Source of the DNA: Dehalococcoidia bacterium
Lineage (GTDB): Bacteria > Chloroflexota > Dehalococcoidia > Lucifugimonadales > UBA3495
Length of the DNA stretch: 64,000 bases
NCBI GenBank assembly: GCA_022825745.1
Contig: JAJDWF010000085.1
Coordinates: forward strand, 1,783 to 65,782
Direction of reading: 5' to 3'
This document shows, piece after piece, positions 1-64,000 of the stretch. A program made the position numbers and the translations under genes. The notes beneath the pieces are model-generated. The model worked only from the letters and a program-made list of their open reading frames with translations. It searched no databases and was not told the DNA's origin. Each line of letters opens with the position of its first letter. Position 1 is the first letter of the stretch.

Positions 1-30
1 AGGAGAAAACGAGAGCAGGAGGCAACCATC

Positions 31-1080
31 ATGGCAACCTATGTGTACGTTGCGGCGCAGGATGACAACAAGGTGTCCATATTCACTATGGACGAGGCCA
101 GCGGCGCGTTGACCATCGCGGGGGAGGAGCCGGTTTCAGGCGGCCCGTCGCTGCTGGCAATCAGCCCCGACAAGCAGACGCTCTATGCCGGGCATCGCGA
201 AGTCCCCGAGATTACCAGCCATCGCATTGACCAGCAGACCGGCGAGCTGACTCAAACGGGTTCAGTAACGCCGCCGGGTCAGCCGGCCTTCCTGGCCACC
301 GACCGCACTGGCCGGTTCCTGCTGTCGTCGTACTACGCTGACGGCAAGGCGGCGGTGCATCCGCTGGGCGACGACGGCAGCGTGGGTGCAGCCGCCACGT
401 GCGTGCTGGACACCGACACCGGCGCCCACGCCATCCAGACTGACCGCTCCAACCGCTTCGCCTACGTGCCGCACATCGCCAGGCAGAACGACAACGTGCT
501 GGAGCCGCCCAAGAACATCGTGGCCCCCAACATCATCTACCAGTTCCGCTTCGACGAATCCGCCGGCACGCTCACTGCCAACGAACCCTCCACCCTGGCC
601 CAGGACGACATGATCGGCCCGCGCCACTTCACGTTCCATCCCTCGCTGGACGTGGTGTACTTCTCCAACGAGCAGGGATGCAGCGTGTCGTCGTACACCA
701 TCGGGGCAGACGGGGTGCTGACGCCGCTGGAAACCGTGTCCACCCTGCCGGCCGGCGTATCAGAGCGCAACACTTGCTCGCAGATCCAGTTCTCGCCGGA
801 CGGTCGCTTGCTGTTCGCACCGAACCGGGGCCACAACAGCATCGCCAGTTTCACGGTGGACGGTGAAGGTCGTCTGACTCCCGCCGGCCACGCGGCCACC
901 GAGGCCGTTCCCAGCGCCTTCAGCCTGGACCCGTCGGGGCGGTACGTGTACGCCGCCGGCTCGGCGACCGGGCAGTTGGCGTCCTACAGCATTGACGGAA
1001 ACACCGGCGCGCTAACGCCGTTGGGTACCTACGCGGTCGGCGCGCGGCCCATGTGGGTGCTCACGACGACGCTGGGCTAG
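31..1080 (+). CDS. Lactonase, 7-bladed beta-propeller family (6-phosphogluconolactonase/YbhE-like)
   Basis: 349-aa ORF. ATG is preceded by AGGAGG. The N-terminus (YVYVAAQDDNKVSIF...) and repeated SPDG/DPSGR blade motifs are typical of the lactonase beta-propeller family. Confidence 0.8.
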   Translation: MATYVYVAAQDDNKVSIFTMDEASGALTIAGEEPVSGGPSLLAISPDKQTLYAGHREVPEITSHRIDQQTGELTQTGSVTPPGQPAFLATDRTGRFLLSSYYADGKAAVHPLGDDGSVGAAATCVLDTDTGAHAIQTDRSNRFAYVPHIARQNDNVLEPPKNIVAPNIIYQFRFDESAGTLTANEPSTLAQDDMIGPRHFTFHPSLDVVYFSNEQGCSVSSYTIGADGVLTPLETVSTLPAGVSERNTCSQIQFSPDGRLLFAPNRGHNSIASFTVDGEGRLTPAGHAATEAVPSAFSLDPSGRYVYAAGSATGQLASYSIDGNTGALTPLGTYAVGARPMWVLTTTLG

Positions 1081-1142
1081 GCCGTTTCCCGGCGATGCGA
1101 TACCATGTGCCCGCAACTCAAGACAGGTCAGGGAGGTTCACC

Positions 1143-1925
1143 ATGCGACTGGAAGGCAAGGTAGCGCTCATCAGCGGCGGCGCGCGGGGTCAGGGCGCGG
1201 CGGAGGCCAGGCTCTTTGTCAGGGAAGGTGCTGCCGTGGTCATCGGCGACATCCTGGACGATGAAGGGCTGAAGCTGGAAGCGGAGATTCGCGAGTTGGG
1301 TGGGCAGGCAACCTTTGTCCATCTGGACGTTACCGACGCCGACCAGTGGGCGGACGCCGTCACCGAGGCGGTGAGTCGCTACGGCAAGCTGGACATCCTG
1401 GTTAACAACGCCGGCATCGGCAGCACCAACGTGGGCGGCCTCAACGCCCCGCGCATCCACGAAGCGCCCACCGAGGTATGGGATCAAATCATGGACGTGA
1501 ACGGCAAGGGCGTCTTCCTGGGCACCCGGGCCGCGATCCCGGCGATGCGTACCGCCGGCGGCGGTTCCATCATCAACATCTCGTCCATCGCCGGCCTGGT
1601 GGGATTAAGTCCCGGCTCGGGAGCGGGATCGGCCTACGCCAGTTCCAAGGGCGCGGTGCGTCTGCTGACCAAGGCCACCGCGGTGCAGTACGCCGGCGAC
1701 GGCATCCGCTGCAACTCCGTGCATCCGGGCTACATCGACACTGCGATGACCGAGCGCATGATGTCCGACCCCGCGATACGGCAGATGCGCCTCGACGCCA
1801 CGCCCATCGGACGCATCGGCACGGTGGACGACATCGCCAACGGCGTGCTGTTCCTCGCCTCGGACGAAGCGTCCTTTATGACCGGCAGCGAGCTGGTAAT
1901 CGACGGAGGCTATACCGCGCAGTAA
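1143..1925 (+). CDS. Short-chain dehydrogenase/reductase (SDR) family oxidoreductase
   Basis: Has the Rossmann motif ISGGARGQG, NNAG, and the catalytic YxxxK (YASSKGAV). I chose the internal ATG at 1143 (GGGAGG upstream) over the track start at 1053, which overlaps the previous gene. Confidence 0.9.
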   Translation: MRLEGKVALISGGARGQGAAEARLFVREGAAVVIGDILDDEGLKLEAEIRELGGQATFVHLDVTDADQWADAVTEAVSRYGKLDILVNNAGIGSTNVGGLNAPRIHEAPTEVWDQIMDVNGKGVFLGTRAAIPAMRTAGGGSIINISSIAGLVGLSPGSGAGSAYASSKGAVRLLTKATAVQYAGDGIRCNSVHPGYIDTAMTERMMSDPAIRQMRLDATPIGRIGTVDDIANGVLFLASDEASFMTGSELVIDGGYTAQ

Positions 1926-1932
1926 CCGCCGC

Positions 1933-3342
1933 CTAATCGACCGCGTGCAGTTGGCCGTCTTCCGTTCGCACCACGAGGCGGCCTTCCGCATATACGGGAC
2001 TGACCCGGATGGCGTCCGAGAGCTGCAACCGCCAGCGCTCGGTGCCGTCGGCGCGATTCAGTCCGTACAACAGGCCGGACTTGTCGCCGAACACCACCGA
2101 CTCCCCCACAACCACCGGCGACGCTACGATGCCGTCTTCGGCCTGGAACTGCCACTGTTCTTCGCCGGTGATCGCGTCCACGCCGTACAGCTTGCCCAAC
2201 GTGTCGCCGATGTAGAGCCGGTCGCCGGCCACGGCGGGCGCCGAAATGATGCCTTCGGTACGCTTCTCCCGCCCGGAGATGCCCTCCGGGTAGTCCGGCC
2301 CGAATCGCCAGCGGTCGCCCGGCTGGGCCGGCGGCGACGGCAATGGGAAGCCCCATAGCCACAGCTGGGACCAGGTGCGGGTTACCACGTACTGCCCGGG
2401 GTATTCCAGGGCGTCGGCGTCCATGGCGTAAAGTTGGCGGCCCGACACGAAGTAAACCTGGTTGTTCGCCGTTACCGGTGCGGCGACCAGCGACGCGCGG
2501 GTACGGAACCGAGCGCGCTCCTGCCCGGTGCGCGCGTCCAATGCGTACAGGCTGCGGTCGGCGGACGCGACGTACACGATTTTCTCCCCCACCGCGACCG
2601 GAGAGCGTACCTCGCCCAGGGTTTCGTGCTGCCAAATCGGTTCGCCCGTCGTGGCGTTCACGGCGTAGGTAACGCCGTCCAGCGCCCCCGCGTACACCAT
2701 GCCGTCGGCGACGGAAACCGGCCCGGCGGTGGAGTCGGACATTTCGTACTCCCACCGAATTTCTTGGGATGATGCGTCCCGGGCCACCAGGCGACGGTCG
2801 GGCATCGAGTAGTACAGCGTGCCGTCGGCCAGGGCCAGGGAGTTCCCGATGGGACCGGTGGCCGGCATGGATTCCAGCTCAGCCCCGGTGTCGGCGTCCA
2901 GCACGGCGATGCGGAAGTGCGCGCCCAGATAGATGCGGCCGTCCGTCACTACCGGCGCGGCCAGCGTGGGCTGCCCCGTAGCCACGCTCCAGGCCAGCGT
3001 GCCCTGAGGCTCGGAAAGTACGTCGGGCACGTTTCGGGTTTGCCCCGGGTTGCGGCCCGTCATGGTCCACTGTTCGCCGGTGGACGCGGAGGAAAACGCC
3101 ACGTCAGGTTGCCGTGCCAGTTTGATCGGGTCGGGTATGAAGGGAAAGTTCAACCAGACCAGGATGCCGATCACCAGCGCCGCCAGCGTCGCGATGATGA
3201 CGTTGCGCCGGGATATGAACCGCCGGCGTTTTGGCGCTTCCTGCGCCCAGCCGGGCAGCAGGGGGTCCGACTCCGTGCCGTCGGGCCGGGATTCCGGCGG
3301 CGAATCCGACGACGGTGTGCTGTTGGTCGGTGTGGTGGACAT
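1933..3342 (-). CDS. PQQ-like (BamB/YxaL-type) beta-propeller repeat protein with N-terminal membrane anchor
   Basis: 469 aa. After a Ser/Pro-rich N-terminus comes a hydrophobic helix (VIIATLAALVIGILVWL). Repeated motifs follow: A.D..TGE..W, G.IY.G, LYALDA.TG. Confidence 0.75.
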   Translation of the reverse strand: MSTTPTNSTPSSDSPPESRPDGTESDPLLPGWAQEAPKRRRFISRRNVIIATLAALVIGILVWLNFPFIPDPIKLARQPDVAFSSASTGEQWTMTGRNPGQTRNVPDVLSEPQGTLAWSVATGQPTLAAPVVTDGRIYLGAHFRIAVLDADTGAELESMPATGPIGNSLALADGTLYYSMPDRRLVARDASSQEIRWEYEMSDSTAGPVSVADGMVYAGALDGVTYAVNATTGEPIWQHETLGEVRSPVAVGEKIVYVASADRSLYALDARTGQERARFRTRASLVAAPVTANNQVYFVSGRQLYAMDADALEYPGQYVVTRTWSQLWLWGFPLPSPPAQPGDRWRFGPDYPEGISGREKRTEGIISAPAVAGDRLYIGDTLGKLYGVDAITGEEQWQFQAEDGIVASPVVVGESVVFGDKSGLLYGLNRADGTERWRLQLSDAIRVSPVYAEGRLVVRTEDGQLHAVD

Positions 3343-3410
3343 GTGGGCAAAAGGTCGGCGGGATGTGTCTGGACACCCCGCCGCTGAACATCGGGACTAT
3401 GGGCAGAACA

Positions 3411-4334
3411 CTACACGTTGCGCAGTTTGGGGTCCAGCCGGTCGCGCAGCCAGTCGCCCAGCAGGTTCATGGACAGCACCGTGAGCACGATGGCCATCGT
3501 GGGGAAGAAGAACAACCACCAGGCGGTGACGATCAACGCCCGCCCATCGGCCACCATCAGGCCCCAGGCCGGCGTCGGTTTAACGAGGCCGGCGCCCAGG
3601 AAGCTCAACGTGGACTCAAGGATGATGACGTGGCCAACCTCCAGGGTGGCGAGCACTACCACGGTGTTGACGACATTGGGGAAGATGTGGCGCATCATGA
3701 TGCGGACTGGCGACGCGCCGGCGACCTGGGCGCGGGCGATGAAGTCCTGCTGCTTGATGGCCAGGGCCTCGCCGCGGACCATGCGGGCGAATCTTGCCCA
3801 CAGGAGCAGCGCGATGACCAGCACCACCGTCTGGAACCCCGGCCCGCTCACCGCCACCAGCACCAATGCCAGCAGGATGGACGGGAACGCCAACTTGATG
3901 TCCACGATCCGCATTATCAGGTTGTCAACCCAGCCTCCGCCGTAGGCCGCCAGCAGGCCCAGCACCGTGCCGACACCCCCGCCCAGCGCGATGGCCAGCA
4001 GCGAAATGGAGAGGGAGATCCGCGCGCCGTGGATGATGCGGCTGAGGATGTCGAATCCCTGTCGGTCGGTGCCCAGCACGTATTGCCAACTGCCACCCTC
4101 CATCCAGGCCGGAGGCATCAGGCGATCGCGCAGGTTGACGTCCACGGGATCATGGGGCGCGATGAGGTTGGCAAAAAGCGCCGGGATAATCAGCATCACC
4201 AGCAGGATGATCAATGGGATGATCGGGTACTGGCGGACGTGGAAAACCACCTGCCCGAACTTGCCGCGCCTGGGGAATGCGCCGGCGTCGGCAGTTGGCT
4301 CGGCGGCGACCGGAGTTGCTGTTGGGGTGGTCAT
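3411..4334 (-). CDS. ABC transporter permease, peptide/nickel type (DppC/OppC-like)
   Basis: 307 aa, multi-TM, with the EAA-loop region ([21 protein letters not shown]). AAGGAA RBS upstream of the ATG. Confidence 0.9.
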
Positions 4335-4402
4335 TGCCTAATTCCTTGCTAAGTCACCGGATTCCCGCCAAAACGGGAACGACGGCGAAATGTCAACACC
4401 GT

Positions 4403-5323
4403 CTAGTAGCGAATCCGGGGATTCAGGTAAGCGTACATCACGTCAACCAGCAGGTTGATGAAGATGTAGCACGCAGCGAACAGGATGACGATGCTCTGGA
4501 TGACCGGGAAATCCCGGTTGCGAATCGCGTCAATGGCAAGGTCGCCCAGGCCGGGCCAGACGAACACCGTCTCGATGACCACGGAACCCGTGAGCAGCAC
4601 CGCCCCAATGAGTCCCATGTAGGTGAACGGGACGATCAGAGCGTTGCGGAAACAGTGCTTCCAGATGACCTTCCACTCCGGCATGCCCTTGATGCGGGCC
4701 AGCTTGACGTACTCCGTGTCCAGCACTTCCAGCATCGAGGAGCGGGTGAGGCGCATCACTGCGGCGACGTTATAGTAGCCGAGGGCGACGCCGGGGAGGA
4801 TGATGGACTTGAAGCCGTCGTCGTTGCCCGAGGTGGGCAGCCAGCCTAAGATCACCGCGAATACCCACATGAGTATCAGCCCGATGGCAAAGGACGGCGC
4901 CGACTGTCCAATCAGGGCCACAACTTTTCCGGCCCAGTCAAAGGCGGAGTCTTTTTTGACCGCCACCATGACGCCGATTGGCAAGGCGATCGCCGCGCTG
5001 ACAATCCAGGCGAAAGCAGCGAGCATTACTGTGTTGGGCAGGCGGCTGGCAATCAACTCGGTGATGGGAACGCCGCCGTAGGCCCAGGCCTCGCCGAAAT
5101 CACCCGTGACGAAGTTGCCGATGTAGCGGGCGTACTGGATATAAATCGGCTGGTCCAGGCCCCACTTCTCCCGGACCTGCTCAACAACGGTGTCAGGAGC
5201 GTCCTCGGGCAGGAGGATGGCCACCGGGTCGCCGGTGACCCGCGCCAGCGCGAATACTACTGCGCTGATGACCAGAATCGCTACGATGGACTGAATCACC
5301 CGCAGAAAGATGAAACGCTGCAT
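4403..5323 (-). CDS. ABC transporter permease, peptide/nickel type (DppB/OppB-like)
   Basis: 306 aa. N-terminus (MQRFIFLRVIQSIVAILVIS) and motif YVKLARIKGMPEWKVIWKHCFRNAL are typical of DppB/OppB. Confidence 0.9.
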   Translation of the reverse strand: MQRFIFLRVIQSIVAILVISAVVFALARVTGDPVAILLPEDAPDTVVEQVREKWGLDQPIYIQYARYIGNFVTGDFGEAWAYGGVPITELIASRLPNTVMLAAFAWIVSAAIALPIGVMVAVKKDSAFDWAGKVVALIGQSAPSFAIGLILMWVFAVILGWLPTSGNDDGFKSIILPGVALGYYNVAAVMRLTRSSMLEVLDTEYVKLARIKGMPEWKVIWKHCFRNALIVPFTYMGLIGAVLLTGSVVIETVFVWPGLGDLAIDAIRNRDFPVIQSIVILFAACYIFINLLVDVMYAYLNPRIRY

Positions 5324-5408
5324 CGGTAACCTTCGCTATGCTGGGTGGGGTGGTTGTGTCAATGTTGCCAACGGGGCAGCCGGCCGGCCGCCCCGTGTAG
5401 TTGCTTGC

Positions 5409-7325
5409 TTACCGGCGCACGACCTGGGTGTACTCGTGGCCCTTCATGCCGCCGAAGTAGCTGTTGTTGACCGAGTATGAGGCAATCACGTCGGGGTTGA
5501 TGCCGAACTCCGCGAACAGGAAGCCCAGGGGCATGGTGGCGTTCTGTTCATACATGTATTGGCCGGCTTCTTTCATCAAGTTCAGCCGCTCGGTTTCGTC
5601 CACGCTGCTCTGCCAGCGGCTGAACAGGTCTTCGGTATGCGGGTCTTCGTACATGAACACCGCGCCGGCGAGGGCAGGGCTGACGAAATAGACGCGCATA
5701 TTGCGGCCGGCGGGCCAGAAGCCGGTGCGGTGGGTCCAGAGGACGCTGTTCATTTCCCGCGCCCGGTAGCGGGTGCGGATCGGCTGGAACTCGCCAATCT
5801 GCGCGTCCACGTTGAAGCCCGCGTCTTCCAGCCAGGAAATCATCGGCACCGCGATTTCCGTGAGTTCGGGGACGCCGACCAGCTTGCCGGACATGAACTC
5901 GATGCTTGGGCCGGAGCCTTCGGCGTAGCCGGCTTCGGCCAGCAATTGCCGGGACAGTTCGGGGTCAAAGGCCGGGATCTCCCAGGCCGGGTCGTAGGAC
6001 GGGTCGGTGGGATGCCAGCCGGTGTTGGCCATGAGCTCCATCTTGTTGTCGAAGAAAGCCTCGTTGAGAGCATCGCGGTCAATGGCGTGGTTCATGGCCC
6101 GGCGCACCAGGACGTTGGTGTTGGGGTCGTCCGGGTTTCGCTTGTCTTCCAGGTACTGGCCGCCGATGCCTACCCAGACCATGAAAGCGGGCAGGGTACT
6201 CTGCGTGATGGCGAAGCCGGCGTCAACGATCTCGCCCTGCAATTCGCGGGGGATTTCGGCGATGTCGGCCTCTTTGGCGCGGAGCATGGCAACGCGGGTC
6301 AGGTCTTCCTCGGCGAAGAAGAAGGTCAGGGTGTCAAAGTCAGGGTTGATGCGCCAGTGGTCATCAAAGGCGCGCTCGTACTCCAGCTTGGCGCCCTGCT
6401 GGTAGCTGACGTGCTTCCAGGGGCCGGTGCCCACGGGATTCTCAGCGTAAGCCGCTTCGCCGTTCGTTTCCCAGTAATCCAGGCTGTAGATCAGCGGGTC
6501 GGTGGTGGCTTCCGAGGCGTAGAAGGGAATCCACAGCTCGGGCCGGTTCATGTTCCAGACCATTTCGCTGTCGCTGACTTCGGTAACGGTGGCAGCCTGC
6601 CCCAGGGTCTCGGTGGTAAAGCTGCGTACGTCGTCGCCCTCGGGCCCGAGAATCTGGTCCCAAAATGCGCCGAAGCCGGTGTTGGCCTCAGGGTGCGACC
6701 AGAGTTGGAAGCTGAACACGAAGTCGGACACGCCGAAGGTGTCTTCCCCGTGGTGGAAGGGAACGTTTTCCCGCAACTGGATGGTCCACTCTTTGCCGTC
6801 GGGAGAAACGGACCAGGATTCGGCCAGCATGGGCTTCGCTTCCCAAGTCTGGTAATCGCGCTGGAAGAGGGCTTCCTGCATGGGCTGGAGGATGCCCTGG
6901 TTGGTGCCGCCGACTCGCCAGCCGAGCAGGTTCTCGGCGTAAGGCGGGGTGATGGCGACGCGCAGGTCGCTCTGTACCGGTACGCCGGCCTCCTGGGCCG
7001 GAACTTCGGTCGGGGCGGGCACTGCGGTGGGCGCGGCTCCGCCGGTGCTGGCGTCTGACATGCCGACGGGCTGGGCCGCGGCCGCGGTCGGCTCGGGCGC
7101 CTGGGATTGGGCCTGTTGCTGGCCGGAAGGCTGCGACGCCGGCTGTTGCTGCTGTTGTTGCGACTGCTGCGGCTGAGCGGCCGGAGCCTGCTGCGCCGAG
7201 CTGTCGCCGGACGACGGCTGCGACGCCGGTTCAGCGGGCGCTGTGCCGCCGCAGGCGATGACTACGGTCAATGCAAGGGCAAGAACGCCGAAAATGGCGG
7301 TGCGTAGTGAAACGGCTTTACTCAA
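5409..7325 (-). CDS. ABC transporter substrate-binding lipoprotein, family 5 (peptide/nickel), with Q/P/A-rich tether
   Basis: Body resembles a family-5 SBP. Probable TTG start at 7325 with GGAGG at 7335-7339. Lipobox VIAC-GG. The track start at 7475 adds an implausible 50 aa. Confidence 0.85.
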   Translation of the reverse strand: MSKAVSLRTAIFGVLALALTVVIACGGTAPAEPASQPSSGDSSAQQAPAAQPQQSQQQQQQPASQPSGQQQAQSQAPEPTAAAAQPVGMSDASTGGAAPTAVPAPTEVPAQEAGVPVQSDLRVAITPPYAENLLGWRVGGTNQGILQPMQEALFQRDYQTWEAKPMLAESWSVSPDGKEWTIQLRENVPFHHGEDTFGVSDFVFSFQLWSHPEANTGFGAFWDQILGPEGDDVRSFTTETLGQAATVTEVSDSEMVWNMNRPELWIPFYASEATTDPLIYSLDYWETNGEAAYAENPVGTGPWKHVSYQQGAKLEYERAFDDHWRINPDFDTLTFFFAEEDLTRVAMLRAKEADIAEIPRELQGEIVDAGFAITQSTLPAFMVWVGIGGQYLEDKRNPDDPNTNVLVRRAMNHAIDRDALNEAFFDNKMELMANTGWHPTDPSYDPAWEIPAFDPELSRQLLAEAGYAEGSGPSIEFMSGKLVGVPELTEIAVPMISWLEDAGFNVDAQIGEFQPIRTRYRAREMNSVLWTHRTGFWPAGRNMRVYFVSPALAGAVFMYEDPHTEDLFSRWQSSVDETERLNLMKEAGQYMYEQNATMPLGFLFAEFGINPDVIASYSVNNSYFGGMKGHEYTQVVRR

Positions 7326-7413
7326 AGTGGTGTACCTCCGCGCCAACGAGTCAGGTGAGACGGTTGTGAGATATGAGCGGCCACGCGGGGTTACCGGCGT
7401 GGCAGCGAAATGG

Positions 7414-7442
7414 ACTTTACTGAAAAGGATTAGGGATGTCAA
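7414..7442 (-). promoter_or_regulatory. Candidate sigma70-type promoter for the peptide ABC operon
   Basis: On the minus strand: TTGACA (7442-7437), a 17-nt spacer, then TAAAGT (7419-7414). It lies about 90 nt upstream of the SBP start. Confidence 0.4.
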
Positions 7443-7471
7443 CCGAAACAATGTTACGCCCACGTTGCGAC

Positions 7472-8398
7472 TCACTCGTCACGGCCGGCAATGCTCCCCG
7501 GATAGAACTTCAGCCAGGCCGAGCGGTAGGCGATCATCGTAGGCAGTTCCCGGCCGCCGTCGGTTGTCCTCGCCCTTATCGCCCCCGTCCCGGCATCCCG
7601 CCACACGGCAACCGGAGTATCACCAACGACGCCGGCAACCTCGCCGTCAATCACACTATCGTACGGCCACGCCGCGGCCGAGTCGCCAATCACCACACCC
7701 ACCACGTGGTTCGCGCCCGGTCGGTTGCCCCGAAACGCCGGGGAAGGTTCGCTCACCACCAGCGCCGTAGTCTCCGGGTGCGACGCTGCCCATTTGCCCC
7801 AGGTGGTGAGTTGCGACGGAACCAGCGGCAGCGTCGCGCCGGCCTCCGTGCCGGTGAGCGCCATGCCCAGGGGCTGCGACCAAATGCTGCCGGTCGCGTG
7901 GTCGAACCACGTCATGGCTCCTTTGTACAGCGCGCCCTGGTTTCCGAACACGGCCGCAGTTCCGTTGACGCGCCTCTCATGCACCAACGCGGCGTAGCAT
8001 CGCGGACACCAACTGACCAGCACGGGAACGCCGCCCACCACGTCGTTCACCAGTTCACGGGAGAACAGGATGCCCGTCGGGTAAGCGCGGGCGTCGCCGT
8101 TGATGGACAGCCCGATTACTAATTCGTCGTGGGGCAGGTCGGCGTCCGCTGCCGGTACGAACCGGGGCGCGTAGATCGGCGGTATGTCGTCGGGCAGCAG
8201 CAGTTGCACAAGTTCGGCGTCGGAGAACCCCGCCGCGGCCGGCCCTCGCGGGCCAATCGTCTCGTCGTATGCGCCGGCAAATTCCCCGGCGTAGCCGGCC
8301 GGCGACGGCGGTTCGGACGCGCTGCATCCGCCCACGGCGGACAGCAGGATGGCGGCCGCTGTGATGACGATGAGAACCGGCAAAGCCCGGTCAGTCAC
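7472..8398 (-). CDS. DUF3179 domain-containing lipoprotein
   Basis: Matches the DUF3179 signature (ARAYP..IL...E.VND.VGG.PV.VSWCPRC....V..R.V.G....FG..G.LY......D..TGS.WSQ). Lipobox VGGC. The GTG start overlaps the znuB-like stop by 8 nt. Confidence 0.8.
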   Translation of the reverse strand: MTDRALPVLIVITAAAILLSAVGGCSASEPPSPAGYAGEFAGAYDETIGPRGPAAAGFSDAELVQLLLPDDIPPIYAPRFVPAADADLPHDELVIGLSINGDARAYPTGILFSRELVNDVVGGVPVLVSWCPRCYAALVHERRVNGTAAVFGNQGALYKGAMTWFDHATGSIWSQPLGMALTGTEAGATLPLVPSQLTTWGKWAASHPETTALVVSEPSPAFRGNRPGANHVVGVVIGDSAAAWPYDSVIDGEVAGVVGDTPVAVWRDAGTGAIRARTTDGGRELPTMIAYRSAWLKFYPGSIAGRDE

Positions 8399-9266
8399 CC
8401 GCCGCGACCGTTTCGGGTTGCGGTTGGCGGTGCCGCAGGCGGGAGAACAGGGCCCAACGCCGCGGAGACGCCACCACTGTAATCAGGAGCATGGCTACCG
8501 ACACCACGACTATGGCCGGGCCGGTGGGCAGGTCGAGGTGGAACGACAGGTACAGCCCGATTACGATGGCGGCCAGGGCGACGCCCACGGTAGCAAACAT
8601 CATGCTGGCCAGGCGACGCGCCAGCAGGCTGCCCGTTACCGCCGGCACCACCAGCAGCGACATCACCATCACGTTGCCCACGGTTTTCAGCGCGGCTACC
8701 GTGGTCAACGCCACCAGCAGCGGCAGCAGGTACTCTAGGAAGCGTACCGGCAGGCCCGACGCTTCCGCGACGGCGGAGTCATACGTGGTGAAAACCAGCT
8801 CTTTGTAGAGCAGCCACACCACCAGGACCACGCCGCCGGCCAACAGCCCCACCGACAGCACGTCGGTCCACGAGGCCCCCAGCACATTGCCGAACAGGAT
8901 GCTGAGCAAATCGCCGGCGTAATTTTCGCTTGCGTTGATCAGGATTACGCCAACCGCAAAGCCGCCGGCGAAGAGCACGCCTATCACCGCGTCCAGTCGG
9001 ATTCCGGCCCGTCTGGATACCAGCGAAATGCCCAGCGATGCCGGCACCGCCCAGATTAGCGCGCCCAGGAATATGTTTGCCCCGAACAGGAACGCCACCG
9101 CCATTCCGGTCAGGGCTGAGTGCGCTATCGCGTCTCCCAGGAACGCCATGCCCCGCAGTACCACGAACGTGCCCACCACTCCGCAGGCGGTCGCGGCCAG
9201 GGCCGACACCAGCAGCGCGCGCTGCATGAAACCGTACTGCATGGGTTCGATAATCAGGTCGAGCAT
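8391..9266 (-). CDS. znuB: Metal ABC transporter permease (ABC-3 family, ZnuB-like)
   Basis: 291 aa, about 8 TM segments. Motifs are typical of ZnuB/MntB permeases (FMQRALL, GDAIAHSALTG, LLVVPAVTG). Confidence 0.8.
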   Translation of the reverse strand: MLDLIIEPMQYGFMQRALLVSALAATACGVVGTFVVLRGMAFLGDAIAHSALTGMAVAFLFGANIFLGALIWAVPASLGISLVSRRAGIRLDAVIGVLFAGGFAVGVILINASENYAGDLLSILFGNVLGASWTDVLSVGLLAGGVVLVVWLLYKELVFTTYDSAVAEASGLPVRFLEYLLPLLVALTTVAALKTVGNVMVMSLLVVPAVTGSLLARRLASMMFATVGVALAAIVIGLYLSFHLDLPTGPAIVVVSVAMLLITVVASPRRWALFSRLRHRQPQPETVAAGD

Positions 9267-9273
9267 GGTTTAT

Positions 9274-9873
9274 TTATTGGAGGCGTAAGCGCATCGCAAC
9301 GGGCTGGATGACGCCGCAGGCGACCGGCGAGTCGGCGATTTCGCGCTCGCCGTGGCCCTGCGGGCCGGCGTGGATTATGACAGATGAACCGTCCTCGTCA
9401 AATAGCGAGTGCGGCTTGCCGGCCTGCAACGTGAGGCCGTCGGTGACGAAATCGGCGCGTGCCGAGCCGTCGGCGTGGGCGTAGATGTTGGGCAGGTCGC
9501 CGCTGTGAAAGCCGTAAACCTCACCCCGTTTCCAGTTCGGATGCACAAACCCGCGTCGCGTTTCGCGAGGCGAAAAATGGCCGCCGGCCGCGCTGAAGTC
9601 GGGAGTGCATGCCCCCACGGCGTGAACGATTACCGCATGCCCGCCCGGCGTCAGACCTTCCACGTCCACCGCAAACAACAGGTGCTCGGCGCTTTCATGC
9701 AGCGTTACCGTTCCCAGGGCATCCCCGGACGGAGACATCATTACGGCCTCGGCAATTAATTCCTCATCCGACACCGCCGGCTGGCCGGAGCGCAACGCTA
9801 TCCAGACCAGTCCGGCGATAACCGCGACCGCGATGACGATGATCAGTAAAGCTGGTTGTGCCCTCATCCTCAT
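9274..9873 (-). CDS. Cu/Zn superoxide dismutase-like (SodC family) protein, membrane-anchored, with a degenerate Cu site
   Basis: Contains the SodC motifs LTPGGHAVIVHAVGAC, AAGGHFSP, FHSGDLPN, VIIHAG and VACGVIQ. An N-terminal TM helix is present. The first Cu-ligand His is replaced by Ile, and the Arg three residues before the C-terminal Cys is replaced by Pro. Confidence 0.8.
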   Translation of the reverse strand: MRMRAQPALLIIVIAVAVIAGLVWIALRSGQPAVSDEELIAEAVMMSPSGDALGTVTLHESAEHLLFAVDVEGLTPGGHAVIVHAVGACTPDFSAAGGHFSPRETRRGFVHPNWKRGEVYGFHSGDLPNIYAHADGSARADFVTDGLTLQAGKPHSLFDEDGSSVIIHAGPQGHGEREIADSPVACGVIQPVAMRLRLQ

Positions 9874-9891
9874 CAGAGCGCCTCCAGGAGC

Positions 9892-9917
9892 GTACTGTCA
9901 TCGTGGAATGACAGTAC
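9892..9917. other. Perfect 10-bp-stem hairpin between the znuA-like and sodC-like genes
   Basis: GTACTGTCAT-cgtgga-ATGACAGTAC. Unusually AT-rich for this genome. It sits in the 48-nt intercistronic gap. Confidence 0.5.
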
Positions 9918-9921
9918 CGGG

Positions 9922-12312
9922 TTATTGGAGCAATTGCGCCAGTGCGTCGGCGTTGGCGCGCATCATGCTGATGTAGTCGGGATGGTCAGCGTCCGGCAGA
10001 GACCGGACGTTCCCCACCGGAATGCCGGCGTCCCGGGCTACCTGGTCCAGGGCATCCTGCGAAAACTGGGGCTCAGCGAAAACGCCGGGCAGTCCCCGGT
10101 CGCCCACCAGGTCCAGCACGCGCACGATGTCGTCGGGCGACACGGCGCCGGCGTGGCTGCCGACGAAGGCCATCACTTCCATGTCGTAACGGGTCCCGAA
10201 GTAGCCGAAAGCGTCGTGGAAGGTAACCATCACCCGGTGGTCCTGCGGAATGCCGGCCAGCGCGTCGGCGATGTAGGCATCCAGCGCCTCCAGCTCGGCG
10301 ATGTAGGCGGCGGCGTTGTCCAGGTACACGCCGGCGTTGTCCGGGTCGGCGGCGACCAAGCCGGTGGCAATCTGGTTGACGTAGTGAACCACCAGGCGCG
10401 GATTGAGCCAGAAATGCGGGTCGCCTTCGCCGTGTTCATGGCCGTGTTCGTCGTGGCCCTCTTCGGGGTGGTCGCCTTCATCCAGAATCCCTACGAAAGC
10501 GATTTTCGTCGGGGTGCCGTCAACGTCCCAGTGTTCCACCACTTCCAGGTCGTGCGGGTCCAGGGCAAGTACCTCTCCGGCGCCGGAGTCGGTGATGAAA
10601 ATGAGGCCGGGAGCGGTGGCGATGTGGGGCCGCGCCCAGAATCCCGGATCAATGTCGTCGGACAAAACCTCATTCGTCGAGGCCAGCAAGTCGGCGTCAT
10701 GGCCGTCGTACAATCGGATTTCGCCGTCGCTCATGACCACGATGAGATATTCGCCATCGTAGCTGAACGCTACCTGTATCGGCCGCAGGGCGTCGGTGGC
10801 GGCGATGAACTGCTCCATCTCGCCCTCTTCGGGTTCCACGATGTACAGGCCGACAGCCGAACCCAGGGCAAGGAAATGGTCCAGGCCCTCATAGCCCCAA
10901 ACGGAGGTCAACCGGAAGTCGTCCGGGGACCCGTCCGGGGCGGCGATGAATTCGTCGTGGTATTCGCCGTCGTGGGCTTCAACCACCAGGACGCCGCCGG
11001 TGCAGCCGAACACGGCCATGTGACCGTTGCTGGCGTCGCCGTGCAGGTCCGGGCAGCCTTCCGCGGAGTGCAGCACGTTGCCGTCCAGGTCGCGGATTTC
11101 CGCGCCGATGGGTCGCCTGTATTCCGTCGGGTTTTGCAGATAATTCGGGTGTTGGATTGAAACCGCGAACAGGTCGCCTTCCAGGGGAACCGCCGCGCCG
11201 TGCTGGGCGCCGACGTTCATCATCACGGGCGCGAAGTCATCGCCCTCGTGTTCCAGTTCATGCTCGTTGATCAGCGCGATGTCGCCGGAACCGTCATAGA
11301 AGATCGTCGCCCATTCACCGCCCACGTACAGATGCACGGGCCGGTCTCCGCTGAGGTCGGTGGGCAGGCGGTGCACGTGTGCCTCCACCAGGTCGAAGTG
11401 GTCTCCGTGCTCTTCCAGGTAGATTCCGCCGTCAAAGATGTGCGCGGTGTTGGCGTCCGAGGACACGGCGATGGCGTAACGCCCGGATCCGCTGGGGTAG
11501 ATGCGGCCGGCTCGCGAACCCAGGTCAAATTCGTCCTGGTGGACCTCGCCGGACTCCAGGTCGATCACCGACAAAGCTCCGGTCTCCCCGTCTCCAACCA
11601 GGAGGCGGCCCATGGCCTCGCCTTCATGTCCTTCTCCTTCCATCGCCTCTTCGCCGTGGCCGTGGCCATCTTCGGGGAAGGGCAGTTCCACCAGTTCCTG
11701 CGGTTCCAGCCCTTCCGATGCGATGACCATGACGGCGTCCGCAGACGCGGCGTTGTCGATCAATTCTTCCACCTGCGCGGACAGGCCACCGCCGTTGCTG
11801 ACGATCACCGTCGCTTCCGAGATGCGGACGCTGTCCTGCGGAGTGCTGTTCCAGGTGTGCGCGTCGCTCCCGATGGGAACTAGGCTATGCACCGAAACGC
11901 GGTCTCCACCCACCTGGGCCACCAGGTCCGCCAGCAGGGCGTTGCCGGCGATCACGTCGATGGGTTCGGCTTCCGGTTGAGCCATCTGCCCCGAGCCGCT
12001 CTGTCCTGACCCGGTCTGCCCCGAAGCCGTCTGCCCGGAGGCTGTCTGTCCCGAGGCTTGGCTGGCCGACGCCTGGCCCGCGTTCGACGACGCGGGAGCG
12101 CTGGTCGCGGACGGGCTGGACGCGGCGCTGGCGGGCGCCGAACCTGCGGGGGCGGACGATTCGGCCGGAGGGAGCGCCGACTCGTCGCCACCGCAGGCGG
12201 TCAAGAAGAGCGCGGCTGCCAGCATGGCGCCGAAAAAGGTCGCCAGCAGCAGCCGGCGGGCCGGCGCGGACGATCTGGCAGCAGCGGAAAGAGGGTTGGA
12301 CCGGTTGTTCAT
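9922..12312 (-). CDS. znuA: Zn/Mn-family metal ABC substrate-binding lipoprotein (ZnuA/AztC-like) with a large beta-propeller insertion in the His-rich loop
   Basis: N-lobe (IDVIAGNALLADLV...SLVP.GSDAHTW) and C-lobe (DPHFWLNP...TFHDAFGYF...EPQFS) of a cluster A-I SBP are split by about 400 aa flanked by His-rich runs. Probable ATG at 12312 (GGAG 9 nt upstream). Lipobox LTAC-GG. Confidence 0.8.
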   Translation of the reverse strand: MNNRSNPLSAAARSSAPARRLLLATFFGAMLAAALFLTACGGDESALPPAESSAPAGSAPASAASSPSATSAPASSNAGQASASQASGQTASGQTASGQTGSGQSGSGQMAQPEAEPIDVIAGNALLADLVAQVGGDRVSVHSLVPIGSDAHTWNSTPQDSVRISEATVIVSNGGGLSAQVEELIDNAASADAVMVIASEGLEPQELVELPFPEDGHGHGEEAMEGEGHEGEAMGRLLVGDGETGALSVIDLESGEVHQDEFDLGSRAGRIYPSGSGRYAIAVSSDANTAHIFDGGIYLEEHGDHFDLVEAHVHRLPTDLSGDRPVHLYVGGEWATIFYDGSGDIALINEHELEHEGDDFAPVMMNVGAQHGAAVPLEGDLFAVSIQHPNYLQNPTEYRRPIGAEIRDLDGNVLHSAEGCPDLHGDASNGHMAVFGCTGGVLVVEAHDGEYHDEFIAAPDGSPDDFRLTSVWGYEGLDHFLALGSAVGLYIVEPEEGEMEQFIAATDALRPIQVAFSYDGEYLIVVMSDGEIRLYDGHDADLLASTNEVLSDDIDPGFWARPHIATAPGLIFITDSGAGEVLALDPHDLEVVEHWDVDGTPTKIAFVGILDEGDHPEEGHDEHGHEHGEGDPHFWLNPRLVVHYVNQIATGLVAADPDNAGVYLDNAAAYIAELEALDAYIADALAGIPQDHRVMVTFHDAFGYFGTRYDMEVMAFVGSHAGAVSPDDIVRVLDLVGDRGLPGVFAEPQFSQDALDQVARDAGIPVGNVRSLPDADHPDYISMMRANADALAQLLQ

Positions 12313-12354
12313 TGTGTTTGACTCCATGGATGCAAAATTGCGTCCTGCTATCAA

Positions 12355-12380
12355 TATGCGGTATCAATAAGATACGCATA
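12355..12380. promoter_or_regulatory. Candidate metalloregulator (Zur) operator upstream of the znuA-like gene
   Basis: 26-nt near-perfect palindrome TATGCGGTATC-AATAA-GATACGCATA. It is flanked by further TATCAAT copies at 12349-12355 and 12392-12398. Confidence 0.45.
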
Positions 12381-12442
12381 CCGATAGACAGTATCAATTA
12401 AGCGCAAAGTTGAGAGAGCGGCTGGACGAATTGGGTTTGGAT

Positions 12443-12907
12443 TCAGTCAGCGCACTCGCCGCAGCGGCCGTAAACTTCCAGCCAATGCCCGCTCATGCGA
12501 AAGCCGGACCGGTCGGCGGCGGCGCGAAGTATGTCCTCGACGTCACAGTCTATCAGGTCGGCGGACGCGCCGCATATGGCGCAGAGCATGTGATGATGAT
12601 GGCCCTGGTGGCTCAACTGGTAACGGAGTTCCCGGTCTTCCAGCAGCACCCGGCATACCTGGTCGGTTTCCACCAGCAAGCGAAGCCCTCGATACACCGT
12701 GGCCCGGCCAACGCAGGGCAGTGCGGCGCACAGATCCTCAGCCGTAAAGGGACGTCCCTGGGCCGCGACGGCGCTGATGACCAGGCGCCGGGGCTCAGTA
12801 TCCCGGTAACCCTGCCTGGCCAACTGGGCAACTATGTCGTCCACCACGGCAGAGGAGATCGGGGCGGGATGGTCGTGACCTCTGTGTTTGAAATTAGTGG
12901 CAACCAA
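12443..12907 (-). CDS. zur: Fur-family transcriptional regulator (probably Zur)
   Basis: 154 aa. Winged-helix region (GRATVYRGLRLL), an HHHH run, and two CxxC pairs (CAIC, CGEC). It lies directly upstream of the zinc-uptake genes. Confidence 0.8.
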   Translation of the reverse strand: MVATNFKHRGHDHPAPISSAVVDDIVAQLARQGYRDTEPRRLVISAVAAQGRPFTAEDLCAALPCVGRATVYRGLRLLVETDQVCRVLLEDRELRYQLSHQGHHHHMLCAICGASADLIDCDVEDILRAAADRSGFRMSGHWLEVYGRCGECAD

Positions 12908-12924
12908 GTGATACTCCGTATCAC
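12908..12924. promoter_or_regulatory. Perfect 7-3-7 palindrome abutting the zur start codon
   Basis: GTGATAC-TCC-GTATCAC. On the coding strand it contains the GGAG RBS. It shares the GATAC/GTATC half-sites with the znuA-upstream palindrome. Confidence 0.45.
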
Positions 12925-13011
12925 GGACATTAACACCTGCTAGTTACCCTGTCAACCGGTTGCCATCGTTCGGCTCTCCGCTCCTGACGCGGTTGCGGTT
13001 AACCCCGGACG

Positions 13012-14289
13012 CTAATCGTCGGCAGCAATGAACAGGTGCTCGACGTGGTGGTTTTCCTGCTCGCAGTCGGATGCGGAACCCTCCAGTTGCAGGGTCAGGT
13101 GCGTCAGGCCGAAATTCTTGGCGATACTCCGCAATCGCACCAGCAATTCGTCCTTGTCCGGCACGGCCGCGTGATCAATCAGCACGTGGGCGGTGAACGC
13201 GTTGTACCCGGAAGTGATGGTCCAGGCATGCACGTCGTGCACCAGCGTTACCCCGGGTACGTCCTCCATGTCGCTGCACAGCTGGATGATGTCCACGTTT
13301 TTCGGCGTCCCTTCCAGCAGCACCTTGAACACGCTCATGAACAGGCCCCACGACACCTTGAGAATCAGCAGGCCGATCAGGATGCTCAGGATGGGGTCCA
13401 CAATCGTCCAGTTGAAGTCCGGCGCGAACCGGGGACCGAATACGATCAGCGCCCCGGAGAGGATCACGCCCACGGAACCGAACAGGTCGGCCATGACGTG
13501 CTGGAACGCCCCCTCCACGTTCAGACTTTCCCCGGCGGCGCGATGCAGCACATACGCCGCGGCAATGTTCACCAGCAGGCCCGCGATCCCGACGCCGAAC
13601 AGCAATGGCCCTTCAATATGCGGGGGGTCAAAGAAACGGTGATAAGCCTCGAAGAAGATCCAGCCCGCAATCAGCCACAGGCTCAGCGTGTTCACCAGGG
13701 CGGCCAGCACCTCGGTTCGATGAAAACCGAACGTGGAACCGGCGGACGCGGGTCGGGCGGACAGCCACATGGCAAAAAGCGCCAGCACGATGGCCGCAGC
13801 GTCCGTGAGCATGTGCGCCGCGTCGGCCAGCAGGGCCAGGCTGCCGGACAGGATCCCGCCCACCACTTCAACAAACATGAACGTCCCAATCAGGGACAGG
13901 GCGATGATCAGGCTGCGTTTGCTGGCGCTCCGCAAGTCGTGGGCATGGTCGTGGTCGTGCCCGGAGTGATCATGCCCGGAGTGATCGTGTCCCTCATGGC
14001 CGTGCCCGGCATGGTCGTGCTCATCGTGGTCATGCCCGGAATGGTCGTGTTCCTCATGGCCATGCGCGGCGTGGCCGTGCCCCGAGTGATCGTGTTCCTC
14101 ATGGCCGTGGCCGGAATGGTCATGCCCGGAGTGATCGTGCTCAGCGTGATCGTGCTCAGCGTGATCGTGCCCAGCATGGTCATGCTCATCGTGGCCGGCG
14201 TGGCCGTGCTCATCGTGGTCATGCTCGGCATGATCGTGCCCCGCATGTTCCTCATGATGGCCGTGTTCGTGCGAGTGTGGCGTGGTCAA
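13012..14289 (-). CDS. Cation diffusion facilitator (CzcD/ZitB-type) exporter with ~118-aa His/Asp/Glu-rich N-terminal extension
   Basis: CDF motifs SLALLADAAHMLTD (TM2) and HVMADLFGS (TM5), plus a C-terminal cytoplasmic domain. TTG start with AAGGAAG RBS. Confidence 0.9.
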   Translation of the reverse strand: MTTPHSHEHGHHEEHAGHDHAEHDHDEHGHAGHDEHDHAGHDHAEHDHAEHDHSGHDHSGHGHEEHDHSGHGHAAHGHEEHDHSGHDHDEHDHAGHGHEGHDHSGHDHSGHDHDHAHDLRSASKRSLIIALSLIGTFMFVEVVGGILSGSLALLADAAHMLTDAAAIVLALFAMWLSARPASAGSTFGFHRTEVLAALVNTLSLWLIAGWIFFEAYHRFFDPPHIEGPLLFGVGIAGLLVNIAAAYVLHRAAGESLNVEGAFQHVMADLFGSVGVILSGALIVFGPRFAPDFNWTIVDPILSILIGLLILKVSWGLFMSVFKVLLEGTPKNVDIIQLCSDMEDVPGVTLVHDVHAWTITSGYNAFTAHVLIDHAAVPDKDELLVRLRSIAKNFGLTHLTLQLEGSASDCEQENHHVEHLFIAADD

Positions 14290-14310
14290 AACCGTAGCTT
14301 CCTTATCGAA

Positions 14311-14348
14311 AAGGGCGGGGCCTCATAGACACGGGAGGCTCCGCCCTT
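14311..14348 (-). terminator. GC-rich hairpin (partial terminator or attenuator) between the HCH-repeat gene and the CDF gene
   Basis: AAGGGCGGGGCC...GGCTCCGCCCTT stem. On the minus strand it is followed by a short T run (CTTTTCG), then the CDF RBS. Confidence 0.45.
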
Positions 14349-14397
14349 TGCATGGCGCTGGGAGTTCTGAATCTTCGTCGCGTCCTCGACGCTCCAC

Positions 14398-14637
14398 TTA
14401 GGCGGCGTGGGCGACGTGGTGGGGGTCCTCCGCAGCCGCGCAGTGCTCGCCGCCGTGGGTGTGGCAGTGTTCCGCGCCATGCTCGTCCAGTTCTTCCGCC
14501 CCGCCGATCGCCAGGCAGGAAGCGTCGCCGTGGGTGTGGCAATGACCGGCCCCGTGCTCGTGGCAATGCTGCCCGCCGTGGTCGTGGCAGTGCTCGCCAG
14601 TATGCTGGTGGCAGTGGTCGTCTTGATGAGTGGTCAT
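14398..14637 (-). CDS. Small cytoplasmic His/Cys-rich HCHxH-repeat protein (putative metal-binding or storage protein)
   Basis: 79 aa with 21 His and 7 Cys. There are five HCH(Q/D/E/T)H motifs at about 8-aa spacing. GGAGGG RBS 4 nt before the ATG, GC3-rich codons, and a hairpin downstream. Confidence 0.7.
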   Translation of the reverse strand: MTTHQDDHCHQHTGEHCHDHGGQHCHEHGAGHCHTHGDASCLAIGGAEELDEHGAEHCHTHGGEHCAAAEDPHHVAHAA

Positions 14638-14660
14638 AAAATCCCTCCGATTTTGTAACT

Positions 14661-14671
14661 ACAGTATCAAT
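14661..14671. promoter_or_regulatory. Operator-like 11-mer shared with the znuA upstream region
   Basis: ACAGTATCAAT occurs here and at 12388-12398 (exact). On the minus strand it overlaps a putative -10 (TATTGA), 17 nt after TTGACT. Confidence 0.4.
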
Positions 14672-14794
14672 AACACGCCTTAATGATAAAGTCAAGCATC
14701 CGGCAGCACACCGGATGAGCCTGCCCGGCGGCTTGACGCTGCGGCGCGCCGGCGTTTATAGTCGGCAGTACCAACCGACCGGGGAGTGTGTGCC

Positions 14795-15037
14795 ATGCCT
14801 ATCTATGAGTATTCGTGTCCCACCTGTGGGCACAGGTTTGAAAAGTTGCAGTCCATGTCCGCCACCGGCGCCGATTGCCCGCACTGTGAGCAGCCGGCCA
14901 AGCGGGCCATCTCCGTGTTCGCCGCGGTGAGCAAGGGCGACGGATTCGCCAGCGACATGGCGGATCTGGGCGGCTCTCCCATGCCGGCCCCAATGGGCGG
15001 CGGAGGATGCGGCGGGTTCTGCGGCTGCGGCCACTGA
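14795..15037 (+). CDS. FmdB-family zinc-ribbon protein
   Basis: The MPIYEYSCPTCGHRFE...CPHC core is the FmdB/CxxC-CxxC signature. The tail is Gly/Cys-rich (GGGGCGGFCGCGH). ATG at 14795 with GGGGAG upstream. Confidence 0.8.
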   Translation: MPIYEYSCPTCGHRFEKLQSMSATGADCPHCEQPAKRAISVFAAVSKGDGFASDMADLGGSPMPAPMGGGGCGGFCGCGH

Positions 15038-15063
15038 CCCGCAGCGCCATCCGATACCGCGTG

Positions 15064-15085
15064 GGGGCGAATATTCATTCGCCCC
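15064..15085. terminator. Repeated palindromic hairpin (copy 1) at a convergent gene junction
   Basis: GGGGCGAAT-ATTC-ATTCGCCCC. An identical 22-mer occurs at 52094-52115. Confidence 0.5.
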
Positions 15086-15101
15086 TTTGCATTTAACGGC
15101 G

Positions 15102-15941
15102 CTACTTCTGCATCCGCCGGCCGTGGAACAGGTACTGCTGGGAGTAGCCGGCATATCTGCCGAAATACGCCTGCGCCCACTCGACCATGGCCCGGTCGGG
15201 TGGCTTCTTCTGCATCGGAAAGTACCATTCGGCCAGGGCCCGCCGCACCCACACGTCCACCGGAAATGCTTCCAGCTTTTCCAGCGAAAATACGGCGATG
15301 CAGTCCGCGATTTTCGCCCCGATACCGTAGCAGTCCATGAGGCGGCCCTTGGTTTCAGGGTACGGCAGTCGTATCAATTCGTCCAAATCCAGCTCGCCCC
15401 GGCATACCCGCTCGGCGGCGGCAACCACGTAGGGCGCGCGAAACCCCAGCCCCAGTTCCCGCAGGAAACCCTCGCCGGCCGACGCCAGCCGTTCCGCCGA
15501 TGGGAACGTGCGCCGCACTTCTCCGTTCAGTTCCAGCGGTTCCCCCAGGCTGTCGGCCATCGCCTCCATATTCTGGTGGATGCGTGGGATGTTGGAAGTG
15601 GCGGAGCAGATGAACGCGACGGTGCACTCCCAGGGTTCCTGCCGCAGGATGCGCAGGCCCGGGTATTGGGCGACCATAGCGGCCACCCGCCGGTCCCGGC
15701 AGATCTCGCGGTAGATGGCCTCGATGTCGTCGTCCAGCCGGAAATACGCCCGCAGCGGGTCGTCAACGCTGGAATCACCCGTAATCTGGTACTCCAATCC
15801 CGCCGGGCTCTGGTGAAGATGCAACAACCGGCCACCCAGCACGCCGGAATACCGCCCGTCGCCCAGCCGGCGCCAGCGATGCGCCTGGCCACTCTCCAGG
15901 CTTTCGGCCAGGTCAAACGGCTGGTCAATCGACAGGTGCAC
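15102..15941 (-). CDS. 8-oxoguanine DNA glycosylase / HhH-GPD family base-excision repair enzyme
   Basis: OGG N-terminal motif (DLAESLESGQAHRW) and HhH-GPD region (GIGAKIADCIAVF). GTG start 3 nt after the dinG stop. Confidence 0.8.
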   Translation of the reverse strand: MHLSIDQPFDLAESLESGQAHRWRRLGDGRYSGVLGGRLLHLHQSPAGLEYQITGDSSVDDPLRAYFRLDDDIEAIYREICRDRRVAAMVAQYPGLRILRQEPWECTVAFICSATSNIPRIHQNMEAMADSLGEPLELNGEVRRTFPSAERLASAGEGFLRELGLGFRAPYVVAAAERVCRGELDLDELIRLPYPETKGRLMDCYGIGAKIADCIAVFSLEKLEAFPVDVWVRRALAEWYFPMQKKPPDRAMVEWAQAYFGRYAGYSQQYLFHGRRMQK

Positions 15942-15944
15942 GGC

Positions 15945-18830
15945 TCAGGCGGCCCGAGATAAACCAAGCCATTGGGCGGCCTGCCGGCCGGCGCTGGACA
16001 CGTTGGACGCCTGGATGGTGCACGGCGGCAAAGCGTTGAGGAAACGGTCACCGTAGTTGGCGGTCTGGATTCGCCGGTCCAGAATCACCACGGCTCCCCG
16101 GTCCGTCTTGCTGCGAATCAGTCGGCCAAATCCCTGGCGAAAACGCAGCACGGCGTTGGGCACCTGGTAGTCATTGAACGGGTTGTTGTACAGGTTGCCT
16201 CTCGCCTTGACGATGGGATCGTTGGGCACCGGGAATGGCAAGCGACACAACAGCAGCCCGCGCAGTATCCCCGATTCCAGGTCAACGCCCTCCCAGAAGC
16301 TGGCAGTCCCCAGCAGCACGGCGCGCGGGTCGGACTGCATGCGGTCAATCAACTGGCGTGGTGTGCCGTCAATCCCCTGGGCCAGCACGCCAATGCCCTC
16401 GGCCCGCAGCCGGCCGCGCACCCGGTACGAGGCGTCCCGCAACGCGCTGTGTGAAGTGAACAGCGCAAGCAGATGGCCGTCCAGTTCGCGCGCCATGTTG
16501 AGGATGATCTCGGCGGCGCCGGCGGCGTGGTCGGCGGCCCGGCGCGGGTCCGGCAGGTCGTCGGGAACCATGAGCAGCGTATTGCGCCGGTAGTTGAACG
16601 GGCTGTCCACCAGCAACTCGTCGCAGTCCTCCGGGAACCCCACTCGTTCCCGCAGAAAGTCGAACCGGGAATCGGTAGCCAGCGTGGCGCTCGTCAGGAT
16701 GACCGACTCCTTGCTGGCGAAAAGTTTCTCGGCCAGGATCGGCCCCACGGCCAGCGGCGTGGAGTGAAGCGTCAGATTGCGGCGCACGAAGTCCAGCCAT
16801 TGGATTCGCTCTTCTTCGTAGCGTCCGAAAACCGAAGCCAGGTTCTCGTTGATTTCCGTCAGCGCGTCTATGGAGCTCACCAGTTCGCCGGCCGGAGTGT
16901 CGTCGGGCAGGTGGAACCATCCATCGGTCACGGCCCGCTGCAGGGCGGACAGGGCGTTGACGCATTCGCTCACAAAGGCCGCAAGCGACTCCCACTCGAT
17001 GGCGGCCACGCTCCACGGGCGGGTCTGCCGCACGCTGGCGTCCAGCGTTACCGGCTGGCGGTCGTTGTCGGCCCGGCCGCCGTCCGAGGAACGGGCCGCG
17101 CTCTGGTACAGCCCGTCCATGGACTCCCATAGGCGCTGCCAGGCCTGCCCCGCCTGGTTGCAGGCGGCGGTGGCGTTGGCCACCGATTCCCGCGCGCGCG
17201 GCGCTTCCAGCGTGTCGCCCAACCGTCCGGCGGCGGTGTTCAGGTGGCCGATGACCCGATAGACGCTTTCCAGTTCCTGCGTCAGCGTGCCGGCCGCGAT
17301 TTCAAAGCCCAACTGCCGGCTCGCCTCTTCCTCCAGGTGATGCGCCTCGTCAATGACCAGCCGCTGGTAGTCTCCCAGCACGGTGCCCCCCACCGATAGA
17401 TCGGCCAGCAGCAGCGCGTGGTTGATTATCAGCACGTGGGCGGCTGCTGCCTGGTCGCGGGCCTGGCGCAGGAAGCAGGGCGAACCCCCCCGCAGCGCCG
17501 GGCAGCCCTCGGCGGCGTCCGCGCAGATTCGCGACCACGCCGTCCAGTCCTGCATGTGGAGGTTCAGGTGCGTGCGGTCGCCGGATTCAGTCTCATCCAG
17601 CCACACCGCCGTCTTGCCGATGACCCGCGCCTCGTCTTCATTCAGCGAATCGGAGTTGCCCAGGTTGTTCCAGCGGTGCAGGCAAACGTAGTTGGACCGG
17701 CCCTTGAGCTGGGCGGCCCTGACCACCCCGGGCTCCAGGATGCCAGCCTCTTCCAGTATCCCGATCACGGCCGGGATGTCCTTGTCCATCAACTGCTCCT
17801 GGAGGTTGATGGTGTTGGTGGACACGACCACGCGCTGCCCATTGGCGGCAGCGTACAGCACGGCCGGCAGCAGGTACGCGATGCTCTTGCCGATGCCCGT
17901 GCCGCCCTCAACGATCAGTTTCCGGCCCTGGTAGATGGCGCGGGTAACCGCCTTTAGCATCTCGGCCTGCTCGGGCCGGTTCTCGAAGTTGGGAAAGGAC
18001 TTGGCGAAAATGCCGTCGGGAGCCAGCAACTCCTCCACCTGCTGCTCGGTAAGCTGGCGGCGCACGGCGTTGGCGGATGGACTCTCGGCCGGGCTAGCGG
18101 CCGGCTGCTCGGTCAGTTTTTCCAGCTTCAAACCGGACAAGCCAGTCCAGCCGGCCGGGTTTGCCGCAGCATCGCCGGCCCGCGCGGCGTTGGCGCCGGA
18201 GGCGTGGGGGATCAACCCTTCCAGCAGGTCGGCTACGGGGGCGTTGGCGGCCCGGGCGGCCCGGGCGATGAACGACACCTTGGCGGCGGAATGGCCGGCC
18301 CCGGCTTCCAGCAGGCGGTGGAATACCAGCGCGGTGATTTCGGCGTCGGCGCTGGCCCGGTGCGCCTGGCTGTGGTCCAGGCCGAGATAGGTCGCCAGTG
18401 CGGACAGGTTGTATTCGGGAATAGTCGGCAGGAATATGGACGCCAGGTCCCAGGTGTTGTAGTTCCGGTTGGGCAGCGGGAGATGGTGAGAGCGCAGAAA
18501 GCCCAGGTCAAAGGCCACGTTGTGGCCGATGATTGGCAGGTCGCCGATAAAGTCCGCGAACTGGTTGGCCACCCGGTTGAACGTGGGTGCCCGCTCAATC
18601 TGCGCCGGGCTGATCGAGGTCAGTTGCTGGATGAACGGCGGGATCTTGCGCCCCGGGTTGACGAACGTCTGGTATCGGTCGAGGATTTCGCCGCCTTTAA
18701 ATCGAACGGCCCCGAGTTCAATGATGGTGTCGGAGTTGGCGTTGAGCCCGGTGGTTTCCAGGTCAATGCTGACAAACTCGTGCTCGAAGGGGTCGAGCCG
18801 GGTCCCGCCTAAAACGGATGCTTGCGTCAT
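15945..18830 (-). CDS. dinG: DinG-family ATP-dependent helicase fused to an N-terminal DnaQ-like 3'-5' exonuclease
   Basis: Exo motifs (FVSIDLETTGL, HNVAFD, HRASADA), then Walker A (GTGIGKS), DEAH box (VIDEAHHLEE), and a C-terminal helicase domain. Confidence 0.9.
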   Translation of the reverse strand: MTQASVLGGTRLDPFEHEFVSIDLETTGLNANSDTIIELGAVRFKGGEILDRYQTFVNPGRKIPPFIQQLTSISPAQIERAPTFNRVANQFADFIGDLPIIGHNVAFDLGFLRSHHLPLPNRNYNTWDLASIFLPTIPEYNLSALATYLGLDHSQAHRASADAEITALVFHRLLEAGAGHSAAKVSFIARAARAANAPVADLLEGLIPHASGANAARAGDAAANPAGWTGLSGLKLEKLTEQPAASPAESPSANAVRRQLTEQQVEELLAPDGIFAKSFPNFENRPEQAEMLKAVTRAIYQGRKLIVEGGTGIGKSIAYLLPAVLYAAANGQRVVVSTNTINLQEQLMDKDIPAVIGILEEAGILEPGVVRAAQLKGRSNYVCLHRWNNLGNSDSLNEDEARVIGKTAVWLDETESGDRTHLNLHMQDWTAWSRICADAAEGCPALRGGSPCFLRQARDQAAAAHVLIINHALLLADLSVGGTVLGDYQRLVIDEAHHLEEEASRQLGFEIAAGTLTQELESVYRVIGHLNTAAGRLGDTLEAPRARESVANATAACNQAGQAWQRLWESMDGLYQSAARSSDGGRADNDRQPVTLDASVRQTRPWSVAAIEWESLAAFVSECVNALSALQRAVTDGWFHLPDDTPAGELVSSIDALTEINENLASVFGRYEEERIQWLDFVRRNLTLHSTPLAVGPILAEKLFASKESVILTSATLATDSRFDFLRERVGFPEDCDELLVDSPFNYRRNTLLMVPDDLPDPRRAADHAAGAAEIILNMARELDGHLLALFTSHSALRDASYRVRGRLRAEGIGVLAQGIDGTPRQLIDRMQSDPRAVLLGTASFWEGVDLESGILRGLLLCRLPFPVPNDPIVKARGNLYNNPFNDYQVPNAVLRFRQGFGRLIRSKTDRGAVVILDRRIQTANYGDRFLNALPPCTIQASNVSSAGRQAAQWLGLSRAA

Positions 18831-18847
18831 CGCTGGCCGCCCGACGG

Positions 18848-19552
18848 TTACGCGGAACGCAGCCGGTAAGGACGCAGCGCGCCCTGGCGCAGCCCTTCCA
18901 GGGGACGGAAGTCGCCCCGGTGCAGCGCAGCCAGGAATTGTGCTTCGTCGAATATCTCGTCCGGGAACTCGGTCACGAACTTGCCCAGTCCGTGCGTGCT
19001 GTGGGCGTCGCTGCCGCCGGTCACGGGCAGGTTGAGCCGGTGCGCGACCTCGGCGGCGAAGCGGTTCTCCTCGTCGGAGGTGCCGCCGTTGGCGATCTCT
19101 ATGGCGTCAGTGAGCTCAAAAACCGGGTGCTGCATAGCATCTTCCGGTTCCGTGGGAATCGGCTCGTTGGGATCCGGGTAAAGGTACGGCCGCGTGCGGT
19201 GGTGCTGCCCCAGCACTCCCCGGAATGGGTGCGCGGAGACGACATAACCACCGACGGCGTGGGCCGCCTTGCTCAGTTCCTCGGCGTGATTGAATCCGCT
19301 CTGGTAGCGGTCAACCCCAAAGCAGAGGATGTGCCCCATGTCGGTGTCGGCCTCCATGGCGCGTATCAGCACCACGTTGTGCAGCGCGGCAAAGGCGGCG
19401 AATTCGTGGCGGTCCCAGGGGCCGGAATGCTCGGTTATGCAGAGGCCGCGCAAGCCCAGCCGTTCGGCTTCAAGGATGAGATCATCGGGCGTCAGGCTGG
19501 AATCGGCGCTGCCCTTGGTAGTATGGATGTGAAGGTCAAAAAGGCGAGCCAT
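18848..19552 (-). CDS. PHP-domain metal-dependent phosphoesterase
   Basis: DLHIHT N-terminus, with GGSDAH near the C-terminus. Confidence 0.8.
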   Translation of the reverse strand: MARLFDLHIHTTKGSADSSLTPDDLILEAERLGLRGLCITEHSGPWDRHEFAAFAALHNVVLIRAMEADTDMGHILCFGVDRYQSGFNHAEELSKAAHAVGGYVVSAHPFRGVLGQHHRTRPYLYPDPNEPIPTEPEDAMQHPVFELTDAIEIANGGTSDEENRFAAEVAHRLNLPVTGGSDAHSTHGLGKFVTEFPDEIFDEAQFLAALHRGDFRPLEGLRQGALRPYRLRSA

Positions 19553-19602
19553 AAGCCCAACCAGTGTATGCGGCCGAGCTTATGGCGTCAACGTGGCGGG
19601 TT

Positions 19603-20361
19603 TTAGCGCCCGGCCCCCACCGGCTGGTGCGCCTTGAGGAACTCGATGACCTGGTTGATGGTCTGGGCCTTGATGTCCGGGTCTTCCTTCCAGGGATAGA
19701 CGGTTGCCGTGGCATTCGGGGCCAGTTCCGCCATTGCCATCGCCGCTTCCAGCGAGTGGGACGGCGTGTCGTCCGGCATCACCAGCAGGGGTGTCTGGCA
19801 CGACCGTGCAAAGTCCCGGGACACGCTGTACATAAAGTCCGGCTGGATTCGGTACAGGTTGTGCAGGTACTGCTCAATGGTCTCCATCGTGAGGTCCGGT
19901 CTGTTCGGCAGCAACGCCGGCGCCCACACGTCACGCCCGGAGTCGTACATCGCGTCCGGCGTCGCGTCGGCATGCCCCACCGGTTGGCACAGCACGGCTG
20001 CCGCGACCCGGCCCGGCGCCTTCTTGATCAGCGTCATGGCAAACGGGCCGCCGATGCAGAAGCCGATGAACCCGAACTCCCGTATCCCCAGGTGGTCCAT
20101 CAGGCCAAGCTGGTCGTCGGCGAATGCGCCCCAGGGATCCTCAACCTGCACCGGGCCGGTGGACTGCCCGCCGTTGGCGTTGCGCTGGTCCATGGTGATG
20201 ACGCGGAAGTGGTCCTTGAAGGCATCCACCGCGTTGAAGACCTGGTTCGGCCAGCCGGCCATAATGGAGTTCAAGCCCCCGCCCGGCGTGGCCAGGATCG
20301 GAAAACCGGAACCTGTGTCTTCATAGTGGATGGTGACGTCGCCTCGAGTATAGAACGGCAT
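19603..20361 (-). CDS. Alpha/beta hydrolase fold protein
   Basis: 252 aa. Nucleophile elbow-like GFCIGG. AAGGAGA RBS. Confidence 0.75.
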   Translation of the reverse strand: MPFYTRGDVTIHYEDTGSGFPILATPGGGLNSIMAGWPNQVFNAVDAFKDHFRVITMDQRNANGGQSTGPVQVEDPWGAFADDQLGLMDHLGIREFGFIGFCIGGPFAMTLIKKAPGRVAAAVLCQPVGHADATPDAMYDSGRDVWAPALLPNRPDLTMETIEQYLHNLYRIQPDFMYSVSRDFARSCQTPLLVMPDDTPSHSLEAAMAMAELAPNATATVYPWKEDPDIKAQTINQVIEFLKAHQPVGAGR

Positions 20362-20558
20362 TTTAGTTTCTCCTTGATGGGTTTGGTGTCGGCGTTTGAG
20401 CCGATTGTAACTTGGGCGAAAGGGATGTCAAGGCGAAACAGCGACCCCGAGGCTACGCTCGCGGTTGCCCTATCGGAACGGTGCGCTTATCATATTTGAC
20501 CCTGCGACTGCGAGAACGAAACGCACCGTCGTCAGGAAACAAAACAATGGAGATAGAC

Positions 20559-20792
20559 ATGGCAATCGGCAGCACTTACAAGGTAGTTGAACTGGTCGGG
20601 TCTTCCAGCGAGAGCGTACAGCAGGCCATCGACGGCGCAATCTCCCGCGCCGGGCAGACGATTCGCAACCTGGACTGGTTCGAGGTTCGGGAAATCCGCG
20701 GCACCGTCGACGGCGACAAGGCCAACTGGTACCAGGTCAAGGTCGGCGTGGGCTTCCGCGTGGACTCCGGCGAAGACATCACCGAGGACTAA
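20559..20792 (+). CDS. Dodecin-family flavin-binding protein
   Basis: The pattern YKVVELVGSS.ES...AI..AI.RA..T.RNLDWFEV.E.RG matches dodecin. GGAGA lies 5 nt before the ATG at 20559. The track start at 20412 is too long. Confidence 0.8.
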   Translation: MAIGSTYKVVELVGSSSESVQQAIDGAISRAGQTIRNLDWFEVREIRGTVDGDKANWYQVKVGVGFRVDSGEDITED

Positions 20793-20858
20793 CCCCGTCG
20801 GACCACCCCCTGCGTCCGACCCATAGAGCTTATAGCGCAAGATCGCCGGCGGTTTCTG

Positions 20859-21986
20859 TTACGGCAGGAACGCCGGCATGACCTTGGTTCCGAAATTCTC
20901 CAGGTTCCGCAGGGTCTTGCGCAGGGGGATGCCCGCATGGGCGAATTCTACCAGCAGGTAGTCCAGGTTGCACACCTCTCGCAATTCCTGGATCCTCTCG
21001 ATTACGTCGTCGGGCGAGCCCACCAGCAGCGTGCGGGGTTCCAGAAAGTCCCAGTCCAGCTTCACGTCATCGGACAGTTCTTCCCCGGGGTTGGTGAACA
21101 CCTGCCGTCCGCGAAACGGGTCGTTGAATATGAACGCCGACATGATGCCGGCTTCGGCGTCCCTCCGCGCCTCCTCCATTGAGGACGCCACGTAGGTGGA
21201 GCGCATCACTCCCTGGTCCTCACCCACTGCAAACGGCCGGCCTTCAACCTGTGAACGCGCTTCGGCGTAGGTCTCCATCCGCTGCCGGATTCTCAGCGCC
21301 GGCGGTTGCCAGTAGCACGCCTTCAGGCCCATCTCGGCCGCCGTCGTCACCGACCGGTCCGTGGATACCGTCATCCACAGCGGCGGGTGCGGCTGCTGGT
21401 AGGGGCGCGGCGTGACCCGCAGCCTGGTAACCCGCTCGCCGTCGTGCCACGCCGGGTCCGTCTTGTAGGTCGGGTGAGAATACTGGGTGTCATGCGCCGG
21501 AAACGTGTAGTTGGTTCCCTGGTGGGAAAAATACTCCTGCGTCCAGATTTTCCGCACGACTTCCACGGTCTCGTGGAACAACTCCCGGTTCTCCCGGTCC
21601 TTGCGCGGGTCGGCGTTGGGGTGGAACTGCGGCCCCTCGTAGGGCCAGATTCCCCGGCCGAATCCCACCTCAACACGCCCTCTCGTCATGTTGTCGAGGA
21701 TGGCCAAATCCTCGGCCAGCCGAATCGGGTGCCACCAGGTTGCTATGTTGGCCATTTGGCCGATGCGTATCCTGGACGTCCGTGCCGCCAGGTCCGCCCC
21801 CAGCAGTATGGGGTTGGGGATGTCCCCCAGCCCGTACGGGCTGAAGTGATGTTCCCCGAGCCAGATGGCCTCAAAGCCCAGCTCTTCCGCCATCATGGTC
21901 TGCTGCCGCAAATTGTCCAGGAAATCCGCGGCGTTGGTAGCCTCCCCAGCCGACGCCGACACGGTTGTGAATGCTGCGAATCGCAT
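20859..21986 (-). CDS. LLM-class flavin-dependent oxidoreductase (luciferase-like monooxygenase)
   Basis: 375 aa. Motifs GFEAIWLGEHHF and EVGFGRG. GGAGGG RBS. Confidence 0.85.
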   Translation of the reverse strand: MRFAAFTTVSASAGEATNAADFLDNLRQQTMMAEELGFEAIWLGEHHFSPYGLGDIPNPILLGADLAARTSRIRIGQMANIATWWHPIRLAEDLAILDNMTRGRVEVGFGRGIWPYEGPQFHPNADPRKDRENRELFHETVEVVRKIWTQEYFSHQGTNYTFPAHDTQYSHPTYKTDPAWHDGERVTRLRVTPRPYQQPHPPLWMTVSTDRSVTTAAEMGLKACYWQPPALRIRQRMETYAEARSQVEGRPFAVGEDQGVMRSTYVASSMEEARRDAEAGIMSAFIFNDPFRGRQVFTNPGEELSDDVKLDWDFLEPRTLLVGSPDDVIERIQELREVCNLDYLLVEFAHAGIPLRKTLRNLENFGTKVMPAFLP

Positions 21987-22090
21987 TGCTGACCCTCCTG
22001 ATAACCCGGACTTCCGGCGTACTGCCTTCCCCGCCGTAAAGTACCACGCCTTTCGTATGCGGCAATTCCCCCTGGTCTCGACAATGCTCG

Positions 22091-23326
22091 CTAATTGATC
22101 AGGCGATAAATGCCCGACTTCTGCGATAGCAGGTACAGCTCTCCATCGTTGTCCTCGCCGAACGACACGATGCGCAGCCGCGTGTCGGCCAGCTGCGCGT
22201 GCTCCGTAACCTTGCCGTCCTCATAGCGCAGCCCGAAGACCTTGCCGGAGCAGAAGTCGCCGTACACGTAGCTGCCCCTCAGCCACGGGATCGCGAAGCC
22301 GCGATAGACGTAACCTCCAATCACCGAGCAGGGTTCACCGCTCAACGGGTATTCCCACACGGGCGGCGTCATTCCCTCCCGTTCGCACCCGTCGCCGCCA
22401 GCGAAACAGCGGCTGCCCTCCAGCACGTTCCAACCGTAGTTGCCGCCCCGTTCGATGAGGTCGATCTCCTCCCAACGGTTCTGCCCTACGTCGCCGGCCC
22501 ACAGCGCGCCGGTTTTGCGGTCAAAGCTGAACCGCCACGGGTTGCGCAGACCATAAGCCCAAATTTCGCCGCGTCCACCTCCCTCCGGCGCATCAACGAA
22601 CGGGTTGTCCGCCGGGATGGTGTAGGGACGTTCCCGGGTAGCCTGGGACACGTCAATCCGCAGGATGCTCCCCAGCAGCGTTGAGACATCCTGCCCGTTG
22701 CCCAGCGGGTCGCCCGCCGCTCCCCCGTCGCCCAGGCCGATGTACAGGTAGCCGTCCGGCCCAAAAGCAAGTTGCCCGCCGTTATGGTTCGCGTATGGCT
22801 GCTCCACTTCCAGGATCACCAGTTCGCTGTCCGGGTCGGCGGAAGCATGGTCGGGCGAAATGGTGAAGCGCGAGACTACCGACCGCCGCGGGTCGCCCGC
22901 CGAGTAATATAGGTACAGGCGCCGTTCGTCTGCCGGATCCAGCGCCATGCCCAGCAGCCCTTCTTCCGTGCGACGGCTGCTCACCCGGTCGGTGATGTCC
23001 AGGGCCGCTACGACCGGAGCATCATCAACCTGGAATCCGTCAAATACCCATACTCGTCCGGCTTGCTCGGTTATCCACACCCGGCCATCCTTTGCCTGGA
23101 CCAGGTTGGTGGGCGACTCAAATCGCGCGACCGTCAGCTGGACCACGTTAGTGGACGACTGAAACCGCTTGACCGCCGGGGCCGGATCCAGGAACAGGGT
23201 CTTCATGGCCGGCGAGGAAACCGGCGATGGCAACGTCGGGGTCGCCGTTGGCGCCGGCCCCGTACTGCCACACCCCGCAGCCAGCGCCACGAGTAAAATA
23301 GTCAGGATTGTCGCGATTACTGCCAC
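22091..23326 (-). CDS. PQQ-dependent sugar dehydrogenase (soluble aldose dehydrogenase-like) lipoprotein
   Basis: Motifs GLLGMALDP, HNGGQLAFGPDGYLY.GLGDGG, RNPWR and GGNYGW. Lipobox LAAGC. Confidence 0.85.
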   Translation of the reverse strand: MAVIATILTILLVALAAGCGSTGPAPTATPTLPSPVSSPAMKTLFLDPAPAVKRFQSSTNVVQLTVARFESPTNLVQAKDGRVWITEQAGRVWVFDGFQVDDAPVVAALDITDRVSSRRTEEGLLGMALDPADERRLYLYYSAGDPRRSVVSRFTISPDHASADPDSELVILEVEQPYANHNGGQLAFGPDGYLYIGLGDGGAAGDPLGNGQDVSTLLGSILRIDVSQATRERPYTIPADNPFVDAPEGGGRGEIWAYGLRNPWRFSFDRKTGALWAGDVGQNRWEEIDLIERGGNYGWNVLEGSRCFAGGDGCEREGMTPPVWEYPLSGEPCSVIGGYVYRGFAIPWLRGSYVYGDFCSGKVFGLRYEDGKVTEHAQLADTRLRIVSFGEDNDGELYLLSQKSGIYRLIN

Positions 23327-23362
23327 ATTCCCAAGATACTACACCGATTCGGAGCAACCGCT

Positions 23363-24181
23363 ATGAACGCAATCGAAACCTGGGGCGAAATGGTGCGGGT
23401 GGAGCACGAGCAGTCGGACCGGATGCGCGGAGCGCGGCCCGCCGACCACTGGACGCAGGACGCCCGCAATTTCAAGGCCGACCCCCACCGAACGGACGAC
23501 GAGTTGGTCGAGGAACTGCGTTCCCGCTTGTCGCCGGGCGAGACCCTGCTGGACGTCGGCGCGGGCGGTGGACGGCTGGCCCTCCCCCTGGCCCTTACCT
23601 GCTCAAGGGTAACGGCTGTGGAACCGTCGCCCAGCATGTGCGCGGTGCTGCGCGAGACCGCCCTGGAACACGGCATCACCAATGTTTCGATCATCGAATC
23701 CGGCTGGCCGGAAGCCTCCGTTGCGCCCGCCGACGTGGTCCTGTGCAGCCACGTCGTGTACGTGATCGAGGACATCGAACCCTTCGTCCGCAAGATGGAC
23801 CAATGTGCCCGCCGTCTCGTCCTGGCGGTCCTGTTCCAGGCTCCGCCCCAGTCGCAAATGTACGGGTTGTGGGAGCAGGTTCACGGCGAAAAACGCTACG
23901 GCCTGCCGGCCCTGCCCGAGTTCCTGCCGGTGCTGGAGCAGCTGGGCATCAAGCCCGATGTGTTCGAACTGGAAGCGCCGCCGCCCCGGGGGTTCGACAG
24001 CTTTGAAAATGCCCGGGAGATGATCGCCCGCCGCCTCTACGTTGCCTCCGGCACCGATGCCATGGCCCGACTGGACCGGGCGCTGGAGGCGTCGTTGCGC
24101 GAAGTATCCGGCGTCTGGCAAATCGAGGGAGCGCAGCCCATACGCCCCTGCATCGTGGCCTGGGAAACCGCCGGCCGTTAG
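23363..24181 (+). CDS. Class I SAM-dependent methyltransferase
   Basis: Motif I LLDVGAGGGRLALPLA. Confidence 0.8.
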   Translation: MNAIETWGEMVRVEHEQSDRMRGARPADHWTQDARNFKADPHRTDDELVEELRSRLSPGETLLDVGAGGGRLALPLALTCSRVTAVEPSPSMCAVLRETALEHGITNVSIIESGWPEASVAPADVVLCSHVVYVIEDIEPFVRKMDQCARRLVLAVLFQAPPQSQMYGLWEQVHGEKRYGLPALPEFLPVLEQLGIKPDVFELEAPPPRGFDSFENAREMIARRLYVASGTDAMARLDRALEASLREVSGVWQIEGAQPIRPCIVAWETAGR

Positions 24182-24182
24182 C

Positions 24183-27100
24183 CTATATGCTTCCCGGCAT
24201 GGCTGCGACGGCACGCTCGAATTCGGCCGAATATAACCTGGCCCCCGCGTCGGCGTCGGCATCGGAGCGATTGACCACGATGCCCTTCTCCAGCGACGCC
24301 ACCGGCACGCCGTCGCGGAACACCACCCGGTTGCCCGGCTGGGACGGTACCCGCTCGCCGGGCGTCACGATGCCCACCAGGTTCAGCGGGTCGCAGGCCG
24401 ACACGACTTCCAGTGCGCCGGTAGTCGGCGCGCGGTGCGCCTCCCGCAGCGCCGACACCGCGTCCGGCAGCGCGAACTGCTCGCCCACGAAACCGGACAC
24501 GAACCGCCCGCCCCTGATCTCGCCCCTGGCCTCCAGCCGGCGATAGACCCGTACCAGGTCCCGCCAGCGCGGCGCCATTCTTTCGCGAACCAGCAACTCG
24601 GGAAAAACCACGCCGTAGCGGTGTAGCAGCTGCATTGCTTTCGCTTCCAGCGGGTCCTCGACCGGGTCCAGGCATTCCAGCAACGACCACCGCCCGGCGT
24701 TGCCTCGCCGCTCCGAACGCGGCCGCCGCGACGGCGGCGGCTGGCTGGCGCTGATGCGCGCGCGCAGAAGTCCGGGCTCGGCTTTGCCATTGCGTCGGCT
24801 GCTGCCCTTCCGGTCCGGCCGGCTTTTGTGTGGCTTACCGTTAATGCGGGCGCGCAGGGGGAGCACGCTGTCCGACGTCACCAGCCCGTTGGCCGCCAGC
24901 ATCCACAGGGCCTCTTCCACGTCCGAAGGCAGACGGCGGGTGTGGGCGATCAGGTCGCTCTGGAAGCACGCGCCCCGGTCGGTCAGGACTTCCAGTATCT
25001 CCGCCATCGCTCCCGTCAGGCCGCCGTGATTCTCGGCGGCCGGGTCCAGCAGCCAGTCCAGGGACTCGCGCAGGGCCAGCGTGATGTTCGAGGAGCGGGT
25101 CAGCGCAGCGGCTCGGAAACCGGAACCGTTGCCCGATGCCGCGCTGCTGCCCCTTGAGAAACGTCCCCAGGCTACCTCGCCGCCGGTACACAAACTGTCC
25201 AGCAGCGCCGGCTTGTAGTCCGAGACCCGGCGTGCCAGCAGTTCCGGCTCCCACGCGGCGGCCGCAGTCTCAAACCCCTGGAGCTTGTCGATTACGTCCA
25301 GCAGCCCACCCTCGCCGGCGGTTTGCCAGCCCGTCGCCGCATACTGCCACCGGAACAGGAAGCGCATGAAGGAAGCCTGCGATACCGGTTCAATCTCTCG
25401 ACGCAGCCGGCCCACGGTGGCGCGGTGAATGCGGGCGAGAATCCGCCGGTCGCAAAACTCCTCTTCGTCAACGCCGGCGCGGAAACTCCCGCGCAACACC
25501 AGCCCTTCGTTCTCCAGTCCTATAACGGCGGTACTCACGTCGGATCGAGACAGGCCGAGCAGCCCGGCCATCTCGCCGGCGGTGAACGGGCCGGAGCACT
25601 CGGCCCAGCCGCGCACCAGGTGAAGTACCGCGTCCTCCCGCTCTATTTCATCCCCGCCGCGCCCGCTCGCCGGCGGCAGCAGGCTCACCCTCCCTTCCAG
25701 CACAGCATCCGGATATGCGGCGGAAACCAGGGCGGCCTGTTCCGCGGCCAGCCAGAGCGCCGCGCCCTCCGATGGGGCTATACTCAGTACCCGACCCGCT
25801 CGTGCCAGTTCTTCCAACCACCCGAGCAGCATCCCCCGCGAAGCCATCTCGGTGCGGGATGCCAACTCGTCCGCCGGAGCGACGCCCAGGGTCAGCAGCG
25901 CGTCGTGAAGTTCGTCGGCGTCTCGGATGGCCGGCCAGGCGTAGGCCGATTCCTGCCGGATGGCTTCCGGGTCCAGCGCCGACAGGTCGCGGGCGTCCTC
26001 GGGCAGGGCGCGACGCAGGGATACGGCCCGGGCCCGCCGCTCCTCCAATGGCGCATCGTCCAGGAACGCATAGGGCATGGCGTTGAGAATCTGGTGGGCG
26101 AACACCGAGGGCTGCACCGTGTCCCGCGCGAACACCTCGATCTCTCCCGAGCGCATGGACTCCAGCACACCCTTCAACCCTTCCAGGCTCATGGCCTCAC
26201 TGAGGCAGTCGCGGGTGGTCTCGAACACCAGCGGGTGGTCCGGCGGCTCGATGTCCCCGGGGTCAGAGTTGTCCTGGCACTGGACCTGGGCCGGGAACAC
26301 GGCGGCCAGCAGGTCGTCGGAGCGCATCCTTTGCAGCGGTGCCGGCACCTTCTTGCCTCCCGTGTGCCGCAGCAGGGCTAGAAAACGCGAGGCGTTCCAA
26401 CGCCAGCGTGTCCCGTACAACGGGGCTTGGAACACCGCCTGGGTCAGCACTTCCTCCACCGTGTTGGGCGAAAGGTAGTTGAACACGTCGCCCAGCGGGA
26501 AGGCCATGCTCGGCCCCAGCGAAAAGTTCAGCCCGTCGTCGGTTGCGCTGGCCTGTAGCTCGAAGTCGAAGGTGCGGCAGATGCGCTTCCGCAGCGCCAT
26601 GCCCCACGCCCGGTTGATGGCCGCGCCAAAGGGAGCGTGAATCACCAGTTGCATACCGCCGCTCTCGTCGAAGAACCGCTCGGCCACCACCCGGCCGGAG
26701 GTTGGCACCACGCCCAGGACTCGCTTCCCTTCCACAAGGTAGGTCACCAACTGGCGGGCGACCTCCGCCGATACCCCGGCCTCGGATACCAGCCACGCTT
26801 CGGCGTCCTTGGGATTGTCTAACCGTCGGTCGATGCCGTCCCGCAGTTGCGTAATCTCGTCGGAGAGTTCCCAGGTGCGGCCCGGCGCTTCGCCCAGCCA
26901 GAAGGGGATGGTCGGCAGGTTCCCCTGGGCGTCTTCCACACGAACCCGTCCGCTCTCCACGCGGCGAATTTTCCACGGAGTGTTGCCCAGCAGGAAGATG
27001 TCCCCGGCCAGGCTCTCGATGGCGAAGTCCTCGTTGACGGTGCCCACGAAAGTCCCGTCCGGGTCGGCCACCACGTCGTAGTCCGCGTTGTCGGGAATGG

Positions 27101-28592
27101 CCCCGCCGCTGGTCAGCGCGGCGAGACGCGCGCCCCGGCGTCCCTTCACCCGGTGGTTGATGCCGTCCCGGTGCAGGTGCGCGCCGTTCCGTCCCAGCCG
27201 TGGCGCGAACCCCTGGGAAAGCGCCTCCACAACCTGGTCGAACTTGTCCCGGGGCAGGTCCCGGTAGGGGTAAGCTCGCCGGCACAGCTCGAACAACCCG
27301 TCCTCGTCCCAATCTTCCGAGGCGCATTCCGCCACCATCTGTTGCGCCATGACGTCCAGCGGCCACGATGGAATGACAAAGGTGTCCAGGTTGCTCCGCC
27401 GCAGTGCCCGCGACAGGGCCGCGCACTCCAGCATTTCGTCCCTGGTCAGCGGGAACAACTTGCCTTTCGGCACGCCGCCGACGGTGTGTCCCGACCGGCC
27501 CACCCGCTGCACCAGCAACCCGATGGACCGAGGCGAACCAATCTGGCACACCAGGTCGATCTCGCCGATGTCGATGCCCAGTTCCAGCGACGCGGTGGCG
27601 ACGCAGACCTTGACCTGCCCGTTTTTCAGCTTCTGTTCGGCGTCCCACCGCCGTTCTCGCGAGAGGCTGCCGTGGTGGGCGACCACTGCCTCCTCGCCCA
27701 TTCGCGCCGAAAGCTGGTGCGCCACCCGTTCCACCAGCCGCCGCGTGTTCACGAACACCAGCGTAATGGCGTGGGTCTCCGTGAGGCCGGCGATGGCGTC
27801 CAGGGTCTCGCCCCAGATTTCATGGGTGGCGATTGGCCCAAGTTCCTGCTCCGGCAACTCGACGGACAGGTCAACCCTCCGGCGGCTGCCCGTGTCCACC
27901 ACCACGCAATCGGGATTGCCTTCGGCGTCGATGTGCCGGTTGCCCACCAGGAAGCGGGCCATTTCCGACAGCGGCCGCTGGGTTGCGGACAGACCTATGC
28001 GGGTGATCGGCTCCTCGGAAAGCTGGCACAGGCGCTCCACCGACAGTGTCAGGTGCGCGCCGCGTTTGTCGTCGGCCACGGCGTGAATCTCGTCCAGGAT
28101 CACCGTCCGGACGTGTTTCAGTCCCCGTCGCCCGCTCTCCGAGGTCAGCAGGATGTACAGCGACTCCGGGGTCGTGATGAGAATATGCGGCGGCCGCTTT
28201 GCCAGCTTCTGCCGCTCCGAAGCCGGTGTGTCCCCGGTGCGTACCGCCGTGGTGATCTGCGGTATCGGCGCTCCGGTCTCCTCGGCCAGCGCCGCGATCT
28301 CTTCCAGGGGCGTCGCCAGGTTTTTCTGGATGTCGTTGGACAGGGCTTTCAGGGGCGAAACGTACACCACCTGCGTTGCGTCCGGCAGTCCTGTCTCCAT
28401 TCCCTGCCGCACCAGTTGATCGATGCAGGTCAGGAAGGCGGTGAGGGTTTTACCCGACCCGGTGGGCGCGGCGATGAGCGTGTGGCGCCCCTGCGCGATG
28501 GCCGGCCACCCAGCGGCCTGCGCCTCCGTCGGCGCGTCGAACCGGCTGCGGAACCACCGTTGAATGATGGGGTGAAACGAGGACAGGGACAT
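24183..28592 (-). CDS. lhr: Lhr-family ATP-dependent DEAD/DEAH-box helicase (long form)
   Basis: 1,469 aa. N-terminal FHPIIQRWF...APTGSGKT, DEIH box, and the long Lhr C-terminal extension. Confidence 0.9.
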   Translation of the reverse strand: MSLSSFHPIIQRWFRSRFDAPTEAQAAGWPAIAQGRHTLIAAPTGSGKTLTAFLTCIDQLVRQGMETGLPDATQVVYVSPLKALSNDIQKNLATPLEEIAALAEETGAPIPQITTAVRTGDTPASERQKLAKRPPHILITTPESLYILLTSESGRRGLKHVRTVILDEIHAVADDKRGAHLTLSVERLCQLSEEPITRIGLSATQRPLSEMARFLVGNRHIDAEGNPDCVVVDTGSRRRVDLSVELPEQELGPIATHEIWGETLDAIAGLTETHAITLVFVNTRRLVERVAHQLSARMGEEAVVAHHGSLSRERRWDAEQKLKNGQVKVCVATASLELGIDIGEIDLVCQIGSPRSIGLLVQRVGRSGHTVGGVPKGKLFPLTRDEMLECAALSRALRRSNLDTFVIPSWPLDVMAQQMVAECASEDWDEDGLFELCRRAYPYRDLPRDKFDQVVEALSQGFAPRLGRNGAHLHRDGINHRVKGRRGARLAALTSGGAIPDNADYDVVADPDGTFVGTVNEDFAIESLAGDIFLLGNTPWKIRRVESGRVRVEDAQGNLPTIPFWLGEAPGRTWELSDEITQLRDGIDRRLDNPKDAEAWLVSEAGVSAEVARQLVTYLVEGKRVLGVVPTSGRVVAERFFDESGGMQLVIHAPFGAAINRAWGMALRKRICRTFDFELQASATDDGLNFSLGPSMAFPLGDVFNYLSPNTVEEVLTQAVFQAPLYGTRWRWNASRFLALLRHTGGKKVPAPLQRMRSDDLLAAVFPAQVQCQDNSDPGDIEPPDHPLVFETTRDCLSEAMSLEGLKGVLESMRSGEIEVFARDTVQPSVFAHQILNAMPYAFLDDAPLEERRARAVSLRRALPEDARDLSALDPEAIRQESAYAWPAIRDADELHDALLTLGVAPADELASRTEMASRGMLLGWLEELARAGRVLSIAPSEGAALWLAAEQAALVSAAYPDAVLEGRVSLLPPASGRGGDEIEREDAVLHLVRGWAECSGPFTAGEMAGLLGLSRSDVSTAVIGLENEGLVLRGSFRAGVDEEEFCDRRILARIHRATVGRLRREIEPVSQASFMRFLFRWQYAATGWQTAGEGGLLDVIDKLQGFETAAAAWEPELLARRVSDYKPALLDSLCTGGEVAWGRFSRGSSAASGNGSGFRAAALTRSSNITLALRESLDWLLDPAAENHGGLTGAMAEILEVLTDRGACFQSDLIAHTRRLPSDVEEALWMLAANGLVTSDSVLPLRARINGKPHKSRPDRKGSSRRNGKAEPGLLRARISASQPPPSRRPRSERRGNAGRWSLLECLDPVEDPLEAKAMQLLHRYGVVFPELLVRERMAPRWRDLVRVYRRLEARGEIRGGRFVSGFVGEQFALPDAVSALREAHRAPTTGALEVVSACDPLNLVGIVTPGERVPSQPGNRVVFRDGVPVASLEKGIVVNRSDADADAGARLYSAEFERAVAAMPGSI

Positions 28593-28650
28593 GGCGCGAT
28601 TTTAACACAACTGCGCCCACGTCTCGCCCCGCGTCGATTCGGGTACAATG

Positions 28651-28663
28651 CTTGCCATTGGCA
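28651..28663. promoter_or_regulatory. 13-bp perfect palindrome just downstream of a TACAAT -10-like hexamer
   Basis: TTGCCA-T-TGGCAA, with TACAAT at 28643-28648. It lies in the lhr / CMD-gene divergent region. Confidence 0.3.
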
Positions 28664-28690
28664 AATACCGGATCCCACTGGAGTCAAACA

Positions 28691-29467
28691 ATGAACAGTC
28701 GCGAGGAACTCAGGCGCAAGGGCAACGAGATACGGGAACGTCTGCAACACGGCGCCTACCCGGCCCGGGAGCGGCCCCGGGCTACGGCCAGCATTCCCGG
28801 CCTGAGAAACTTCACCGGGGAGTCCATCTTCGGCGCGGTGTGGTCCCGCCCCGGCTTGGACATCCGCTACCGGATGCTGGCCACCCTGTCCGTCCTCACC
28901 ACGCTCCAGCGCCTTTCCCAGTTTCAGACCTACGTCCACAGCGCGCTGAGCCTGGGTTTGAACCCGGAGGAGATCCAGGAAGTGCCAATCCATTGCTCCC
29001 TCTACGCCGGCTTCCCCTCGGCGGTGAACTCCCTGGAGGTGGTGCACGAGGCATTTCGCGAGCGAGGCGTCGAGCCGCCTCAAACCGAAATCCCCGAGCT
29101 GAGCCTTGAGGAAATGGAAGCGCGGGGCCGCGAGCTACGTGATCAACTCTTCGGCCCTGAAGGACAGGGCGGTTACAACAGCGCGCTGATGGACCTTGCG
29201 CCCGACCTGCGAACGCTCACCTACCAGTACGGCTTCGGCGAGATTTTCTTTCGCCCCGGCCTGGACCTGAAATCCAGGGTCGTTTGCGCCACGGCCGCGC
29301 TGGCGGCGACCCGGGCCGACGGCCAACTGCGCAACTTCCTGCGCGCCGGCCCTCGCGTCGGCCTCTCCCAGCAGGAAATGGTGGAGGTGCTGATCCAGAC
29401 CGGAGGCTACGCCGGCTATCCGGCAGCGTTGAACGCCATATCCATCGCCGCCGAGGTCTATAGCTGA
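28691..29467 (+). CDS. Carboxymuconolactone decarboxylase (CMD/AhpD-like) family protein, two-domain
   Basis: Two CMD-like halves. ATG at 28691 with GGAG upstream. Confidence 0.75.
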   Translation: MNSREELRRKGNEIRERLQHGAYPARERPRATASIPGLRNFTGESIFGAVWSRPGLDIRYRMLATLSVLTTLQRLSQFQTYVHSALSLGLNPEEIQEVPIHCSLYAGFPSAVNSLEVVHEAFRERGVEPPQTEIPELSLEEMEARGRELRDQLFGPEGQGGYNSALMDLAPDLRTLTYQYGFGEIFFRPGLDLKSRVVCATAALAATRADGQLRNFLRAGPRVGLSQQEMVEVLIQTGGYAGYPAALNAISIAAEVYS

Positions 29468-29478
29468 GCCAACGGACG

Positions 29479-30591
29479 CTACCGGCTGCCGGCCTCTTGG
29501 AGATCGTTCTCGGTACGGAACGGCCCCCATTCACGTGGGATGTTGAGCAGCCGGTCTTCCAGGTTGTCCACGCTGTTCTGGCCGCAGTACGCCATCGCGC
29601 GGTCGAACTCCTCGCGCAGTATCTCCAGCATGTGGTGTACGCCCTCCGCTCCGTTCACCGCCAGTCCCCAATATAGCGGCCGGCCCACTGCCACCGCGGT
29701 CGCGCCCAGGGCCAACGCCTTGAGCACGTCGCTGCCCCGCCGCACGCCGGAATCCACGTACACTTCCGCCTTACCCCCGGCCGCCGCCACGATTTCCGGC
29801 ACCATTTCGATGCTGGACATGGTGCTGTCAAACCGGCGTCCTCCGTGGGTGGAAACCAGGATGCCGTTGACCCCGTGCTCCACCGCCTTGCGCGCGTCTT
29901 CGGCGACCCTCAGTCCCTTCAACACCAGGGGCAGGTCGGTGAGACTCCGCAGCCACTCCAGCTCCCGCCACGTCAGCGGCGGGCATACCTGTGCTTCCCA
30001 CGGCGGCGGTTCGCCGGACTCGGAAGCGACCTTCAATTGCTCGCGGAAGTTGCCATACTCGCCCGGACGCTCGTAGCGATTGCGTATGTCCCGTTCCTTG
30101 GGGCTGGGAAACGGCGCGTCGATGGTGAGCACGATGGCCCCGTAACCGGCCGCCTCCGCGCGCTTGACCAGGTTCTCGGTAAGGTCGTAACTGCGGTGCG
30201 AAAGCTGGAACCACAGCGGGCCGGTGGCGGCTTCCGCGATCTCCTCCATGCTGCAATTGGAATTGGTGCTGCACATCATCAGCGTGTTGGACATGCCGGC
30301 GCCGCGCACGGTGGCACATTCGGCATCCGGGTGCGCGTTGCTGTGAGCGTCCGTCGGCGAAATCATCACCGGAAAGCTGATGTCCGTCCCCAGCACGGTG
30401 GTCGCGATTTTCCGCTCGGTCGTATCCCGCATGAACCGGGGTCGCAGCGTCAGCGCCTCAAAGGCGGCGCGGTTGCGGGCCGTGGCCATCTCGTCCATCG
30501 CCCCGGCCTCGATGAACTCCCAATAGTTGTGGGGCAGGACTTCCCTGGCCCGCGCCTCATAGTCATAAAGGCTGACTGGATCCATTCGCAC
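29479..30591 (-). CDS. FMN-dependent alpha-hydroxy acid dehydrogenase/oxidase (LldD / glycolate oxidase family)
   Basis: Family motifs (SLYDYE..A, VSTHGGR, GADGV-like region). The start is uncertain: GTG at 30591 or ATG at 30585, since the GAGGAG RBS lies inside the track ORF start. Confidence 0.8.
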   Translation of the reverse strand: MRMDPVSLYDYEARAREVLPHNYWEFIEAGAMDEMATARNRAAFEALTLRPRFMRDTTERKIATTVLGTDISFPVMISPTDAHSNAHPDAECATVRGAGMSNTLMMCSTNSNCSMEEIAEAATGPLWFQLSHRSYDLTENLVKRAEAAGYGAIVLTIDAPFPSPKERDIRNRYERPGEYGNFREQLKVASESGEPPPWEAQVCPPLTWRELEWLRSLTDLPLVLKGLRVAEDARKAVEHGVNGILVSTHGGRRFDSTMSSIEMVPEIVAAAGGKAEVYVDSGVRRGSDVLKALALGATAVAVGRPLYWGLAVNGAEGVHHMLEILREEFDRAMAYCGQNSVDNLEDRLLNIPREWGPFRTENDLQEAGSR

Positions 30592-30745
30592 GGTCGCACT
30601 CCTCACAATAACGGCTTATTGGCAAGGGAATTTTACACCGGGCGGCACGGTATCGCGCCGGTTGACGGGTTTCAATCCATCGGTGTTAGACTGACTTGTA
30701 ACGAAATCCTCGATTCTGCGCTCACCACGTCTCCCGGAGGCAACT

Positions 30746-32125
30746 ATGGCTACCCATTCCGAAACCACGCTCCAGGACTTGCAACGTACCGCCCTGGAAA
30801 ACCTCTGGGTGTACCTGCGGGAACCCAGCGACATGGCCGAGAAGGGCGAGCCCCAGATTTTCGTCGAAGGCAAGGGCTGCCAGGTTACCGACTCGCTCGG
30901 CAACACCTACATCGACGCCATGTCCGGCCTGTGGTTGAAGAATGTCGGTTACGGCCAGAAGGAAATCGCCGACGCCGCCTACGAGCAGATGCTCAAGATC
31001 ACCTACATGCCCCTGGGCACCACCACCGAGCCCACCGTCGTGCTCTCGGAAAAAATCGCATCCATGATGCCGGGCGACCTCTCCCGCTGCTTCTTCACCA
31101 GCGGCGGCTCCGAGTCGGTGGAAACCGCGTTGAAGCTGTCCCGCGCCTACTTCAAGCGCATCGGCGAACCCCAGCGCACCAAGTTCATCAGCCGCCGCGA
31201 CTCCTACCACGGCGCCACCATGGGCGCAATGGCCCTGGGCGGCAACTACCTCTACCCCAGGGAAGACTACGAACCCCTGATGCCCAATACCTTCCACGCG
31301 CCGCAGCCCAACTTCTACCGCTGCGAGTTCAAGAGCGAGTCGCCGGAAGAATGCGGCCAGCGGTGCGTGGACGCCATCGAGAGCATCATCCAGTTCCAGG
31401 GGCCTGACACCGTCGCGGCGGTCATCGCCGAACCCATCTCCAGCCCCATGGGAGCCGTGGTGCCGCCCGACAACTACTGGCCCCTGCTGCGCGAAGTCTG
31501 CAACAAGTACGGCTGCCTGCTCATCGCCGATGAGGTGATTACCGGTTTCGGCCGCACCGGCAAATGGTTCGGCTGCGACCACTGGGACATCGTTCCCGAC
31601 ATGATGACCGTGGCCAAGGGCATCACCAGCGGGTATATCCCCATGGGCGGAACCATCCTCCGCAAGCCCATCGCCGACGCCTTTGTCGGCAGCCCCTCGG
31701 CCGCCTTCCGCCATGTCATCACCTTCGGCGGTCACCCCGTAGCGGCGGCGGCATCCCTCAAGAACCTGGAAATCATGGAACGGGAAGGGATGGTTGAAAA
31801 TTCGGCCCGCATGGGACGCTACCTGCTGGACGGCCTGGAAGAACTCAAGGAAAAACACTCCATCATCGGCAACGTCCGCGGCCTGGGCCTCATGTGCGGC
31901 CTGGAAATGGTGAAGGACCGCGAGACCAGGGAACACTTCCCGGCCGACGCCGGACTCAGCCCCCGCTTGACCCAGGGCTTCGCCGACCAGGGCCTCTTCC
32001 TGCGTGGCGGCGACCTCATGAACATCATGCCCCCGCTGTGCGTCACCCCCGGCGAGGTTGAGCAGATCGTGTCCACCATGGACGACGTGATCGGTCGGGT
32101 GGCGTCGGACCTGGGCGCGGCGTAG
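30746..32125 (+). CDS. Class III (omega) aminotransferase, PLP-dependent
   Basis: 459 aa. Motifs SGGSESVE, IADEV.TGFGRTG, and the PLP-Lys context MTVAKGITSG. Confidence 0.9.
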   Translation: MATHSETTLQDLQRTALENLWVYLREPSDMAEKGEPQIFVEGKGCQVTDSLGNTYIDAMSGLWLKNVGYGQKEIADAAYEQMLKITYMPLGTTTEPTVVLSEKIASMMPGDLSRCFFTSGGSESVETALKLSRAYFKRIGEPQRTKFISRRDSYHGATMGAMALGGNYLYPREDYEPLMPNTFHAPQPNFYRCEFKSESPEECGQRCVDAIESIIQFQGPDTVAAVIAEPISSPMGAVVPPDNYWPLLREVCNKYGCLLIADEVITGFGRTGKWFGCDHWDIVPDMMTVAKGITSGYIPMGGTILRKPIADAFVGSPSAAFRHVITFGGHPVAAAASLKNLEIMEREGMVENSARMGRYLLDGLEELKEKHSIIGNVRGLGLMCGLEMVKDRETREHFPADAGLSPRLTQGFADQGLFLRGGDLMNIMPPLCVTPGEVEQIVSTMDDVIGRVASDLGAA

Positions 32126-32150
32126 CGGCTCAGCCGACAAAACAGCAAAA

Positions 32151-32170
32151 ACGGCCCCAACCGGGGCCGT
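32151..32170. terminator. Bidirectional intrinsic terminator hairpin
   Basis: ACGGCCCC-aacc-GGGGCCGT. On the minus strand it is followed by TTTTGCTGTTTT (ends tRNA-Phe). On the plus strand it follows the aminotransferase stop. Confidence 0.55.
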
Positions 32171-32192
32171 TTCGAGTTGGTAATCAAGAAAA

Positions 32193-32269
32193 TGGTGCCG
32201 AGGGGCGGATTCGAACCACCGACACCGGCATTTTCAGTGCCGTGCTCTACCAGGCTGAGCTACCTCGGC
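32193..32269 (-). tRNA. tRNA-Phe (GAA anticodon), CCA encoded
   Basis: The reverse complement folds as a cloverleaf: GCCGAGG acceptor stem, anticodon loop CUGAAAA, T-arm GGTGG-TTCGAAT-CCGCC, 3' CCA. Confidence 0.9.
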
Positions 32270-32338
32270 TAACAGGGTATTCGATGATAAGCAACGCAGG
32301 AAACATTGTCAATCCAAAACTGCCGTTGCCCCCCGCCC

Positions 32339-35300
32339 CTACGGCGAGCCGCAGGTCGCCACCCCTCCCGGCTTGTCCGCCACGCCATCCAGCCAGGCCG
32401 TGAACCCCTCGTCGTCCGGCGCGCACAGCCCCGTATTGGCGATGGCCAGCCGTTCCAGGTCCGCCAGATTGGTGAACCCCGACGGCAACGCCCCGCTCAA
32501 CCCGGTGTTGTCGTGCAGCGACAGCCGAGTCAACCCGCTCAGGTTGCCCAGGCTCGCCGGCAGCGACCCGCTCAACTGGTTCCGCGCCAACCCGATGATG
32601 CTCAGGTTCGACAGGTTGCCCAGCTCCGTCGGTATCGACCCGGTGAGGCTGTTGCGATTGGCGGCGAAGCGGCGGAGGTTACTCAAATTGCCCAGCTCAG
32701 CAGGGATGGATCCGTTCAAATTGTTGCGGTCCAGCGCCAAATCCTGCAAGCTCGTCATGCTTCCCATGCTGGCCGGTATCGACCCGGTGAGGCCGCCATC
32801 GCCGTCCGCGTCAACCTGGCGATGCAGATAGAGCACTTCCAGTTTCTTCAGGTTGCCCAGGCTGGCCGGCAACGGGCCGGTCAGTTGGTTGTTCTGAAGC
32901 TCCAACCGCTCCAGATTGGTCAGGTTGCCCAACCCATCGGGTAGTGGGCCGGTGAACTCGTTTCCGCCCAGCGTAGCTATCCAAAGCTCGGTCAGGTTGC
33001 CCATGCTGGTCGGAAGCGGACCCTTCAGGTCGTTGTCGTATAGGTACAGTTGGCGCAGTTCGGTGAGGTTTCCGAATGACTCGGGTATGGTTCCGTTCAG
33101 GTTTCTTTGGTGGAGGGTCAGTCGTGTCACCCGTCCCAGGTGGTTGGTGGTAACTCCGGCCCACTCGTGCAGCGGCTTGTCGCTGCCCCAGTTATTGCTG
33201 GAGGTCCAGTTAGGGCCGTTGGTAGCGTTGTAGAACTCCATCAGCACCGGGCGGTCGCGGTCGTCCGGGCAGTCGTAGATTTGGACCTTGGTCAGGCCGT
33301 CCAGCCATTCCTGAATTGCCGCATCGTCGGGCGCACAAACCTGGGTATAAACGGTGTACAAGTGAGTCATGCTGGACATACCCGTCATGCTCAAAGGCAA
33401 AGGACCGCTCAAGCCGCGGTTCTCACGGATCATGAGCACCTGGAGTTCGGACAGGTCGCTGATTTCCGCAGGCAGGGAGCCTTGCAGGTTATTGTTCGGC
33501 AGCTCCAGGGCAATCACCCGCCCGTCGTCATCGGTAGTGACGCCGCCCCACTTGCCCAGCGGCTCCGCGCTCAGCCAGTTGTGGTTGTAAGTCCAGTTGG
33601 CTCCGCCGGTGGCATTGTAGAGGGCAGTCAGCGCGTCCCGATCCGGGTTGTACCCCGCCTCCAGCTTGGCCCGGTTGCTGCGTTGGGTCTCAACGCCGTC
33701 AAGCAGCGTTGCCACCTGGTATGTATAGGTCTGGCCTGTCGTCAAACCCTTGTCGGTATATGAGGTCGAACTGCCGTCGTAGCCGGTCATCTTCTCACCG
33801 TCGCGGTAAAGGGCGTAGGTGATCGGGGCTTCCGGCCGGTGCGGAATGGTCAGCGCGTTCCAGCTCAGTTCTATCTGAGTGCCGGAGGCTGTCGCCGTCA
33901 GGCGAGACTGGTAGCCGAACTCTTGCCAGGTGGCGGTGTTGTCGCCGTTGAAGTCTGCTCGCAGCGCGGGGTACTGCTGGTTAGTGCCAAAATCCCAGGG
34001 GTTGTCGGGGGTGGAGTCGCCGTCCAGGTCCACGTTCCAGGCGGAATAGATGCCGGTGTAGCCCCGGGGCGTCTGAAGCTCGCCGGTGGTCTTGGCGGTA
34101 GCGCCGTCGGTATGCCCGGAGGTGTCGCTGTCATGGTAGCTGTCGGTTATAGTCCCATCCACATTCACGCCCACCAATCCGCCGCCGCCACCTTGACCTC
34201 TCGTCGCGCCAGTGGCGTAACTGGTGCCTATAGTTCCTTCGTTGATGCCCACCAGACCACCGGTCGCGCCCTGGCCTGTAGCGTAGCTGGCGATGATGGT
34301 CCCTTGGTTCCGGCCCACCAATCCGCCGGACAACCCCGAGGCCGTAACCGTTCCGGTGGCGTAGCTGGCGCTTATTGTCGCGCCGTTGTTGCGGCCGACC
34401 AGGCCGCCACTGCTGGACTGGCCGTTGACCGCTCCGGTAGCATAACTTCCGATTATGGAACTGCCGGGTTCAGTGTAGCCGACCAGGCCGCCGGTATCTT
34501 CTTTGCCGCTGACCGCTCCGGTAGCGTAGCTGTCGAAAATCCTGCCGGAATGCTCATTTTCGCCGGTTAAGCCACCGGCATGCCTTTGGCCATTGACCGT
34601 AACTTCGGCATAACTGCCGCTTATTATGTGCCAGTTCTCACCGGTCAAACCACCGGTGTCGTAGGTGCCAGCAACCTTGCCGGTAACGTAACAGTTGCTG
34701 ATTGTGCCGTTGCTCCAACCCGCCAGGCCGCCTACGTATTTCCCGCCTTTTACATCCACTTGAGCCAGCCCCAGGTTCCTGATTTCACCACCAATCCCCA
34801 CCTCAGCAAAGAGCCCCTGATGGGGGAAGCTGAAGAAGAAACCCGGCCACACTTCGATTTCACTGCGGTCGATGAACAAGTTGGCGATGGTGCGACGGTT
34901 GCCTTCAAAGGTGCCGGTGAAAGAGTCGGCTTGAACACCAATCCGGTGCCAGCCCTGGCCCTCGTTCCAGTAGGTAGCGTCGGCAGCGGTAATCTCCCCG
35001 TCGCGGTTCTCGTCAAAGTCCAGGTTGGCCGTCAGCTCGTAGCCGGTGCAGGTAGTTCCGGCGGGGCAAACCGCGCCATCCTCTGCCACCGGAAACGCGA
35101 CGGCGTAGTCCGCCTCATTCCCGGCGGCCGGCGTCCCGTCGCCGTCCAGGTCCCAACGGACGGCGTTGAGCTTGGCCAGGCTGTCAATTTCAATCAGGCC
35201 GTCGCCGTCGGCGTCGTGGTTGTTGGGCGCGCTTTCGGGTGTTGCCGCCGCCCGGTTGCTGCGCCGGGCTTCAACGCTGTTGAGCAGCGTCGCCACGTGA

Positions 35301-37003
35301 TAGGTGTAGGTTTGTCCAACCGTCAGCCCCGTGTCGGTATAGGAGGTCGAACTGCCGTCGTAGCCAGCCACCTTCTCCCCGTTCCGGTAGAGGGCATAGG
35401 CAATGCTCGGCGGACTTGTCCAGTGAGATGCGTCCGCCGGGTTCCAGCGCAGAAACACGCGCGGGCCGGCGACCCGCGCCGTCACGATGGGCCGCTCCCG
35501 CACCTGGTAGCCCAACTCCTGCCAGGTGGCGGTGCCGTCGCCGTTGAAGTCGGCTTTCAGTACAGGGTACTGGTCTGCCGTCCCGAAGTGCCACGGATCG
35601 TCGCCGCCGGTGCTATCGTCGCCGTCCCCATCGGCGTTGTCCAGGTCCAGGTTCCATCCGGCATATATGCCGGTGTAGCCGGTGGGAGCGGTCAATTCGG
35701 CAGTGCTTTTGCCTCCCGCGCGGACACGGCCGAAGACGTCGCTGTCATAGTAATATCCGCTGATCGTTCTCCCACTGTTATTGCCCACAACGCCGCCGAC
35801 GTGACTGTTGCCGCTGACCGTGCCCACAGCGTAGCTGCCCGCGATCGTTCCTTCGATCGTATCTCCCAACGCAGTATAAAACTCGTTATCACCCACGAGA
35901 CCGCCGACATCGCTATTGCCGCTGACCGTGCTCATGGCGTAGCTGGACCTTATCGTTCCGTCGTTGGCGCCCACCAGGCCGCCCACATCTTCATCGCCGC
36001 TCACCGAGCCGGTAGCGTAGCTGCGGATTATCACGCCCTTGCGTTCACCGCCGAATTCTGACGCGTTGAAGCCTACCAGTCCGCCGACGTCATATTGGCC
36101 AACAACTTTGCCGGTGGAGTAGCTGTCGGTTATGGTGCCGGAAATTTCGTTCTCGCCCACCAGGCCGCCGACGTGAAGTCCTCCGGTGACATCAACCGCC
36201 GCCCAGCAACGGGTTGCCGAACCGAAAGTCTCACCAATCAGTCCGCCGGTATCATAAGTGCCAACAACTTTGCCGGTGGCCCAGGCGGCGGTAATGCTGG
36301 TTTCCACTTGGCTCCAACCGGCCAGTCCACCGGCGTACCTGTCTGCCGTAACGTCCACGCCCGGCAGCCCCAGGTTCCTCACCTCCGCGCCGTTGCCCAA
36401 CACGCTGAACAGCCCCTGGGTATTTTTGGTTGAGCGGTCAGCAAACAGGTTGGCGATGGTGTGGCCGTTGCCATCGAAGGTAACGTGAAATAGACGGGCG
36501 TCGCGTGGGGAAGTACTCCCATCGTTGAGGGCGGTGACGCCTTGCCTGCCGATAGGAAGCCAGCCGGCGCCGTTGTTCCAGTACGCGCTGTCGGCAGCGG
36601 TAATCTCCCCGTCGCGGTTCTCGTCAAAGTCCAGGTTGGCCGTCAGTTCGTAGCCGGCGCATTCGGTTTCGGCGGGGCATACCGAGCCATCCTCGGCTAC
36701 CGGGAACGCGGCGGAGTAGTCGGCGTCGTTGCTGGCGTTGTCTGCCGCGCCGTTGTCGTCCAGGTCCCAGCGGACGGCGTTGAGCTGGGCCAGGCTGTCG
36801 ATTTCGATCAGGCCGTCGCCATCAGTATCATAGTGGGCGGGCGGAGTTTGCGCTTCGGCGGGTGGCGCGGCGACGAACAGGCTCAGCAACACCAGCACCA
36901 GCACGGCGGCCAGGGGCAGCAGGGGCCATCTTATGATGCCGCTCCCTCCGAGTTGCAGGGTGCGAAAACGCGCTATGCGGCGTCCTTTGTTGCTATTCAA
37001 CAT
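32339..37003 (-). CDS. Giant secreted/surface protein: two GLUG-repeat modules with FN3-like domains plus two plant-type LRR modules
   Basis: ATG at 37003 (GAGGGAGGGG RBS), signal/anchor helix, DxDGDGxIE Ca-binding-like motifs, 7+8 GLUG repeats (V/TGGLVG), two FN3-like domains and about 14 24-residue LRRs. Confidence 0.85.
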   Translation of the reverse strand: MLNSNKGRRIARFRTLQLGGSGIIRWPLLPLAAVLVLVLLSLFVAAPPAEAQTPPAHYDTDGDGLIEIDSLAQLNAVRWDLDDNGAADNASNDADYSAAFPVAEDGSVCPAETECAGYELTANLDFDENRDGEITAADSAYWNNGAGWLPIGRQGVTALNDGSTSPRDARLFHVTFDGNGHTIANLFADRSTKNTQGLFSVLGNGAEVRNLGLPGVDVTADRYAGGLAGWSQVETSITAAWATGKVVGTYDTGGLIGETFGSATRCWAAVDVTGGLHVGGLVGENEISGTITDSYSTGKVVGQYDVGGLVGFNASEFGGERKGVIIRSYATGSVSGDEDVGGLVGANDGTIRSSYAMSTVSGNSDVGGLVGDNEFYTALGDTIEGTIAGSYAVGTVSGNSHVGGVVGNNSGRTISGYYYDSDVFGRVRAGGKSTAELTAPTGYTGIYAGWNLDLDNADGDGDDSTGGDDPWHFGTADQYPVLKADFNGDGTATWQELGYQVRERPIVTARVAGPRVFLRWNPADASHWTSPPSIAYALYRNGEKVAGYDGSSTSYTDTGLTVGQTYTYHVATLLNSVEARRSNRAAATPESAPNNHDADGDGLIEIDSLAKLNAVRWDLDGDGTPAAGNEADYAVAFPVAEDGAVCPAGTTCTGYELTANLDFDENRDGEITAADATYWNEGQGWHRIGVQADSFTGTFEGNRRTIANLFIDRSEIEVWPGFFFSFPHQGLFAEVGIGGEIRNLGLAQVDVKGGKYVGGLAGWSNGTISNCYVTGKVAGTYDTGGLTGENWHIISGSYAEVTVNGQRHAGGLTGENEHSGRIFDSYATGAVSGKEDTGGLVGYTEPGSSIIGSYATGAVNGQSSSGGLVGRNNGATISASYATGTVTASGLSGGLVGRNQGTIIASYATGQGATGGLVGINEGTIGTSYATGATRGQGGGGGLVGVNVDGTITDSYHDSDTSGHTDGATAKTTGELQTPRGYTGIYSAWNVDLDGDSTPDNPWDFGTNQQYPALRADFNGDNTATWQEFGYQSRLTATASGTQIELSWNALTIPHRPEAPITYALYRDGEKMTGYDGSSTSYTDKGLTTGQTYTYQVATLLDGVETQRSNRAKLEAGYNPDRDALTALYNATGGANWTYNHNWLSAEPLGKWGGVTTDDDGRVIALELPNNNLQGSLPAEISDLSELQVLMIRENRGLSGPLPLSMTGMSSMTHLYTVYTQVCAPDDAAIQEWLDGLTKVQIYDCPDDRDRPVLMEFYNATNGPNWTSSNNWGSDKPLHEWAGVTTNHLGRVTRLTLHQRNLNGTIPESFGNLTELRQLYLYDNDLKGPLPTSMGNLTELWIATLGGNEFTGPLPDGLGNLTNLERLELQNNQLTGPLPASLGNLKKLEVLYLHRQVDADGDGGLTGSIPASMGSMTSLQDLALDRNNLNGSIPAELGNLSNLRRFAANRNSLTGSIPTELGNLSNLSIIGLARNQLSGSLPASLGNLSGLTRLSLHDNTGLSGALPSGFTNLADLERLAIANTGLCAPDDEGFTAWLDGVADKPGGVATCGSP

Positions 37004-37245
37004 TGTCTGCCCCTCCCTCAGACACAATCCAGTCCACCCAACGGCGGATGTGCACGCCGAAAATGTCAAGTACGGTGACCGCCGCCAATTTTACCACCCA
37101 AAACCCCCAAATCCAGCATATATCGACATTAATTCCCAAAAACCCCGGTGCCCTTCCGGTGTCCGAACAGGGCGGGAGCCAAGCAAAGAAAAAGGGCGGT
37201 CAGGAAAACCCTGAACGCCCCGGCGCTACCTGGTCGGCGAAGTCG

Positions 37246-38019
37246 TCACGGATTCTGCTGGCGCAGCCGCGCCTCCAACTCGCGGACACGGGCCTCGGCG
37301 GCAGCGCGGGCCTCCCGCTCCCGGTCGGCGCGGGCCTCGGCGGCAGCGCGGACCTCCCGTTCCCGGTCGGCGCGGGCGCGTTGGTCTTCGTAGGTGAGGA
37401 TTGGCCGGTCGGTCGCCGGATCGTAAAACACCAACTCACCTTCCTCCCAGCGCAGGTACAGGTCCAGCATCGCGCTGTACCCCTGCAAACTGCCGTCGGG
37501 CAACTCCGCTATCTCAATGGCAACGTACTCCCCGTTCTCCAGCCGGTCCCCGGCCAGCCGCGCGCCGTGATGCTCACCGGTCTCGTCAAACCGCCAGTAC
37601 TCCGGTATCCCGATGGCGGCGTAGTCCCCACGCTTCGGGCCTGTGTCCTCCCGGCCGCTGCTCCGCGACGCGATTTCCAGCACGAAGTCCGGCGGCTTAC
37701 CCTGCTCGGCGATGATGTACCCGTTGCTGGCTGCATACGCCGCCGGGTCCACGTCGAAGGCCACCAGCAGGTCCGGGTACCGCCCGCCGGCCAGGTAACG
37801 GGTCGGCTGGGCCACCGTGTAACGGTCTCCGGCCACCAGGATGCGGTCCCGCTCGTCAGGCCGCCGGTCCATCAGGTGCTGCTTCAGGTAATGAGCGTTG
37901 CCGTTGATGGTCAGACGGTCGAAGCTGGTCATCTTGTCGTCCGGGTTTTCGGGCGGGTCCGGCAGTCGGAAACGGCCCGGAACCGGAGGCGTCTTGAGGT
38001 GGGTGTCAGGCGTGGTCAT
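37246..38019 (-). CDS. Uma2-family (DUF820) endonuclease with C-terminal coiled-coil repeat
   Basis: Uma2 core (PDLLVAFD...PDFVLEI.S.S....D...K...YA..GI.EYW..D), then the duplicated ARADRERE(V/A)RAAAE. Confidence 0.85.
   Translation of the reverse strand: MTTPDTHLKTPPVPGRFRLPDPPENPDDKMTSFDRLTINGNAHYLKQHLMDRRPDERDRILVAGDRYTVAQPTRYLAGGRYPDLLVAFDVDPAAYAASNGYIIAEQGKPPDFVLEIASRSSGREDTGPKRGDYAAIGIPEYWRFDETGEHHGARLAGDRLENGEYVAIEIAELPDGSLQGYSAMLDLYLRWEEGELVFYDPATDRPILTYEDQRARADREREVRAAAEARADREREARAAAEARVRELEARLRQQNP
37291..37374. repeat. 2 x 42-bp tandem repeat inside the Uma2 gene 3' end
   Basis: GGCCTCGGCGGCAGCGCGG(G/A)CCTCCCG(C/T)TCCCGGTCGGCGCG occurs twice, with 2 mismatches. Confidence 0.7.
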
Positions 38020-38396
38020 GTCGCATCTCGTCCGGCGGTCGGCGCCAGGCGGCGCGCTGCCGCGCTGTGGCTCCCGGAAAGGCGCTGTTCTACGAACTGC
38101 ATTCTACACCACGTTGCGATATTTTCCCAAAATCCCGGTGACGCTTCCCCCATTGCCCCACCCGTCACCCGTCCGTACCATTTAACTCAACCATCCAATC
38201 GCCCAACTCCCGCTCATGGTGAGCCTGTCGAACCACCGCCCCCAAACCCTCTCATCTGCCCGCCAAAACCGCCATTATCACCACCAAAACCCACCCATTC
38301 CGCCCCCATCATCCGCTCAAACCCCTACTCAAACGAACGGAAATGAGAGGAAATGAGCGGCATTTCGCCAAAATCGCCACCATCACACCTGCCACT

Positions 38397-38460
38397 GTCA
38401 TTCCTGCACCCACACCGACATTCCCGCACCCACATCGTCATTCCCGCGAAAGCGGGAATC
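38397..38460. repeat. REP-like element: three tandem ~20-nt units ending in hairpin ATTCCCGC-GAAA-GCGGGAAT
   Basis: GTCATTCCTGCACCCACACC / GACATTCCCGCACCCACATC / GTCATTCCCGCGAAAGCGGGAATC. A related inverted copy lies at 57965-57990. Confidence 0.6.
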
Positions 38461-38480
38461 CAGATCTCAGAGGTAATCCC

Positions 38481-38804
38481 ATGACCCTTTCCCAAATCCG
38501 TCGCCGCGTCAACGCCCTCAAGCGCAAGTTCGTCCTCGAACTCGCCATCCTCAGGCTGCGCCGCATCGCCGAAGCCGTCGCCGACGACTGGGACCTCGAC
38601 GAGCCACCCGAGCCCCACGACGTCATCCAGCGCGTCGCCAAAGCCGGCTTCCGCCTGTCCACCTTCATGCGACTGCGCTGGTACCTCAACGACGCCATAC
38701 GCCAGGGCGACGTCCCCGAGCCGCGCCGGATCGTCACCAGCCTGCTGCCCTGGGCCAGCAAGGACTGCTACCGCGGATTCTTCCGCAGCGAACTCCCCGC
38801 CTGA
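38481..38804 (+). CDS. Hypothetical protein (107 aa)
   Basis: ATG at 38481, just after the REP hairpin. The upstream 46 codons of the track ORF are a translation of the repeat. No family recognised. Confidence 0.5.
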   Translation: MTLSQIRRRVNALKRKFVLELAILRLRRIAEAVADDWDLDEPPEPHDVIQRVAKAGFRLSTFMRLRWYLNDAIRQGDVPEPRRIVTSLLPWASKDCYRGFFRSELPA

Positions 38805-38827
38805 TGTCCCAACCCGTAACGGTCGCG

Positions 38828-40195
38828 TCAGTTGCGTTGCAGGTCGGATAGGTCGTCCGTCAGGGTCCGCATTGTCTCCGGGTCGGGATCGCTGGGCTGT
38901 GGCCCGTAGTGGTAGCGCTCAAACTCCCCCACGATGCGCTCCACGGGCGGGTCCGGCAGGGCCTGGTTCGCTTCTTGCCGGTGTTCCTGCGGAGTCTGCC
39001 AGGTGTGGCGCGTGAACCCCACCGCCCGGGCGATGTCCAGCATCCGGTAGTACACCTCGCGCGGGTTGGTGGGCGGCGGCCGGCGCCGGCTCAGGTTGGA
39101 GGCCCAGTTGAACCAGCCGGCCAGGGCGTCGGCCACGTCCTGACCCGCGGCCTGCAACGTGAACGTCGATTCCCGGGTCTCCGCGTCGGCGTAGTCGTTG
39201 CCCATGAGACGCCGACGACGGAACATCCGGAACAGCACCCAGCCGGCCAGCGATACCGCCGCCAGGAAGGCGAGCCACTTGATGACCGTGAGTATCACGT
39301 TGGGAGGGCCCTCGCCCTCAACCTCGCGCAGGCTCTCGTGGAACTCCTCGATTTGCAGCCGGGCCAGCTCCAGGCCGCTGAGATCGCCGCCGCCGAAGAA
39401 ACTGGAAATCCAGTTGCCGATGGCCACCAGCCCGGCGGCAAGCAGCCCCAGCAGCAGGAGGATCGGTCGCAGGGTCCACAACCCGATGAAGCCGATGCCC
39501 CGAACGATAGCCCGGGCAACGTCATCCAGGCCGCCCACGCCAATGGCTCCCAGGATCAGTGCCAACAGCAGCACCGCGCCCACGCTGGCGACAATGGCCA
39601 TCAGCCACCTGCGGCTGATCTGGCCAACGCCGCTGTCGATGGCGAAACGACTCAGCGCCAGGCCGCCCAGTCCGATGGCGAAGTAGATGACCAGGATCGG
39701 CAGCCGGATAATGTGCGCCGGCATCAACGGGTCTGCCGCCGCCGCGACCAGCACGATGATGACGCCGCGTACGAAGGCGTTTCTGATCACGTCGAGCGTA
39801 ACGTCGTCGCGGGCAATCGTGGTGCCCCGCCACCAGAGCAGCAGCAGCACACCGGAGGCCAGGCTGAGCGCCGCGATGGCGTTCAAGTCTCCGGAGAACA
39901 CGAGCCCGATGGGAAACCACCCCGCCCCCATGCTGACCCCGGCAAGTACCAGCACCGACAACGCGCTGACAAACAGCCCGATGACGCCGCGCAGGTTCAG
40001 CGAGAAGCGGATGTTCTGCACGTACCAGGACAGGACGAATGACCAGGTGATGGCCACCATCGCAATGCCCAACGGCACGCCTGCCTCGGGGAGGCGGATA
40101 ACGTTCGAGAGCAGCTTGCCGATCAGATAGATGGCAAAGCCTTCCAGGAACAGCGTAACGCCGGTGACCAGCGCGGAGCGGGCGAAGGTGGTCAT
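38828..40195 (-). CDS. Polytopic membrane protein with C-terminal DUF4129 domain (TgpA-like, lacking a transglutaminase core)
   Basis: About 9 TM helices, then a DUF4129-like tail (REVYYRMLDIARAVGF.R...QTP.E). The ATG at 40195 overlaps the DUF58 stop (ATGA). Confidence 0.7.
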   Translation of the reverse strand: MTTFARSALVTGVTLFLEGFAIYLIGKLLSNVIRLPEAGVPLGIAMVAITWSFVLSWYVQNIRFSLNLRGVIGLFVSALSVLVLAGVSMGAGWFPIGLVFSGDLNAIAALSLASGVLLLLWWRGTTIARDDVTLDVIRNAFVRGVIIVLVAAAADPLMPAHIIRLPILVIYFAIGLGGLALSRFAIDSGVGQISRRWLMAIVASVGAVLLLALILGAIGVGGLDDVARAIVRGIGFIGLWTLRPILLLLGLLAAGLVAIGNWISSFFGGGDLSGLELARLQIEEFHESLREVEGEGPPNVILTVIKWLAFLAAVSLAGWVLFRMFRRRRLMGNDYADAETRESTFTLQAAGQDVADALAGWFNWASNLSRRRPPPTNPREVYYRMLDIARAVGFTRHTWQTPQEHRQEANQALPDPPVERIVGEFERYHYGPQPSDPDPETMRTLTDDLSDLQRN

Positions 40196-41535
40196 TCCTT
40201 GCTCTCCACGACGGTGGCGGCGACGGATGCGTCGTCCAGCCAGTCGTCCCGCCACATTTCTTCCAGGCCGGCCAGCGACGGCCCGGCCATGTACAGCGGG
40301 ACTTCCGGCGGCAGCAGCTGCGCAACCGGGCCGGGGTCGCCGTCGCCGGCGTAGAAGATCATGACGTGGTGCCCGCGACGACGGATTTCTTCAGCCTCGT
40401 TCACCACGACCCGGGACACCAGAGCGGTAACCAGCACCACGGTGGCCCCGGATACCAGCGAGTGCGACTCTTCGCGCAGCACCGAGGACAGCTCGGTGAC
40501 CCAGAAGGGCCCCGCCATGGCCAGGGACTCCAAAACCGATTCCAGTTGCAAGCTGCCGGAACCGGGCGGCACCGACATCCACTTGCTGGAATAAGAGGCG
40601 ATGGCGTTGCTGACCAGGCTGAAGGTGTATTCCTCACGACAGGCGTGCTCGGCGACGGACGCAGCGACGGTTACGGCGCGCTCGAACAGGCGGCGGTTGC
40701 TCCCCTGCCAGGCGGCGTCGCCGGTCCGCGCGTTGAGCGCGATGAGCATGTAACGGGTGGCTGCCGGTTCAAAAACGCGGGACTCCAGCTTGCCGTGCCG
40801 GGCCGTAGCCTTCCAGTCGATACGCTTCAAAGGGTCGGACGGCAGGTAGTCGCGGAGGCCGACGAAACGGCTGGGGTCGTCCTGGATGAACCTGTGTCCC
40901 CGGCTGGCGCCCAAGGGCCGCTCCCAAAGGTTCATCATTTGGCGCAGATCCACTATGCGGGGATAGACCAGCAGGTACTCCACGTTGGTGATATGCTGCT
41001 CGGCCGAGGTCAGGCCGAACATATCGCCGCTGCGCAAACGCGCCGGGCCGATGCGATGGTAGCCGCGAACGCGACACCGTACCCGGTAGCGCCAGGTGAC
41101 CCGCTGATAGGGGAGCAGGGAAGTCGTGATGCGGTGGTCCAGTTCGGCTTCCGCGCCGACGCCGCGCCGGAACGTGCCCCCGGTCTGGAGACCCAGGGGA
41201 AAGGTGTCGGAAATGTCCAGCCAGATCATCGGCAGGATCTTGTCGTTGTCCACCGTGATGTAGTAGTCGAGCACGTCTCCAATGAAAGCGCGGCGACGCT
41301 CCAGCCGCCGGGAATAGGTGAGCCGCCGAAATGCGTAGCGCGGCCAGTGCTTCCCAGTAATCCAGATGAGCAGGACCAGCACGCCGACCACAATCAGCAA
41401 CGCCTGGCTGGCGAGGAGGCCGGCGATGATGGCGATGGCGGCGGCAATAACCCAAAGGTCGCTTATCATGGCCGCAGGATAACCGATTTGCGAGTCGCCG
41501 GCACGAATCTCTGTGATATGCTGATTGCGATTCAC
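40192..41535 (-). CDS. DUF58 domain-containing protein
   Basis: DUF58 signature (DPLKRIDWKATARHGKLESRVFE) after an N-terminal TM hairpin. The start is uncertain: GTG at 41535 or ATG at 41469. Confidence 0.85.
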   Translation of the reverse strand: MNRNQHITEIRAGDSQIGYPAAMISDLWVIAAAIAIIAGLLASQALLIVVGVLVLLIWITGKHWPRYAFRRLTYSRRLERRRAFIGDVLDYYITVDNDKILPMIWLDISDTFPLGLQTGGTFRRGVGAEAELDHRITTSLLPYQRVTWRYRVRCRVRGYHRIGPARLRSGDMFGLTSAEQHITNVEYLLVYPRIVDLRQMMNLWERPLGASRGHRFIQDDPSRFVGLRDYLPSDPLKRIDWKATARHGKLESRVFEPAATRYMLIALNARTGDAAWQGSNRRLFERAVTVAASVAEHACREEYTFSLVSNAIASYSSKWMSVPPGSGSLQLESVLESLAMAGPFWVTELSSVLREESHSLVSGATVVLVTALVSRVVVNEAEEIRRRGHHVMIFYAGDGDPGPVAQLLPPEVPLYMAGPSLAGLEEMWRDDWLDDASVAATVVESKE

Positions 41536-41622
41536 CGGAATAGACAGGATAAGCGGGATGGATCGGACACGAATCGGCTCGAAGGCGCGCTACCCCAACT
41601 GCGACGGACGGATTGAACTGCA

Positions 41623-42810
41623 ATGAGCAGCCCGGTTGAGGAGAGGTTACTGGGCCGTCTGGCCGGTCTGCTGGAATGGCAGGGTCTGGGTACCGCCGCC
41701 TTGACGCCAAGACCCCGCGGTGGCCGTTTGCACGGAGCGGACGCGGAGGAGGTTGCATCGCTGCTTGAAGAACTGGCCGCTGCGGATGCCGGGTTGCCCG
41801 CCGGCCGTCGGCCCCGCAGCCTGATCTTCGGCAACGGGTGTTTCGCCATCGGGAGATACGCCGAGGCGCTCACGGTGTACCAGGCATTGGTCGGCGAGCG
41901 GCCCAACGATTTTGCGGTGCACTTCAACCTGGGCGTTACCTTTTTGCGACGACGCCAGCCGGAAGAAGCGGTTCGCGCCCTGACCAGGGCCCTGGAACTG
42001 GATGCCTTTTCCGCGCCGGCCTACTACCAGCGCGGCAATGCGCGGGACGATATGGGAGACGGCGCCGGGGCGCTGGAAGATTATGCGACCGCCATCGGGT
42101 TGAATCCGGATTATCTTCAGGCGCACTATAATCGCGGGATCGTGTTGAACAAGATGGGGAGATACCCCGAGGCCATTGAAGCGTTTAACGATGTAATGGC
42201 GCTGCGGCCCGACATAGCCAACGCCTATTTGAACCGGGGCGTGGCGCGAGATGAGGTGGGAGACGTGGACGCTGCCGTCGCCGATTACGACGCGGCGCTG
42301 CGCTGTGACCCGGACAACGCCGACGCGCGTTTCAACCGGGCGCGGATACGTTATCGGGTGGGCCGATACCGGGAGGCAGTGGAGGACTATACGGCGGCGA
42401 TTGGGCTGCGTCCGGATGACGTGGAGGCAATAAACAACCGGGGCCTGGCCTACGATGCGCTGGGACGGTATGAGGACGCTATTGCCGATTACGACGCGGC
42501 GTTGAAGTTGCAACCGGATTTCGCGGAAGTGCTGAGCAACCGGGGCGCGGCGTTGGAGAGCCTGGGCGACGTTAACGCGGCGTTGGTAAATTACCTGGAG
42601 GCGCAGAAAGCGCTGCCGCATTTTGCCGCCGCCTATTACAACGCCGCCCGCCTGTATGCCGACCGTGGCGACATCGCCGGGTGCGCGGAGCAGTTGGCGG
42701 AGGCGGTCCGGCTGCAGCCGGGGCTGTATGCGGAAGCCGAGTCCGACGAGACGCTGGGGTGGGTGCTGGATCTGTCGCGGATGAGAGACGAACGGCAGGG
42801 GGTTGAGTAA
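41623..42810 (+). CDS. Tetratricopeptide (TPR) repeat protein
   Basis: About 9 consecutive 34-aa TPR units (A..YN.RG.......G....A..DY..A..L.PD). Confidence 0.85.
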   Translation: MSSPVEERLLGRLAGLLEWQGLGTAALTPRPRGGRLHGADAEEVASLLEELAAADAGLPAGRRPRSLIFGNGCFAIGRYAEALTVYQALVGERPNDFAVHFNLGVTFLRRRQPEEAVRALTRALELDAFSAPAYYQRGNARDDMGDGAGALEDYATAIGLNPDYLQAHYNRGIVLNKMGRYPEAIEAFNDVMALRPDIANAYLNRGVARDEVGDVDAAVADYDAALRCDPDNADARFNRARIRYRVGRYREAVEDYTAAIGLRPDDVEAINNRGLAYDALGRYEDAIADYDAALKLQPDFAEVLSNRGAALESLGDVNAALVNYLEAQKALPHFAAAYYNAARLYADRGDIAGCAEQLAEAVRLQPGLYAEAESDETLGWVLDLSRMRDERQGVE

Positions 42811-42843
42811 TCGTCAGTCGCCGCAGCGCGATTGACGGTTGAT

Positions 42844-43572
42844 CTAATTTTCGTCGTCCTGGGGGATGACCTGGCGGAGGATGGCTTCTTCGCTGAGCCC
42901 GGCGGCCTCGCTGTGCACTTCCGGTGTGTCGGCGATGAGCAGGTCGGGATCTATGGCCGCCGGAACCTTTTCCGGTTTGTGGTCGGCATGGGTGAGGATG
43001 TTGTGGGTGATGACGACCAGGGCCAGAGCGGTGAGGCCGAGCATCACATCCAGGCCGCGGTGGTGTATGACTTGGTTCAGGGCAAGCATCACTCCGTAGC
43101 CGAAGAAGATGCCGATGGAGGAGCGGAACACGGAACGGCGGAACAGCAGGACGAAGATGATGCCAACGATTATGCCGATCAGTACGAACCAGTTCAGGTA
43201 GCCCAGCGACACGCCCACCAGCACCACCATACCGTCTCCGCCCTTGAATCCGGTGAAGATGCTCTTCCAGTGGCCGGCGATGGCGGCGGCGCCGGCCACC
43301 AGGCCGAGCAGCTCGTGCTGTCCGAACATGGAGGCGACGTACACGGCGGCCGCGCCCTTCAGGACGTCGCAAGCGAATACCATCATGCCGCGACGGCGTC
43401 CGACGTGCCAGAAGACGTTGGCAGTGCCGGCTCGCCGGCTGCCGGTGGCGAAAATGTCCACGCCCTTCCAGCGGGCCACAAGGTAGGCAAACGGGATACT
43501 GCCAAGCAGGTAGCCGACCAACGCCGCCGCCAGGATGCGGGTTATCAGGGGGGCGAAGTCGGCAAAAGGCAT
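42844..43572 (-). CDS. plsY: PlsY-family glycerol-3-phosphate acyltransferase homologue with divergent motif 1 and a C-terminal extension
   Basis: YLLGSIPFAYLVARWKGVDI..TGSRRAGTANV resembles the PlsY N-terminus. ATG at 43572 is preferred over TTG at 43587. Confidence 0.75.
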   Translation of the reverse strand: MPFADFAPLITRILAAALVGYLLGSIPFAYLVARWKGVDIFATGSRRAGTANVFWHVGRRRGMMVFACDVLKGAAAVYVASMFGQHELLGLVAGAAAIAGHWKSIFTGFKGGDGMVVLVGVSLGYLNWFVLIGIIVGIIFVLLFRRSVFRSSIGIFFGYGVMLALNQVIHHRGLDVMLGLTALALVVITHNILTHADHKPEKVPAAIDPDLLIADTPEVHSEAAGLSEEAILRQVIPQDDEN

Positions 43573-43642
43573 ATGGTCAAGTCGCAATTAGGACGAATTT
43601 AGAAATTGGTAAAGGATGATACCACAGCGCTTCGTACCGGGT

Positions 43643-44470
43643 TTATTCAGGCTTGTGAGCGACGTACAGCCAGTAGCCGACTTCACCACGCCGGACCAGC
43701 TGTTCTACGCGCTCCAGCAGCCCTGGACCGAACTCAACCAGGTCGCCAGCGACGGGCGGCGCAGAATGCGCAAGGCTGCCCCAGATCGTCATTTTGCCGC
43801 GCAGTTCGGATAACAGTTCCAGTACCTCGCCCGACAAGTCGGCCCGATCGGTTACGGTGAAACCACCGGCTGCCAGGAGGTCCGGGTAACCGTCGGCGGG
43901 CAAAGCGTCGGTGAGGCAAAGCATCATGCCCACGGTTCCGTCCAACTCGGGCGGCAGGCTGCCAGGTTCAACGGTTACGTCGGAAAGGCCGATGACTCCG
44001 CCGGGCCGCAGCAGCCGGTAAACCTCGGCGATTGCGGCGGACTTGTCGGCGAACAGGCTGGTGGCGCATTCGATGATGACGGCGTCGAACGCGCCGGTGC
44101 GGAACGGCGGCATTTCCGCGTCACCGCGAACAAAACCCACGTTAGCCGGTATGGGTTCGCTGAGAGCGCGCTGACGGGAAGCTACGGCGGCCTCTGGGCC
44201 AAGTTCCAGGCCGGTTACGTGGCAGCGGAACACGCGGGATATTGCAGTGGCGCCGGTCCCCAGGCCGCAGGCCAGATCCAGAACGCGCCAGCCGGGTTGT
44301 ATTCCCATGGCGCGGCCCAGACGGTTGGTGGCGCGGAGGCCGCCGGGGTGCAGGCTGTCGCCAAGGATGAGCCGCGCAAACTCCGAGGAGTACAGGTCGG
44401 CGCAGCAGATTTTGGCGGAGTAGGTGGAGAGCATCCGGCAGCTACTCTCACACCTGCCCATTCCCATCAA
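43643..44470 (-). CDS. Class I SAM-dependent methyltransferase with an N-terminal vicinal-Cys (CC) motif
   Basis: ICCADLY...LGDSLHPGG...VLDLACGLGTGA. The start is uncertain (TTG at 44470, ATG at 44467, 44461 or 44434). The longest form overlaps the radical SAM stop by 23 nt. Confidence 0.75.
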   Translation of the reverse strand: MMGMGRCESSCRMLSTYSAKICCADLYSSEFARLILGDSLHPGGLRATNRLGRAMGIQPGWRVLDLACGLGTGATAISRVFRCHVTGLELGPEAAVASRQRALSEPIPANVGFVRGDAEMPPFRTGAFDAVIIECATSLFADKSAAIAEVYRLLRPGGVIGLSDVTVEPGSLPPELDGTVGMMLCLTDALPADGYPDLLAAGGFTVTDRADLSGEVLELLSELRGKMTIWGSLAHSAPPVAGDLVEFGPGLLERVEQLVRRGEVGYWLYVAHKPE

Positions 44471-45908
44471 GGGAGAGAGCTTTAATTCTATGGCGGCCCT
44501 GCTGCTGGATAAGTTGTTCGCGCACCTGCTCGCGGTAGCCGACGGAGTTGTAGGCGCAGAAGGGTATGGCGCGGCCGTCGGGCGTCAGGATGCCGACGCA
44601 GCACTTCATCACCTGCTTGACGTTAAACGTCCAGGCGTCCAGGAAGTCCTTGATGGCGATCTGGAAAATGTGGTCCTTGAGATGGTTGATCTCATAGGGC
44701 AGGTCCAATCCGGGTCCGCAGGCGCACTCGAACTGGCTGGCAGTGGTTTCCGTGCCGGCCACGGCGGACGCGGACCACAGGCCTTCCAGCGCGGTCTGAA
44801 TGTCCACGGCGTTGGGCGGCTTCGGCAATGCGCGGTTCGTGATGTAGTCCAGGTACTGGTCAATGTCCAGGAGGCGAGGTAAGGGCGTTACGTTGTCGCC
44901 GTCCACGAAAAGGTAGGAATTGACCTGGCAGGTGGGGAAACAGCATGGGACGGGTACGAAGTCCTCCAGGACGAAACGGCCGTCGGTCTGATCGACGATG
45001 CCGTGGATGATGTCCGGGATGGTGACCCGGGTCATCGGGTCAAACTCGATGTGCCGGCCGACGTGGGTGACGGGCTGGAACACGACGCCACGGACGGCGG
45101 GGTGCTTGAGTCCAAACTCGACGATGGGTCCGACCTCGTCGGTGTTCACGTCGCGCTCGATTGCGGCGACGAGGACGGCGGTCATGCCGGCATCCGCGAG
45201 GCGGTCAAGGGCGCGCATCTTGGTTTCCAGCAACGGTTCGCCGCGTATGGTGCGATAGGTTTCCTCGCGCAGTGCGTCGAACTGGAAATAAACGACGGGA
45301 TTGAGGGCAGCCATCCGGGACAAGAATTTGTCATCGTGGGCGAGTCGCACGCCGTTGGTGTTGATCATCACCTGGCGAATGCCCCGGTCTTTGGCGGCCT
45401 GAATCATCTCGGGCAGTTGCGGGTGGATGGTGGGTTCCCCGCCGCTGAACTGGACCACCTCGGGGTCACCCTCGATTTCGATGAATCGATCAAGCATGGA
45501 CTCAACCTGTTCCAGGGTGAGGCTGTAGCCGATGCCAGCGTCGGCGAAACAGACAGGACAGTCCAGGTTGCAGCCGGTGTTAACCTCGATGAGGGCCAGG
45601 CAGATGTGCTGCTTGTGCTCAGGGCAGAGCCCGCAGTCCAGGGGGCAGCCGTTCTCAACCTCTGTGCTGAAATCCAGGGGGATGGTGCCGGGCTTGTTGA
45701 AACGCACGCTGCCGACGTACATCTCGGCGTCAGAACTGATGATGCCTTCAAACCAGCCATGCTCGGGACAGCGCTTCCGCATATAGACCTTGTTGTCGCG
45801 GATGATTACCTGCGCGTCGATGACCGCCTTGCATTCCGGGCAAATGGAGCGGGTGAGCTCGTGAAATATGAAATCGGCGTCCTGCTTGGTATGGCTAGTT
45901 GTGGCCAA
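44448..45908 (-). CDS. Radical SAM enzyme, MJ0619 / Tes (GDGT-MAS)-like architecture
   Basis: N-terminal CxxC...CxxH (C23, C26, C47, H50), then CPLDCGLC (C88/92/95) and CNLDCPVC (C113/117/120), both CX3CX2C. C-terminal Cys clusters are present. TTG start with AAGGAG RBS inside the upstream gene. Confidence 0.8.
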   Translation of the reverse strand: MATTSHTKQDADFIFHELTRSICPECKAVIDAQVIIRDNKVYMRKRCPEHGWFEGIISSDAEMYVGSVRFNKPGTIPLDFSTEVENGCPLDCGLCPEHKQHICLALIEVNTGCNLDCPVCFADAGIGYSLTLEQVESMLDRFIEIEGDPEVVQFSGGEPTIHPQLPEMIQAAKDRGIRQVMINTNGVRLAHDDKFLSRMAALNPVVYFQFDALREETYRTIRGEPLLETKMRALDRLADAGMTAVLVAAIERDVNTDEVGPIVEFGLKHPAVRGVVFQPVTHVGRHIEFDPMTRVTIPDIIHGIVDQTDGRFVLEDFVPVPCCFPTCQVNSYLFVDGDNVTPLPRLLDIDQYLDYITNRALPKPPNAVDIQTALEGLWSASAVAGTETTASQFECACGPGLDLPYEINHLKDHIFQIAIKDFLDAWTFNVKQVMKCCVGILTPDGRAIPFCAYNSVGYREQVREQLIQQQGRHRIKALSLDGNGQV

Positions 45909-46728
45909 CTGAGGATACTCCTTGAATTGTTGTTAGTAGTCTTTCGCGCATAATGCCCACCGCCTCCGGGTTGTTGTCAATCAGCGTAAACTCCCGCCCC
46001 TCCCGCTCGGCAGCCTCGCCCAACGTCCCGCTGCCGGCGAAGAAATCCAGCACGCGGTCGCCGGGGTTGGAATGTACTCGGACGATGCGGCTGATGATGT
46101 GCAGGGGTTTCTGGGTGGCGTAGCCGGTTTTCTCCTTGCCGGTTACGATGGTGCGCCACCAGACGTCCGTAGGGGTTTTGCCGCGAGCGGCTTTTTCGGG
46201 GCCGACCAATCCGGGAGCCAGGTAGGGGATGCGGTCGATGGCGTCGTAGTTGAAGGTGTAGTTGTTCGGATCTTTCGCGTACCACAGGATGTTGTCGTGC
46301 TTGGCCGGCCAACGGGTTTTGGGGCGCCCGCCGTAATCGTAGGCCCAGATGATTTCGTTGATGAAGGAATCCCGGCCAAAGATTTGGTCCAGCATCACCT
46401 TACAATAATGCACTTCACGGTAATCGATGTGGAAGAACAGGCTGCCATGGTCGTCCAGCACTCGGTATGCTTCCGCCATGCGGGGCCACAGGAAGCCGAT
46501 GTATTCGTCGAAGTTGTCGGCGTAGCGGCTGTTGCCGACTATCTCCGTGAGATAGCGGCGTCCCTGAAAGCCCGTGCGGTCGCCGTTGGCGTCGGGCGTG
46601 ACCCTGATCCGCGTGCGGGACTGGGGCTTGCCGGTATTGAACGGCGGGTCAACGTAGATCAGCTGAAACGCGCCATCGGGCAGCGTGGGCAGGACATCGA
46701 GATTGTCGCCAAGTATAATTTCGCCCAT
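45895..46728 (-). CDS. Beta-class N6-adenine/N4-cytosine DNA methyltransferase (orphan)
   Basis: Motif IV DPPF near the N-terminus (LIYVDPPFNTG) and motif I FFAGSGT near the C-terminus. No endonuclease gene is adjacent. Confidence 0.85.
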   Translation of the reverse strand: MGEIILGDNLDVLPTLPDGAFQLIYVDPPFNTGKPQSRTRIRVTPDANGDRTGFQGRRYLTEIVGNSRYADNFDEYIGFLWPRMAEAYRVLDDHGSLFFHIDYREVHYCKVMLDQIFGRDSFINEIIWAYDYGGRPKTRWPAKHDNILWYAKDPNNYTFNYDAIDRIPYLAPGLVGPEKAARGKTPTDVWWRTIVTGKEKTGYATQKPLHIISRIVRVHSNPGDRVLDFFAGSGTLGEAAEREGREFTLIDNNPEAVGIMRERLLTTIQGVSSVGHN

Positions 46729-46769
46729 TGTGAGCCTCCGGCAGTGGGGGCATTATACAGGTGATTGAC

Positions 46770-47981
46770 ATGACTCAAGACAAGCATTCCAACGGGGCGC
46801 TGGCCGGCGTCAAAGTTCTGGATTTGACGCAGATCATGGCCGGGCCGATGTGCACGATGCTGCTGGCCGACATGGGCGCGGACGTGATCAAGATCGAGCG
46901 GCCCGGCGGCGGGGACGATACCCGGCGGATGGGATCGCGCCTGTCGGAGCGGTTCGCGGCTGGCTTCTTGGCGCTGAACCGCAACAAGCGCAGCATCGCG
47001 CTGGACCTGAGGGCTGACGCGGGGAAAGCCGTTTTCAAGCGCATGGCGGAGACGGCGGACATTGTGGTGGAGAACTTCCGGCCCGGGGTGATGGATAGGC
47101 TGGGCCTGGGTTATGAATCGTTGGCCGAGATCAATCCCCGGCTGGTTTACGCGAGCATATCCGGGTTCGGTGGCACCGGCCCGTATCGCAACCGGGGCGG
47201 CTTTGACCTGGTGGCCCAGGGCATGAGCGGGTTGATGTCGGTTACCGGGTTCCCGGGCGGACCGCCGGCGAAGGTGGGCGTCCCCATCACCGACATCGGC
47301 GCGGGGAGTTTCACCGCCGTGGGCATCCTGGCCGCGTACATCCATGCGCTACGAACGGGTCAAGGCCAGCAAGTGGACGGCTCTCTCATGGAGGCCGGCA
47401 TCGCCTACACGATATGGGAGTCGTCGGAGTACTTTGCCACCGGAGAGATACCGGGCCCGTTGGGGTCGGCGCACCGGGTCAACGCGCCATACCAGGCGCT
47501 GCGCACCAGCGACGGCTACATCAACATCGGCGCCGCGTCGCAGCCGACATGGGAGCAGTTTTGCCGGGCCATCGGCCAGGAGGCGCTGATTGAAGACCCG
47601 CGCTACAAGGAACCGAACGACCGCAAGGCGCGTGAAGAGGAACTGGCGGAGCTATTGGAAGGAATCCTGGTAGAACACACGACGGCCCACTGGATGGAGC
47701 AACTGGGAGCGGCTGGCGTGGTAGCCGGCCCAATCTACGACATGGAGCAGGTGTACTCCGACGAGCAGGTGCTGGCGCGGGAGATGCTGGTGGAACTGGA
47801 GGACGAGGAACTGGGCCGGGTGAAGAATATCGGAGTGCCGGTGAAGCTATCCGCGACGCCAGGGCAAATACGGCATCGCGGCCCGGCACTTGGAGAGCAC
47901 AGCCGGGAGGTGCTGCTGGAGCACGGGTTTACGGAGATGGAAGTAGAGGAGTTGGTTGCGGCAGGGGTAGTGGTCGAATAA
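46770..47981 (+). CDS. CoA transferase family III (CaiB/BaiF)
   Basis: GVKVLDLTQIMAGP..T..LAD.GADVIKIE signature. ATG at 46770, following AGGTGA. Confidence 0.85.
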   Translation: MTQDKHSNGALAGVKVLDLTQIMAGPMCTMLLADMGADVIKIERPGGGDDTRRMGSRLSERFAAGFLALNRNKRSIALDLRADAGKAVFKRMAETADIVVENFRPGVMDRLGLGYESLAEINPRLVYASISGFGGTGPYRNRGGFDLVAQGMSGLMSVTGFPGGPPAKVGVPITDIGAGSFTAVGILAAYIHALRTGQGQQVDGSLMEAGIAYTIWESSEYFATGEIPGPLGSAHRVNAPYQALRTSDGYINIGAASQPTWEQFCRAIGQEALIEDPRYKEPNDRKAREEELAELLEGILVEHTTAHWMEQLGAAGVVAGPIYDMEQVYSDEQVLAREMLVELEDEELGRVKNIGVPVKLSATPGQIRHRGPALGEHSREVLLEHGFTEMEVEELVAAGVVVE

Positions 47982-48046
47982 GGGTCTTATCTACAACCGG
48001 TGCCCAACCTTTTCGGCGGAAAGCGGATCCCCGTTCCGAAGCGCTG

Positions 48047-48880
48047 CTACATCGTTCGCCAGGTGTAGCCCTCGGTCATGGCCAGGAACTGGTCCATCAG
48101 GGCAGGGTTGGCGATAATCAGTCCCGGCGAGAATAAGGTTGCGTTATTCAGCGTGGCCCGGTCAAGGACGCGGGCGCCGGCTTCCTGGGCCAACAACACG
48201 CCGGACGCGATATCCCAGGAGGAAAGGCTGTGGTGAGCGTACAGGTCGATGCGCCCCGCGGCGGTGTACGCGATGCTCAAGGCGCTGGAACCCATCAACC
48301 GGTACCCTGAGATTTGCGGCCAGATTCCGTCGACCATTTCCATCAGGTGCTTGGCTTGTCCGAAATCGTAGCCGAGGTCAAACCCCAGGATGGCATCGTC
48401 GATGTTCTGCCGGTCGGATGCCCTCATGGCTTGACCGTTCAGGTAAGCGCCGGCTCCCTGCTGGGCTGAGAACATTTCATCCCGTACCGGGTCATAGGTA
48501 ACACCGGCCACGACATTCTCCCCGTCAGCGATGGCCACGACGATGCAGAAGTGAGGGATACCCTCGGCGAAGTTGCGGGTCCCGTCGATGGGGTCAACAA
48601 CCCAGGTGTAGGGAGAAGCCCCGGCGACGGGGGCCGACTCTTCGGACAGGACGCCGAAATCCGGGTATTCGCCGGTTACATAGTCCAGAATCAACCGCTC
48701 GGACGCCAGGTCGGCGTCGGTGACCACGTTGGCCCTCCCCTTGAGGCTAACTTCGACGTCAGTGCGGAATCGGCCCAGAACCAACTCGCCGGCCCGGCGC
48801 GCGGCGGTTTCACAGACCTCAAGGGCGGTTTGTCCGGAGCGGGATCGGGGCAGTCCGACGGGAGCAAGGGATTCCGACAT
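48047..48880 (-). CDS. Inositol monophosphatase family protein (SuhB/IMPase-like)
   Basis: Motifs WVVDPIDGT and a WD.A.G-like region (SWDIASG). ATG at 48880 with GAGGAGG 7 nt upstream. The 102 extra N-terminal codons in the track are rejected. Confidence 0.85.
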   Translation of the reverse strand: MSESLAPVGLPRSRSGQTALEVCETAARRAGELVLGRFRTDVEVSLKGRANVVTDADLASERLILDYVTGEYPDFGVLSEESAPVAGASPYTWVVDPIDGTRNFAEGIPHFCIVVAIADGENVVAGVTYDPVRDEMFSAQQGAGAYLNGQAMRASDRQNIDDAILGFDLGYDFGQAKHLMEMVDGIWPQISGYRLMGSSALSIAYTAAGRIDLYAHHSLSSWDIASGVLLAQEAGARVLDRATLNNATLFSPGLIIANPALMDQFLAMTEGYTWRTM

Positions 48881-48959
48881 GCGGGGGCCTCCTCTACTGG
48901 CAAGCCGCCGCAGTCTAGCATCCGCAGTAGGCTCGGACAACCGATGATATACTGATGAG

Positions 48960-49397
48960 GTGAGTACGCAGTCGAACAGGCCGTTGGTCGGTGTGGGGGT
49001 GGTGTTCGTGCGCCATGGTGAAGTGTTTCTGGCCAGGCGACGGGGAGCCCACGGTGAGGATAGTTGGGCCTCCGCAGGCGGACACCTGGAGTTCGGGGAA
49101 ACGTTGGAGGAGTGTGCCCGGCGTGAGGCGATGGAAGAGCTCAGCGTAAGGGTTGGCGAGCTGCGCGTCCTTTGCCTCAGCAACATCGTTGCCTACGGAC
49201 GCCATTACGTCGATGTGGAATTTCTTGGCGATATAGGGGATCAAGAACCAATTCCGACGGCATCCGACGGGTCGTTCGGAGAGTACGGGTGGTATCCGCT
49301 GTCCGGGCCACCGCAGCCGTTGTTCGAACCCATGCGCCTGGCCATCGAGAGCCTGCGGACGGGCCAATGGTATTATCCTTCTATATCAGAACAATAG
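48960..49397 (+). CDS. NUDIX hydrolase
   Basis: Nudix box GGHLEFGETLEECARREAMEE. Confidence 0.8.
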   Translation: MSTQSNRPLVGVGVVFVRHGEVFLARRRGAHGEDSWASAGGHLEFGETLEECARREAMEELSVRVGELRVLCLSNIVAYGRHYVDVEFLGDIGDQEPIPTASDGSFGEYGWYPLSGPPQPLFEPMRLAIESLRTGQWYYPSISEQ

Positions 49398-49432
49398 ACA
49401 TAACCCAGTTAAATTATTTCAAAAAATCGCGT

Positions 49433-49479
49433 ATTTTCGTACTGAAAACATGGTACGAAAATGGCGATTATGCTATAAT
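49433..49479 (+). promoter_or_regulatory. gyrB promoter region: 10-bp inverted repeat plus extended -10
   Basis: ATTTTCGTAC-N10-GTACGAAAAT (49433-49462), then TGCTATAAT (49471-49479), within a ~140-nt stretch of about 35% G+C. Confidence 0.45.
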
Positions 49480-49514
49480 TAGTTCTACACCAACAGTATT
49501 ATGATTCGCAATAA

Positions 49515-51560
<2,046 letters not shown>

Positions 51561-52094
51561 ATGCCTTCCGGCGAGCTGACTCTGCTCATCTCCGAGGCGG
51601 AGTTGAAATCAGGCGTCGCCGAACTGGCCCGGCAGATTGACCGGGACTATGCCAGCACCGGTTTGGTGCTGGTTTGCATTCTGAAGGGCGGAGCGATATT
51701 CGCTTCGGACCTGCTCCGGGAATTGAAGTGCAGCGTGCACCGGGTGGAGTTCCTGCGTGCCAGCAGCTACGGCAGCGGCACGCAATCCTCAGGATCCGTG
51801 CGTATCGAAAGCACTCTAGCCGCGGAGCAGGTGTCGAGCCGGCACGTGCTGGTAGTTGACGACATCGCCGATACCGGGCACACCTGCGTTGCGGTTTCCG
51901 ATTACATGCGCGGCATGGGCCCGGCCTCGGTGCGTTATTGCGCGCTGTTAGACAAACCGGACCGGAGAGAGGTTTCGGTTGACTGCGACTACGTGGGTTT
52001 CACCATCCCGGATTACTTTGTGGTCGGCTACGGGATGGACCTGGACGAACGCTACCGGGGCCTGCCGGCAGTCTATTATTTTCCAAGTGCGTAG
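51561..52094 (+). CDS. hpt: Hypoxanthine phosphoribosyltransferase
   Basis: Motifs ILKGG..F..DL and the PRPP-binding VLVVDDIADTGHT. The ATG directly follows the gyrB stop. Confidence 0.9.
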   Translation: MPSGELTLLISEAELKSGVAELARQIDRDYASTGLVLVCILKGGAIFASDLLRELKCSVHRVEFLRASSYGSGTQSSGSVRIESTLAAEQVSSRHVLVVDDIADTGHTCVAVSDYMRGMGPASVRYCALLDKPDRREVSVDCDYVGFTIPDYFVVGYGMDLDERYRGLPAVYYFPSA

Positions 52095-52115
52095 GGGCGA
52101 ATATTCATTCGCCCC
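52094..52115. terminator. Repeated palindromic hairpin (copy 2) at a convergent gene junction
   Basis: GGGGCGAAT-ATTC-ATTCGCCCC, identical to 15064-15085. It starts within the hpt stop codon. Confidence 0.5.
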
Positions 52116-52132
52116 TACGGAATTTTGGTTCC

Positions 52133-53770
52133 CTAAAATCCCACGGCTTGGCCGTCTCCACGGGGGTCGGACGCGCCGGTGAGCACGCCTCGACGGCCAT
52201 CGCGTACAATCAACTGCACGCAACCGTGGAATGAGCCCAGAGCATTCTGAACGACATTGTGTCCCATGCGTTTCAAATCGCGGATGGTGTCGTCGGGCAT
52301 TCCCATTTCCACGCGCAGTTCGCCGGCGCGGTTGATGGTGGCGGGATCGGTGCCTGGGAAGCTGAACCAGCGGGGCGATTCAACGGCATCCTGTGGTTGA
52401 AGTCCGCCGTCAATCAGTTTGGTGAGCATCTGGATGCCGACCTGGGGCTGGAGATCGCCGCCGGGCGTGCCGCCGACGATGGAGACCTCGCCGTTAGCGG
52501 TGGTGAGGTAGCAGTTCAGCGTGTGCATGGTGCGCTTGCCCGGCGCGATGACGTTGGGGTGATCCGGCTCTAGGCTGAAACCGCGTCCACCACGATTGTT
52601 GAACAGGACTCCGGTTCCGGGGGCGACCACGCCTGAACCGAAGCCGTTGGAAAGGCTGTGAATCCAGCTGACTGCATTGCCGGCGCCGTCGGCGACGCAG
52701 AAGTAGGTGGTATCGCCGAGGCCGTTGGTGGGCACCAGTGGACGGACCTCGGTACCGGCCTGGAAGGGATGAATTTGATCCCGCCGCATGTCGGCGTACT
52801 CGGTGGAGAGCAGGCCGTCCAGGGGCCAATCGACGAAATTGGGGTCGCCGGCCAGTCGATTACGGTCGGAGTACGCGATTTTCTTGGCTTCAACCAGCAG
52901 GTGAATGGCGTCCGCCGAGTTGGGCGTCATGGAGGTCAGGTCGTGGCCGGCGACGATGTTGAGCATCTCCAGCAGCAGGAACCCCTGGGACGGCGGACGG
53001 GTCTGATAAACCGTGTGTTGCCGGTAGGTGGCGCTGATGGGTTCGCACACGTCGGCATGATGGCCGGCGAAATCAGCCTCTGTGAACAGTCCGCCATCCG
53101 ATGTAGCCTGATTGAGTCCAGCGACCAGCTGAGCGGTCAGGTCGCTGCGGTAGTAAGCGTCCGCGCCGCCCTCGGCCACGCGGTGGATGGAGTTGGCGAG
53201 GTCCGGGTTGGCCAGGATTTCACCCTCGCGCGGCGGACGGCCGTTGCGCAGGTAGATGTCCGCCGTGGCAGTGTGCCGGGCCAGGAGCTCGGCGTTGCCG
53301 GCAAACGAGCGGGCGATGCCAGCGGGCACGGGGAATCCCTGCTCTGCGTAGCGGATGGCCGGAGCCACCAGATCCGCCATGGGTATGGTGCAGAAATTGC
53401 GGTGCATGGCCTCCCACGCGCCGGCTTCACCGGGCACGGTAACGGAGTGGGCGCCTGTTATCGGCATGAGCGCCAGGCCCTGGTTGCGGTAGTAATCGGC
53501 CTCTGCGCCAGAGCCGGCGACTCCGCTGCTGTTGATGTTGGTAACCCTGCCGGAGGCGGCATCGTAAGCCAGGATGAACGAGTCGCCGCCCAAACCGCAC
53601 TTCGGGACAATGGTAACGCACTCCACGGCGGCGACGGCGAGAGCGGCGTCAAACGCGGTGCCGCCGTCCTGAAGCACGCGCAGGCCTGCGGCAGCCGCCA
53701 GCGGAGAATCGGAGCACACCATGCCATTCTGACCGTGCACGGCGCTGCGGGCAAGTTTGGTGATTGACAT
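52133..53770 (-). CDS. ggt: Gamma-glutamyltransferase
   Basis: 545 aa. The autoprocessing site context (GDTTYFCV), and the motifs GGADAYY and GASDPRGDG, are typical of GGT. Confidence 0.9.
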   Translation of the reverse strand: MSITKLARSAVHGQNGMVCSDSPLAAAAGLRVLQDGGTAFDAALAVAAVECVTIVPKCGLGGDSFILAYDAASGRVTNINSSGVAGSGAEADYYRNQGLALMPITGAHSVTVPGEAGAWEAMHRNFCTIPMADLVAPAIRYAEQGFPVPAGIARSFAGNAELLARHTATADIYLRNGRPPREGEILANPDLANSIHRVAEGGADAYYRSDLTAQLVAGLNQATSDGGLFTEADFAGHHADVCEPISATYRQHTVYQTRPPSQGFLLLEMLNIVAGHDLTSMTPNSADAIHLLVEAKKIAYSDRNRLAGDPNFVDWPLDGLLSTEYADMRRDQIHPFQAGTEVRPLVPTNGLGDTTYFCVADGAGNAVSWIHSLSNGFGSGVVAPGTGVLFNNRGGRGFSLEPDHPNVIAPGKRTMHTLNCYLTTANGEVSIVGGTPGGDLQPQVGIQMLTKLIDGGLQPQDAVESPRWFSFPGTDPATINRAGELRVEMGMPDDTIRDLKRMGHNVVQNALGSFHGCVQLIVRDGRRGVLTGASDPRGDGQAVGF

Positions 53771-53853
53771 GGCGGCCTCCAGTGTGGTTCGTAGTCGGCG
53801 CAGTCTGTTACTGCGCTAATAATCCTATACGCCACGCCAACTGGCAAGCATGG

Positions 53854-54372
53854 TTACTCGAAGCGAATACCATCGCCCCACCGCACAACCCCTTCTACCC
53901 CGTCCACCTTTGATATAAATTGTGCTATCAGCTCCTTTCGTCCCGGCATAATCGCATCCGCCGCAATCTCCGCCAGCGGGATCAGCACGAAAGCCCGTTG
54001 CGTCATGCGCGGATGTGGTATTTGCAAGTCCGGATCCGCCACGCTCACCGCTTGGTCGCCGTACAGCAGGATGTCCACGTCAATGAGCCGCGGTCCCCAG
54101 CGATAGCTTTCGGTACGACCAACCTGGGATTCGACCTTCTTGCAAACCGCCAGTAATCCCACGGGAGGAAGCGTCGTCTCGTATCCGGCCACTAAGTTGA
54201 GAAAATGCGGCTGCTCCGCAACCCCCCACGGTTCGGTTTCGTACACCGACGAACAGGCGGTGCGGCGCATCCCCGGCGTGGAGTCTAGAAGCAGCAGCGC
54301 CTCCGTCAACGCCGCCAGCCGGTCGCCCAGGTTGCCGCCCAGGCCCAGGTACGCGGTTACCGATTCGGCCAT
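53854..54372 (-). CDS. folK: 2-amino-4-hydroxy-6-hydroxymethyldihydropteridine diphosphokinase
   Basis: HPPK motifs: AYLGLGGNLGDR, YETEPWG, RWGPR.IDVDILLY, HPRM..R.FVL.PL. Confidence 0.9.
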   Translation of the reverse strand: MAESVTAYLGLGGNLGDRLAALTEALLLLDSTPGMRRTACSSVYETEPWGVAEQPHFLNLVAGYETTLPPVGLLAVCKKVESQVGRTESYRWGPRLIDVDILLYGDQAVSVADPDLQIPHPRMTQRAFVLIPLAEIAADAIMPGRKELIAQFISKVDGVEGVVRWGDGIRFE

Positions 54373-55232
54373 CCCTCCGGCCTCCAGTCCCGCATGATGG
54401 CGTCGGTCATGCGGGCCACGCGCACCATCTCTTTGACGTCGTGGACGCGCACGATGTCCGCGCCGCCGGCGATGTTCATGGCAACCGCCGCTGCCGTACC
54501 CTCCAGCCTCTCCTCCGGCGGCAGGTTGAGGACGCGCCCGATGGTGGACTTGCGGGAAACGCCGACCAGCAAGGGAAATCCCAACTCCCTGAGCTCCGGG
54601 AGCCGGCGCAGTAACTCGAGGTTGTGCTCTGCGGTCTTGCCAAAGCCGATGCCGGGGTCAAGGACGATGTTGTGGTAGGCGACGCCGGCGGCTTGAGCAA
54701 TGCCGGCGATTCTGCTCAAACCTGCAATCACGTCCTGGACTAAATCTTCGTACTGCGCCTGACTCTGGTTGTGCATCAGGATCGCCGGCACGCCGGCGGC
54801 GGCGATGACCGGCGCCATTGCGCCGTCTGCCAGGAATCCCCATACGTCGTTGACCATCGACGCGCCGGCGTCGATGGCGCGTCGCGCCACTGGCGCCTTA
54901 TAGGTGTCCACGCTGACGGGAATGCTGACCGATTCGCAGATCGCCGAGAGCGCGGGGAGCAGGCGGGCGACCTCCACCTCGGCTGAAATCGGCTGGCTGC
55001 CCGGTCGCGTGGATTCTGCGCCCACGTCGATAATGTCTGCGCCGTCCGCTTCCATGCGTTGCGCCAAATCCACCGCCGCCCGTGGGTCATCGGCGAGCCC
55101 GTCGTCGGAGAATGAGTCAGGCGTCAGATTGATGATGCCCATCACGTAGGTGCGGCGACCCCATACCAGGGGCTCGCCGCCGGCGACGGTCAGGCTCGGG
55201 TTAGGTTCGGGGATTGTCCGGTTGGATGACAA
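54357..55232 (-). CDS. folP: Dihydropteroate synthase
   Basis: DHPS motifs: MGIINLTPDSFSDDG, DIIDVGAESTRPG, VDT, DPGIGFGK, VG.SRKS. The proposed TTG start at 55232 (GGAG 10 nt upstream) is uncertain, and ATG at 55142 is the alternative. The rest of the 838-aa track ORF is antisense to the next gene. Confidence 0.85.
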   Translation of the reverse strand: MSSNRTIPEPNPSLTVAGGEPLVWGRRTYVMGIINLTPDSFSDDGLADDPRAAVDLAQRMEADGADIIDVGAESTRPGSQPISAEVEVARLLPALSAICESVSIPVSVDTYKAPVARRAIDAGASMVNDVWGFLADGAMAPVIAAAGVPAILMHNQSQAQYEDLVQDVIAGLSRIAGIAQAAGVAYHNIVLDPGIGFGKTAEHNLELLRRLPELRELGFPLLVGVSRKSTIGRVLNLPPEERLEGTAAAVAMNIAGGADIVRVHDVKEMVRVARMTDAIMRDWRPEGWPNR

Positions 55233-55265
55233 GAGCGTGGATCTCCGTTCCGCAAGCAACAAGCG

Positions 55266-56891
55266 GTGAGTGCTATTATACCGACCAACCGACTGCCGCT
55301 GGAGGCCGATTTGACCACGACCAACGAAGCACCTATTGAATCGACGGGCGACGCGAAACTGGAGCATTTGCTGGAACTCAGCGAGCAGGCTGCGCTCGGC
55401 GGTGGGCAGAGACGCATCGAACAGCAGCACCAGCGGGGCAAGAAAACGGCGCTGGAGCGGTTGCAGTTGCTGATGGACCCCGGGACGTTCCAGGAGATCG
55501 ACCGGTTCGCCACCCATCGCACCACGGACTTCGGCCTGGCGGGTCGGACCTTCCTGGGCGACGCGGTGGTCACGGGGTACGGCAACATCGACGGGCGGCA
55601 GGTGTTCGCCTACGCGCAGGATTTCACGGTGTTCGGCGGTTCGCTTTCGGAAGTGGTGGGTCAGAAAATCTGCAAGGTGATGGACCTGGCCGCCAAGACC
55701 GGGTGCCCCATGATCGGCATTTGCGACTCTGGCGGCGCTCGCATCCAGGAAGGGGCCCTGAGCCTGGCGGCCTACGGCGACATATTCCTGCGTAACACCT
55801 TGTACTCCGGTGTGGTGCCCCAGATTTCGGTGATCATGGGGCCGTCGGCCGGCGGCGCGGTGTATTCGCCGGCCATCACCGATTTCATATTCATGGTGCG
55901 TGGCACGGGCCAGATGTACATAACCGGCCCGGACGTGGTGCGCGCTGTCACCGGCGAGGACGTTACCCACGAGCAGCTTGGCGGAGCGGACGCCCACGCG
56001 GCGCGCAGCGGCGTGGCCCATTTCGTGGCCGATTCCGAGGACGAATGCCTTGAGGAACTGCGGCGCCTGATTTCTTTCCTTCCACTCAACAACCTCGATG
56101 ACCCGCCCGCCTATCGCACGGCTGACCCGGCGAATCGTTCGGATGAGGTTCTGCGCAGCATCGTGCCGCCGGAACCCAACCGGCCCTACGACATCCGCGA
56201 AATCATCTATCACATCGTGGACGATGAAGATTTCATGGAGGTGCAGGCTGGCTACGCGCCCAACGTGGTAGTCGGCTTCGGGCGTATGGCCGGCCGCACG
56301 GTGGGTCTGGTAGGAAACCAGCCGGCGTTCCTGGCCGGCGTGCTGGACATCAACGCATCGGCCAAGGCGTCCCGGTTCGTCCGCTTCTGCGACTGCTTCA
56401 ACGTCCCATTGGTTACGCTGGTGGACGTGCCGGGCTTCATGCCGGGCACGGAACAGGAATACGGCGGCATCATCCGCCACGGCGCCAAGCTGATCTACGC
56501 CTACGCCGAGGCCACGGTGCCCAAGGTGGCGCTCATCACCCGCAAGGCGTACGGCGGCGCGTACATTGTTATGAGCAGCAAGCACCTGCGCTCCGACGTG
56601 AACCTGGCCTGGCCCAGCGCTGAGATCGCGGTGATGGGCCCGGACGGCGCGGTGAACATAATCTACCGGGAGGAGATCGGCAACGCGGATGATCCCGACT
56701 CCCGCCGGGCTGAGCTGATTGCCGACTACCAGGAACGCTTTACCAACCCTTACGTGGCAGCCAACCGCGGCTACCTGGACGACGTGATCGACCCGGCGGC
56801 AACCCGGCCCACCATCATCCGTGCCTTGGAGATGCTCCAGAACAAGCGGGACACACTGCCGGCCAAAAAGCACGGCAACATACCGCTATAA
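55266..56891 (+). CDS. Acyl-CoA carboxylase carboxyltransferase (beta) subunit (propionyl-/methylmalonyl-CoA type)
   Basis: Motifs QH..GK.TA.ERL..L.D.G.F.E, SGGARIQEG, and the MGP.GAV-like AEIAVMGPDGAV. The start codon is uncertain. Confidence 0.9.
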   Translation: MSAIIPTNRLPLEADLTTTNEAPIESTGDAKLEHLLELSEQAALGGGQRRIEQQHQRGKKTALERLQLLMDPGTFQEIDRFATHRTTDFGLAGRTFLGDAVVTGYGNIDGRQVFAYAQDFTVFGGSLSEVVGQKICKVMDLAAKTGCPMIGICDSGGARIQEGALSLAAYGDIFLRNTLYSGVVPQISVIMGPSAGGAVYSPAITDFIFMVRGTGQMYITGPDVVRAVTGEDVTHEQLGGADAHAARSGVAHFVADSEDECLEELRRLISFLPLNNLDDPPAYRTADPANRSDEVLRSIVPPEPNRPYDIREIIYHIVDDEDFMEVQAGYAPNVVVGFGRMAGRTVGLVGNQPAFLAGVLDINASAKASRFVRFCDCFNVPLVTLVDVPGFMPGTEQEYGGIIRHGAKLIYAYAEATVPKVALITRKAYGGAYIVMSSKHLRSDVNLAWPSAEIAVMGPDGAVNIIYREEIGNADDPDSRRAELIADYQERFTNPYVAANRGYLDDVIDPAATRPTIIRALEMLQNKRDTLPAKKHGNIPL

Positions 56892-56932
56892 TAGCGTTTT
56901 CAGCCTCTTCGCGTGGTCGGGAGTTATAAACG

Positions 56933-57958
56933 ATGGAATTCGGCGTCTTCTACCAGATCCCTTGCGGTGAGGATCAGACCCCGGCCGAACGCTACTCCGA
57001 CGTGATGGCGCAGGTTCAGTTGGCCGACCAGCTCGGTTACGACATGGCGTGGCTGGCGGAACTGCACTTTGCACGACGCTTCTCGGTGATGCCGGCGCCG
57101 CTGCTGATGGCCTCCGCGTTGTCGCAGACCACCGAGCGCATCATGCTGGGCACCGCCGTCAACCTGCTGCCGCTGCATCACCCGCTGCGAATCGCCGAGG
57201 AGGTTGCGACGCTGGACGTGCTGTCGGACGGGCGTGCCGTTTTCGGCATCGGACGCGGTTCCAACCCGAACCACTACCGAGGGTACGGCATCCCAATCGA
57301 GGAACGTAACGACCGATTCGTTGAGGGGTTGGACCTGGCATTGCGGGCCTGGACGGAAGATGAATTGGATTATCACGGGCGCTTCTACCAGGCGGAGGGA
57401 GTTCGCTTGGAACCCAAGCCCATACAGCAGCCGTACCCGCCGGTGTACATCGCATCCAACGGCGCCGACACCTTTCCTCTGGTGGGCAGCCTCGGCCACA
57501 GCATTCTCGTGACGCCTCTGATCATCACCGTGCCGGGCGTGAGCGACGGTTTGGCAGTGTACCGCGAAACGCTGGCCGAGCACGGGCATGACCAGTCCGC
57601 GGCCAAGGTGGTGGTGAACGTGCCGGTGTATGTTGGCGAAACTGCCGAGTCTGCCAAAGCGGGTTTTGCCCCCACCGTGAACAACTATCTGGGAACCCTG
57701 CGCAGTATGCAGAACAACTCCCGGGGCTCGGGTCGGGCATTCCAGATTAGTTACGACGACATTTACAACGAACTCGGAGCAGTGGGGACGCCGGAGCAGG
57801 TCATAGAGCGGTTGCAGGGATTCAAAGAGCTCTACCAACCGCAAGAGATCATGTGCTGGTTCAACATCGGCGGCATCCTGACCAACGAAGAAGTGGGCCG
57901 GTCAATGCAGCTGTTCGCCGACGAGGTAATGCCCCACTTCAGGAACCGGATGGCATAG
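56933..57958 (+). CDS. LLM-class flavin/F420-dependent oxidoreductase
   Basis: MEFGVFY...GYD.AWLAELHF and FGIGRG motifs. Confidence 0.85.
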   Translation: MEFGVFYQIPCGEDQTPAERYSDVMAQVQLADQLGYDMAWLAELHFARRFSVMPAPLLMASALSQTTERIMLGTAVNLLPLHHPLRIAEEVATLDVLSDGRAVFGIGRGSNPNHYRGYGIPIEERNDRFVEGLDLALRAWTEDELDYHGRFYQAEGVRLEPKPIQQPYPPVYIASNGADTFPLVGSLGHSILVTPLIITVPGVSDGLAVYRETLAEHGHDQSAAKVVVNVPVYVGETAESAKAGFAPTVNNYLGTLRSMQNNSRGSGRAFQISYDDIYNELGAVGTPEQVIERLQGFKELYQPQEIMCWFNIGGILTNEEVGRSMQLFADEVMPHFRNRMA

Positions 57959-57964
57959 TGCCTT

Positions 57965-57990
57965 GGATTCCCTCGCAAGCGGGAATGACG
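57965..57990. repeat. REP-like hairpin, inverted copy of the 38437-38460 element
   Basis: The reverse complement CGTCATTCCCGCTTGCGAGGGAATCC shares CGTCATTCCCGC and GGGAATCC with the 38.4-kb copy. Confidence 0.5.
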
Positions 57991-57998
57991 TGAAATAA

Positions 57999-59363
57999 GT
58001 GACAAGTAGGCACAACACCGGCTCCCTGTTTGAGTACGGGCAGCAGCAGTACGCCCGCGACACCGCGCCGTTGGCGGAGCGCATGCGGCCGGCGTCGTTC
58101 GACGAGTTCGTGGGACAGGAGCACATCCTCGCCGAGGATAAGGTGCTGCGCCGCGCCATCGCCACCGACCGCGTCCCGTCCATATTGTTCTGGGGGCCGC
58201 CCGGTTCCGGCAAAACTACGCTGGCGCGACTAATCGCCACGGTCACCCGGGCGTACTTTGAGCCGGTTTCGGCGGTGTCGGCCGGCGTGGCCGACCTCCG
58301 CAAGGCGGTTGCGGGAGCGCAGGAACGGCGGTCCTTTTACCGGCAGCCGACCATCCTGTTCGTGGACGAAATCCACCGGTTCAACAAGGCGCAACAGGAC
58401 GTGATTCTCCCCCACGTGGAAGACGGCACGGTCATATTCATCGGCGCCACCACGGAAAACCCGTCCTTTGAGGTCAACGCGCCGCTCTTGTCCCGGTGCC
58501 GGGTATTCACCCTGCAGGCCCTGGCCCCTCAGGATGTGTCGAGGATTGTGGAGCGTGCCTTGGAGGATGAGCGCCGCGGTCTGGCCATGATGAACCCGCG
58601 ACTGCCGCCGGACGCCCTGGATCACCTGGTCAACATTGCCAACGGCGACGCGCGAGTTGCCCTGAACGCGCTGGAGATGGCTACGGTAGCCACCGAGCCG
58701 GGGCCCGATGGGCTGCGTCAAGTCAGCGTGGACGCCATTTCGGACGCGCTGCAGAGGCGTACCCCGCTGTACGACAAGGCCGGCGACAGCCATTACGACA
58801 CCATATCGGCATTCATCAAGTCGGTTCGGGGGTCGTCGCCCGACGGAGCGCTCTACTGGCTGGCGCGTATGCTGGAGGCCGGCGAAGACCCGCTGTTCAT
58901 CGCGCGCCGGCTGGTGATACTGGCTGCCGAGGACATCGGGCTGGCCAATCCCGGCGCGCTGCCGGTGGCCGTCGCCGCTCAGCAGGCGGTGCATTTTATC
59001 GGTCTCCCCGAAGGCCGTATCCCCCTGGCCGAGGCGACGGTGTACTTGGCCACGTCGCCCAAGAGCAACTCGGCCTACATGGCGCTGGAACGGGCGATGG
59101 ATGACGTGCGCAATGCTCCTCATGAGCCGGTGCCGCTGCACCTGCGCAACGCAGTTACGGGCTTGATGCGCGGCATGGGCTACGGGTCGGGCTACAAGTA
59201 CAGCCACAGCTACGAAGGGCATTTCGAACCCCAGGAATACCTGCCGCCCGGTTTGTCCGACCGTCGTTACTACCAGCCGTCGGACCAAGGCTCGGAGGCC
59301 GCAATCGCCGAAAGGCTGCGCCGTTGGTGGGGTGACGACGGCCCTTCTTTCGGCTCAGGGTGA
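57999..59363 (+). CDS. rarA: Replication-associated recombination protein A (AAA+ ATPase RarA/MgsA)
   Basis: [16 protein letters not shown], Walker [10 protein letters not shown], Walker [11 protein letters not shown], and the C-terminal MgsA domain. Confidence 0.9.
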
Positions 59364-59376
59364 GCAGGCGTTTCTG

Positions 59377-60306
59377 TCAGGGCGACGTGTAAACCTGCAC
59401 TAACTGGGTCACGCTGAGATTGGGGCGCAGCGCGCGGTCGATGATGGCCCTGACCTGCCATCCAACGAAAGTGTGTTGACCCAACACCGAAGGCATCAGT
59501 CGGTCTGGCACCGGCAGGTGAAAGGCCCAATCGGTCTGCTCGCCGGCGTCCTGAATGGCCGGTCGTTGCAGAATCTGTTGGCTCTCCACCACGCGGGCCT
59601 GCTTGTTGCCTGAACGTTCCCAGCGAGCCAACTCGACCCGCAATTCTCGCGCCTTGACCGGCGTTTGCGTGCTAACGGACAGGTTGCCGTCAATTGCGCC
59701 GCCGTTCACTGCCAGACCCGAGTCAAGGGACAAGTCCATGCCGACGTTCCTGAACTGCCGGTTGATGGTGGGTTGGTCGGGCAGGCGTTCGCCCCCGATG
59801 TTCGCGGCGTCGGCGTGAGCGAACACCACCACCTCCTGGGTGATCTCACCGACTTTACCCAAAGTCAGGTTCGCCAGCAACCCCTTGCCGGAAGGCATCC
59901 AGTCGGATTTGGCCAGGATCGATGCGGAAAGCTGCCATGTGATGTGAGCGTACTTGCCCTTGACAGTAGGCGGCGCCGGAACGGGAAGCCGGAGTTGTAC
60001 CGGAAACCTTTGCAAGACCCCGCCTTCCAGCATCGTGTCTTCAATGAAGACATGGTCCACTTGCACCGGTTCGCCGAACCGCGACCTGCCCCTTCTCCCC
60101 TGCATCATCATCTGAGGCACGGCATCTCGCGCCGAATCGATGCGCAGGACCTCGGTCTGAGATAGCCGAACGTAGCCGACCGACGCCAGGAAAGAGGCGT
60201 GCGGCGTCACCGACACCTCTGCCTCAACAATATCGCCCGGGTACAGCGGCCGGGAACCGATTGAAACCGAGATATCGGCGGCGGGCGGTGTGGAACGGCG
60301 TAGCAT
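59377..60306 (-). CDS. Hypothetical protein, possibly with a two-lobed arrestin/Spo0M-like beta-sandwich fold
   Basis: 309 aa, all-beta-looking. Two halves each resemble arrestin-type motifs (GD.VE..V.V and PP(T/S)..G....I.W.L.A). Confidence 0.55.
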   Translation of the reverse strand: MLRRSTPPAADISVSIGSRPLYPGDIVEAEVSVTPHASFLASVGYVRLSQTEVLRIDSARDAVPQMMMQGRRGRSRFGEPVQVDHVFIEDTMLEGGVLQRFPVQLRLPVPAPPTVKGKYAHITWQLSASILAKSDWMPSGKGLLANLTLGKVGEITQEVVVFAHADAANIGGERLPDQPTINRQFRNVGMDLSLDSGLAVNGGAIDGNLSVSTQTPVKARELRVELARWERSGNKQARVVESQQILQRPAIQDAGEQTDWAFHLPVPDRLMPSVLGQHTFVGWQVRAIIDRALRPNLSVTQLVQVYTSP

Positions 60307-60363
60307 AAACCGAAGCCTGCGTTATGCCTGCCAATTGGAAAGACCGGAGCTTGGCGACCGACT

Positions 60364-60954
60364 TCAGCCGCCCTGTATGGCCGCCATCGCCTCTTCCGCC
60401 GACACTATGTCGGCCTGGCGGTTTAGAATGCGGCTGATTAGGAAGTCATGCACGTCCGGCTCGCTGTCGGCGCAACAGTCCTCAACGATGTATAGCCGGT
60501 AGTCCCGGTCGGCGGCAAAGCGGGTGGTGGACAAAACGACGCCGCTGGTGGCGTAGCCCAGAAGGATGATGGTGTCGATGTTGTTGCCGGTCAGGGCGAC
60601 GTCCAGGCTGGTGCCGAACAGCGCGTTGACCCGGTGCTTGCCCACGACAACCTCGCTATCTAGCGGGCGCACGTCGGGGTGGATGACTTCCAGAGGGTCG
60701 AACACTGCCGGCTGGCCTGATGCTTTGCGGGCGCTGAATGTCTTGTTGCGCTCGCTGATTTCGGGGTATCCAGGGCGAAACACGGTAGCGCAGTAGCACA
60801 CCATCAACCCGGCATCCCGCGCCGCAGCCTGCAACTCGACCGTGCGCGCGACCACGCCGCGCTCCACGGCGTGGGGCAGGTTGCCCATGGCCTCGGCGTA
60901 AAAGTCGGCAATGAGCAGGGCAGTGGTGTCGCGGTTGATGGTGAAATCTGCCAT
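60364..60954 (-). CDS. Isochorismatase-family cysteine hydrolase
   Basis: TALLIADFY N-terminal strand and the catalytic Cys context (IVEDCCAD). Confidence 0.85.
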   Translation of the reverse strand: MADFTINRDTTALLIADFYAEAMGNLPHAVERGVVARTVELQAAARDAGLMVCYCATVFRPGYPEISERNKTFSARKASGQPAVFDPLEVIHPDVRPLDSEVVVGKHRVNALFGTSLDVALTGNNIDTIILLGYATSGVVLSTTRFAADRDYRLYIVEDCCADSEPDVHDFLISRILNRQADIVSAEEAMAAIQGG

Positions 60955-60962
60955 ATCAGCCC

Positions 60963-62018
60963 CTAGGCGGCCGCCAGCCGCCGCACCGTCCCGTTGACGC
61001 GGGACAGGGCTTCGTCCACGTCGGCGGATGAGATTTGCCGGTGGGTGACCATGCGCAGCGACTGCTCCCGGCTGTGGCTCACCAGCACGCCGTCCTCGCG
61101 CAGGGCGGCGATTACCGCTCGGGCCTCTCCCACCTTTTCGCGGTCAACCTCAAAGATGACGATGTTGGTATGGATGCTGTCCGGGTCCACTGTCAGCCCG
61201 TCGATGTTGGCGAGGCCGTTCGCCAGCCGGCGGGCGTTGGCGTGGTCGTCGGCCAACCGCTCTACCATGGTGTCCAGTGCCACCAGGCCGGCGGCGGCGA
61301 GAACTCCCGCCTGGCGCATTCCGCCGCCCACCATCTTCCGCCACTTGCGCGCGCGGGTGATGAACTCCTGGGAACCGCACAGCACGGACCCTACCGGGCA
61401 GGACAGCGCCTTGGACAGGCAGAAACTCACGTCGTCCACGTCTTTGGTCAGCTCGGCGGCGGGCACTTCCAGGGCTACTGCCGCGTTGAAAATGCGCGCC
61501 CCGTCCAGGTGGACCGCTGCGCCGGCAGCATGGGCGACCTCAACCACATCCTTCGTATCCTGGGGCGTCATTACCCCGCCGCTGCAGCGGTTGTGGGTGT
61601 TTTCCAAACAGACCAGGGTAGTGGCCGGCACGTGGATGTTGGAGGCGTCACGGATGGCCGCCTGCACGTCCTCAGGAGCGATGCGTCCGTTGGCGTCGTT
61701 GGGGACCAGGCGGACCTGGGCGCCGGACAGCGCCGTGGGGCCGCCGGACTCGTTCCAGAACATGTGGGCCTCCTGGCCCATGATCATCTCGTCGCCGCGG
61801 CTGCACCAGGCCAACGCGGCGATCAGGTTGCTCATGGTGCCGCTGGCGGTGAGCAGGCCGGCCTCCTGGCCCATCATCTCGGCGGCGCGTTCCTGCAGGG
61901 CATTGATCGTGGGGTCCTCGCCGAATACGTCGTCTCCGACTTCGGCCGCAGCCATCGCCCGACGCATCTCGTCAGTGGGGTGCGTGATGGTGTCGCTCCG
62001 CAGGTCGATAGCAGCCAT
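60963..62018 (-). CDS. ltaE: Low-specificity L-threonine aldolase (beta-eliminating lyase family)
   Basis: DLRSDT.T.PT..M..AM...VGDDV.GEDPT and the PLP-Lys context (CLSKAL). Confidence 0.85.
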
Positions 62019-62158
62019 GTCGCCTCCTCGGGGCAGTGGGGTAATTTCGTTGTGATGGGCGCCATTCTAGCACCAACCGGCCGGCGACACTACCGGCCCG
62101 CTGGCTGGCAAACCTGTTATGATAATTGCGGCGATTCAGACTGAACGGAGGGGCAATC

Positions 62159-62803
62159 ATGCGGCAGAGCGCGGTCAGCTTCATCACTAGGGGAATGACC
62201 TTTGAGGGCATTATCGCGCTGCCGGACGGCGAAGGCCCCTTTCCCGGCGTGGTGATGTGCCATCCCCATCCTTTAATGGGCGGCAACATGGACAATAACG
62301 TGGTGGTTGCCGTTACCTTCGGCCTGGCCGACGCCGGCATCGCCTCCCTGCGCTTCAACTTCCGTGGCGTTGGCAACAGCCAGGGCGAGCACGCCAAGGG
62401 CGAGAAGGAACATGAAGAAGCCCTCATGGCCATGGAATTCCTCGGCGCGCTGCCCGACGTGGACGACGACCGCATCGGGCTGGGCGGCTATTCGTTCAGC
62501 ACCCGCGTTATCTGCGCGCACAAGCAGCTTTACAAGAAACCCAGGGCCATCGCCCTGGTAGCCCCCTCCATCGATGCCATCACCGGCAGCCCGCTGCAGC
62601 AGGACAAGACCCCTCGCCTGATCATCACCGGCGACCGCGACCGGCTGGTAGCCGCCGAGGGAGTGGACGAGCAACTGGGGAAATTCGACCCGCCGGCCGA
62701 TTATCACGTGGTTGCCGGCGCTGACCATTTCTGGGTGGGGCGTGAGCGCGAAATGGCCGAGACCGTAGTGCAGTTCTTCCTGAAACATCTCGCCACTCCC
62801 TAG
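62159..62803 (+). CDS. Alpha/beta hydrolase (COG2945/dienelactone-hydrolase-like)
   Basis: CHPHPLMGGNMDNNVV and GYSFS nucleophile elbow. ATG at 62159 after GGAGGGG. Confidence 0.8.
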   Translation: MRQSAVSFITRGMTFEGIIALPDGEGPFPGVVMCHPHPLMGGNMDNNVVVAVTFGLADAGIASLRFNFRGVGNSQGEHAKGEKEHEEALMAMEFLGALPDVDDDRIGLGGYSFSTRVICAHKQLYKKPRAIALVAPSIDAITGSPLQQDKTPRLIITGDRDRLVAAEGVDEQLGKFDPPADYHVVAGADHFWVGREREMAETVVQFFLKHLATP

Positions 62804-62805
62804 AC

Positions 62806-63441
62806 ATGCTCCGATTTCCCAAAGGCCGCACGCCGATTTACAGGGACTGGACCCTCCTCCAACTCGCGGCGCTGGCGCTGGCGCTGGACCAGCTCACCAA
62901 ATTCGTCGTCCGGCAAACCCTGGAGTGGCATTATTCGTGGCCGGCGACGGGCTTTTTCCGGTTCACCCACGTCCACAATACGGGCAGCGCCTTCGGACTG
63001 TTCCAGGACCAGAATTTGCCTCTGCTCTTTGTATCCCTGGTTGGCGTCGTTGTGCTGGCGTACATCTACCAGAGCCAGGAGCGCCCCACCCGTCTGCTCC
63101 GCTTTAGCATTGCTCTGATGCTCGGCGGCGCGCTGGGCAACCTTATCGACCGGATACACCAGGGGCATGTGACGGACTTTATCGACGTCGGGCCCTGGCC
63201 GGTTTTCAACCTCGCTGATTCCGCCATCGTCGTCGGCCTGGTCATGATGGGCTGGCTGCTGGTGATGCAGCGGGATCAATCCAATGCGGCTGAAACATCG
63301 CCCGCCGCCGTCATGCAGGACAACGCGACCTGTCCGCTCTGCGACGGCCCGATGATCTCGCTGCCCAACGGGGCGAGGTGCGCCGATTGCGGTGTGCGCG
63401 AGCGGATTTTGGCCCGTCAGCATCAGGATTTACCGGATTAG
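62806..63441 (+). CDS. lspA: Lipoprotein signal peptidase II with a C-terminal zinc-ribbon extension
   Basis: LspA motifs NTGSAFG, GGALGNLIDR, DFIDV, FNLAD. These are followed by about 55 extra aa containing CPLC...CADC. Confidence 0.85.
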   Translation: MLRFPKGRTPIYRDWTLLQLAALALALDQLTKFVVRQTLEWHYSWPATGFFRFTHVHNTGSAFGLFQDQNLPLLFVSLVGVVVLAYIYQSQERPTRLLRFSIALMLGGALGNLIDRIHQGHVTDFIDVGPWPVFNLADSAIVVGLVMMGWLLVMQRDQSNAAETSPAAVMQDNATCPLCDGPMISLPNGARCADCGVRERILARQHQDLPD

Positions 63442-63455
63442 AGGATTTTCAGGAT

Positions 63456-64000
63456 TTGGGCGGCGACCGGTACGAGTTCATCGTAGGCGATATTCCGCAG
63501 TCCTCCCGCCTGGACGCCTGGCTGGCCGGACAACCGGAATTGGCCGAGGCCGGCCTGTCGCGCAGTCGCTTGCAGTGGCTGGCCGTTGACGGCAGCGTAA
63601 CCGTCAACGGAGCGCCGGCCCGTCCCTCTCAACGCCTGCGCCCGGGTGATGTCGTCATAGTCAGCGTACCGCCGGCCCGGATGCCGGAGGATCTAATCCC
63701 GCAGGATATTCCGCTGTCGATGGTCTATGAAGACGGCGACGTTGTTGTGGTGGACAAGCCGGCCGGGTTGCCGGTTCATCCCGGGCCGGGCCACCCGGAC
63801 GGCACGTTGGTTAACGCCCTGCTGGCGCGGTGTCCCGACATTCGCGGAATCGGAGGCGAACTTCGGCCCGGCATCGTGCACCGGCTCGATTTGGACACGT
63901 CCGGCCTGCTGGTGGTGGCCAAGACCCAACTTGCGCACCAGAATCTCACCGAGCAGATGAAGCGCCGCGAGATTCTCAAGGAATACGCGGCCGTCGCGGT
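63456..64000 (+). CDS. rluD: RluA/RluD-family 23S rRNA pseudouridine synthase (3' end truncated by the window edge)
   Basis: Frame-0 reading gives an S4-like domain (SRLDAWLA...VTVNG), then VVVDKPAGL.VHPG.GH..GTLVNALL and the catalytic GIVHRLD.DTSG. The ORF is absent from the track because it runs off the window. The TTG start at 63456 is provisional. Confidence 0.8.
   Translation, partial: MGGDRYEFIVGDIPQSSRLDAWLAGQPELAEAGLSRSRLQWLAVDGSVTVNGAPARPSQRLRPGDVVIVSVPPARMPEDLIPQDIPLSMVYEDGDVVVVDKPAGLPVHPGPGHPDGTLVNALLARCPDIRGIGGELRPGIVHRLDLDTSGLLVVAKTQLAHQNLTEQMKRREILKEYAAVA

Follow-up and report, generated by a model that had tools for sequence, protein, structure and literature searches.

A radical SAM enzyme of the GDGT-MAS/Tes-TrsS superfamily and a cysteine-rich methyltransferase form a conserved two-gene module

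The closest characterised relative of the enzyme presented in this work is the tetraether synthase GDGT-MAS (Tes), which carries a rubredoxin-type site (C9X2C12X20C33X2H36), an N-terminal auxiliary cluster (C73/C77/C80 plus His), the CX3CX2C radical SAM motif and a C-terminal [4Fe-4S] cluster with Met439 as a labile ligand (PMC9433317). An intermediate in which carbon is bound to cluster sulfur has been established for this enzyme (PMC9433317; PMC13459092), and ester phospholipids can bind it (PMC13274423). Its bacterial homologues, as the preliminary description of our locus correctly stated, still lack a functional test in the accessible literature (PMC8941075, PMC13459092).

The window, a stretch of 64,000 nucleotides from a Dehalococcoidia bacterium, contains the four minus-strand open reading frames described previously, each at the expected position and each belonging to a clear protein family. 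The features used in this work are as follows.

42808..42841, plus strand: terminator-like hairpin where the PlsY-like and TPR genes converge (from sequence)
42844..43587, minus strand: PlsY-family membrane protein, 247 aa (PF02660, 106 bits; TIGR00023, 87.9 bits, cut-off 137.2)
43588..43642, minus strand: methyltransferase/PlsY-like spacer, 55 nt, 44% G+C (from sequence)
43643..44434, minus strand: core gene 2, Cys-rich class I SAM methyltransferase, 263 aa (Methyltransf_11/25/31; longest ORF extends to TTG 44470)
44402..44407, minus strand: methyltransferase CC pair, invariant, part of AKxCCADLY (homologue alignment)
44448..45908, minus strand: core gene 1, radical SAM enzyme, 486 aa, start TTG 45908 (PF23545 zinc ribbon and PF04055)
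44556..44603, minus strand: C436-C437 ... C451 (KCC...PFC), conserved C-terminal cluster ligands of the radical SAM protein (alignment)
44649..44651, minus strand: Lys420 of the radical SAM protein, at the GDGT-MAS Met439 position (alignment of IAIKDFLD with ISCMHFMD)
44718..44726, minus strand: C395-A-C397 loop of the radical SAM protein (alignment)
44928..44945, minus strand: P-C322-C323-F-P-T-C327 motif of the radical SAM protein (alignment)
45549..45647, minus strand: N-terminal auxiliary cluster C88-X3-C92-X2-C95 with His98/His101, followed by the radical SAM motif C113-X3-C117-X2-C120 (alignment)
45759..45842, minus strand: rubredoxin-type site C23-X2-C26-X20-C47-X2-H50 of the radical SAM protein (alignment)
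45895..46728, minus strand: orphan beta-class N6/N4 DNA methyltransferase, 277 aa (PF01555, 153.6 bits)
45918..45923, minus strand: AAGGAG ribosome-binding site of the radical SAM gene, 9 nt before TTG 45908 and within the 3'-terminal part of the DNA methylase ORF

Gene boundaries were largely as proposed earlier. On the sequence, the DNA methylase stop (TAG, 45897-45895) overlaps the radical SAM start by 14 nt, and AAGGAG lies inside the DNA methylase ORF. The radical SAM gene ends with TGA 44450-44448, and the suggested 23-nt overlap with the methyltransferase exists for the longest ORF but not for the likely start, ATG 44434, located 13 nt past that stop and free of any overlap; this start was chosen because most homologues have about 263 aa and begin at the M13 equivalent. 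The gap preceding the PlsY-like gene indeed measures 55 nt, whereas its G+C content, given before as about 36%, was computed at the value listed above. A promoter-like or terminator-like site was looked for in this spacer and none was found. In the window the PlsY-like gene may be co-transcribed with the genes above it, and transcription of the unit probably ends at the hairpin.

The preliminary description treated all four genes as one system and took the radical SAM protein for a bacterial synthase of tetraether or membrane-spanning lipids that joins two lipid tails like Tes, with the methyltransferase adding methyl branches and the PlsY paralogue providing the glycerolipid. Close spacing of the PlsY-like gene, 55 nt here and 53-98 nt in the nearest relatives, speaks for such a pathway; in relatives further off the spacer has 212-480 nt. 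The same-strand adjacency occurs at 13 of 88 loci (plus a partial one in L004), all of them Dehalococcoidia of the window's own lineage, where a far larger block (gyrB ... recA, about 15 kb) is syntenic. In the relatives a second PlsY-like paralogue is located some 4-5 kb away. The PlsY-like gene is thus a lineage-specific neighbour outside the conserved module. The DNA methylase is similarly restricted, being present at 3 of 88 loci, all in close relatives (L013, L015, L021), and there it is separated from the radical SAM gene by additional ORFs, about 200-240 aa long and without significant Pfam matches. The overlap seen in the window is a recent deletion junction at which the intervening ORFs were lost. 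At other loci the same slot is filled by an IS element (L007) or a Cu-oxidase (L008), and the DNA methylase resembles a leftover of a restriction-modification system, in a position prone to insertions and outside the module.

Assignment of the radical SAM protein to the MJ0619/GDGT-MAS structural family was well founded: phmmer matched it to 7TOL with E = 9e-85, and its AlphaFold2 model (pLDDT 81) superimposed on GDGT-MAS structures in Foldseek with TM 0.76-0.78 (0.78 for 7TOM), the runner-up being MoaA with TM about 0.36-0.39. Alignment of Cys/His motifs showed that all four GDGT-MAS metal sites are retained, the rubredoxin-type one with identical spacing. Both the homology and the common fold with its metal sites speak for a lipid synthase, but the protein is not in the Tes clade. 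It scored 340.6 bits with the NCBIfam Tes profile (cut-off 450) and 365.3 bits with that of TrsS (cut-off 490), Lys420 replaces the labile Met439, and the roughly 20-residue insert that precedes the C327 site in Tes is missing. C327 aligns with the single Tes cysteine (HQHC), whereas the cysteine upstream of it (C-X4-C) is common to TrsS but not kept by Tes-clade proteins; likewise a CxC, CxxC or CC pair in the C395/C397 loop is conserved in the window and TrsS clades and absent from the Tes clade. Relative to Tes, two Cys pairs common to TrsS have therefore been gained, though these extra cysteines could simply be alternative cluster ligands. In the neighbour-joining tree the protein fell outside the Tes clade. 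Since it stays below both family cut-offs, lacks Met439 and the insert, and carries TrsS-type Cys motifs, the radical SAM enzyme represents a third, unnamed clade of the GDGT-MAS/Tes-TrsS superfamily.

Members of this clade rarely occur alone. The pair was counted in 80 species-level genomes, 77 loci of which had enough downstream sequence, and at 70 of these 77 the methyltransferase directly follows and abuts the radical SAM gene on the same strand, its KxCC motif beginning a median of 30 nt past the radical SAM stop. Such a methyltransferase was found at none of the 65 true-Tes control loci, so the linkage exceeds chance, and Tes itself never takes this context. Genomes with the pair belong to Chloroflexota, Acidobacteriota, Actinomycetota, Armatimonadota and Dormibacterota as well as two Thaumarchaeota, and the two genes have been inherited together in six or more bacterial phyla and in part of the Thaumarchaeota. 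The functional unit is thus not the four-gene cluster but a translationally coupled two-gene module (44448-45908 and 43643-44434). Because the pairing with a Cys-rich methyltransferase is conserved across bacterial phyla, the bacterial "Tes homologues" that carry it are probably not tetraether synthases.

One-to-one adjacency, translational coupling and occasional fusion (rSAM-MTase-AhpD-like in L082, MTase-TrsS in P0322) would also be expected if the radical SAM enzyme were a maturase of the methyltransferase, modifying for instance its flexible N-terminal KxCCADLY peptide, with no small-molecule or lipid substrate shared by the two enzymes. Few segments of the methyltransferase are as conserved as the CC peptide, which is nevertheless predicted to be disordered (pLDDT below 50 for residues 1-14). 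We nevertheless regard this as improbable, the least probable of the explanations considered: at seven loci the radical SAM gene has no methyltransferase and is paired with an Lgt-like membrane protein (identity of these radical SAM proteins to that of the window is 54-60% for five and 44% for two, L038 and L040), and the sole characterised relative works on lipids, its hydrophobic C-terminal domain being kept in our model.

The methyltransferase is a soluble, class I, SAM-dependent enzyme with five invariant cysteines, C22/C23, C83, C135 and C185 (275-aa numbering), the last two constant across phyla; the N-terminal CC motif pointed out before is therefore real. DVU_1556, the TrsS partner, is its best family match (NF045667, 121.9 bits, cut-off 155), and the nearest structures in Foldseek are RebM, AtmM, MitM and PEAMT enzymes. 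C135 (SNCVINL) and C185 (GECLAGAL) align with cysteines of ArsM (5evj), matching the 50-residue spacing of its arsenic-binding pair. The protein does not belong to the cyclopropane- or branch-forming enzymes: the CMAS profile did not reach E = 0.01 with the window protein, and invariant cysteines are of no use in methylation of carbon. For methyl branching of saturated lipid tails, as suggested earlier, this is the wrong type of enzyme.

The conserved ArsM Cys pair raises a strict organo-metalloid pathway, in which As(III), Sb, Se, Te or Hg would be the substrate of a non-canonical ArsM-type enzyme, its radical SAM partner would make the carbon-metalloid bond in the manner of ArsS and ArsL, and a detoxified or bioactive organometalloid would be exported. 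Radical SAM addition to As(III) has a precedent in ArsL (bioRxiv 10.1101/2024.02.01.577332). Some methyltransferase homologues are labelled arsenite methyltransferase by JGI, and the AhpD-like fusions resemble named ArsM/AhpD selenoproteins. On the other hand, the ArsM family score is 68.5 (cut-off 263) and ArsM is absent from the top 50 Foldseek matches, so that the likeness consists of two cysteines that align and of a weak local match with E = 3e-6.

Neighbouring genes bear on the same question. A thiol/disulfide-redox gene was found no more than 2.5 kb from the radical SAM gene at 34 of 80 loci vs none of 80 Tes-clade controls, a comparison in which bacterial query sequences were used on Tes loci presumed to be mostly archaeal, so that control matches are possibly undercounted. 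These genes encode MerA-like FAD disulfide oxidoreductases (15 loci), VKOR (6), DUF3179 (5), Thioredoxin_3 (4), DsbA-like (4), CMD/AhpD-like (2) and AhpC (1) proteins. MFS transporters occur at 8 loci, ArsP_1 permeases at 2 and an ECF sigma/NrsF pair at two; in Caulobacter the latter is tied to heavy-metal stress. The ArsP_1, Thioredoxin_3, MerA-like, MFS and ECF sigma/NrsF neighbours suit metalloid chemistry, but the surroundings of the pair yielded no gene cluster of ArsR, Acr3 or ArsC. In the window's own lineage the pair is embedded in a syntenic block of housekeeping genes, with about 80% identity of the radical SAM protein among relatives, hence it looks like a core function and not accessory resistance. 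We consider the strict organo-metalloid pathway unlikely.

What we propose, tentatively and with somewhat less than even confidence, is that radical chemistry by the pair creates a carbon-heteroatom bond, which then receives a methyl cap. Reductive cleavage of SAM would be followed by hydrogen abstraction at an unactivated sp3 position of a hydrophobic substrate, probably an alkyl or lipid-like one, and the substrate radical would be trapped on a sulfur of the C-terminal auxiliary site, as in GDGT-MAS. This site would be remodelled by the change of labile Met439 to Lys and by the added cysteines C322/C323 and C395/C397; we suggest that for this reason the adduct would end as a C-S bond, or as C-Se or C-As if the cysteines hold a thiophilic metalloid, and not as a C-C bond formed with a second lipid radical. 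The methyltransferase may then grip the soft centre by its ArsM-like Cys pair and the N-terminal CC, and add the methyl cap. In many genomes disulfide reductases, thioredoxin-fold, VKOR or AhpD-like proteins would re-reduce the cysteines, and a permease would export the product. Against this proposal stand the absence of ArsM from the top 50 structural matches of the methyltransferase and, in the window's own lineage, the lack of a thiol-redox gene beside the pair, the nearest one being a glutaredoxin about 3.6 kb off in relatives. A radical SAM enzyme with a Cys-pair methyltransferase acting on a thiophilic centre, already named as an alternative in the preliminary description, fits the evidence better than the lipid pathway.

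Lipid-related genes were also seen around the radical SAM gene. Lgt-like genes stand beside it at 9 loci, an Lgt-rSAM fusion (P0265) comes from a neighbouring clade, and in L032 the pair is followed by a CDP-alcohol phosphatidyltransferase. Together with the PlsY-like gene, and against the carbon-heteroatom reading, they keep a pure lipid C-C chemistry possible. Still, the proven bacterial tail coupler is Mss, not Tes (PMC13159169), the radical SAM enzyme of the pair is probably not a tail-to-tail lipid coupler, and a bacterial tetraether or membrane-spanning-lipid synthase appears decidedly unlikely to us.

The earlier statement that the cluster is not a described system holds in so far as the window pair falls below the cut-offs of both TrsS and DVU_1556, but not entirely, as NCBIfam names a parallel pair, TrsS with the DVU_1556-family methyltransferase, which is also fused in one protein. 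The pair described here is a third clade, beside the tetraether synthase Tes and TrsS/DVU_1556.

Two of the four genes in the cluster, those for the radical SAM protein and for the methyltransferase that follows it, make up a module that marks out a third clade within the GDGT-MAS superfamily (named after the archaeal tetraether lipid synthase, Tes), parallel to the TrsS/DVU_1556 systems. All four minus-strand open reading frames (ORFs) of the preliminary description were recovered:

45895-46728, minus strand, DNA methylase, 277 aa, PF01555
44448-45908, minus strand, radical SAM protein, 486 aa, with an HMPTM zinc-ribbon domain and a radical SAM domain
43643-44434, minus strand, class I methyltransferase
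42844-43587, minus strand, PlsY-like protein, 247 aa, PF02660

The 14-nt overlap of the DNA methylase and radical SAM genes was present on the sequence as described, and so was AAGGAG, 9 nt 5' of the radical SAM start codon (TTG 45908). The spacer before the PlsY-like gene is indeed 55 nt long, but its G+C content is 44% and not the ~36% reported. An overlap of the methyltransferase gene with the radical SAM stop had also been suggested; homologues point instead to a protein of about 263 aa starting at ATG 44434, 13 nt after that stop (residue numbers below follow the longest ORF of 275 aa). The only RNA gene found by Rfam and ARAGORN in the 64-kb window, tRNA-Phe (GAA) at 32193-32269 on the minus strand, lies far from the cluster.

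The radical SAM protein matched GDGT-MAS of M. jannaschii (7TOL) at E = 9e-85. The sequence alignment behind the AlphaFold2 model was shallow, since a homologue search with a diverse profile gave mostly the same Dehalococcoidia clade, but at pLDDT 81 the model could still be used. In Foldseek it aligned with 7TOM and 7TOL at TM 0.76-0.78 and 32% identity, with the best superposition on 7TOM (TM 0.78, E = 8e-39) and MoaA as the next fold match (TM ~0.36-0.39); the predicted structure has the overall GDGT-MAS fold. In a motif comparison based on the metal sites of GDGT-MAS (PMC9433317), all four metallocofactor sites were kept:

C23-X2-C26-X20-C47-X2-H50, rubredoxin motif
C88/C92/C95 (C-X3-C-X2-C) with His98/His101, N-terminal [Fe4S4]N motif
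C113/C117/C120, radical SAM cluster motif CX3CX2C
C327, C436/C437 and C451, ligands of the C-terminal cluster

With the NCBIfam models the protein scored 365.3 bits for TrsS (NF045646, cut-off 490) and 340.6 bits for Tes (NF045702, cut-off 450), while TrsS-clade and Tes-clade representatives reached 635-698 and 480-638 bits on their own models. Among the 25 NCBIfam matches listed, those beyond TrsS, Tes and intein-containing Tes stayed at or below 62 bits, and ArsS and ArsL models were not among them. When 1.84 billion representative proteins were searched, 751 clusters came back at E < 1e-30, and in a rough NJ tree the clade of the window protein stood apart from both the Tes and the TrsS clades. 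The position of Met439, the labile ligand of the GDGT-MAS C-terminal cluster, is Lys420 in the window protein (IAIKDFLD against ISCMHFMD, with the MH motif in Tes); across the window clade the residue varies among K, Q, R and E, homologue P0252 being the single exception. An insert of ~20 residues, which in Tes stands ahead of a C-terminal cluster Cys, is missing from the window protein. Two further features of the window clade, the motif P-C-C-x-P-x-C and a CxC/CxxC loop, have counterparts in TrsS and are unconserved in Tes. Membership in Tes was rejected on the score, the replaced Met439 and the missing insert, and membership in TrsS on the score and specific motifs. True Tes-like lipid coupling combined with methyl branching, which the fold and the metal sites would suit and the altered C-terminal site would not, is in our estimate quite improbable.

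Inside the window's own lineage the radical SAM proteins are ~80% identical. The best-scoring homologue, P0001 (572 aa, 1051 bits), has a best BLASTP alignment that covers 57% of the query at 81% identity, and its gene, on a 5-kb contig, may contain a frameshift or be mis-assembled. The JGI label of a radical SAM homologue (among P0213, P0217 and P0066), '7,8-dihydro-6-hydroxymethylpterin dimethyltransferase', found no support in the family cut-offs tested, and the same is true of the label 'arsenite methyltransferase' on methyltransferase homologues in that set.

The methyltransferase comes closest to the DVU_1556 family (NF045667), with 121.9 bits where the cut-off is 155. Its own family has five invariant cysteines, and the motifs KxCC, EC and C(I/L)xDA are kept in Acidobacteriota, Actinomycetota, Chloroflexota, Armatimonadota and Thaumarchaeota. 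The arsenite methyltransferase 5EVJ is the best PDB match, over the C-terminal half of the protein; C135 and C185, invariant across phyla, pair up in the alignment with the 5EVJ cysteines of SNCVINL and GECLAGAL, which we take to be the As(III)-binding pair equivalent to C174/C224 of CmArsM. The closest folds among the best 50 Foldseek matches are small-molecule enzymes of the RebM, AtmM, MitM, SpnF and PEAMT type. ArsM membership was rejected, with 68.5 bits for the ArsM family (NF008823/PRK11873) against a cut-off of 263 and no ArsM in those 50 matches. In ArsM, N-terminal cysteines are required for the initial methylation. The invariant N-terminal CC of the window protein lies in a segment predicted to be flexible, and the N-terminal 48 residues, which include the CC peptide, had no match when searched against PDB. 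C135 and C185 match 5EVJ but the overall fold is nearer to RebM, AtmM, MitM and PEAMT; the methyltransferase is therefore ArsM-like at two aligned cysteines, with extra N-terminal cysteines, yet outside the ArsM family. A strict organo-arsenical or metalloid pathway would agree with the aligned cysteines and disagree with the family score and the fold, and we regard it as unlikely.

Scanning one genome per species gave 80 loci of the window clade. Within Chloroflexota they come from Dehalococcoidia, Anaerolineae, Ktedonobacteria, Chloroflexia, Thermomicrobiales and Limnocylindria; the other sources are Dormibacterota, Acidobacteriota, Actinomycetota, Armatimonadota and two Thaumarchaeota. Dictyobacter alpinus and Ktedonobacteria bacterium brp13 are cultured carriers of the pair, and the cultured Ktedonosporobacter rubrisoli has an Lgt-linked variant. 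Of the 77 loci with enough sequence, 70 have the methyltransferase gene directly 3' of the radical SAM gene and on its strand, with the KxCC motif starting at a median of 30 nt past the radical SAM stop. As a control, 80 metagenome loci of true Tes were inspected, and no methyltransferase was found in the 65 with enough sequence. The seven exceptions of the window clade lack the methyltransferase, and in every one of them an Lgt-like gene adjoins the radical SAM gene; in five cases the radical SAM protein shares 54-60% identity with that of the window and has unchanged motifs, and in the other two (L038 and L040) the identity is 44% and the motifs are variant. Between the Lgt-like and radical SAM genes, the methyltransferase-free Anaerolineae variant encodes a conserved membrane protein of ~143 aa that Pfam does not match (L024:7392-7823, L034:1276-1710, L037:7518-7949, L062:7536-7889).

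In an Actinomycetes MAG (CAWAGI010000009.1, L082:7905-11387) the radical SAM protein, the methyltransferase and a CMD/AhpD-like domain form one ORF of 1160 aa; in its sister genome (L084) the three are separate genes, with an Lgt-like gene upstream. The radical SAM enzyme could also be a maturase of the methyltransferase itself, a role with which the tight linkage and the fusion would agree and the seven methyltransferase-free loci would not; we consider it very unlikely. Two MAGs of ammonia-oxidising Thaumarchaeota/Nitrososphaera (L079:1408-3769, L087:1-2466) carry the bacterial-type pair followed by a Thioredoxin_3 gene, with a radical SAM protein 45% identical to the window's. Provided that these contigs are correctly binned, they suggest that the module passed between domains.

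The outer genes of the cluster behave differently, and the proposal that all four genes make one functional system did not survive: the DNA methylase is rare (3 of the 88 homologous loci), occupies a variable slot and overlaps the radical SAM gene at a deletion junction, while the PlsY-like gene adjoins the pair in one syntenic lineage only. The DNA methylase scored 153.6 bits against a PF01555 gathering cut-off of 26.7 and is an ordinary beta-class enzyme with homologues in phage and bacteria; beta-class N6/N4 enzymes have a DPPF motif ahead of a C-terminal SAM-binding motif, and in the window methylase DPPFNTG stands near the N-terminus. The three loci with the methylase (L013, L015 and L021) are those of the window's closest relatives, and there ORFs of ~200-240 aa, missing in the window, separate it from the radical SAM gene. 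Against Pfam three of these ORFs were matchless and the one of L015 had only a sub-threshold CP12 match. The 14-nt overlap arose because the intervening ORFs were lost, and the methylase is read as a restriction-modification remnant. It was found in none of the close relatives that share the gene order from CoA-transferase to the second PlsY paralogue. The slot that separates the radical SAM gene from the divergent CoA-transferase gene is insertion-prone:

Window, 46729-46760
L007, 5266-6380, IS element (HTH and DDE_3)
L008, 5192-6298, Cu-oxidase (multicopper oxidase)
L013, L015 and L021, DNA methylase and unannotatable ORFs

In relatives the order is a divergent CoA-transferase gene, then the radical SAM, methyltransferase and PlsY-like genes, then TPR-like, glutaredoxin, recA and recX genes and a second PlsY paralogue. 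The window's PlsY-like protein exceeds the PF02660 threshold (106 bits) and falls below the TIGR00023 equivalog cut-off (87.9 against 137.2 bits); both paralogues of related genomes, at 80-97 bits, are likewise under the PlsY equivalog cut-off. Adjacency to the pair occurs only in the window's Dehalococcoidia lineage, with spacers of 53-98 nt among the closest relatives and of 212-480 nt in its other members, and PlsY was thus rejected as a general member of the module. A scan of the window's 55-nt spacer revealed no terminator-like or promoter-like site, so that co-transcription of the PlsY-like gene with the pair is possible in this genome; an RBS scan of the spacer gave no clear signal either. 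The second paralogue of relatives lies ~4-5 kb downstream, beside PHP and YmdB genes (L001:15890-16675, L006:14329-15093, L007:13797-14471, L008:13988-14662). Neither this paralogue nor recA was found by tblastn in the 64-kb window, so the region 3' of the TPR gene is rearranged there.

In the 80 loci, neighbouring genes were counted up to 2.5 kb from the radical SAM gene. Most frequent is a class I FAD pyridine-nucleotide disulfide oxidoreductase (MerA-like, 360-383 bits and under the cut-off), present at 15 loci and often directly upstream. It is followed by Lgt-like (9), MFS transporter (8), VKOR (6), DUF3179 (5), ECF sigma factor (5, in 2 of them with NrsF), Thioredoxin_3 (4), DsbA-like (4, with DsbD too in L049), CMD/AhpD-like (2), ArsP_1 permease (2) and AhpC/redoxin (1) genes. 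At least one thiol/disulfide-redox family was found near the pair at 34/80 loci against 0/80 Tes-clade controls with comparable flanks, with the caveat that the queries were bacterial. Ktedonosporobacter rubrisoli and a Chloroflexia MAG have their ArsP_1 permease gene (PF03773) directly 3' of that for the radical SAM protein (L038:9541-10461 and L040:9498-10394), in L040 with an AraC-type regulator upstream. In two Acidobacteriota loci (L064:5785-7927, L047:6162-7364) the pair stands immediately 3' of an NrsF-type anti-sigma gene, and the gene run of L064 also includes genes for AhpC/redoxin and an ECF sigma factor. The sigmaF/NrsF system of Caulobacter responds to heavy-metal stress.

GDGT-MAS captures a substrate radical on a sulfur of its C-terminal cluster, after which a second radical gives the C-C bond (PMC9433317; PMC13459092). 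Given this sulfur capture, the remodelled Cys-rich site, the obligatory methyltransferase partner with thiophilic cysteines and the thiol reductases and permeases encoded nearby, the simplest model, and a tentative one, is that the radical SAM enzyme would form a carbon-heteroatom bond (C-S, or C-Se/C-As) by radical chemistry and the methyltransferase would then cap the new heteroatom centre with a methyl group. A lipid substrate is plausible because Lgt-like, PlsY-like and CDP-alcohol-transferase neighbours exist, and it leaves room for a tail-heteroatom lipid synthase, in which a terminal radical on an acyl or alkyl chain of a membrane lipid would join sulfur or metalloid held by cysteine, and not a second chain, before methylation. 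Such an enzyme, a slim prospect in our opinion, would yield omega-methylthio lipids or dimethylarsinoyl-type lipids, and would explain the mixed company of Lgt-like, PlsY-like and CDP-alcohol-transferase genes with ArsP_1, Thioredoxin_3 and MerA-like reductase genes. We know of no enzymatic origin for the terminal C-As bond of arsenic-containing fatty acids and hydrocarbons; a heteroatom-lipid synthase would supply one.

The pair bears on environmental surveys. Counts of bacterial Tes homologues in metagenomes are used as markers of the potential for brGDGTs or other membrane-spanning lipids. Chloroflexota homologues serve as such indicators of brGDGT potential, and one study reported them in 111 Chloroflexota MAGs (PMC11868695). 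If the clade of Chloroflexota, Acidobacteriota and Actinomycetota is coupled to a methyltransferase and has a remodelled active site, the counts of tetraether producers are too high, and source assignment for palaeoclimate proxies is affected. Pipelines sometimes label the partner an arsenite methyltransferase, so environmental arsM counts could be inflated as well. Present in at least six bacterial phyla and in Thaumarchaeota, the pair is among the more widespread radical SAM systems lacking a known substrate, and its cultured carriers make it experimentally testable.

Compared with known systems, the window radical SAM protein resembles GDGT-MAS/Tes (7TOL, 7TOM; NF045702) in fold, in an identical rubredoxin motif and in the N-terminal, radical SAM and C-terminal cluster motifs. 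Unlike the window clade, Tes keeps Met439 and the ~20-residue insert, is without the extra C-X4-C and CxC pairs, and has neither a methyltransferase partner (0/65) nor thiol-redox neighbours at its loci. Bacterial Tes homologues have only been 'detected bioinformatically' (PMC8941075; PMC10087280; PMC13459092), while the bacterial enzyme proven to couple lipid tails is Mss (PMC13159169). Mss is likewise a radical SAM enzyme; it works on lipid tails, and the mechanism postulated for it needs an auxiliary cluster, but by its description it is only a remote relative of Tes, with no methyltransferase partner described (PMC13159169). We found no published description of the window clade or of its methyltransferase partner.

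With ArsM (5EVJ, 4FR0) the methyltransferase shares two invariant cysteines 50 residues apart and additional N-terminal cysteines, and as in ArsS/ArsM and ArsL/ArsM a radical SAM gene adjoins that of a Cys-rich methyltransferase. It differs in its size of 263 aa, in lacking the ArsM C-terminal domain and in its RebM-, AtmM-, MitM- and PEAMT-like fold, and its partner is a radical SAM enzyme of Tes type.

TrsS, reportedly named by Haft and Tolstoy in mSystems in 2025, and DVU_1556 are the best-scoring families for the two window proteins. The literature lists TrsS only as a radical SAM selenoprotein (PMC13188914), and nothing was found there on DVU_1555, DVU_1556 or DVU_1557. The window pair falls under both curated cut-offs and occupies its own branch in the tree; TrsS keeps Met at the 439 position, and the N-terminal CC of the window-clade methyltransferases is a single Cys in the one TrsS-fused example aligned. 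The TrsS partners DVU_1551 NTP transferase, AMP-dependent ligase and DUF5714, whose domain fusions occur only in TrsS-clade proteins, had no phmmer match in any of the 88 window-clade loci. Both systems nevertheless couple a radical SAM enzyme to a Cys-containing class I methyltransferase, sometimes in one polypeptide: the single protein P0322 is a true TrsS fusion (248.2 bits for DVU_1556, 697.8 bits for TrsS), and L082 is a fusion within the window clade. The C-X4-C and CxC/CC motifs are common to TrsS and the window radical SAM protein, and the equivalents of C135 and C185 are kept in the DVU_1556 methyltransferase.

Follow-up and report, generated by a model that had tools for sequence, protein, structure and literature searches.

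The 64-kb stretch of DNA analysed here (the window) carries on its minus strand a gene for a radical SAM enzyme of the Tes/GDGT-MAS fold family (44448..45908; 486 aa plus stop), which by its sequence is a member of an unnamed, methyltransferase-coupled subfamily. Since members of this bacterial branch are almost always paired with a methyltransferase, the enzyme probably makes something other than tetraether lipids. We lean towards the view that it forms, with a translationally coupled, Cys-rich methyltransferase, a two-gene unit acting on a lipid. Our best guess for the chemistry is that a lipid tail is functionalised by a radical and then methylated, the end product probably being a lipid that is modified and methylated, rather than a tetraether.

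The open reading frame runs from a TTG at 45908 to a TGA at 44450-44448, and a strong Shine-Dalgarno sequence read from the DNA (AAGGAG, 45918..45923, minus strand) lies 9 nt 5' of the TTG. A sequence-only reading had proposed this frame, with no strand given, and it proved to be real. On the same strand follow a class-I SAM methyltransferase gene (43643..44470; Pfam Methyltransf_11/25/31), whose product is Cys-rich (C22, C23, C135 and C185), carries an HPGG motif and probably starts at an ATG between 44434 and 44467, and a PlsY-family glycerol-3-phosphate acyltransferase-like gene (42844..43587; PF02660, E = 2.5e-30), the last of the same-strand run. No terminator-like site was found between these three genes, the sole one at the end of the run being a hairpin with a T-run (42808..42841, strand not assigned) in the convergent gap past the PlsY-like gene. 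Upstream lies an N6/N4 DNA methyltransferase gene (45895..46728, minus strand; PF01555, E = 1e-44) whose stop overlaps the radical SAM start by 14 nt. We rejected it as a part of the system, as it is found upstream only in the window, in locus L001 and in the closest relatives (L010-L012, L016 and L017), and is absent elsewhere. The genomes closest to the source are Dehalococcoidia MAGs (87-91% identity) and the genome neighbours of the radical SAM gene include gyrB and plsY, which bears out the bacterial context that had been ascribed to the enzyme; the pair of the window sits in a housekeeping region. That Tes homologues occur in bacteria is already known.

The protein had been likened, from the letters, to the archaeal enzyme GDGT-MAS (MJ0619), and both profile searches and a structural model agree with this. 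The motifs exceed chance by a wide margin. Pfam places PF23545 (HMPTM/GDGT-MAS N-terminal zinc ribbon, E = 1.3e-19) at residues 15-58 and PF04055 (Radical_SAM, E = 2.4e-22) at residues 108-250. The top match among solved structures was 7tol_A (E = 8.7e-85, residues 17-466), the second best reaching E = 1e-7 over the core only. The AlphaFold2 model (pLDDT 93.1, pTM 0.92) superposes over its whole length on the MJ0619 structures 7tom and 7tol, with TM scores of 0.82 and 0.80, respectively (E = 1.6e-46, 489-503 aligned columns). SkfB, SuiB, anSME and CteB (SPASM/twitch), as well as MoaA and viperin, match the model through the barrel only (TM 0.33-0.39; about 0.37 for all radical SAM structures other than 7tom and 7tol), no SPASM Pfam match was obtained at E <= 1, and SPASM-family NCBIfam models cover the core only, at 30-54 bits vs cut-offs of 250-650. 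A SPASM/twitch maturase was rejected on these results and, since SPASM-type structures match the barrel alone, the protein does not fall into another radical SAM subclass such as SPASM, the outcome against which the sequence-only reading had set its proposal.

The Pfam name (HMPTM) and the InterPro name 'Methyltransferase_Class_D' come from a legacy annotation, '7,8-dihydro-6-hydroxymethylpterin dimethyltransferase', which some databases continue to use for the family and JGI gives to a close homologue (P0066), and under which the enzyme would be a radical SAM methylase of class D with a pterin as substrate. We know of no methanopterin made by Dehalococcoidia, Streptomyces or the other carriers. 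Further, the pterin activity was not reproducible in the hands of the authors of the GDGT-MAS structure, and the long hydrophobic tunnel of GDGT-MAS is incompatible with a pterin substrate (PMC9433317). On these published structural grounds we rejected pterin methylation, which is effectively refuted for the family and exceedingly improbable here.

More than 7,000 homologues were retrieved at E <= 1e-20, and conservation was counted in 96 representatives taken from 50%-identity clusters. In the N-terminal rubredoxin-like/zinc-ribbon domain (residues 15-58; 45735..45866, minus strand), the knuckle pair noticed earlier, C23-X2-C26 and C47-X2-H50, lies where it had been placed and is the mononuclear-site motif: the spacing C23-X2-C26-X20-C47-X2-H50 is identical to that of the mononuclear Fe site of GDGT-MAS, C9-X2-C12-X20-C33-X2-H36 (PMC9433317), and the four residues are kept in 93, 94, 96 and 92 representatives, respectively, with Cys replacing His in the remaining four. 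The two CX3CX2C motifs, CPLDCGLC (C88, C92, C95) and CNLDCPVC (C113, C117, C120), are likewise at the positions claimed. It had been argued that only one of them is needed for SAM, and alignment to the ligands of GDGT-MAS tells them apart. The first, together with H98 (45615..45647, minus strand; kept in 90-92 of the 96), aligns with C73/C77/C80/His83 and is therefore the motif of the auxiliary N-terminal [4Fe-4S] cluster; the second (45549..45572, minus strand; inside PF04055 and invariant in 96/96) aligns with C98/C102/C105 and is that of the radical SAM [4Fe-4S] cluster. Residues F121, R222, Q278 and R285 match the SAM-binding F106, R210, Q268 and R275 of GDGT-MAS. The further Cys groups listed in the sequence-only reading, PVPCCFPTC (C322, C323, C327), FECACGPG (C395, C397) and KCCVG...FCAYN (C436, C437, C451), fall in the C-terminal domain delimited by family alignments (residues 322-451; 44556..44945, minus strand). 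Among them C327, C436 and C451 are kept in 83-85 of the 96 representatives and align with C338/C455/C470 of MJ0619, and their conservation points to them as the ligands of the C-terminal [4Fe-4S] cluster. With cluster ligands invariant or nearly so, the protein is, by its sequence, a bacterial member of the Tes/GDGT-MAS fold family with all four predicted metal sites. Of these, the mononuclear site and the N-terminal [4Fe-4S] cluster have Cys3His ligands, and the other two are the [4Fe-4S] clusters of SAM cleavage and of the C-terminal domain.

This resemblance is not orthology, as judged by tests of Tes membership. The protein scored 340.6 bits against the NCBIfam Tes model (NF045702, cut-off 450) and 365.3 bits against the TrsS model (NF045646, cut-off 490), which was its best NCBIfam model, and its nearest 50%-identity clusters were likewise under both cut-offs. 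Representatives with the Met439/Tyr459 signature all pass the Tes model (481-638 bits), and two proteins, P0223 (569.9 bits) and P0165 (502.4), pass the TrsS cut-off. Met439, a labile cluster ligand, and Tyr459 are completely conserved in 1,000 archaeal Tes homologues. The window enzyme has K420 and I440 at these positions, and the methyltransferase-coupled clade has Q/K/R and E/I/F/Q, respectively. In addition, four extra Cys predicted to lie near the C-terminal cluster, C322, C323, C397 (C39x; also C395) and C437, are invariant in the clade, and extra C-terminal Cys vary among proteins passing the Tes cut-off. From the sub-cut-off scores, the missing Met439 and Tyr459 and the four extra Cys we infer that the enzyme is not a Tes orthologue, and we take it for a separate variant, made up of two enzymes, within a known family.

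The second enzyme is a near-constant companion. Among 53 loci, each from a species genome with a radical SAM homologue at >= 50% identity, 50 carry the Cys-rich class-I methyltransferase gene directly 3' of the radical SAM gene, and in 26 of these 50 the two genes overlap by 4 nt. The paired loci span Chloroflexota, Actinomycetota (including Streptomyces), Acidobacteriota, Dormibacterota and Armatimonadota, with flanks otherwise unrelated, and the pair is present also on metagenome contigs L006 and L008. In P0202 a homologous methyltransferase is fused to a radical SAM enzyme. A further apparent fusion of 716 aa (P0125) was rejected as a frameshift chimera, its methyltransferase motif LLGESYHPGG lying in a low-complexity tail. 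The best NCBIfam match of the methyltransferase was the DVU_1556 family (121.9 bits vs a cut-off of 155), followed by ArsM (NF008823, 68.5 bits; cut-off 263), and its best solved relative was MitM, a small-molecule N-methyltransferase (E = 4e-21; 1.6e-10 for ArsM). C22, C23, C135 and C185 are 95-100% conserved, and C135 and C185 98-100%. The latter two lie in the catalytic domain with some 50 residues between them, and their equivalents align with the cysteines of SNC and WGEC in ArsM (8xt7), so that the protein carries an ArsM-type Cys pair; in ArsM-type enzymes two such Cys bind As(III), as established from studies of ArsM and AS3MT.

This pairing bears on the most obvious alternative, that the enzyme is a true bacterial synthase of tetraether or membrane-spanning lipids, joining two iso-branched acyl or alkyl chains through their terminal carbons, in the way that Tes joins phytanyl chains, to give iso-diabolic acid or brGDGT-type lipids that the methyltransferase merely decorates. 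The GDGT-MAS fold and all cluster ligands are present and, since the M439A, Y459F and Y459L variants of GDGT-MAS are active in vitro, Met439 and Tyr459 are dispensable there and their absence here does not exclude tetraether chemistry. GDGT-MAS can also accommodate ester-linked bacterial phospholipids. Moreover, a role in making brGDGTs has been proposed for acidobacterial homologues, with Chloroflexota listed as candidate producers, and acidobacterial loci (L032-L038) sit in the methyltransferase-coupled clade. We nevertheless hold this alternative to be unlikely: the protein fails the Tes cut-off and lacks residues that every archaeal Tes examined retains, and Tes chemistry has no use for the near-obligate methyltransferase or for the four extra invariant Cys. 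The clade is also common in aerobic Streptomyces, Kitasatospora, Mycobacterium and Ktedonobacteria, from which, to our knowledge, no membrane-spanning lipids have been reported. Finally, in bacteria the job is done by a different enzyme, Mss, and Tes homologues were found in only 3 of 14 Acidobacteria that produce iso-diabolic acid, and in no producer of diabolic acid outside that phylum (PMC13159169).

For the reading that we favour, in which a lipid is functionalised and then methylated, the following steps can be proposed. The SAM cluster would generate a 5'-deoxyadenosyl radical, as shown for the family, and this would remove a hydrogen from an unactivated carbon. The substrate would be hydrophobic and is most likely a membrane-lipid acyl chain attacked at its end, as the shared fold and the lipid-related neighbours and fusions suggest. 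The substrate radical may then be held at the C-terminal cluster, as in GDGT-MAS, amid the four extra conserved thiols, and the partner methyltransferase, through its ArsM-type thiolate pair, might methylate either the functionalised product or a captured heteroatom. GDGT-MAS itself has been shown to bind ordinary phospholipids of bacteria, and its reaction passes through a lipid-sulfur intermediate (PMC9433317). Against the proposed function, the literature holds no substrate or product for any bacterial Tes homologue.

The gene context speaks for a lipid in part. The PlsY-like protein scored 87.9 bits against TIGR00023, below its cut-off of 137.2, as do both PlsY paralogues in relatives, and its gene adjoins the pair only in Dehalococcoidia relatives of >= 77% identity. 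Because gyrB and other flanking genes are syntenic in the same genomes, this linkage may reflect shared ancestry, and we downgraded it as strong evidence for a lipid function. PgsA-like CDP-alcohol phosphatidyltransferases were seen at three loci, and Lgt and acyl-adenylate-forming domains both as fusions and as neighbours of family radical SAM enzymes. Against the lipid reading, such neighbours are few and lineage-restricted, and the Lgt fusion and the AMP-binding fusions belong to other branches of the family.

Genes of thiol redox chemistry also recur near the pair. A flavoprotein disulfide reductase is found in 19 of 51 loci, sometimes directly upstream; it resembles MerA or Lpd and is under every cut-off. 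Thioredoxin-like and DsbD-like genes recur as well. Short homologues, screened for truncation at a selenocysteine site, were fragments or frameshifts. The redox neighbours are among the arguments for another alternative, in which the pair would put a heteroatom-methyl group on carbon. In a methylthiolation, the substrate radical would keep sulfur from the C-terminal cluster or from a Cys persulfide and the methyltransferase would S-methylate it; in a metalloid version, the radical would attack thiolate-bound As, Se or Te and the ArsM-like partner would methylate the metalloid, as ArsS/ArsM and ArsL/ArsM do for C-As bonds, for which a radical SAM enzyme with ArsM is an established route. GDGT-MAS indeed makes a C-S bond to its C-terminal cluster, with release of a sulfur-containing lipid under limiting SAM, and it is next to this cluster that the clade adds its four invariant Cys. 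The partner joins an invariant CC to the ArsM Cys pair, and TrsS, the sister family, consists of (seleno)proteins. Several results weigh on the other side, and we regard this alternative as quite improbable. No ars or mer genes were recurrent in a Pfam census of 136 flanking ORFs, on which ground a metalloid-resistance context was rejected; the pair of the window lies among housekeeping genes, with no copy of the flavoprotein reductase in the 64 kb; and the methyltransferase falls under ArsM cut-offs, MitM scoring better. We know of no methylthio-lipids or bacterial arsenolipids from the carrier taxa.

We likewise hold it improbable that the pair is a previously unrecognised two-enzyme system which places a methylated heteroatom (S-methyl, or else As-, Se- or Te-methyl) on a lipid tail, at an unactivated carbon. 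Here the Tes-type radical parked on cluster sulfur would be diverted to product instead of a C-C bond. Were the heteroatom arsenic, this would supply a way to make terminal dimethylarsinoyl lipids, for which we know of no settled biosynthetic pathway; and were the reading true at all, many 'Tes homologues' of Chloroflexota, Actinomycetota and Acidobacteriota that have been counted as candidate brGDGT producers would perform different chemistry.

The assignment matters for the interpretation of surveys. Which organisms and enzymes make brGDGTs is a long-standing question behind widely used palaeoclimate proxies, and metagenomic surveys take every Tes homologue in bacteria as a sign of the potential to make brGDGTs, Chloroflexota contributing the largest share of these in at least one survey. 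On sequence grounds, the Chloroflexota-type homologue belongs to a separate clade that falls short of the Tes model, bears a Cys signature of its own and is tied to a Cys-rich methyltransferase. Together with the spread of this clade through aerobic soil actinomycetes, from which we know of no reported membrane-spanning lipids, this calls for caution in such surveys. As a testable two-gene unit, the pair could reveal a reaction new to the Tes fold, and culturable carriers exist (Dictyobacter alpinus, Kitasatospora hibisci, Streptomyces vastus and Haloechinothrix aidingensis).

Compared with known systems, the closest characterised relative is GDGT-MAS/Tes (MJ0619; 7TOL, 7TOM; NF045702), which shares the four-domain fold, the three C-terminal cluster Cys and the SAM/5'-dA contacts R222 and Q278 (window numbering) at about 32-36% identity. 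The window enzyme differs from it by Lys for Met439, Ile for Tyr459 and the four extra invariant Cys, and its clade has a near-obligate methyltransferase, whereas none was found adjoining Tes-like homologues of the sampled Planctomycetota/Paenibacillus branch. Unlike archaeal Tes, an enzyme in a bacterial host with a PlsY-family gene is not expected to meet an archaeol substrate.

TrsS (NF045646; DVU_1553 to DVU_1556 gene set) shares the architecture and, in its locus, is likewise accompanied by a DVU_1556-family-like methyltransferase; a methyltransferase-radical SAM fusion is known in its branch. True members, however, score 502-570 bits, keep Met at the 439 position and are without the C323/C437 pattern. 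Taking a single TrsS locus (L090) as the definition of its gene context, a DVU_1553-family CoA ligase and a C_GCAxxG_C_C protein belong to it and neither adjoins the window enzyme, and the methyltransferase there has about 200 aa, as opposed to 275 aa with an N-terminal CC motif in the window. A literature search covering few subscription-journal papers found no published function for TrsS.

ArsS/ArsM and ArsL/ArsM likewise pair a radical SAM gene with a class-I methyltransferase bearing the ArsM-type Cys pair, but their radical SAM enzymes come from a wholly different fold family, and in the window the partner is under ArsM cut-offs and has no arsenic-resistance genes nearby. Mss (Thermotoga, Thermoanaerobacter), a radical SAM enzyme for which coupling of lipid tails via an auxiliary cluster has been proposed and a Tes-like catalytic architecture reported, belongs by its published description to a different, remotely related family, which sets it apart from the window enzyme.

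In literature searches with subscription journals mostly outside their coverage, queries on DVU_1556, on SAR202 with tetraether synthase and on arsenolipid with radical SAM returned nothing on the subfamily, and a split between methyltransferase-coupled and methyltransferase-less homologues was not described. The window enzyme is otherwise one of the uncharacterised bacterial Tes homologues, of which 456 were reported in 2022 and which a 2025 report found in 111 Chloroflexota MAGs (Zeng et al. 2022; Lloyd et al. 2022, with an IPR034474 network; 2025 Black Sea survey), Chloroflexota, Acidobacteriota, Actinobacteria and Planctomycetota being already counted there. Those reports pool the bacterial homologues as candidate brGDGT enzymes, whereas here a methyltransferase-coupled clade with its own Cys signature is set apart from the methyltransferase-less Planctomycetota/Paenibacillus branch.

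The radical SAM enzyme (rSAM) is encoded on the minus strand at 44448-45908 as a protein of 486 aa, whose TTG start codon at 45908 is preceded by AAGGAG at a spacing of 9 nt and whose TGA stop codon lies at 44450-44448. Pfam places an HMPTM N-terminal zinc ribbon (PF23545) at residues 15-58 and a Radical_SAM domain (PF04055) at residues 108-250. A sequence-only reading had listed the residues C23/C26/C47/H50, C88/C92/C95 and C113/C117/C120, plus C322/C323/C327, C395/C397 and C436/C437/C451 towards the C-terminus, and all are found at these positions. It had also likened the protein to GDGT-MAS (Tes), the archaeal tetraether lipid synthase, and on this sequence comparison, AlphaFold superposition and ligand alignment all agree. 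The sole strong relative of solved structure is M. jannaschii GDGT-MAS (MJ0619, PDB 7tol; E = 8.7e-85 over residues 17-466), all other solved structures having E at or above 1e-7 and covering the core only. An AlphaFold2 model built from a 77-sequence alignment (mean pLDDT 93.1, pTM 0.92) superposes end to end on 7tom and 7tol (TM 0.82 and 0.80, respectively; E about 1e-46). SkfB, MoaA, viperin, SuiB and anSME match the model in the barrel only (TM 0.33-0.39); as this holds for SkfB, SuiB and anSME, a SPASM-type enzyme, the competing assignment named in that reading, is ruled out. rSAM thus has the GDGT-MAS fold, and both the initial observation and its structural interpretation are correct.

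The MJ0619 sequence was rebuilt from the 7tol alignment, and each residue that the structure paper cites was used to verify its numbering. The Fe-site motif published for GDGT-MAS, C9-X2-C12-X20-C33-X2-H36 (PMC9433317), has its aligned counterpart in C23-X2-C26-X20-C47-X2-H50 of rSAM, while C73/C77/C80 and the His ligating the N-terminal cluster correspond to C88/C92/C95/H98, the SAM cluster to C113/C117/C120, and C338/C455/C470 to C327/C436/C451. This mapping indicates that the first CX3CX2C motif, with His98, is the auxiliary cluster and that the second binds SAM, bearing out the earlier proposal that two consecutive motifs of this type imply at least one auxiliary cluster. rSAM has four metal sites, and the ligands of three are near-invariant in an alignment of 96 full-length representatives.

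rSAM is neither a Tes orthologue nor a TrsS protein and belongs to a separate subfamily. It scores 340.6 against the NCBIfam model of Tes (NF045702; cut-off 450, true members 481-638) and 365.3 against that of the radical SAM (seleno)protein family TrsS (NF045646; cut-off 490, true members P0165 and P0223 at 502-570). Searching 1.84 billion cluster representatives exhaustively gave 751 relatives at E <= 1e-30, and the nearest clusters, P0121 to P0134, likewise fall below both cut-offs. One 716-aa 'representative' (P0125) was set aside as a frameshift or assembly chimera, in which the N-terminal half of rSAM runs into low-complexity sequence carrying the methyltransferase motif LLGESYHPGG. Met439, which serves GDGT-MAS as the labile fourth ligand to its C-terminal cluster, and Tyr459 are completely conserved across 1,000 archaeal homologues (PMC9433317), and the pair is present in 6/6 Tes-scoring representatives tested; in the alignment of 96 representatives, rSAM has Lys420 and Ile440 at these positions. 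Since the GDGT-MAS mutants M439A, Y459F and Y459L stay active (PMC9433317), the absence of this pair counts against orthology, not against related chemistry. The rSAM clade has extra invariant cysteines (C322, C323, C437 and one residue of the loop 395-397, namely C397 in alignment A1) at positions that vary in Tes-proper sequences. By position, they flank the putative cluster ligands C327 and C436.

The gene directly 3' of rSAM, on the same strand (43643-44470), encodes a class-I SAM methyltransferase, and no terminator was found between the two. A survey of GTDB representatives, with a single genome for each species, supplied the best 80 loci. These include Dehalococcoidia, SAR202, Ktedonobacteria (including the cultured Dictyobacter alpinus), Chloroflexia, Thermomicrobiales and Tepidiforma; Actinomycetota are numerous (Streptomyces, Kitasatospora, Mycobacterium sp. 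SM1, Haloechinothrix, Kribbella, Asanoa, Spirillospora), and Acidobacteriota, Dormibacterota and Armatimonadota also occur, followed at about 40% identity by Planctomycetota, Paenibacillus, others and a few archaeal MAGs. Where rSAM identity is at least 50%, the methyltransferase lies directly downstream on the same strand in 50 of the 53 evaluable loci (26 of the 50 with a 4-nt overlap); below 50% it does so in 4/25, all four being archaeal MAGs. Apart from the pair, these loci have unrelated surroundings, so the pairing reflects a functional link, not inherited synteny. The same pair is found in two metagenome contigs (rSAM identity 52% and 44%), and P0202, from the TrsS-like branch, has a homologous methyltransferase (E = 1e-19 across its full length) fused to an rSAM. 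In the single TrsS locus retrieved, a DVU_1553-family CoA ligase accompanies a DVU_1556-like methyltransferase. The rSAM clade is therefore methyltransferase-coupled, and presence of the methyltransferase tracks its Cys signature (C322/C323/395-397/C437).

In the archaeal contigs L061 (Thaumarchaeota MAG), L066 (Heimdallarchaeota MAG), L077 and L078 (Thorarchaeota MAG), a Cys-rich methyltransferase directly follows an rSAM with 38-45% identity to that of the window; here the pair may have been acquired horizontally, may be of ancient origin or may result from contamination during binning. A branch at ~40% identity from Planctomycetota, Paenibacillus, Chitinophagaceae and related loci (e.g. L079-L082, L084-L088) has no methyltransferase partner and carries Ser/Thr at the position of C436 and Asp/Glu at that of C451. 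It may be devoid of the C-terminal cluster altogether and would represent another functional type.

Across 57 sequences, the methyltransferase residues C22, C23, Y27, H41-P-G-G44, E134, C135, K143, D164, C185 and Y266 are 95-100% conserved. Among NCBIfam models the enzyme scores highest with the DVU_1556 family (122-142 bits vs a cut-off of 155), ahead of the ArsM models, and among solved structures with MitM (E = 4e-21; ArsM, 1.6e-10). C135 and C185 equivalents align with the cysteines of the SNC and WGEC motifs of ArsM 8xt7, which bind As(III) according to established work on ArsM and AS3MT. The enzyme is thus no ArsM by score or context, yet keeps an ArsM-type thiolate pair plus an invariant CC.

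Around the pair in about 41 diverse loci, a Pfam census of 136 flanking ORFs recovered pyridine-nucleotide disulfide oxidoreductases (10-11 ORFs), MFS transporters (8), further methyltransferases (about 5), CDP-alcohol phosphatidyltransferases (3) and Thioredoxin_4 (2), and no recurrent ars or mer family. By clustering, a disulfide oxidoreductase adjoins the pair in 19/51 loci; in several phyla, with Kitasatospora, Chthonomonadaceae and Bryobacterales as examples, it immediately precedes the pair in the same direction. This recurrent flavoprotein is MerA/Lpd-like but below every cut-off, and could act as the dedicated reductant of the rubredoxin-like domain or take part in thiol chemistry. It shows a GGDCLYTGCVPSK redox motif and has no C-terminal Cys pair (L042, 5200-6954; L028, 5547-6983; L038, 5592-6988; L022, 11115-12551; and 15 other loci); the 64-kb window holds none of its copies.

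Lipid-related hints are scattered across loci: the PlsY-family neighbour in the window, whose adjacency to the pair is confined to close relatives; PgsA-like genes in Ktedonobacteria and Chloroflexia; one Lgt-rSAM fusion (P0145) and one Lgt neighbour; and, in the TrsS branch, acyl-adenylate-forming domains as fusion parts or neighbours. Within a stretch of about 6 kb, Dehalococcoidia relatives (L002, L005, L023) have two divergent PlsY-family genes, of which one adjoins the pair; in L002 these lie at 10600-11283 (+) and 15890-16675 (-), with 95 and 80 bits vs the NCBIfam PlsY cut-off of 137. The window has only the pair-adjacent copy.

Upstream of rSAM, an N6/N4 DNA methyltransferase gene (PF01555; 45895-46728, minus strand) ends with a TAG stop and runs 14 nt into the region of the rSAM start codon. 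Only the closest relatives of the window have this gene upstream; elsewhere the pair occurs without it. A restriction enzyme was not seen in its vicinity, and the gene may therefore be an orphan methylase that inserted beside the operon. The ORF at 48047-49186 (minus strand; inositol-monophosphatase family) has 379 aa vs 258-275 aa in L002, L003 and L005 and a Pfam match from residue 122 onwards, so that its mechanically called start is probably too far upstream. A 1,576-aa ORF (32339-37069, minus strand) adjoins tRNA-Phe (32193-32269, minus strand), the only tRNA gene of the window.

The Tes fold, the lipid-gene hints and the binding of ordinary E. coli phospholipids by GDGT-MAS (PMC9433317) point to a hydrophobic chain, probably a membrane-lipid tail, as the substrate of rSAM. 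The radical would be handled at the thiol-rich C-terminal cluster and the methyltransferase would act on the product; we favour this general picture by a small measure. In GDGT-MAS, a C-S intermediate forms, and a sulfur-bearing lipid is released under limiting SAM (PMC9433317). A narrower version, in which the pair installs a heteroatom-methyl group, either by methylthiolation or to give a metalloid-lipid, would agree with the precedents of ArsS/ArsL, with the thiol-redox neighbours and with the Cys pair of ArsM type, but the flanking ORFs provide no ars context, and we regard it as a long shot. Plain Tes-like tail-to-tail coupling, yielding brGDGT or iso-diabolic acid, is improbable: rSAM scores below the Tes cut-off and lacks the Met/Tyr pair, the obligate methyltransferase and extra cysteines would be left unexplained, and the clade is present in aerobic actinomycetes. 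Moreover, most bacteria with membrane-spanning lipids have no Tes homologue, Mss, the bacterial membrane-spanning lipid synthase, making these lipids there (PMC13159169).

The bacterial setting pointed out in the sequence-only reading was confirmed, the nearest genomes being Dehalococcoidia MAGs (87-91% identity; a SAR202 MAG protein is 80% identical to rSAM) and the neighbours including gyrB besides the PlsY-family gene, but it was already known. The Tes discovery paper reported 456 bacterial homologues in IMG genomes, proposed as brGDGT enzymes (PMC8941075); they are also present in the similarity network of the GDGT-MAS paper (PMC9433317), and a Black Sea survey found a homologue in 111 Chloroflexota MAGs (PMC11868695). 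No bacterial Tes homologue has been characterised, and in an August 2026 review they still figure only as 'detected bioinformatically'. rSAM is a member of this already noticed pool, and the homologue itself would not surprise a lipid-biochemistry specialist. The Tes/TrsS fold family evidently holds many uncharacterised functional variants, with fusions to a DVU_1556-like methyltransferase (P0202), a MobA-like nucleotidyltransferase, alone or together with an HD domain (P0209, P0211), AMP-binding domains (P0227, P0270) and DUF5714 (P0191, P0194). What is new is that the bacterial Tes homologue pool is heterogeneous, the Chloroflexota-type enzyme falling in a clade that is coupled to a methyltransferase and has a Cys signature of its own. 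This clade calls for caution in brGDGT gene surveys, and its obligate methyltransferase partner is a concrete lead toward a new reaction of the Tes fold.
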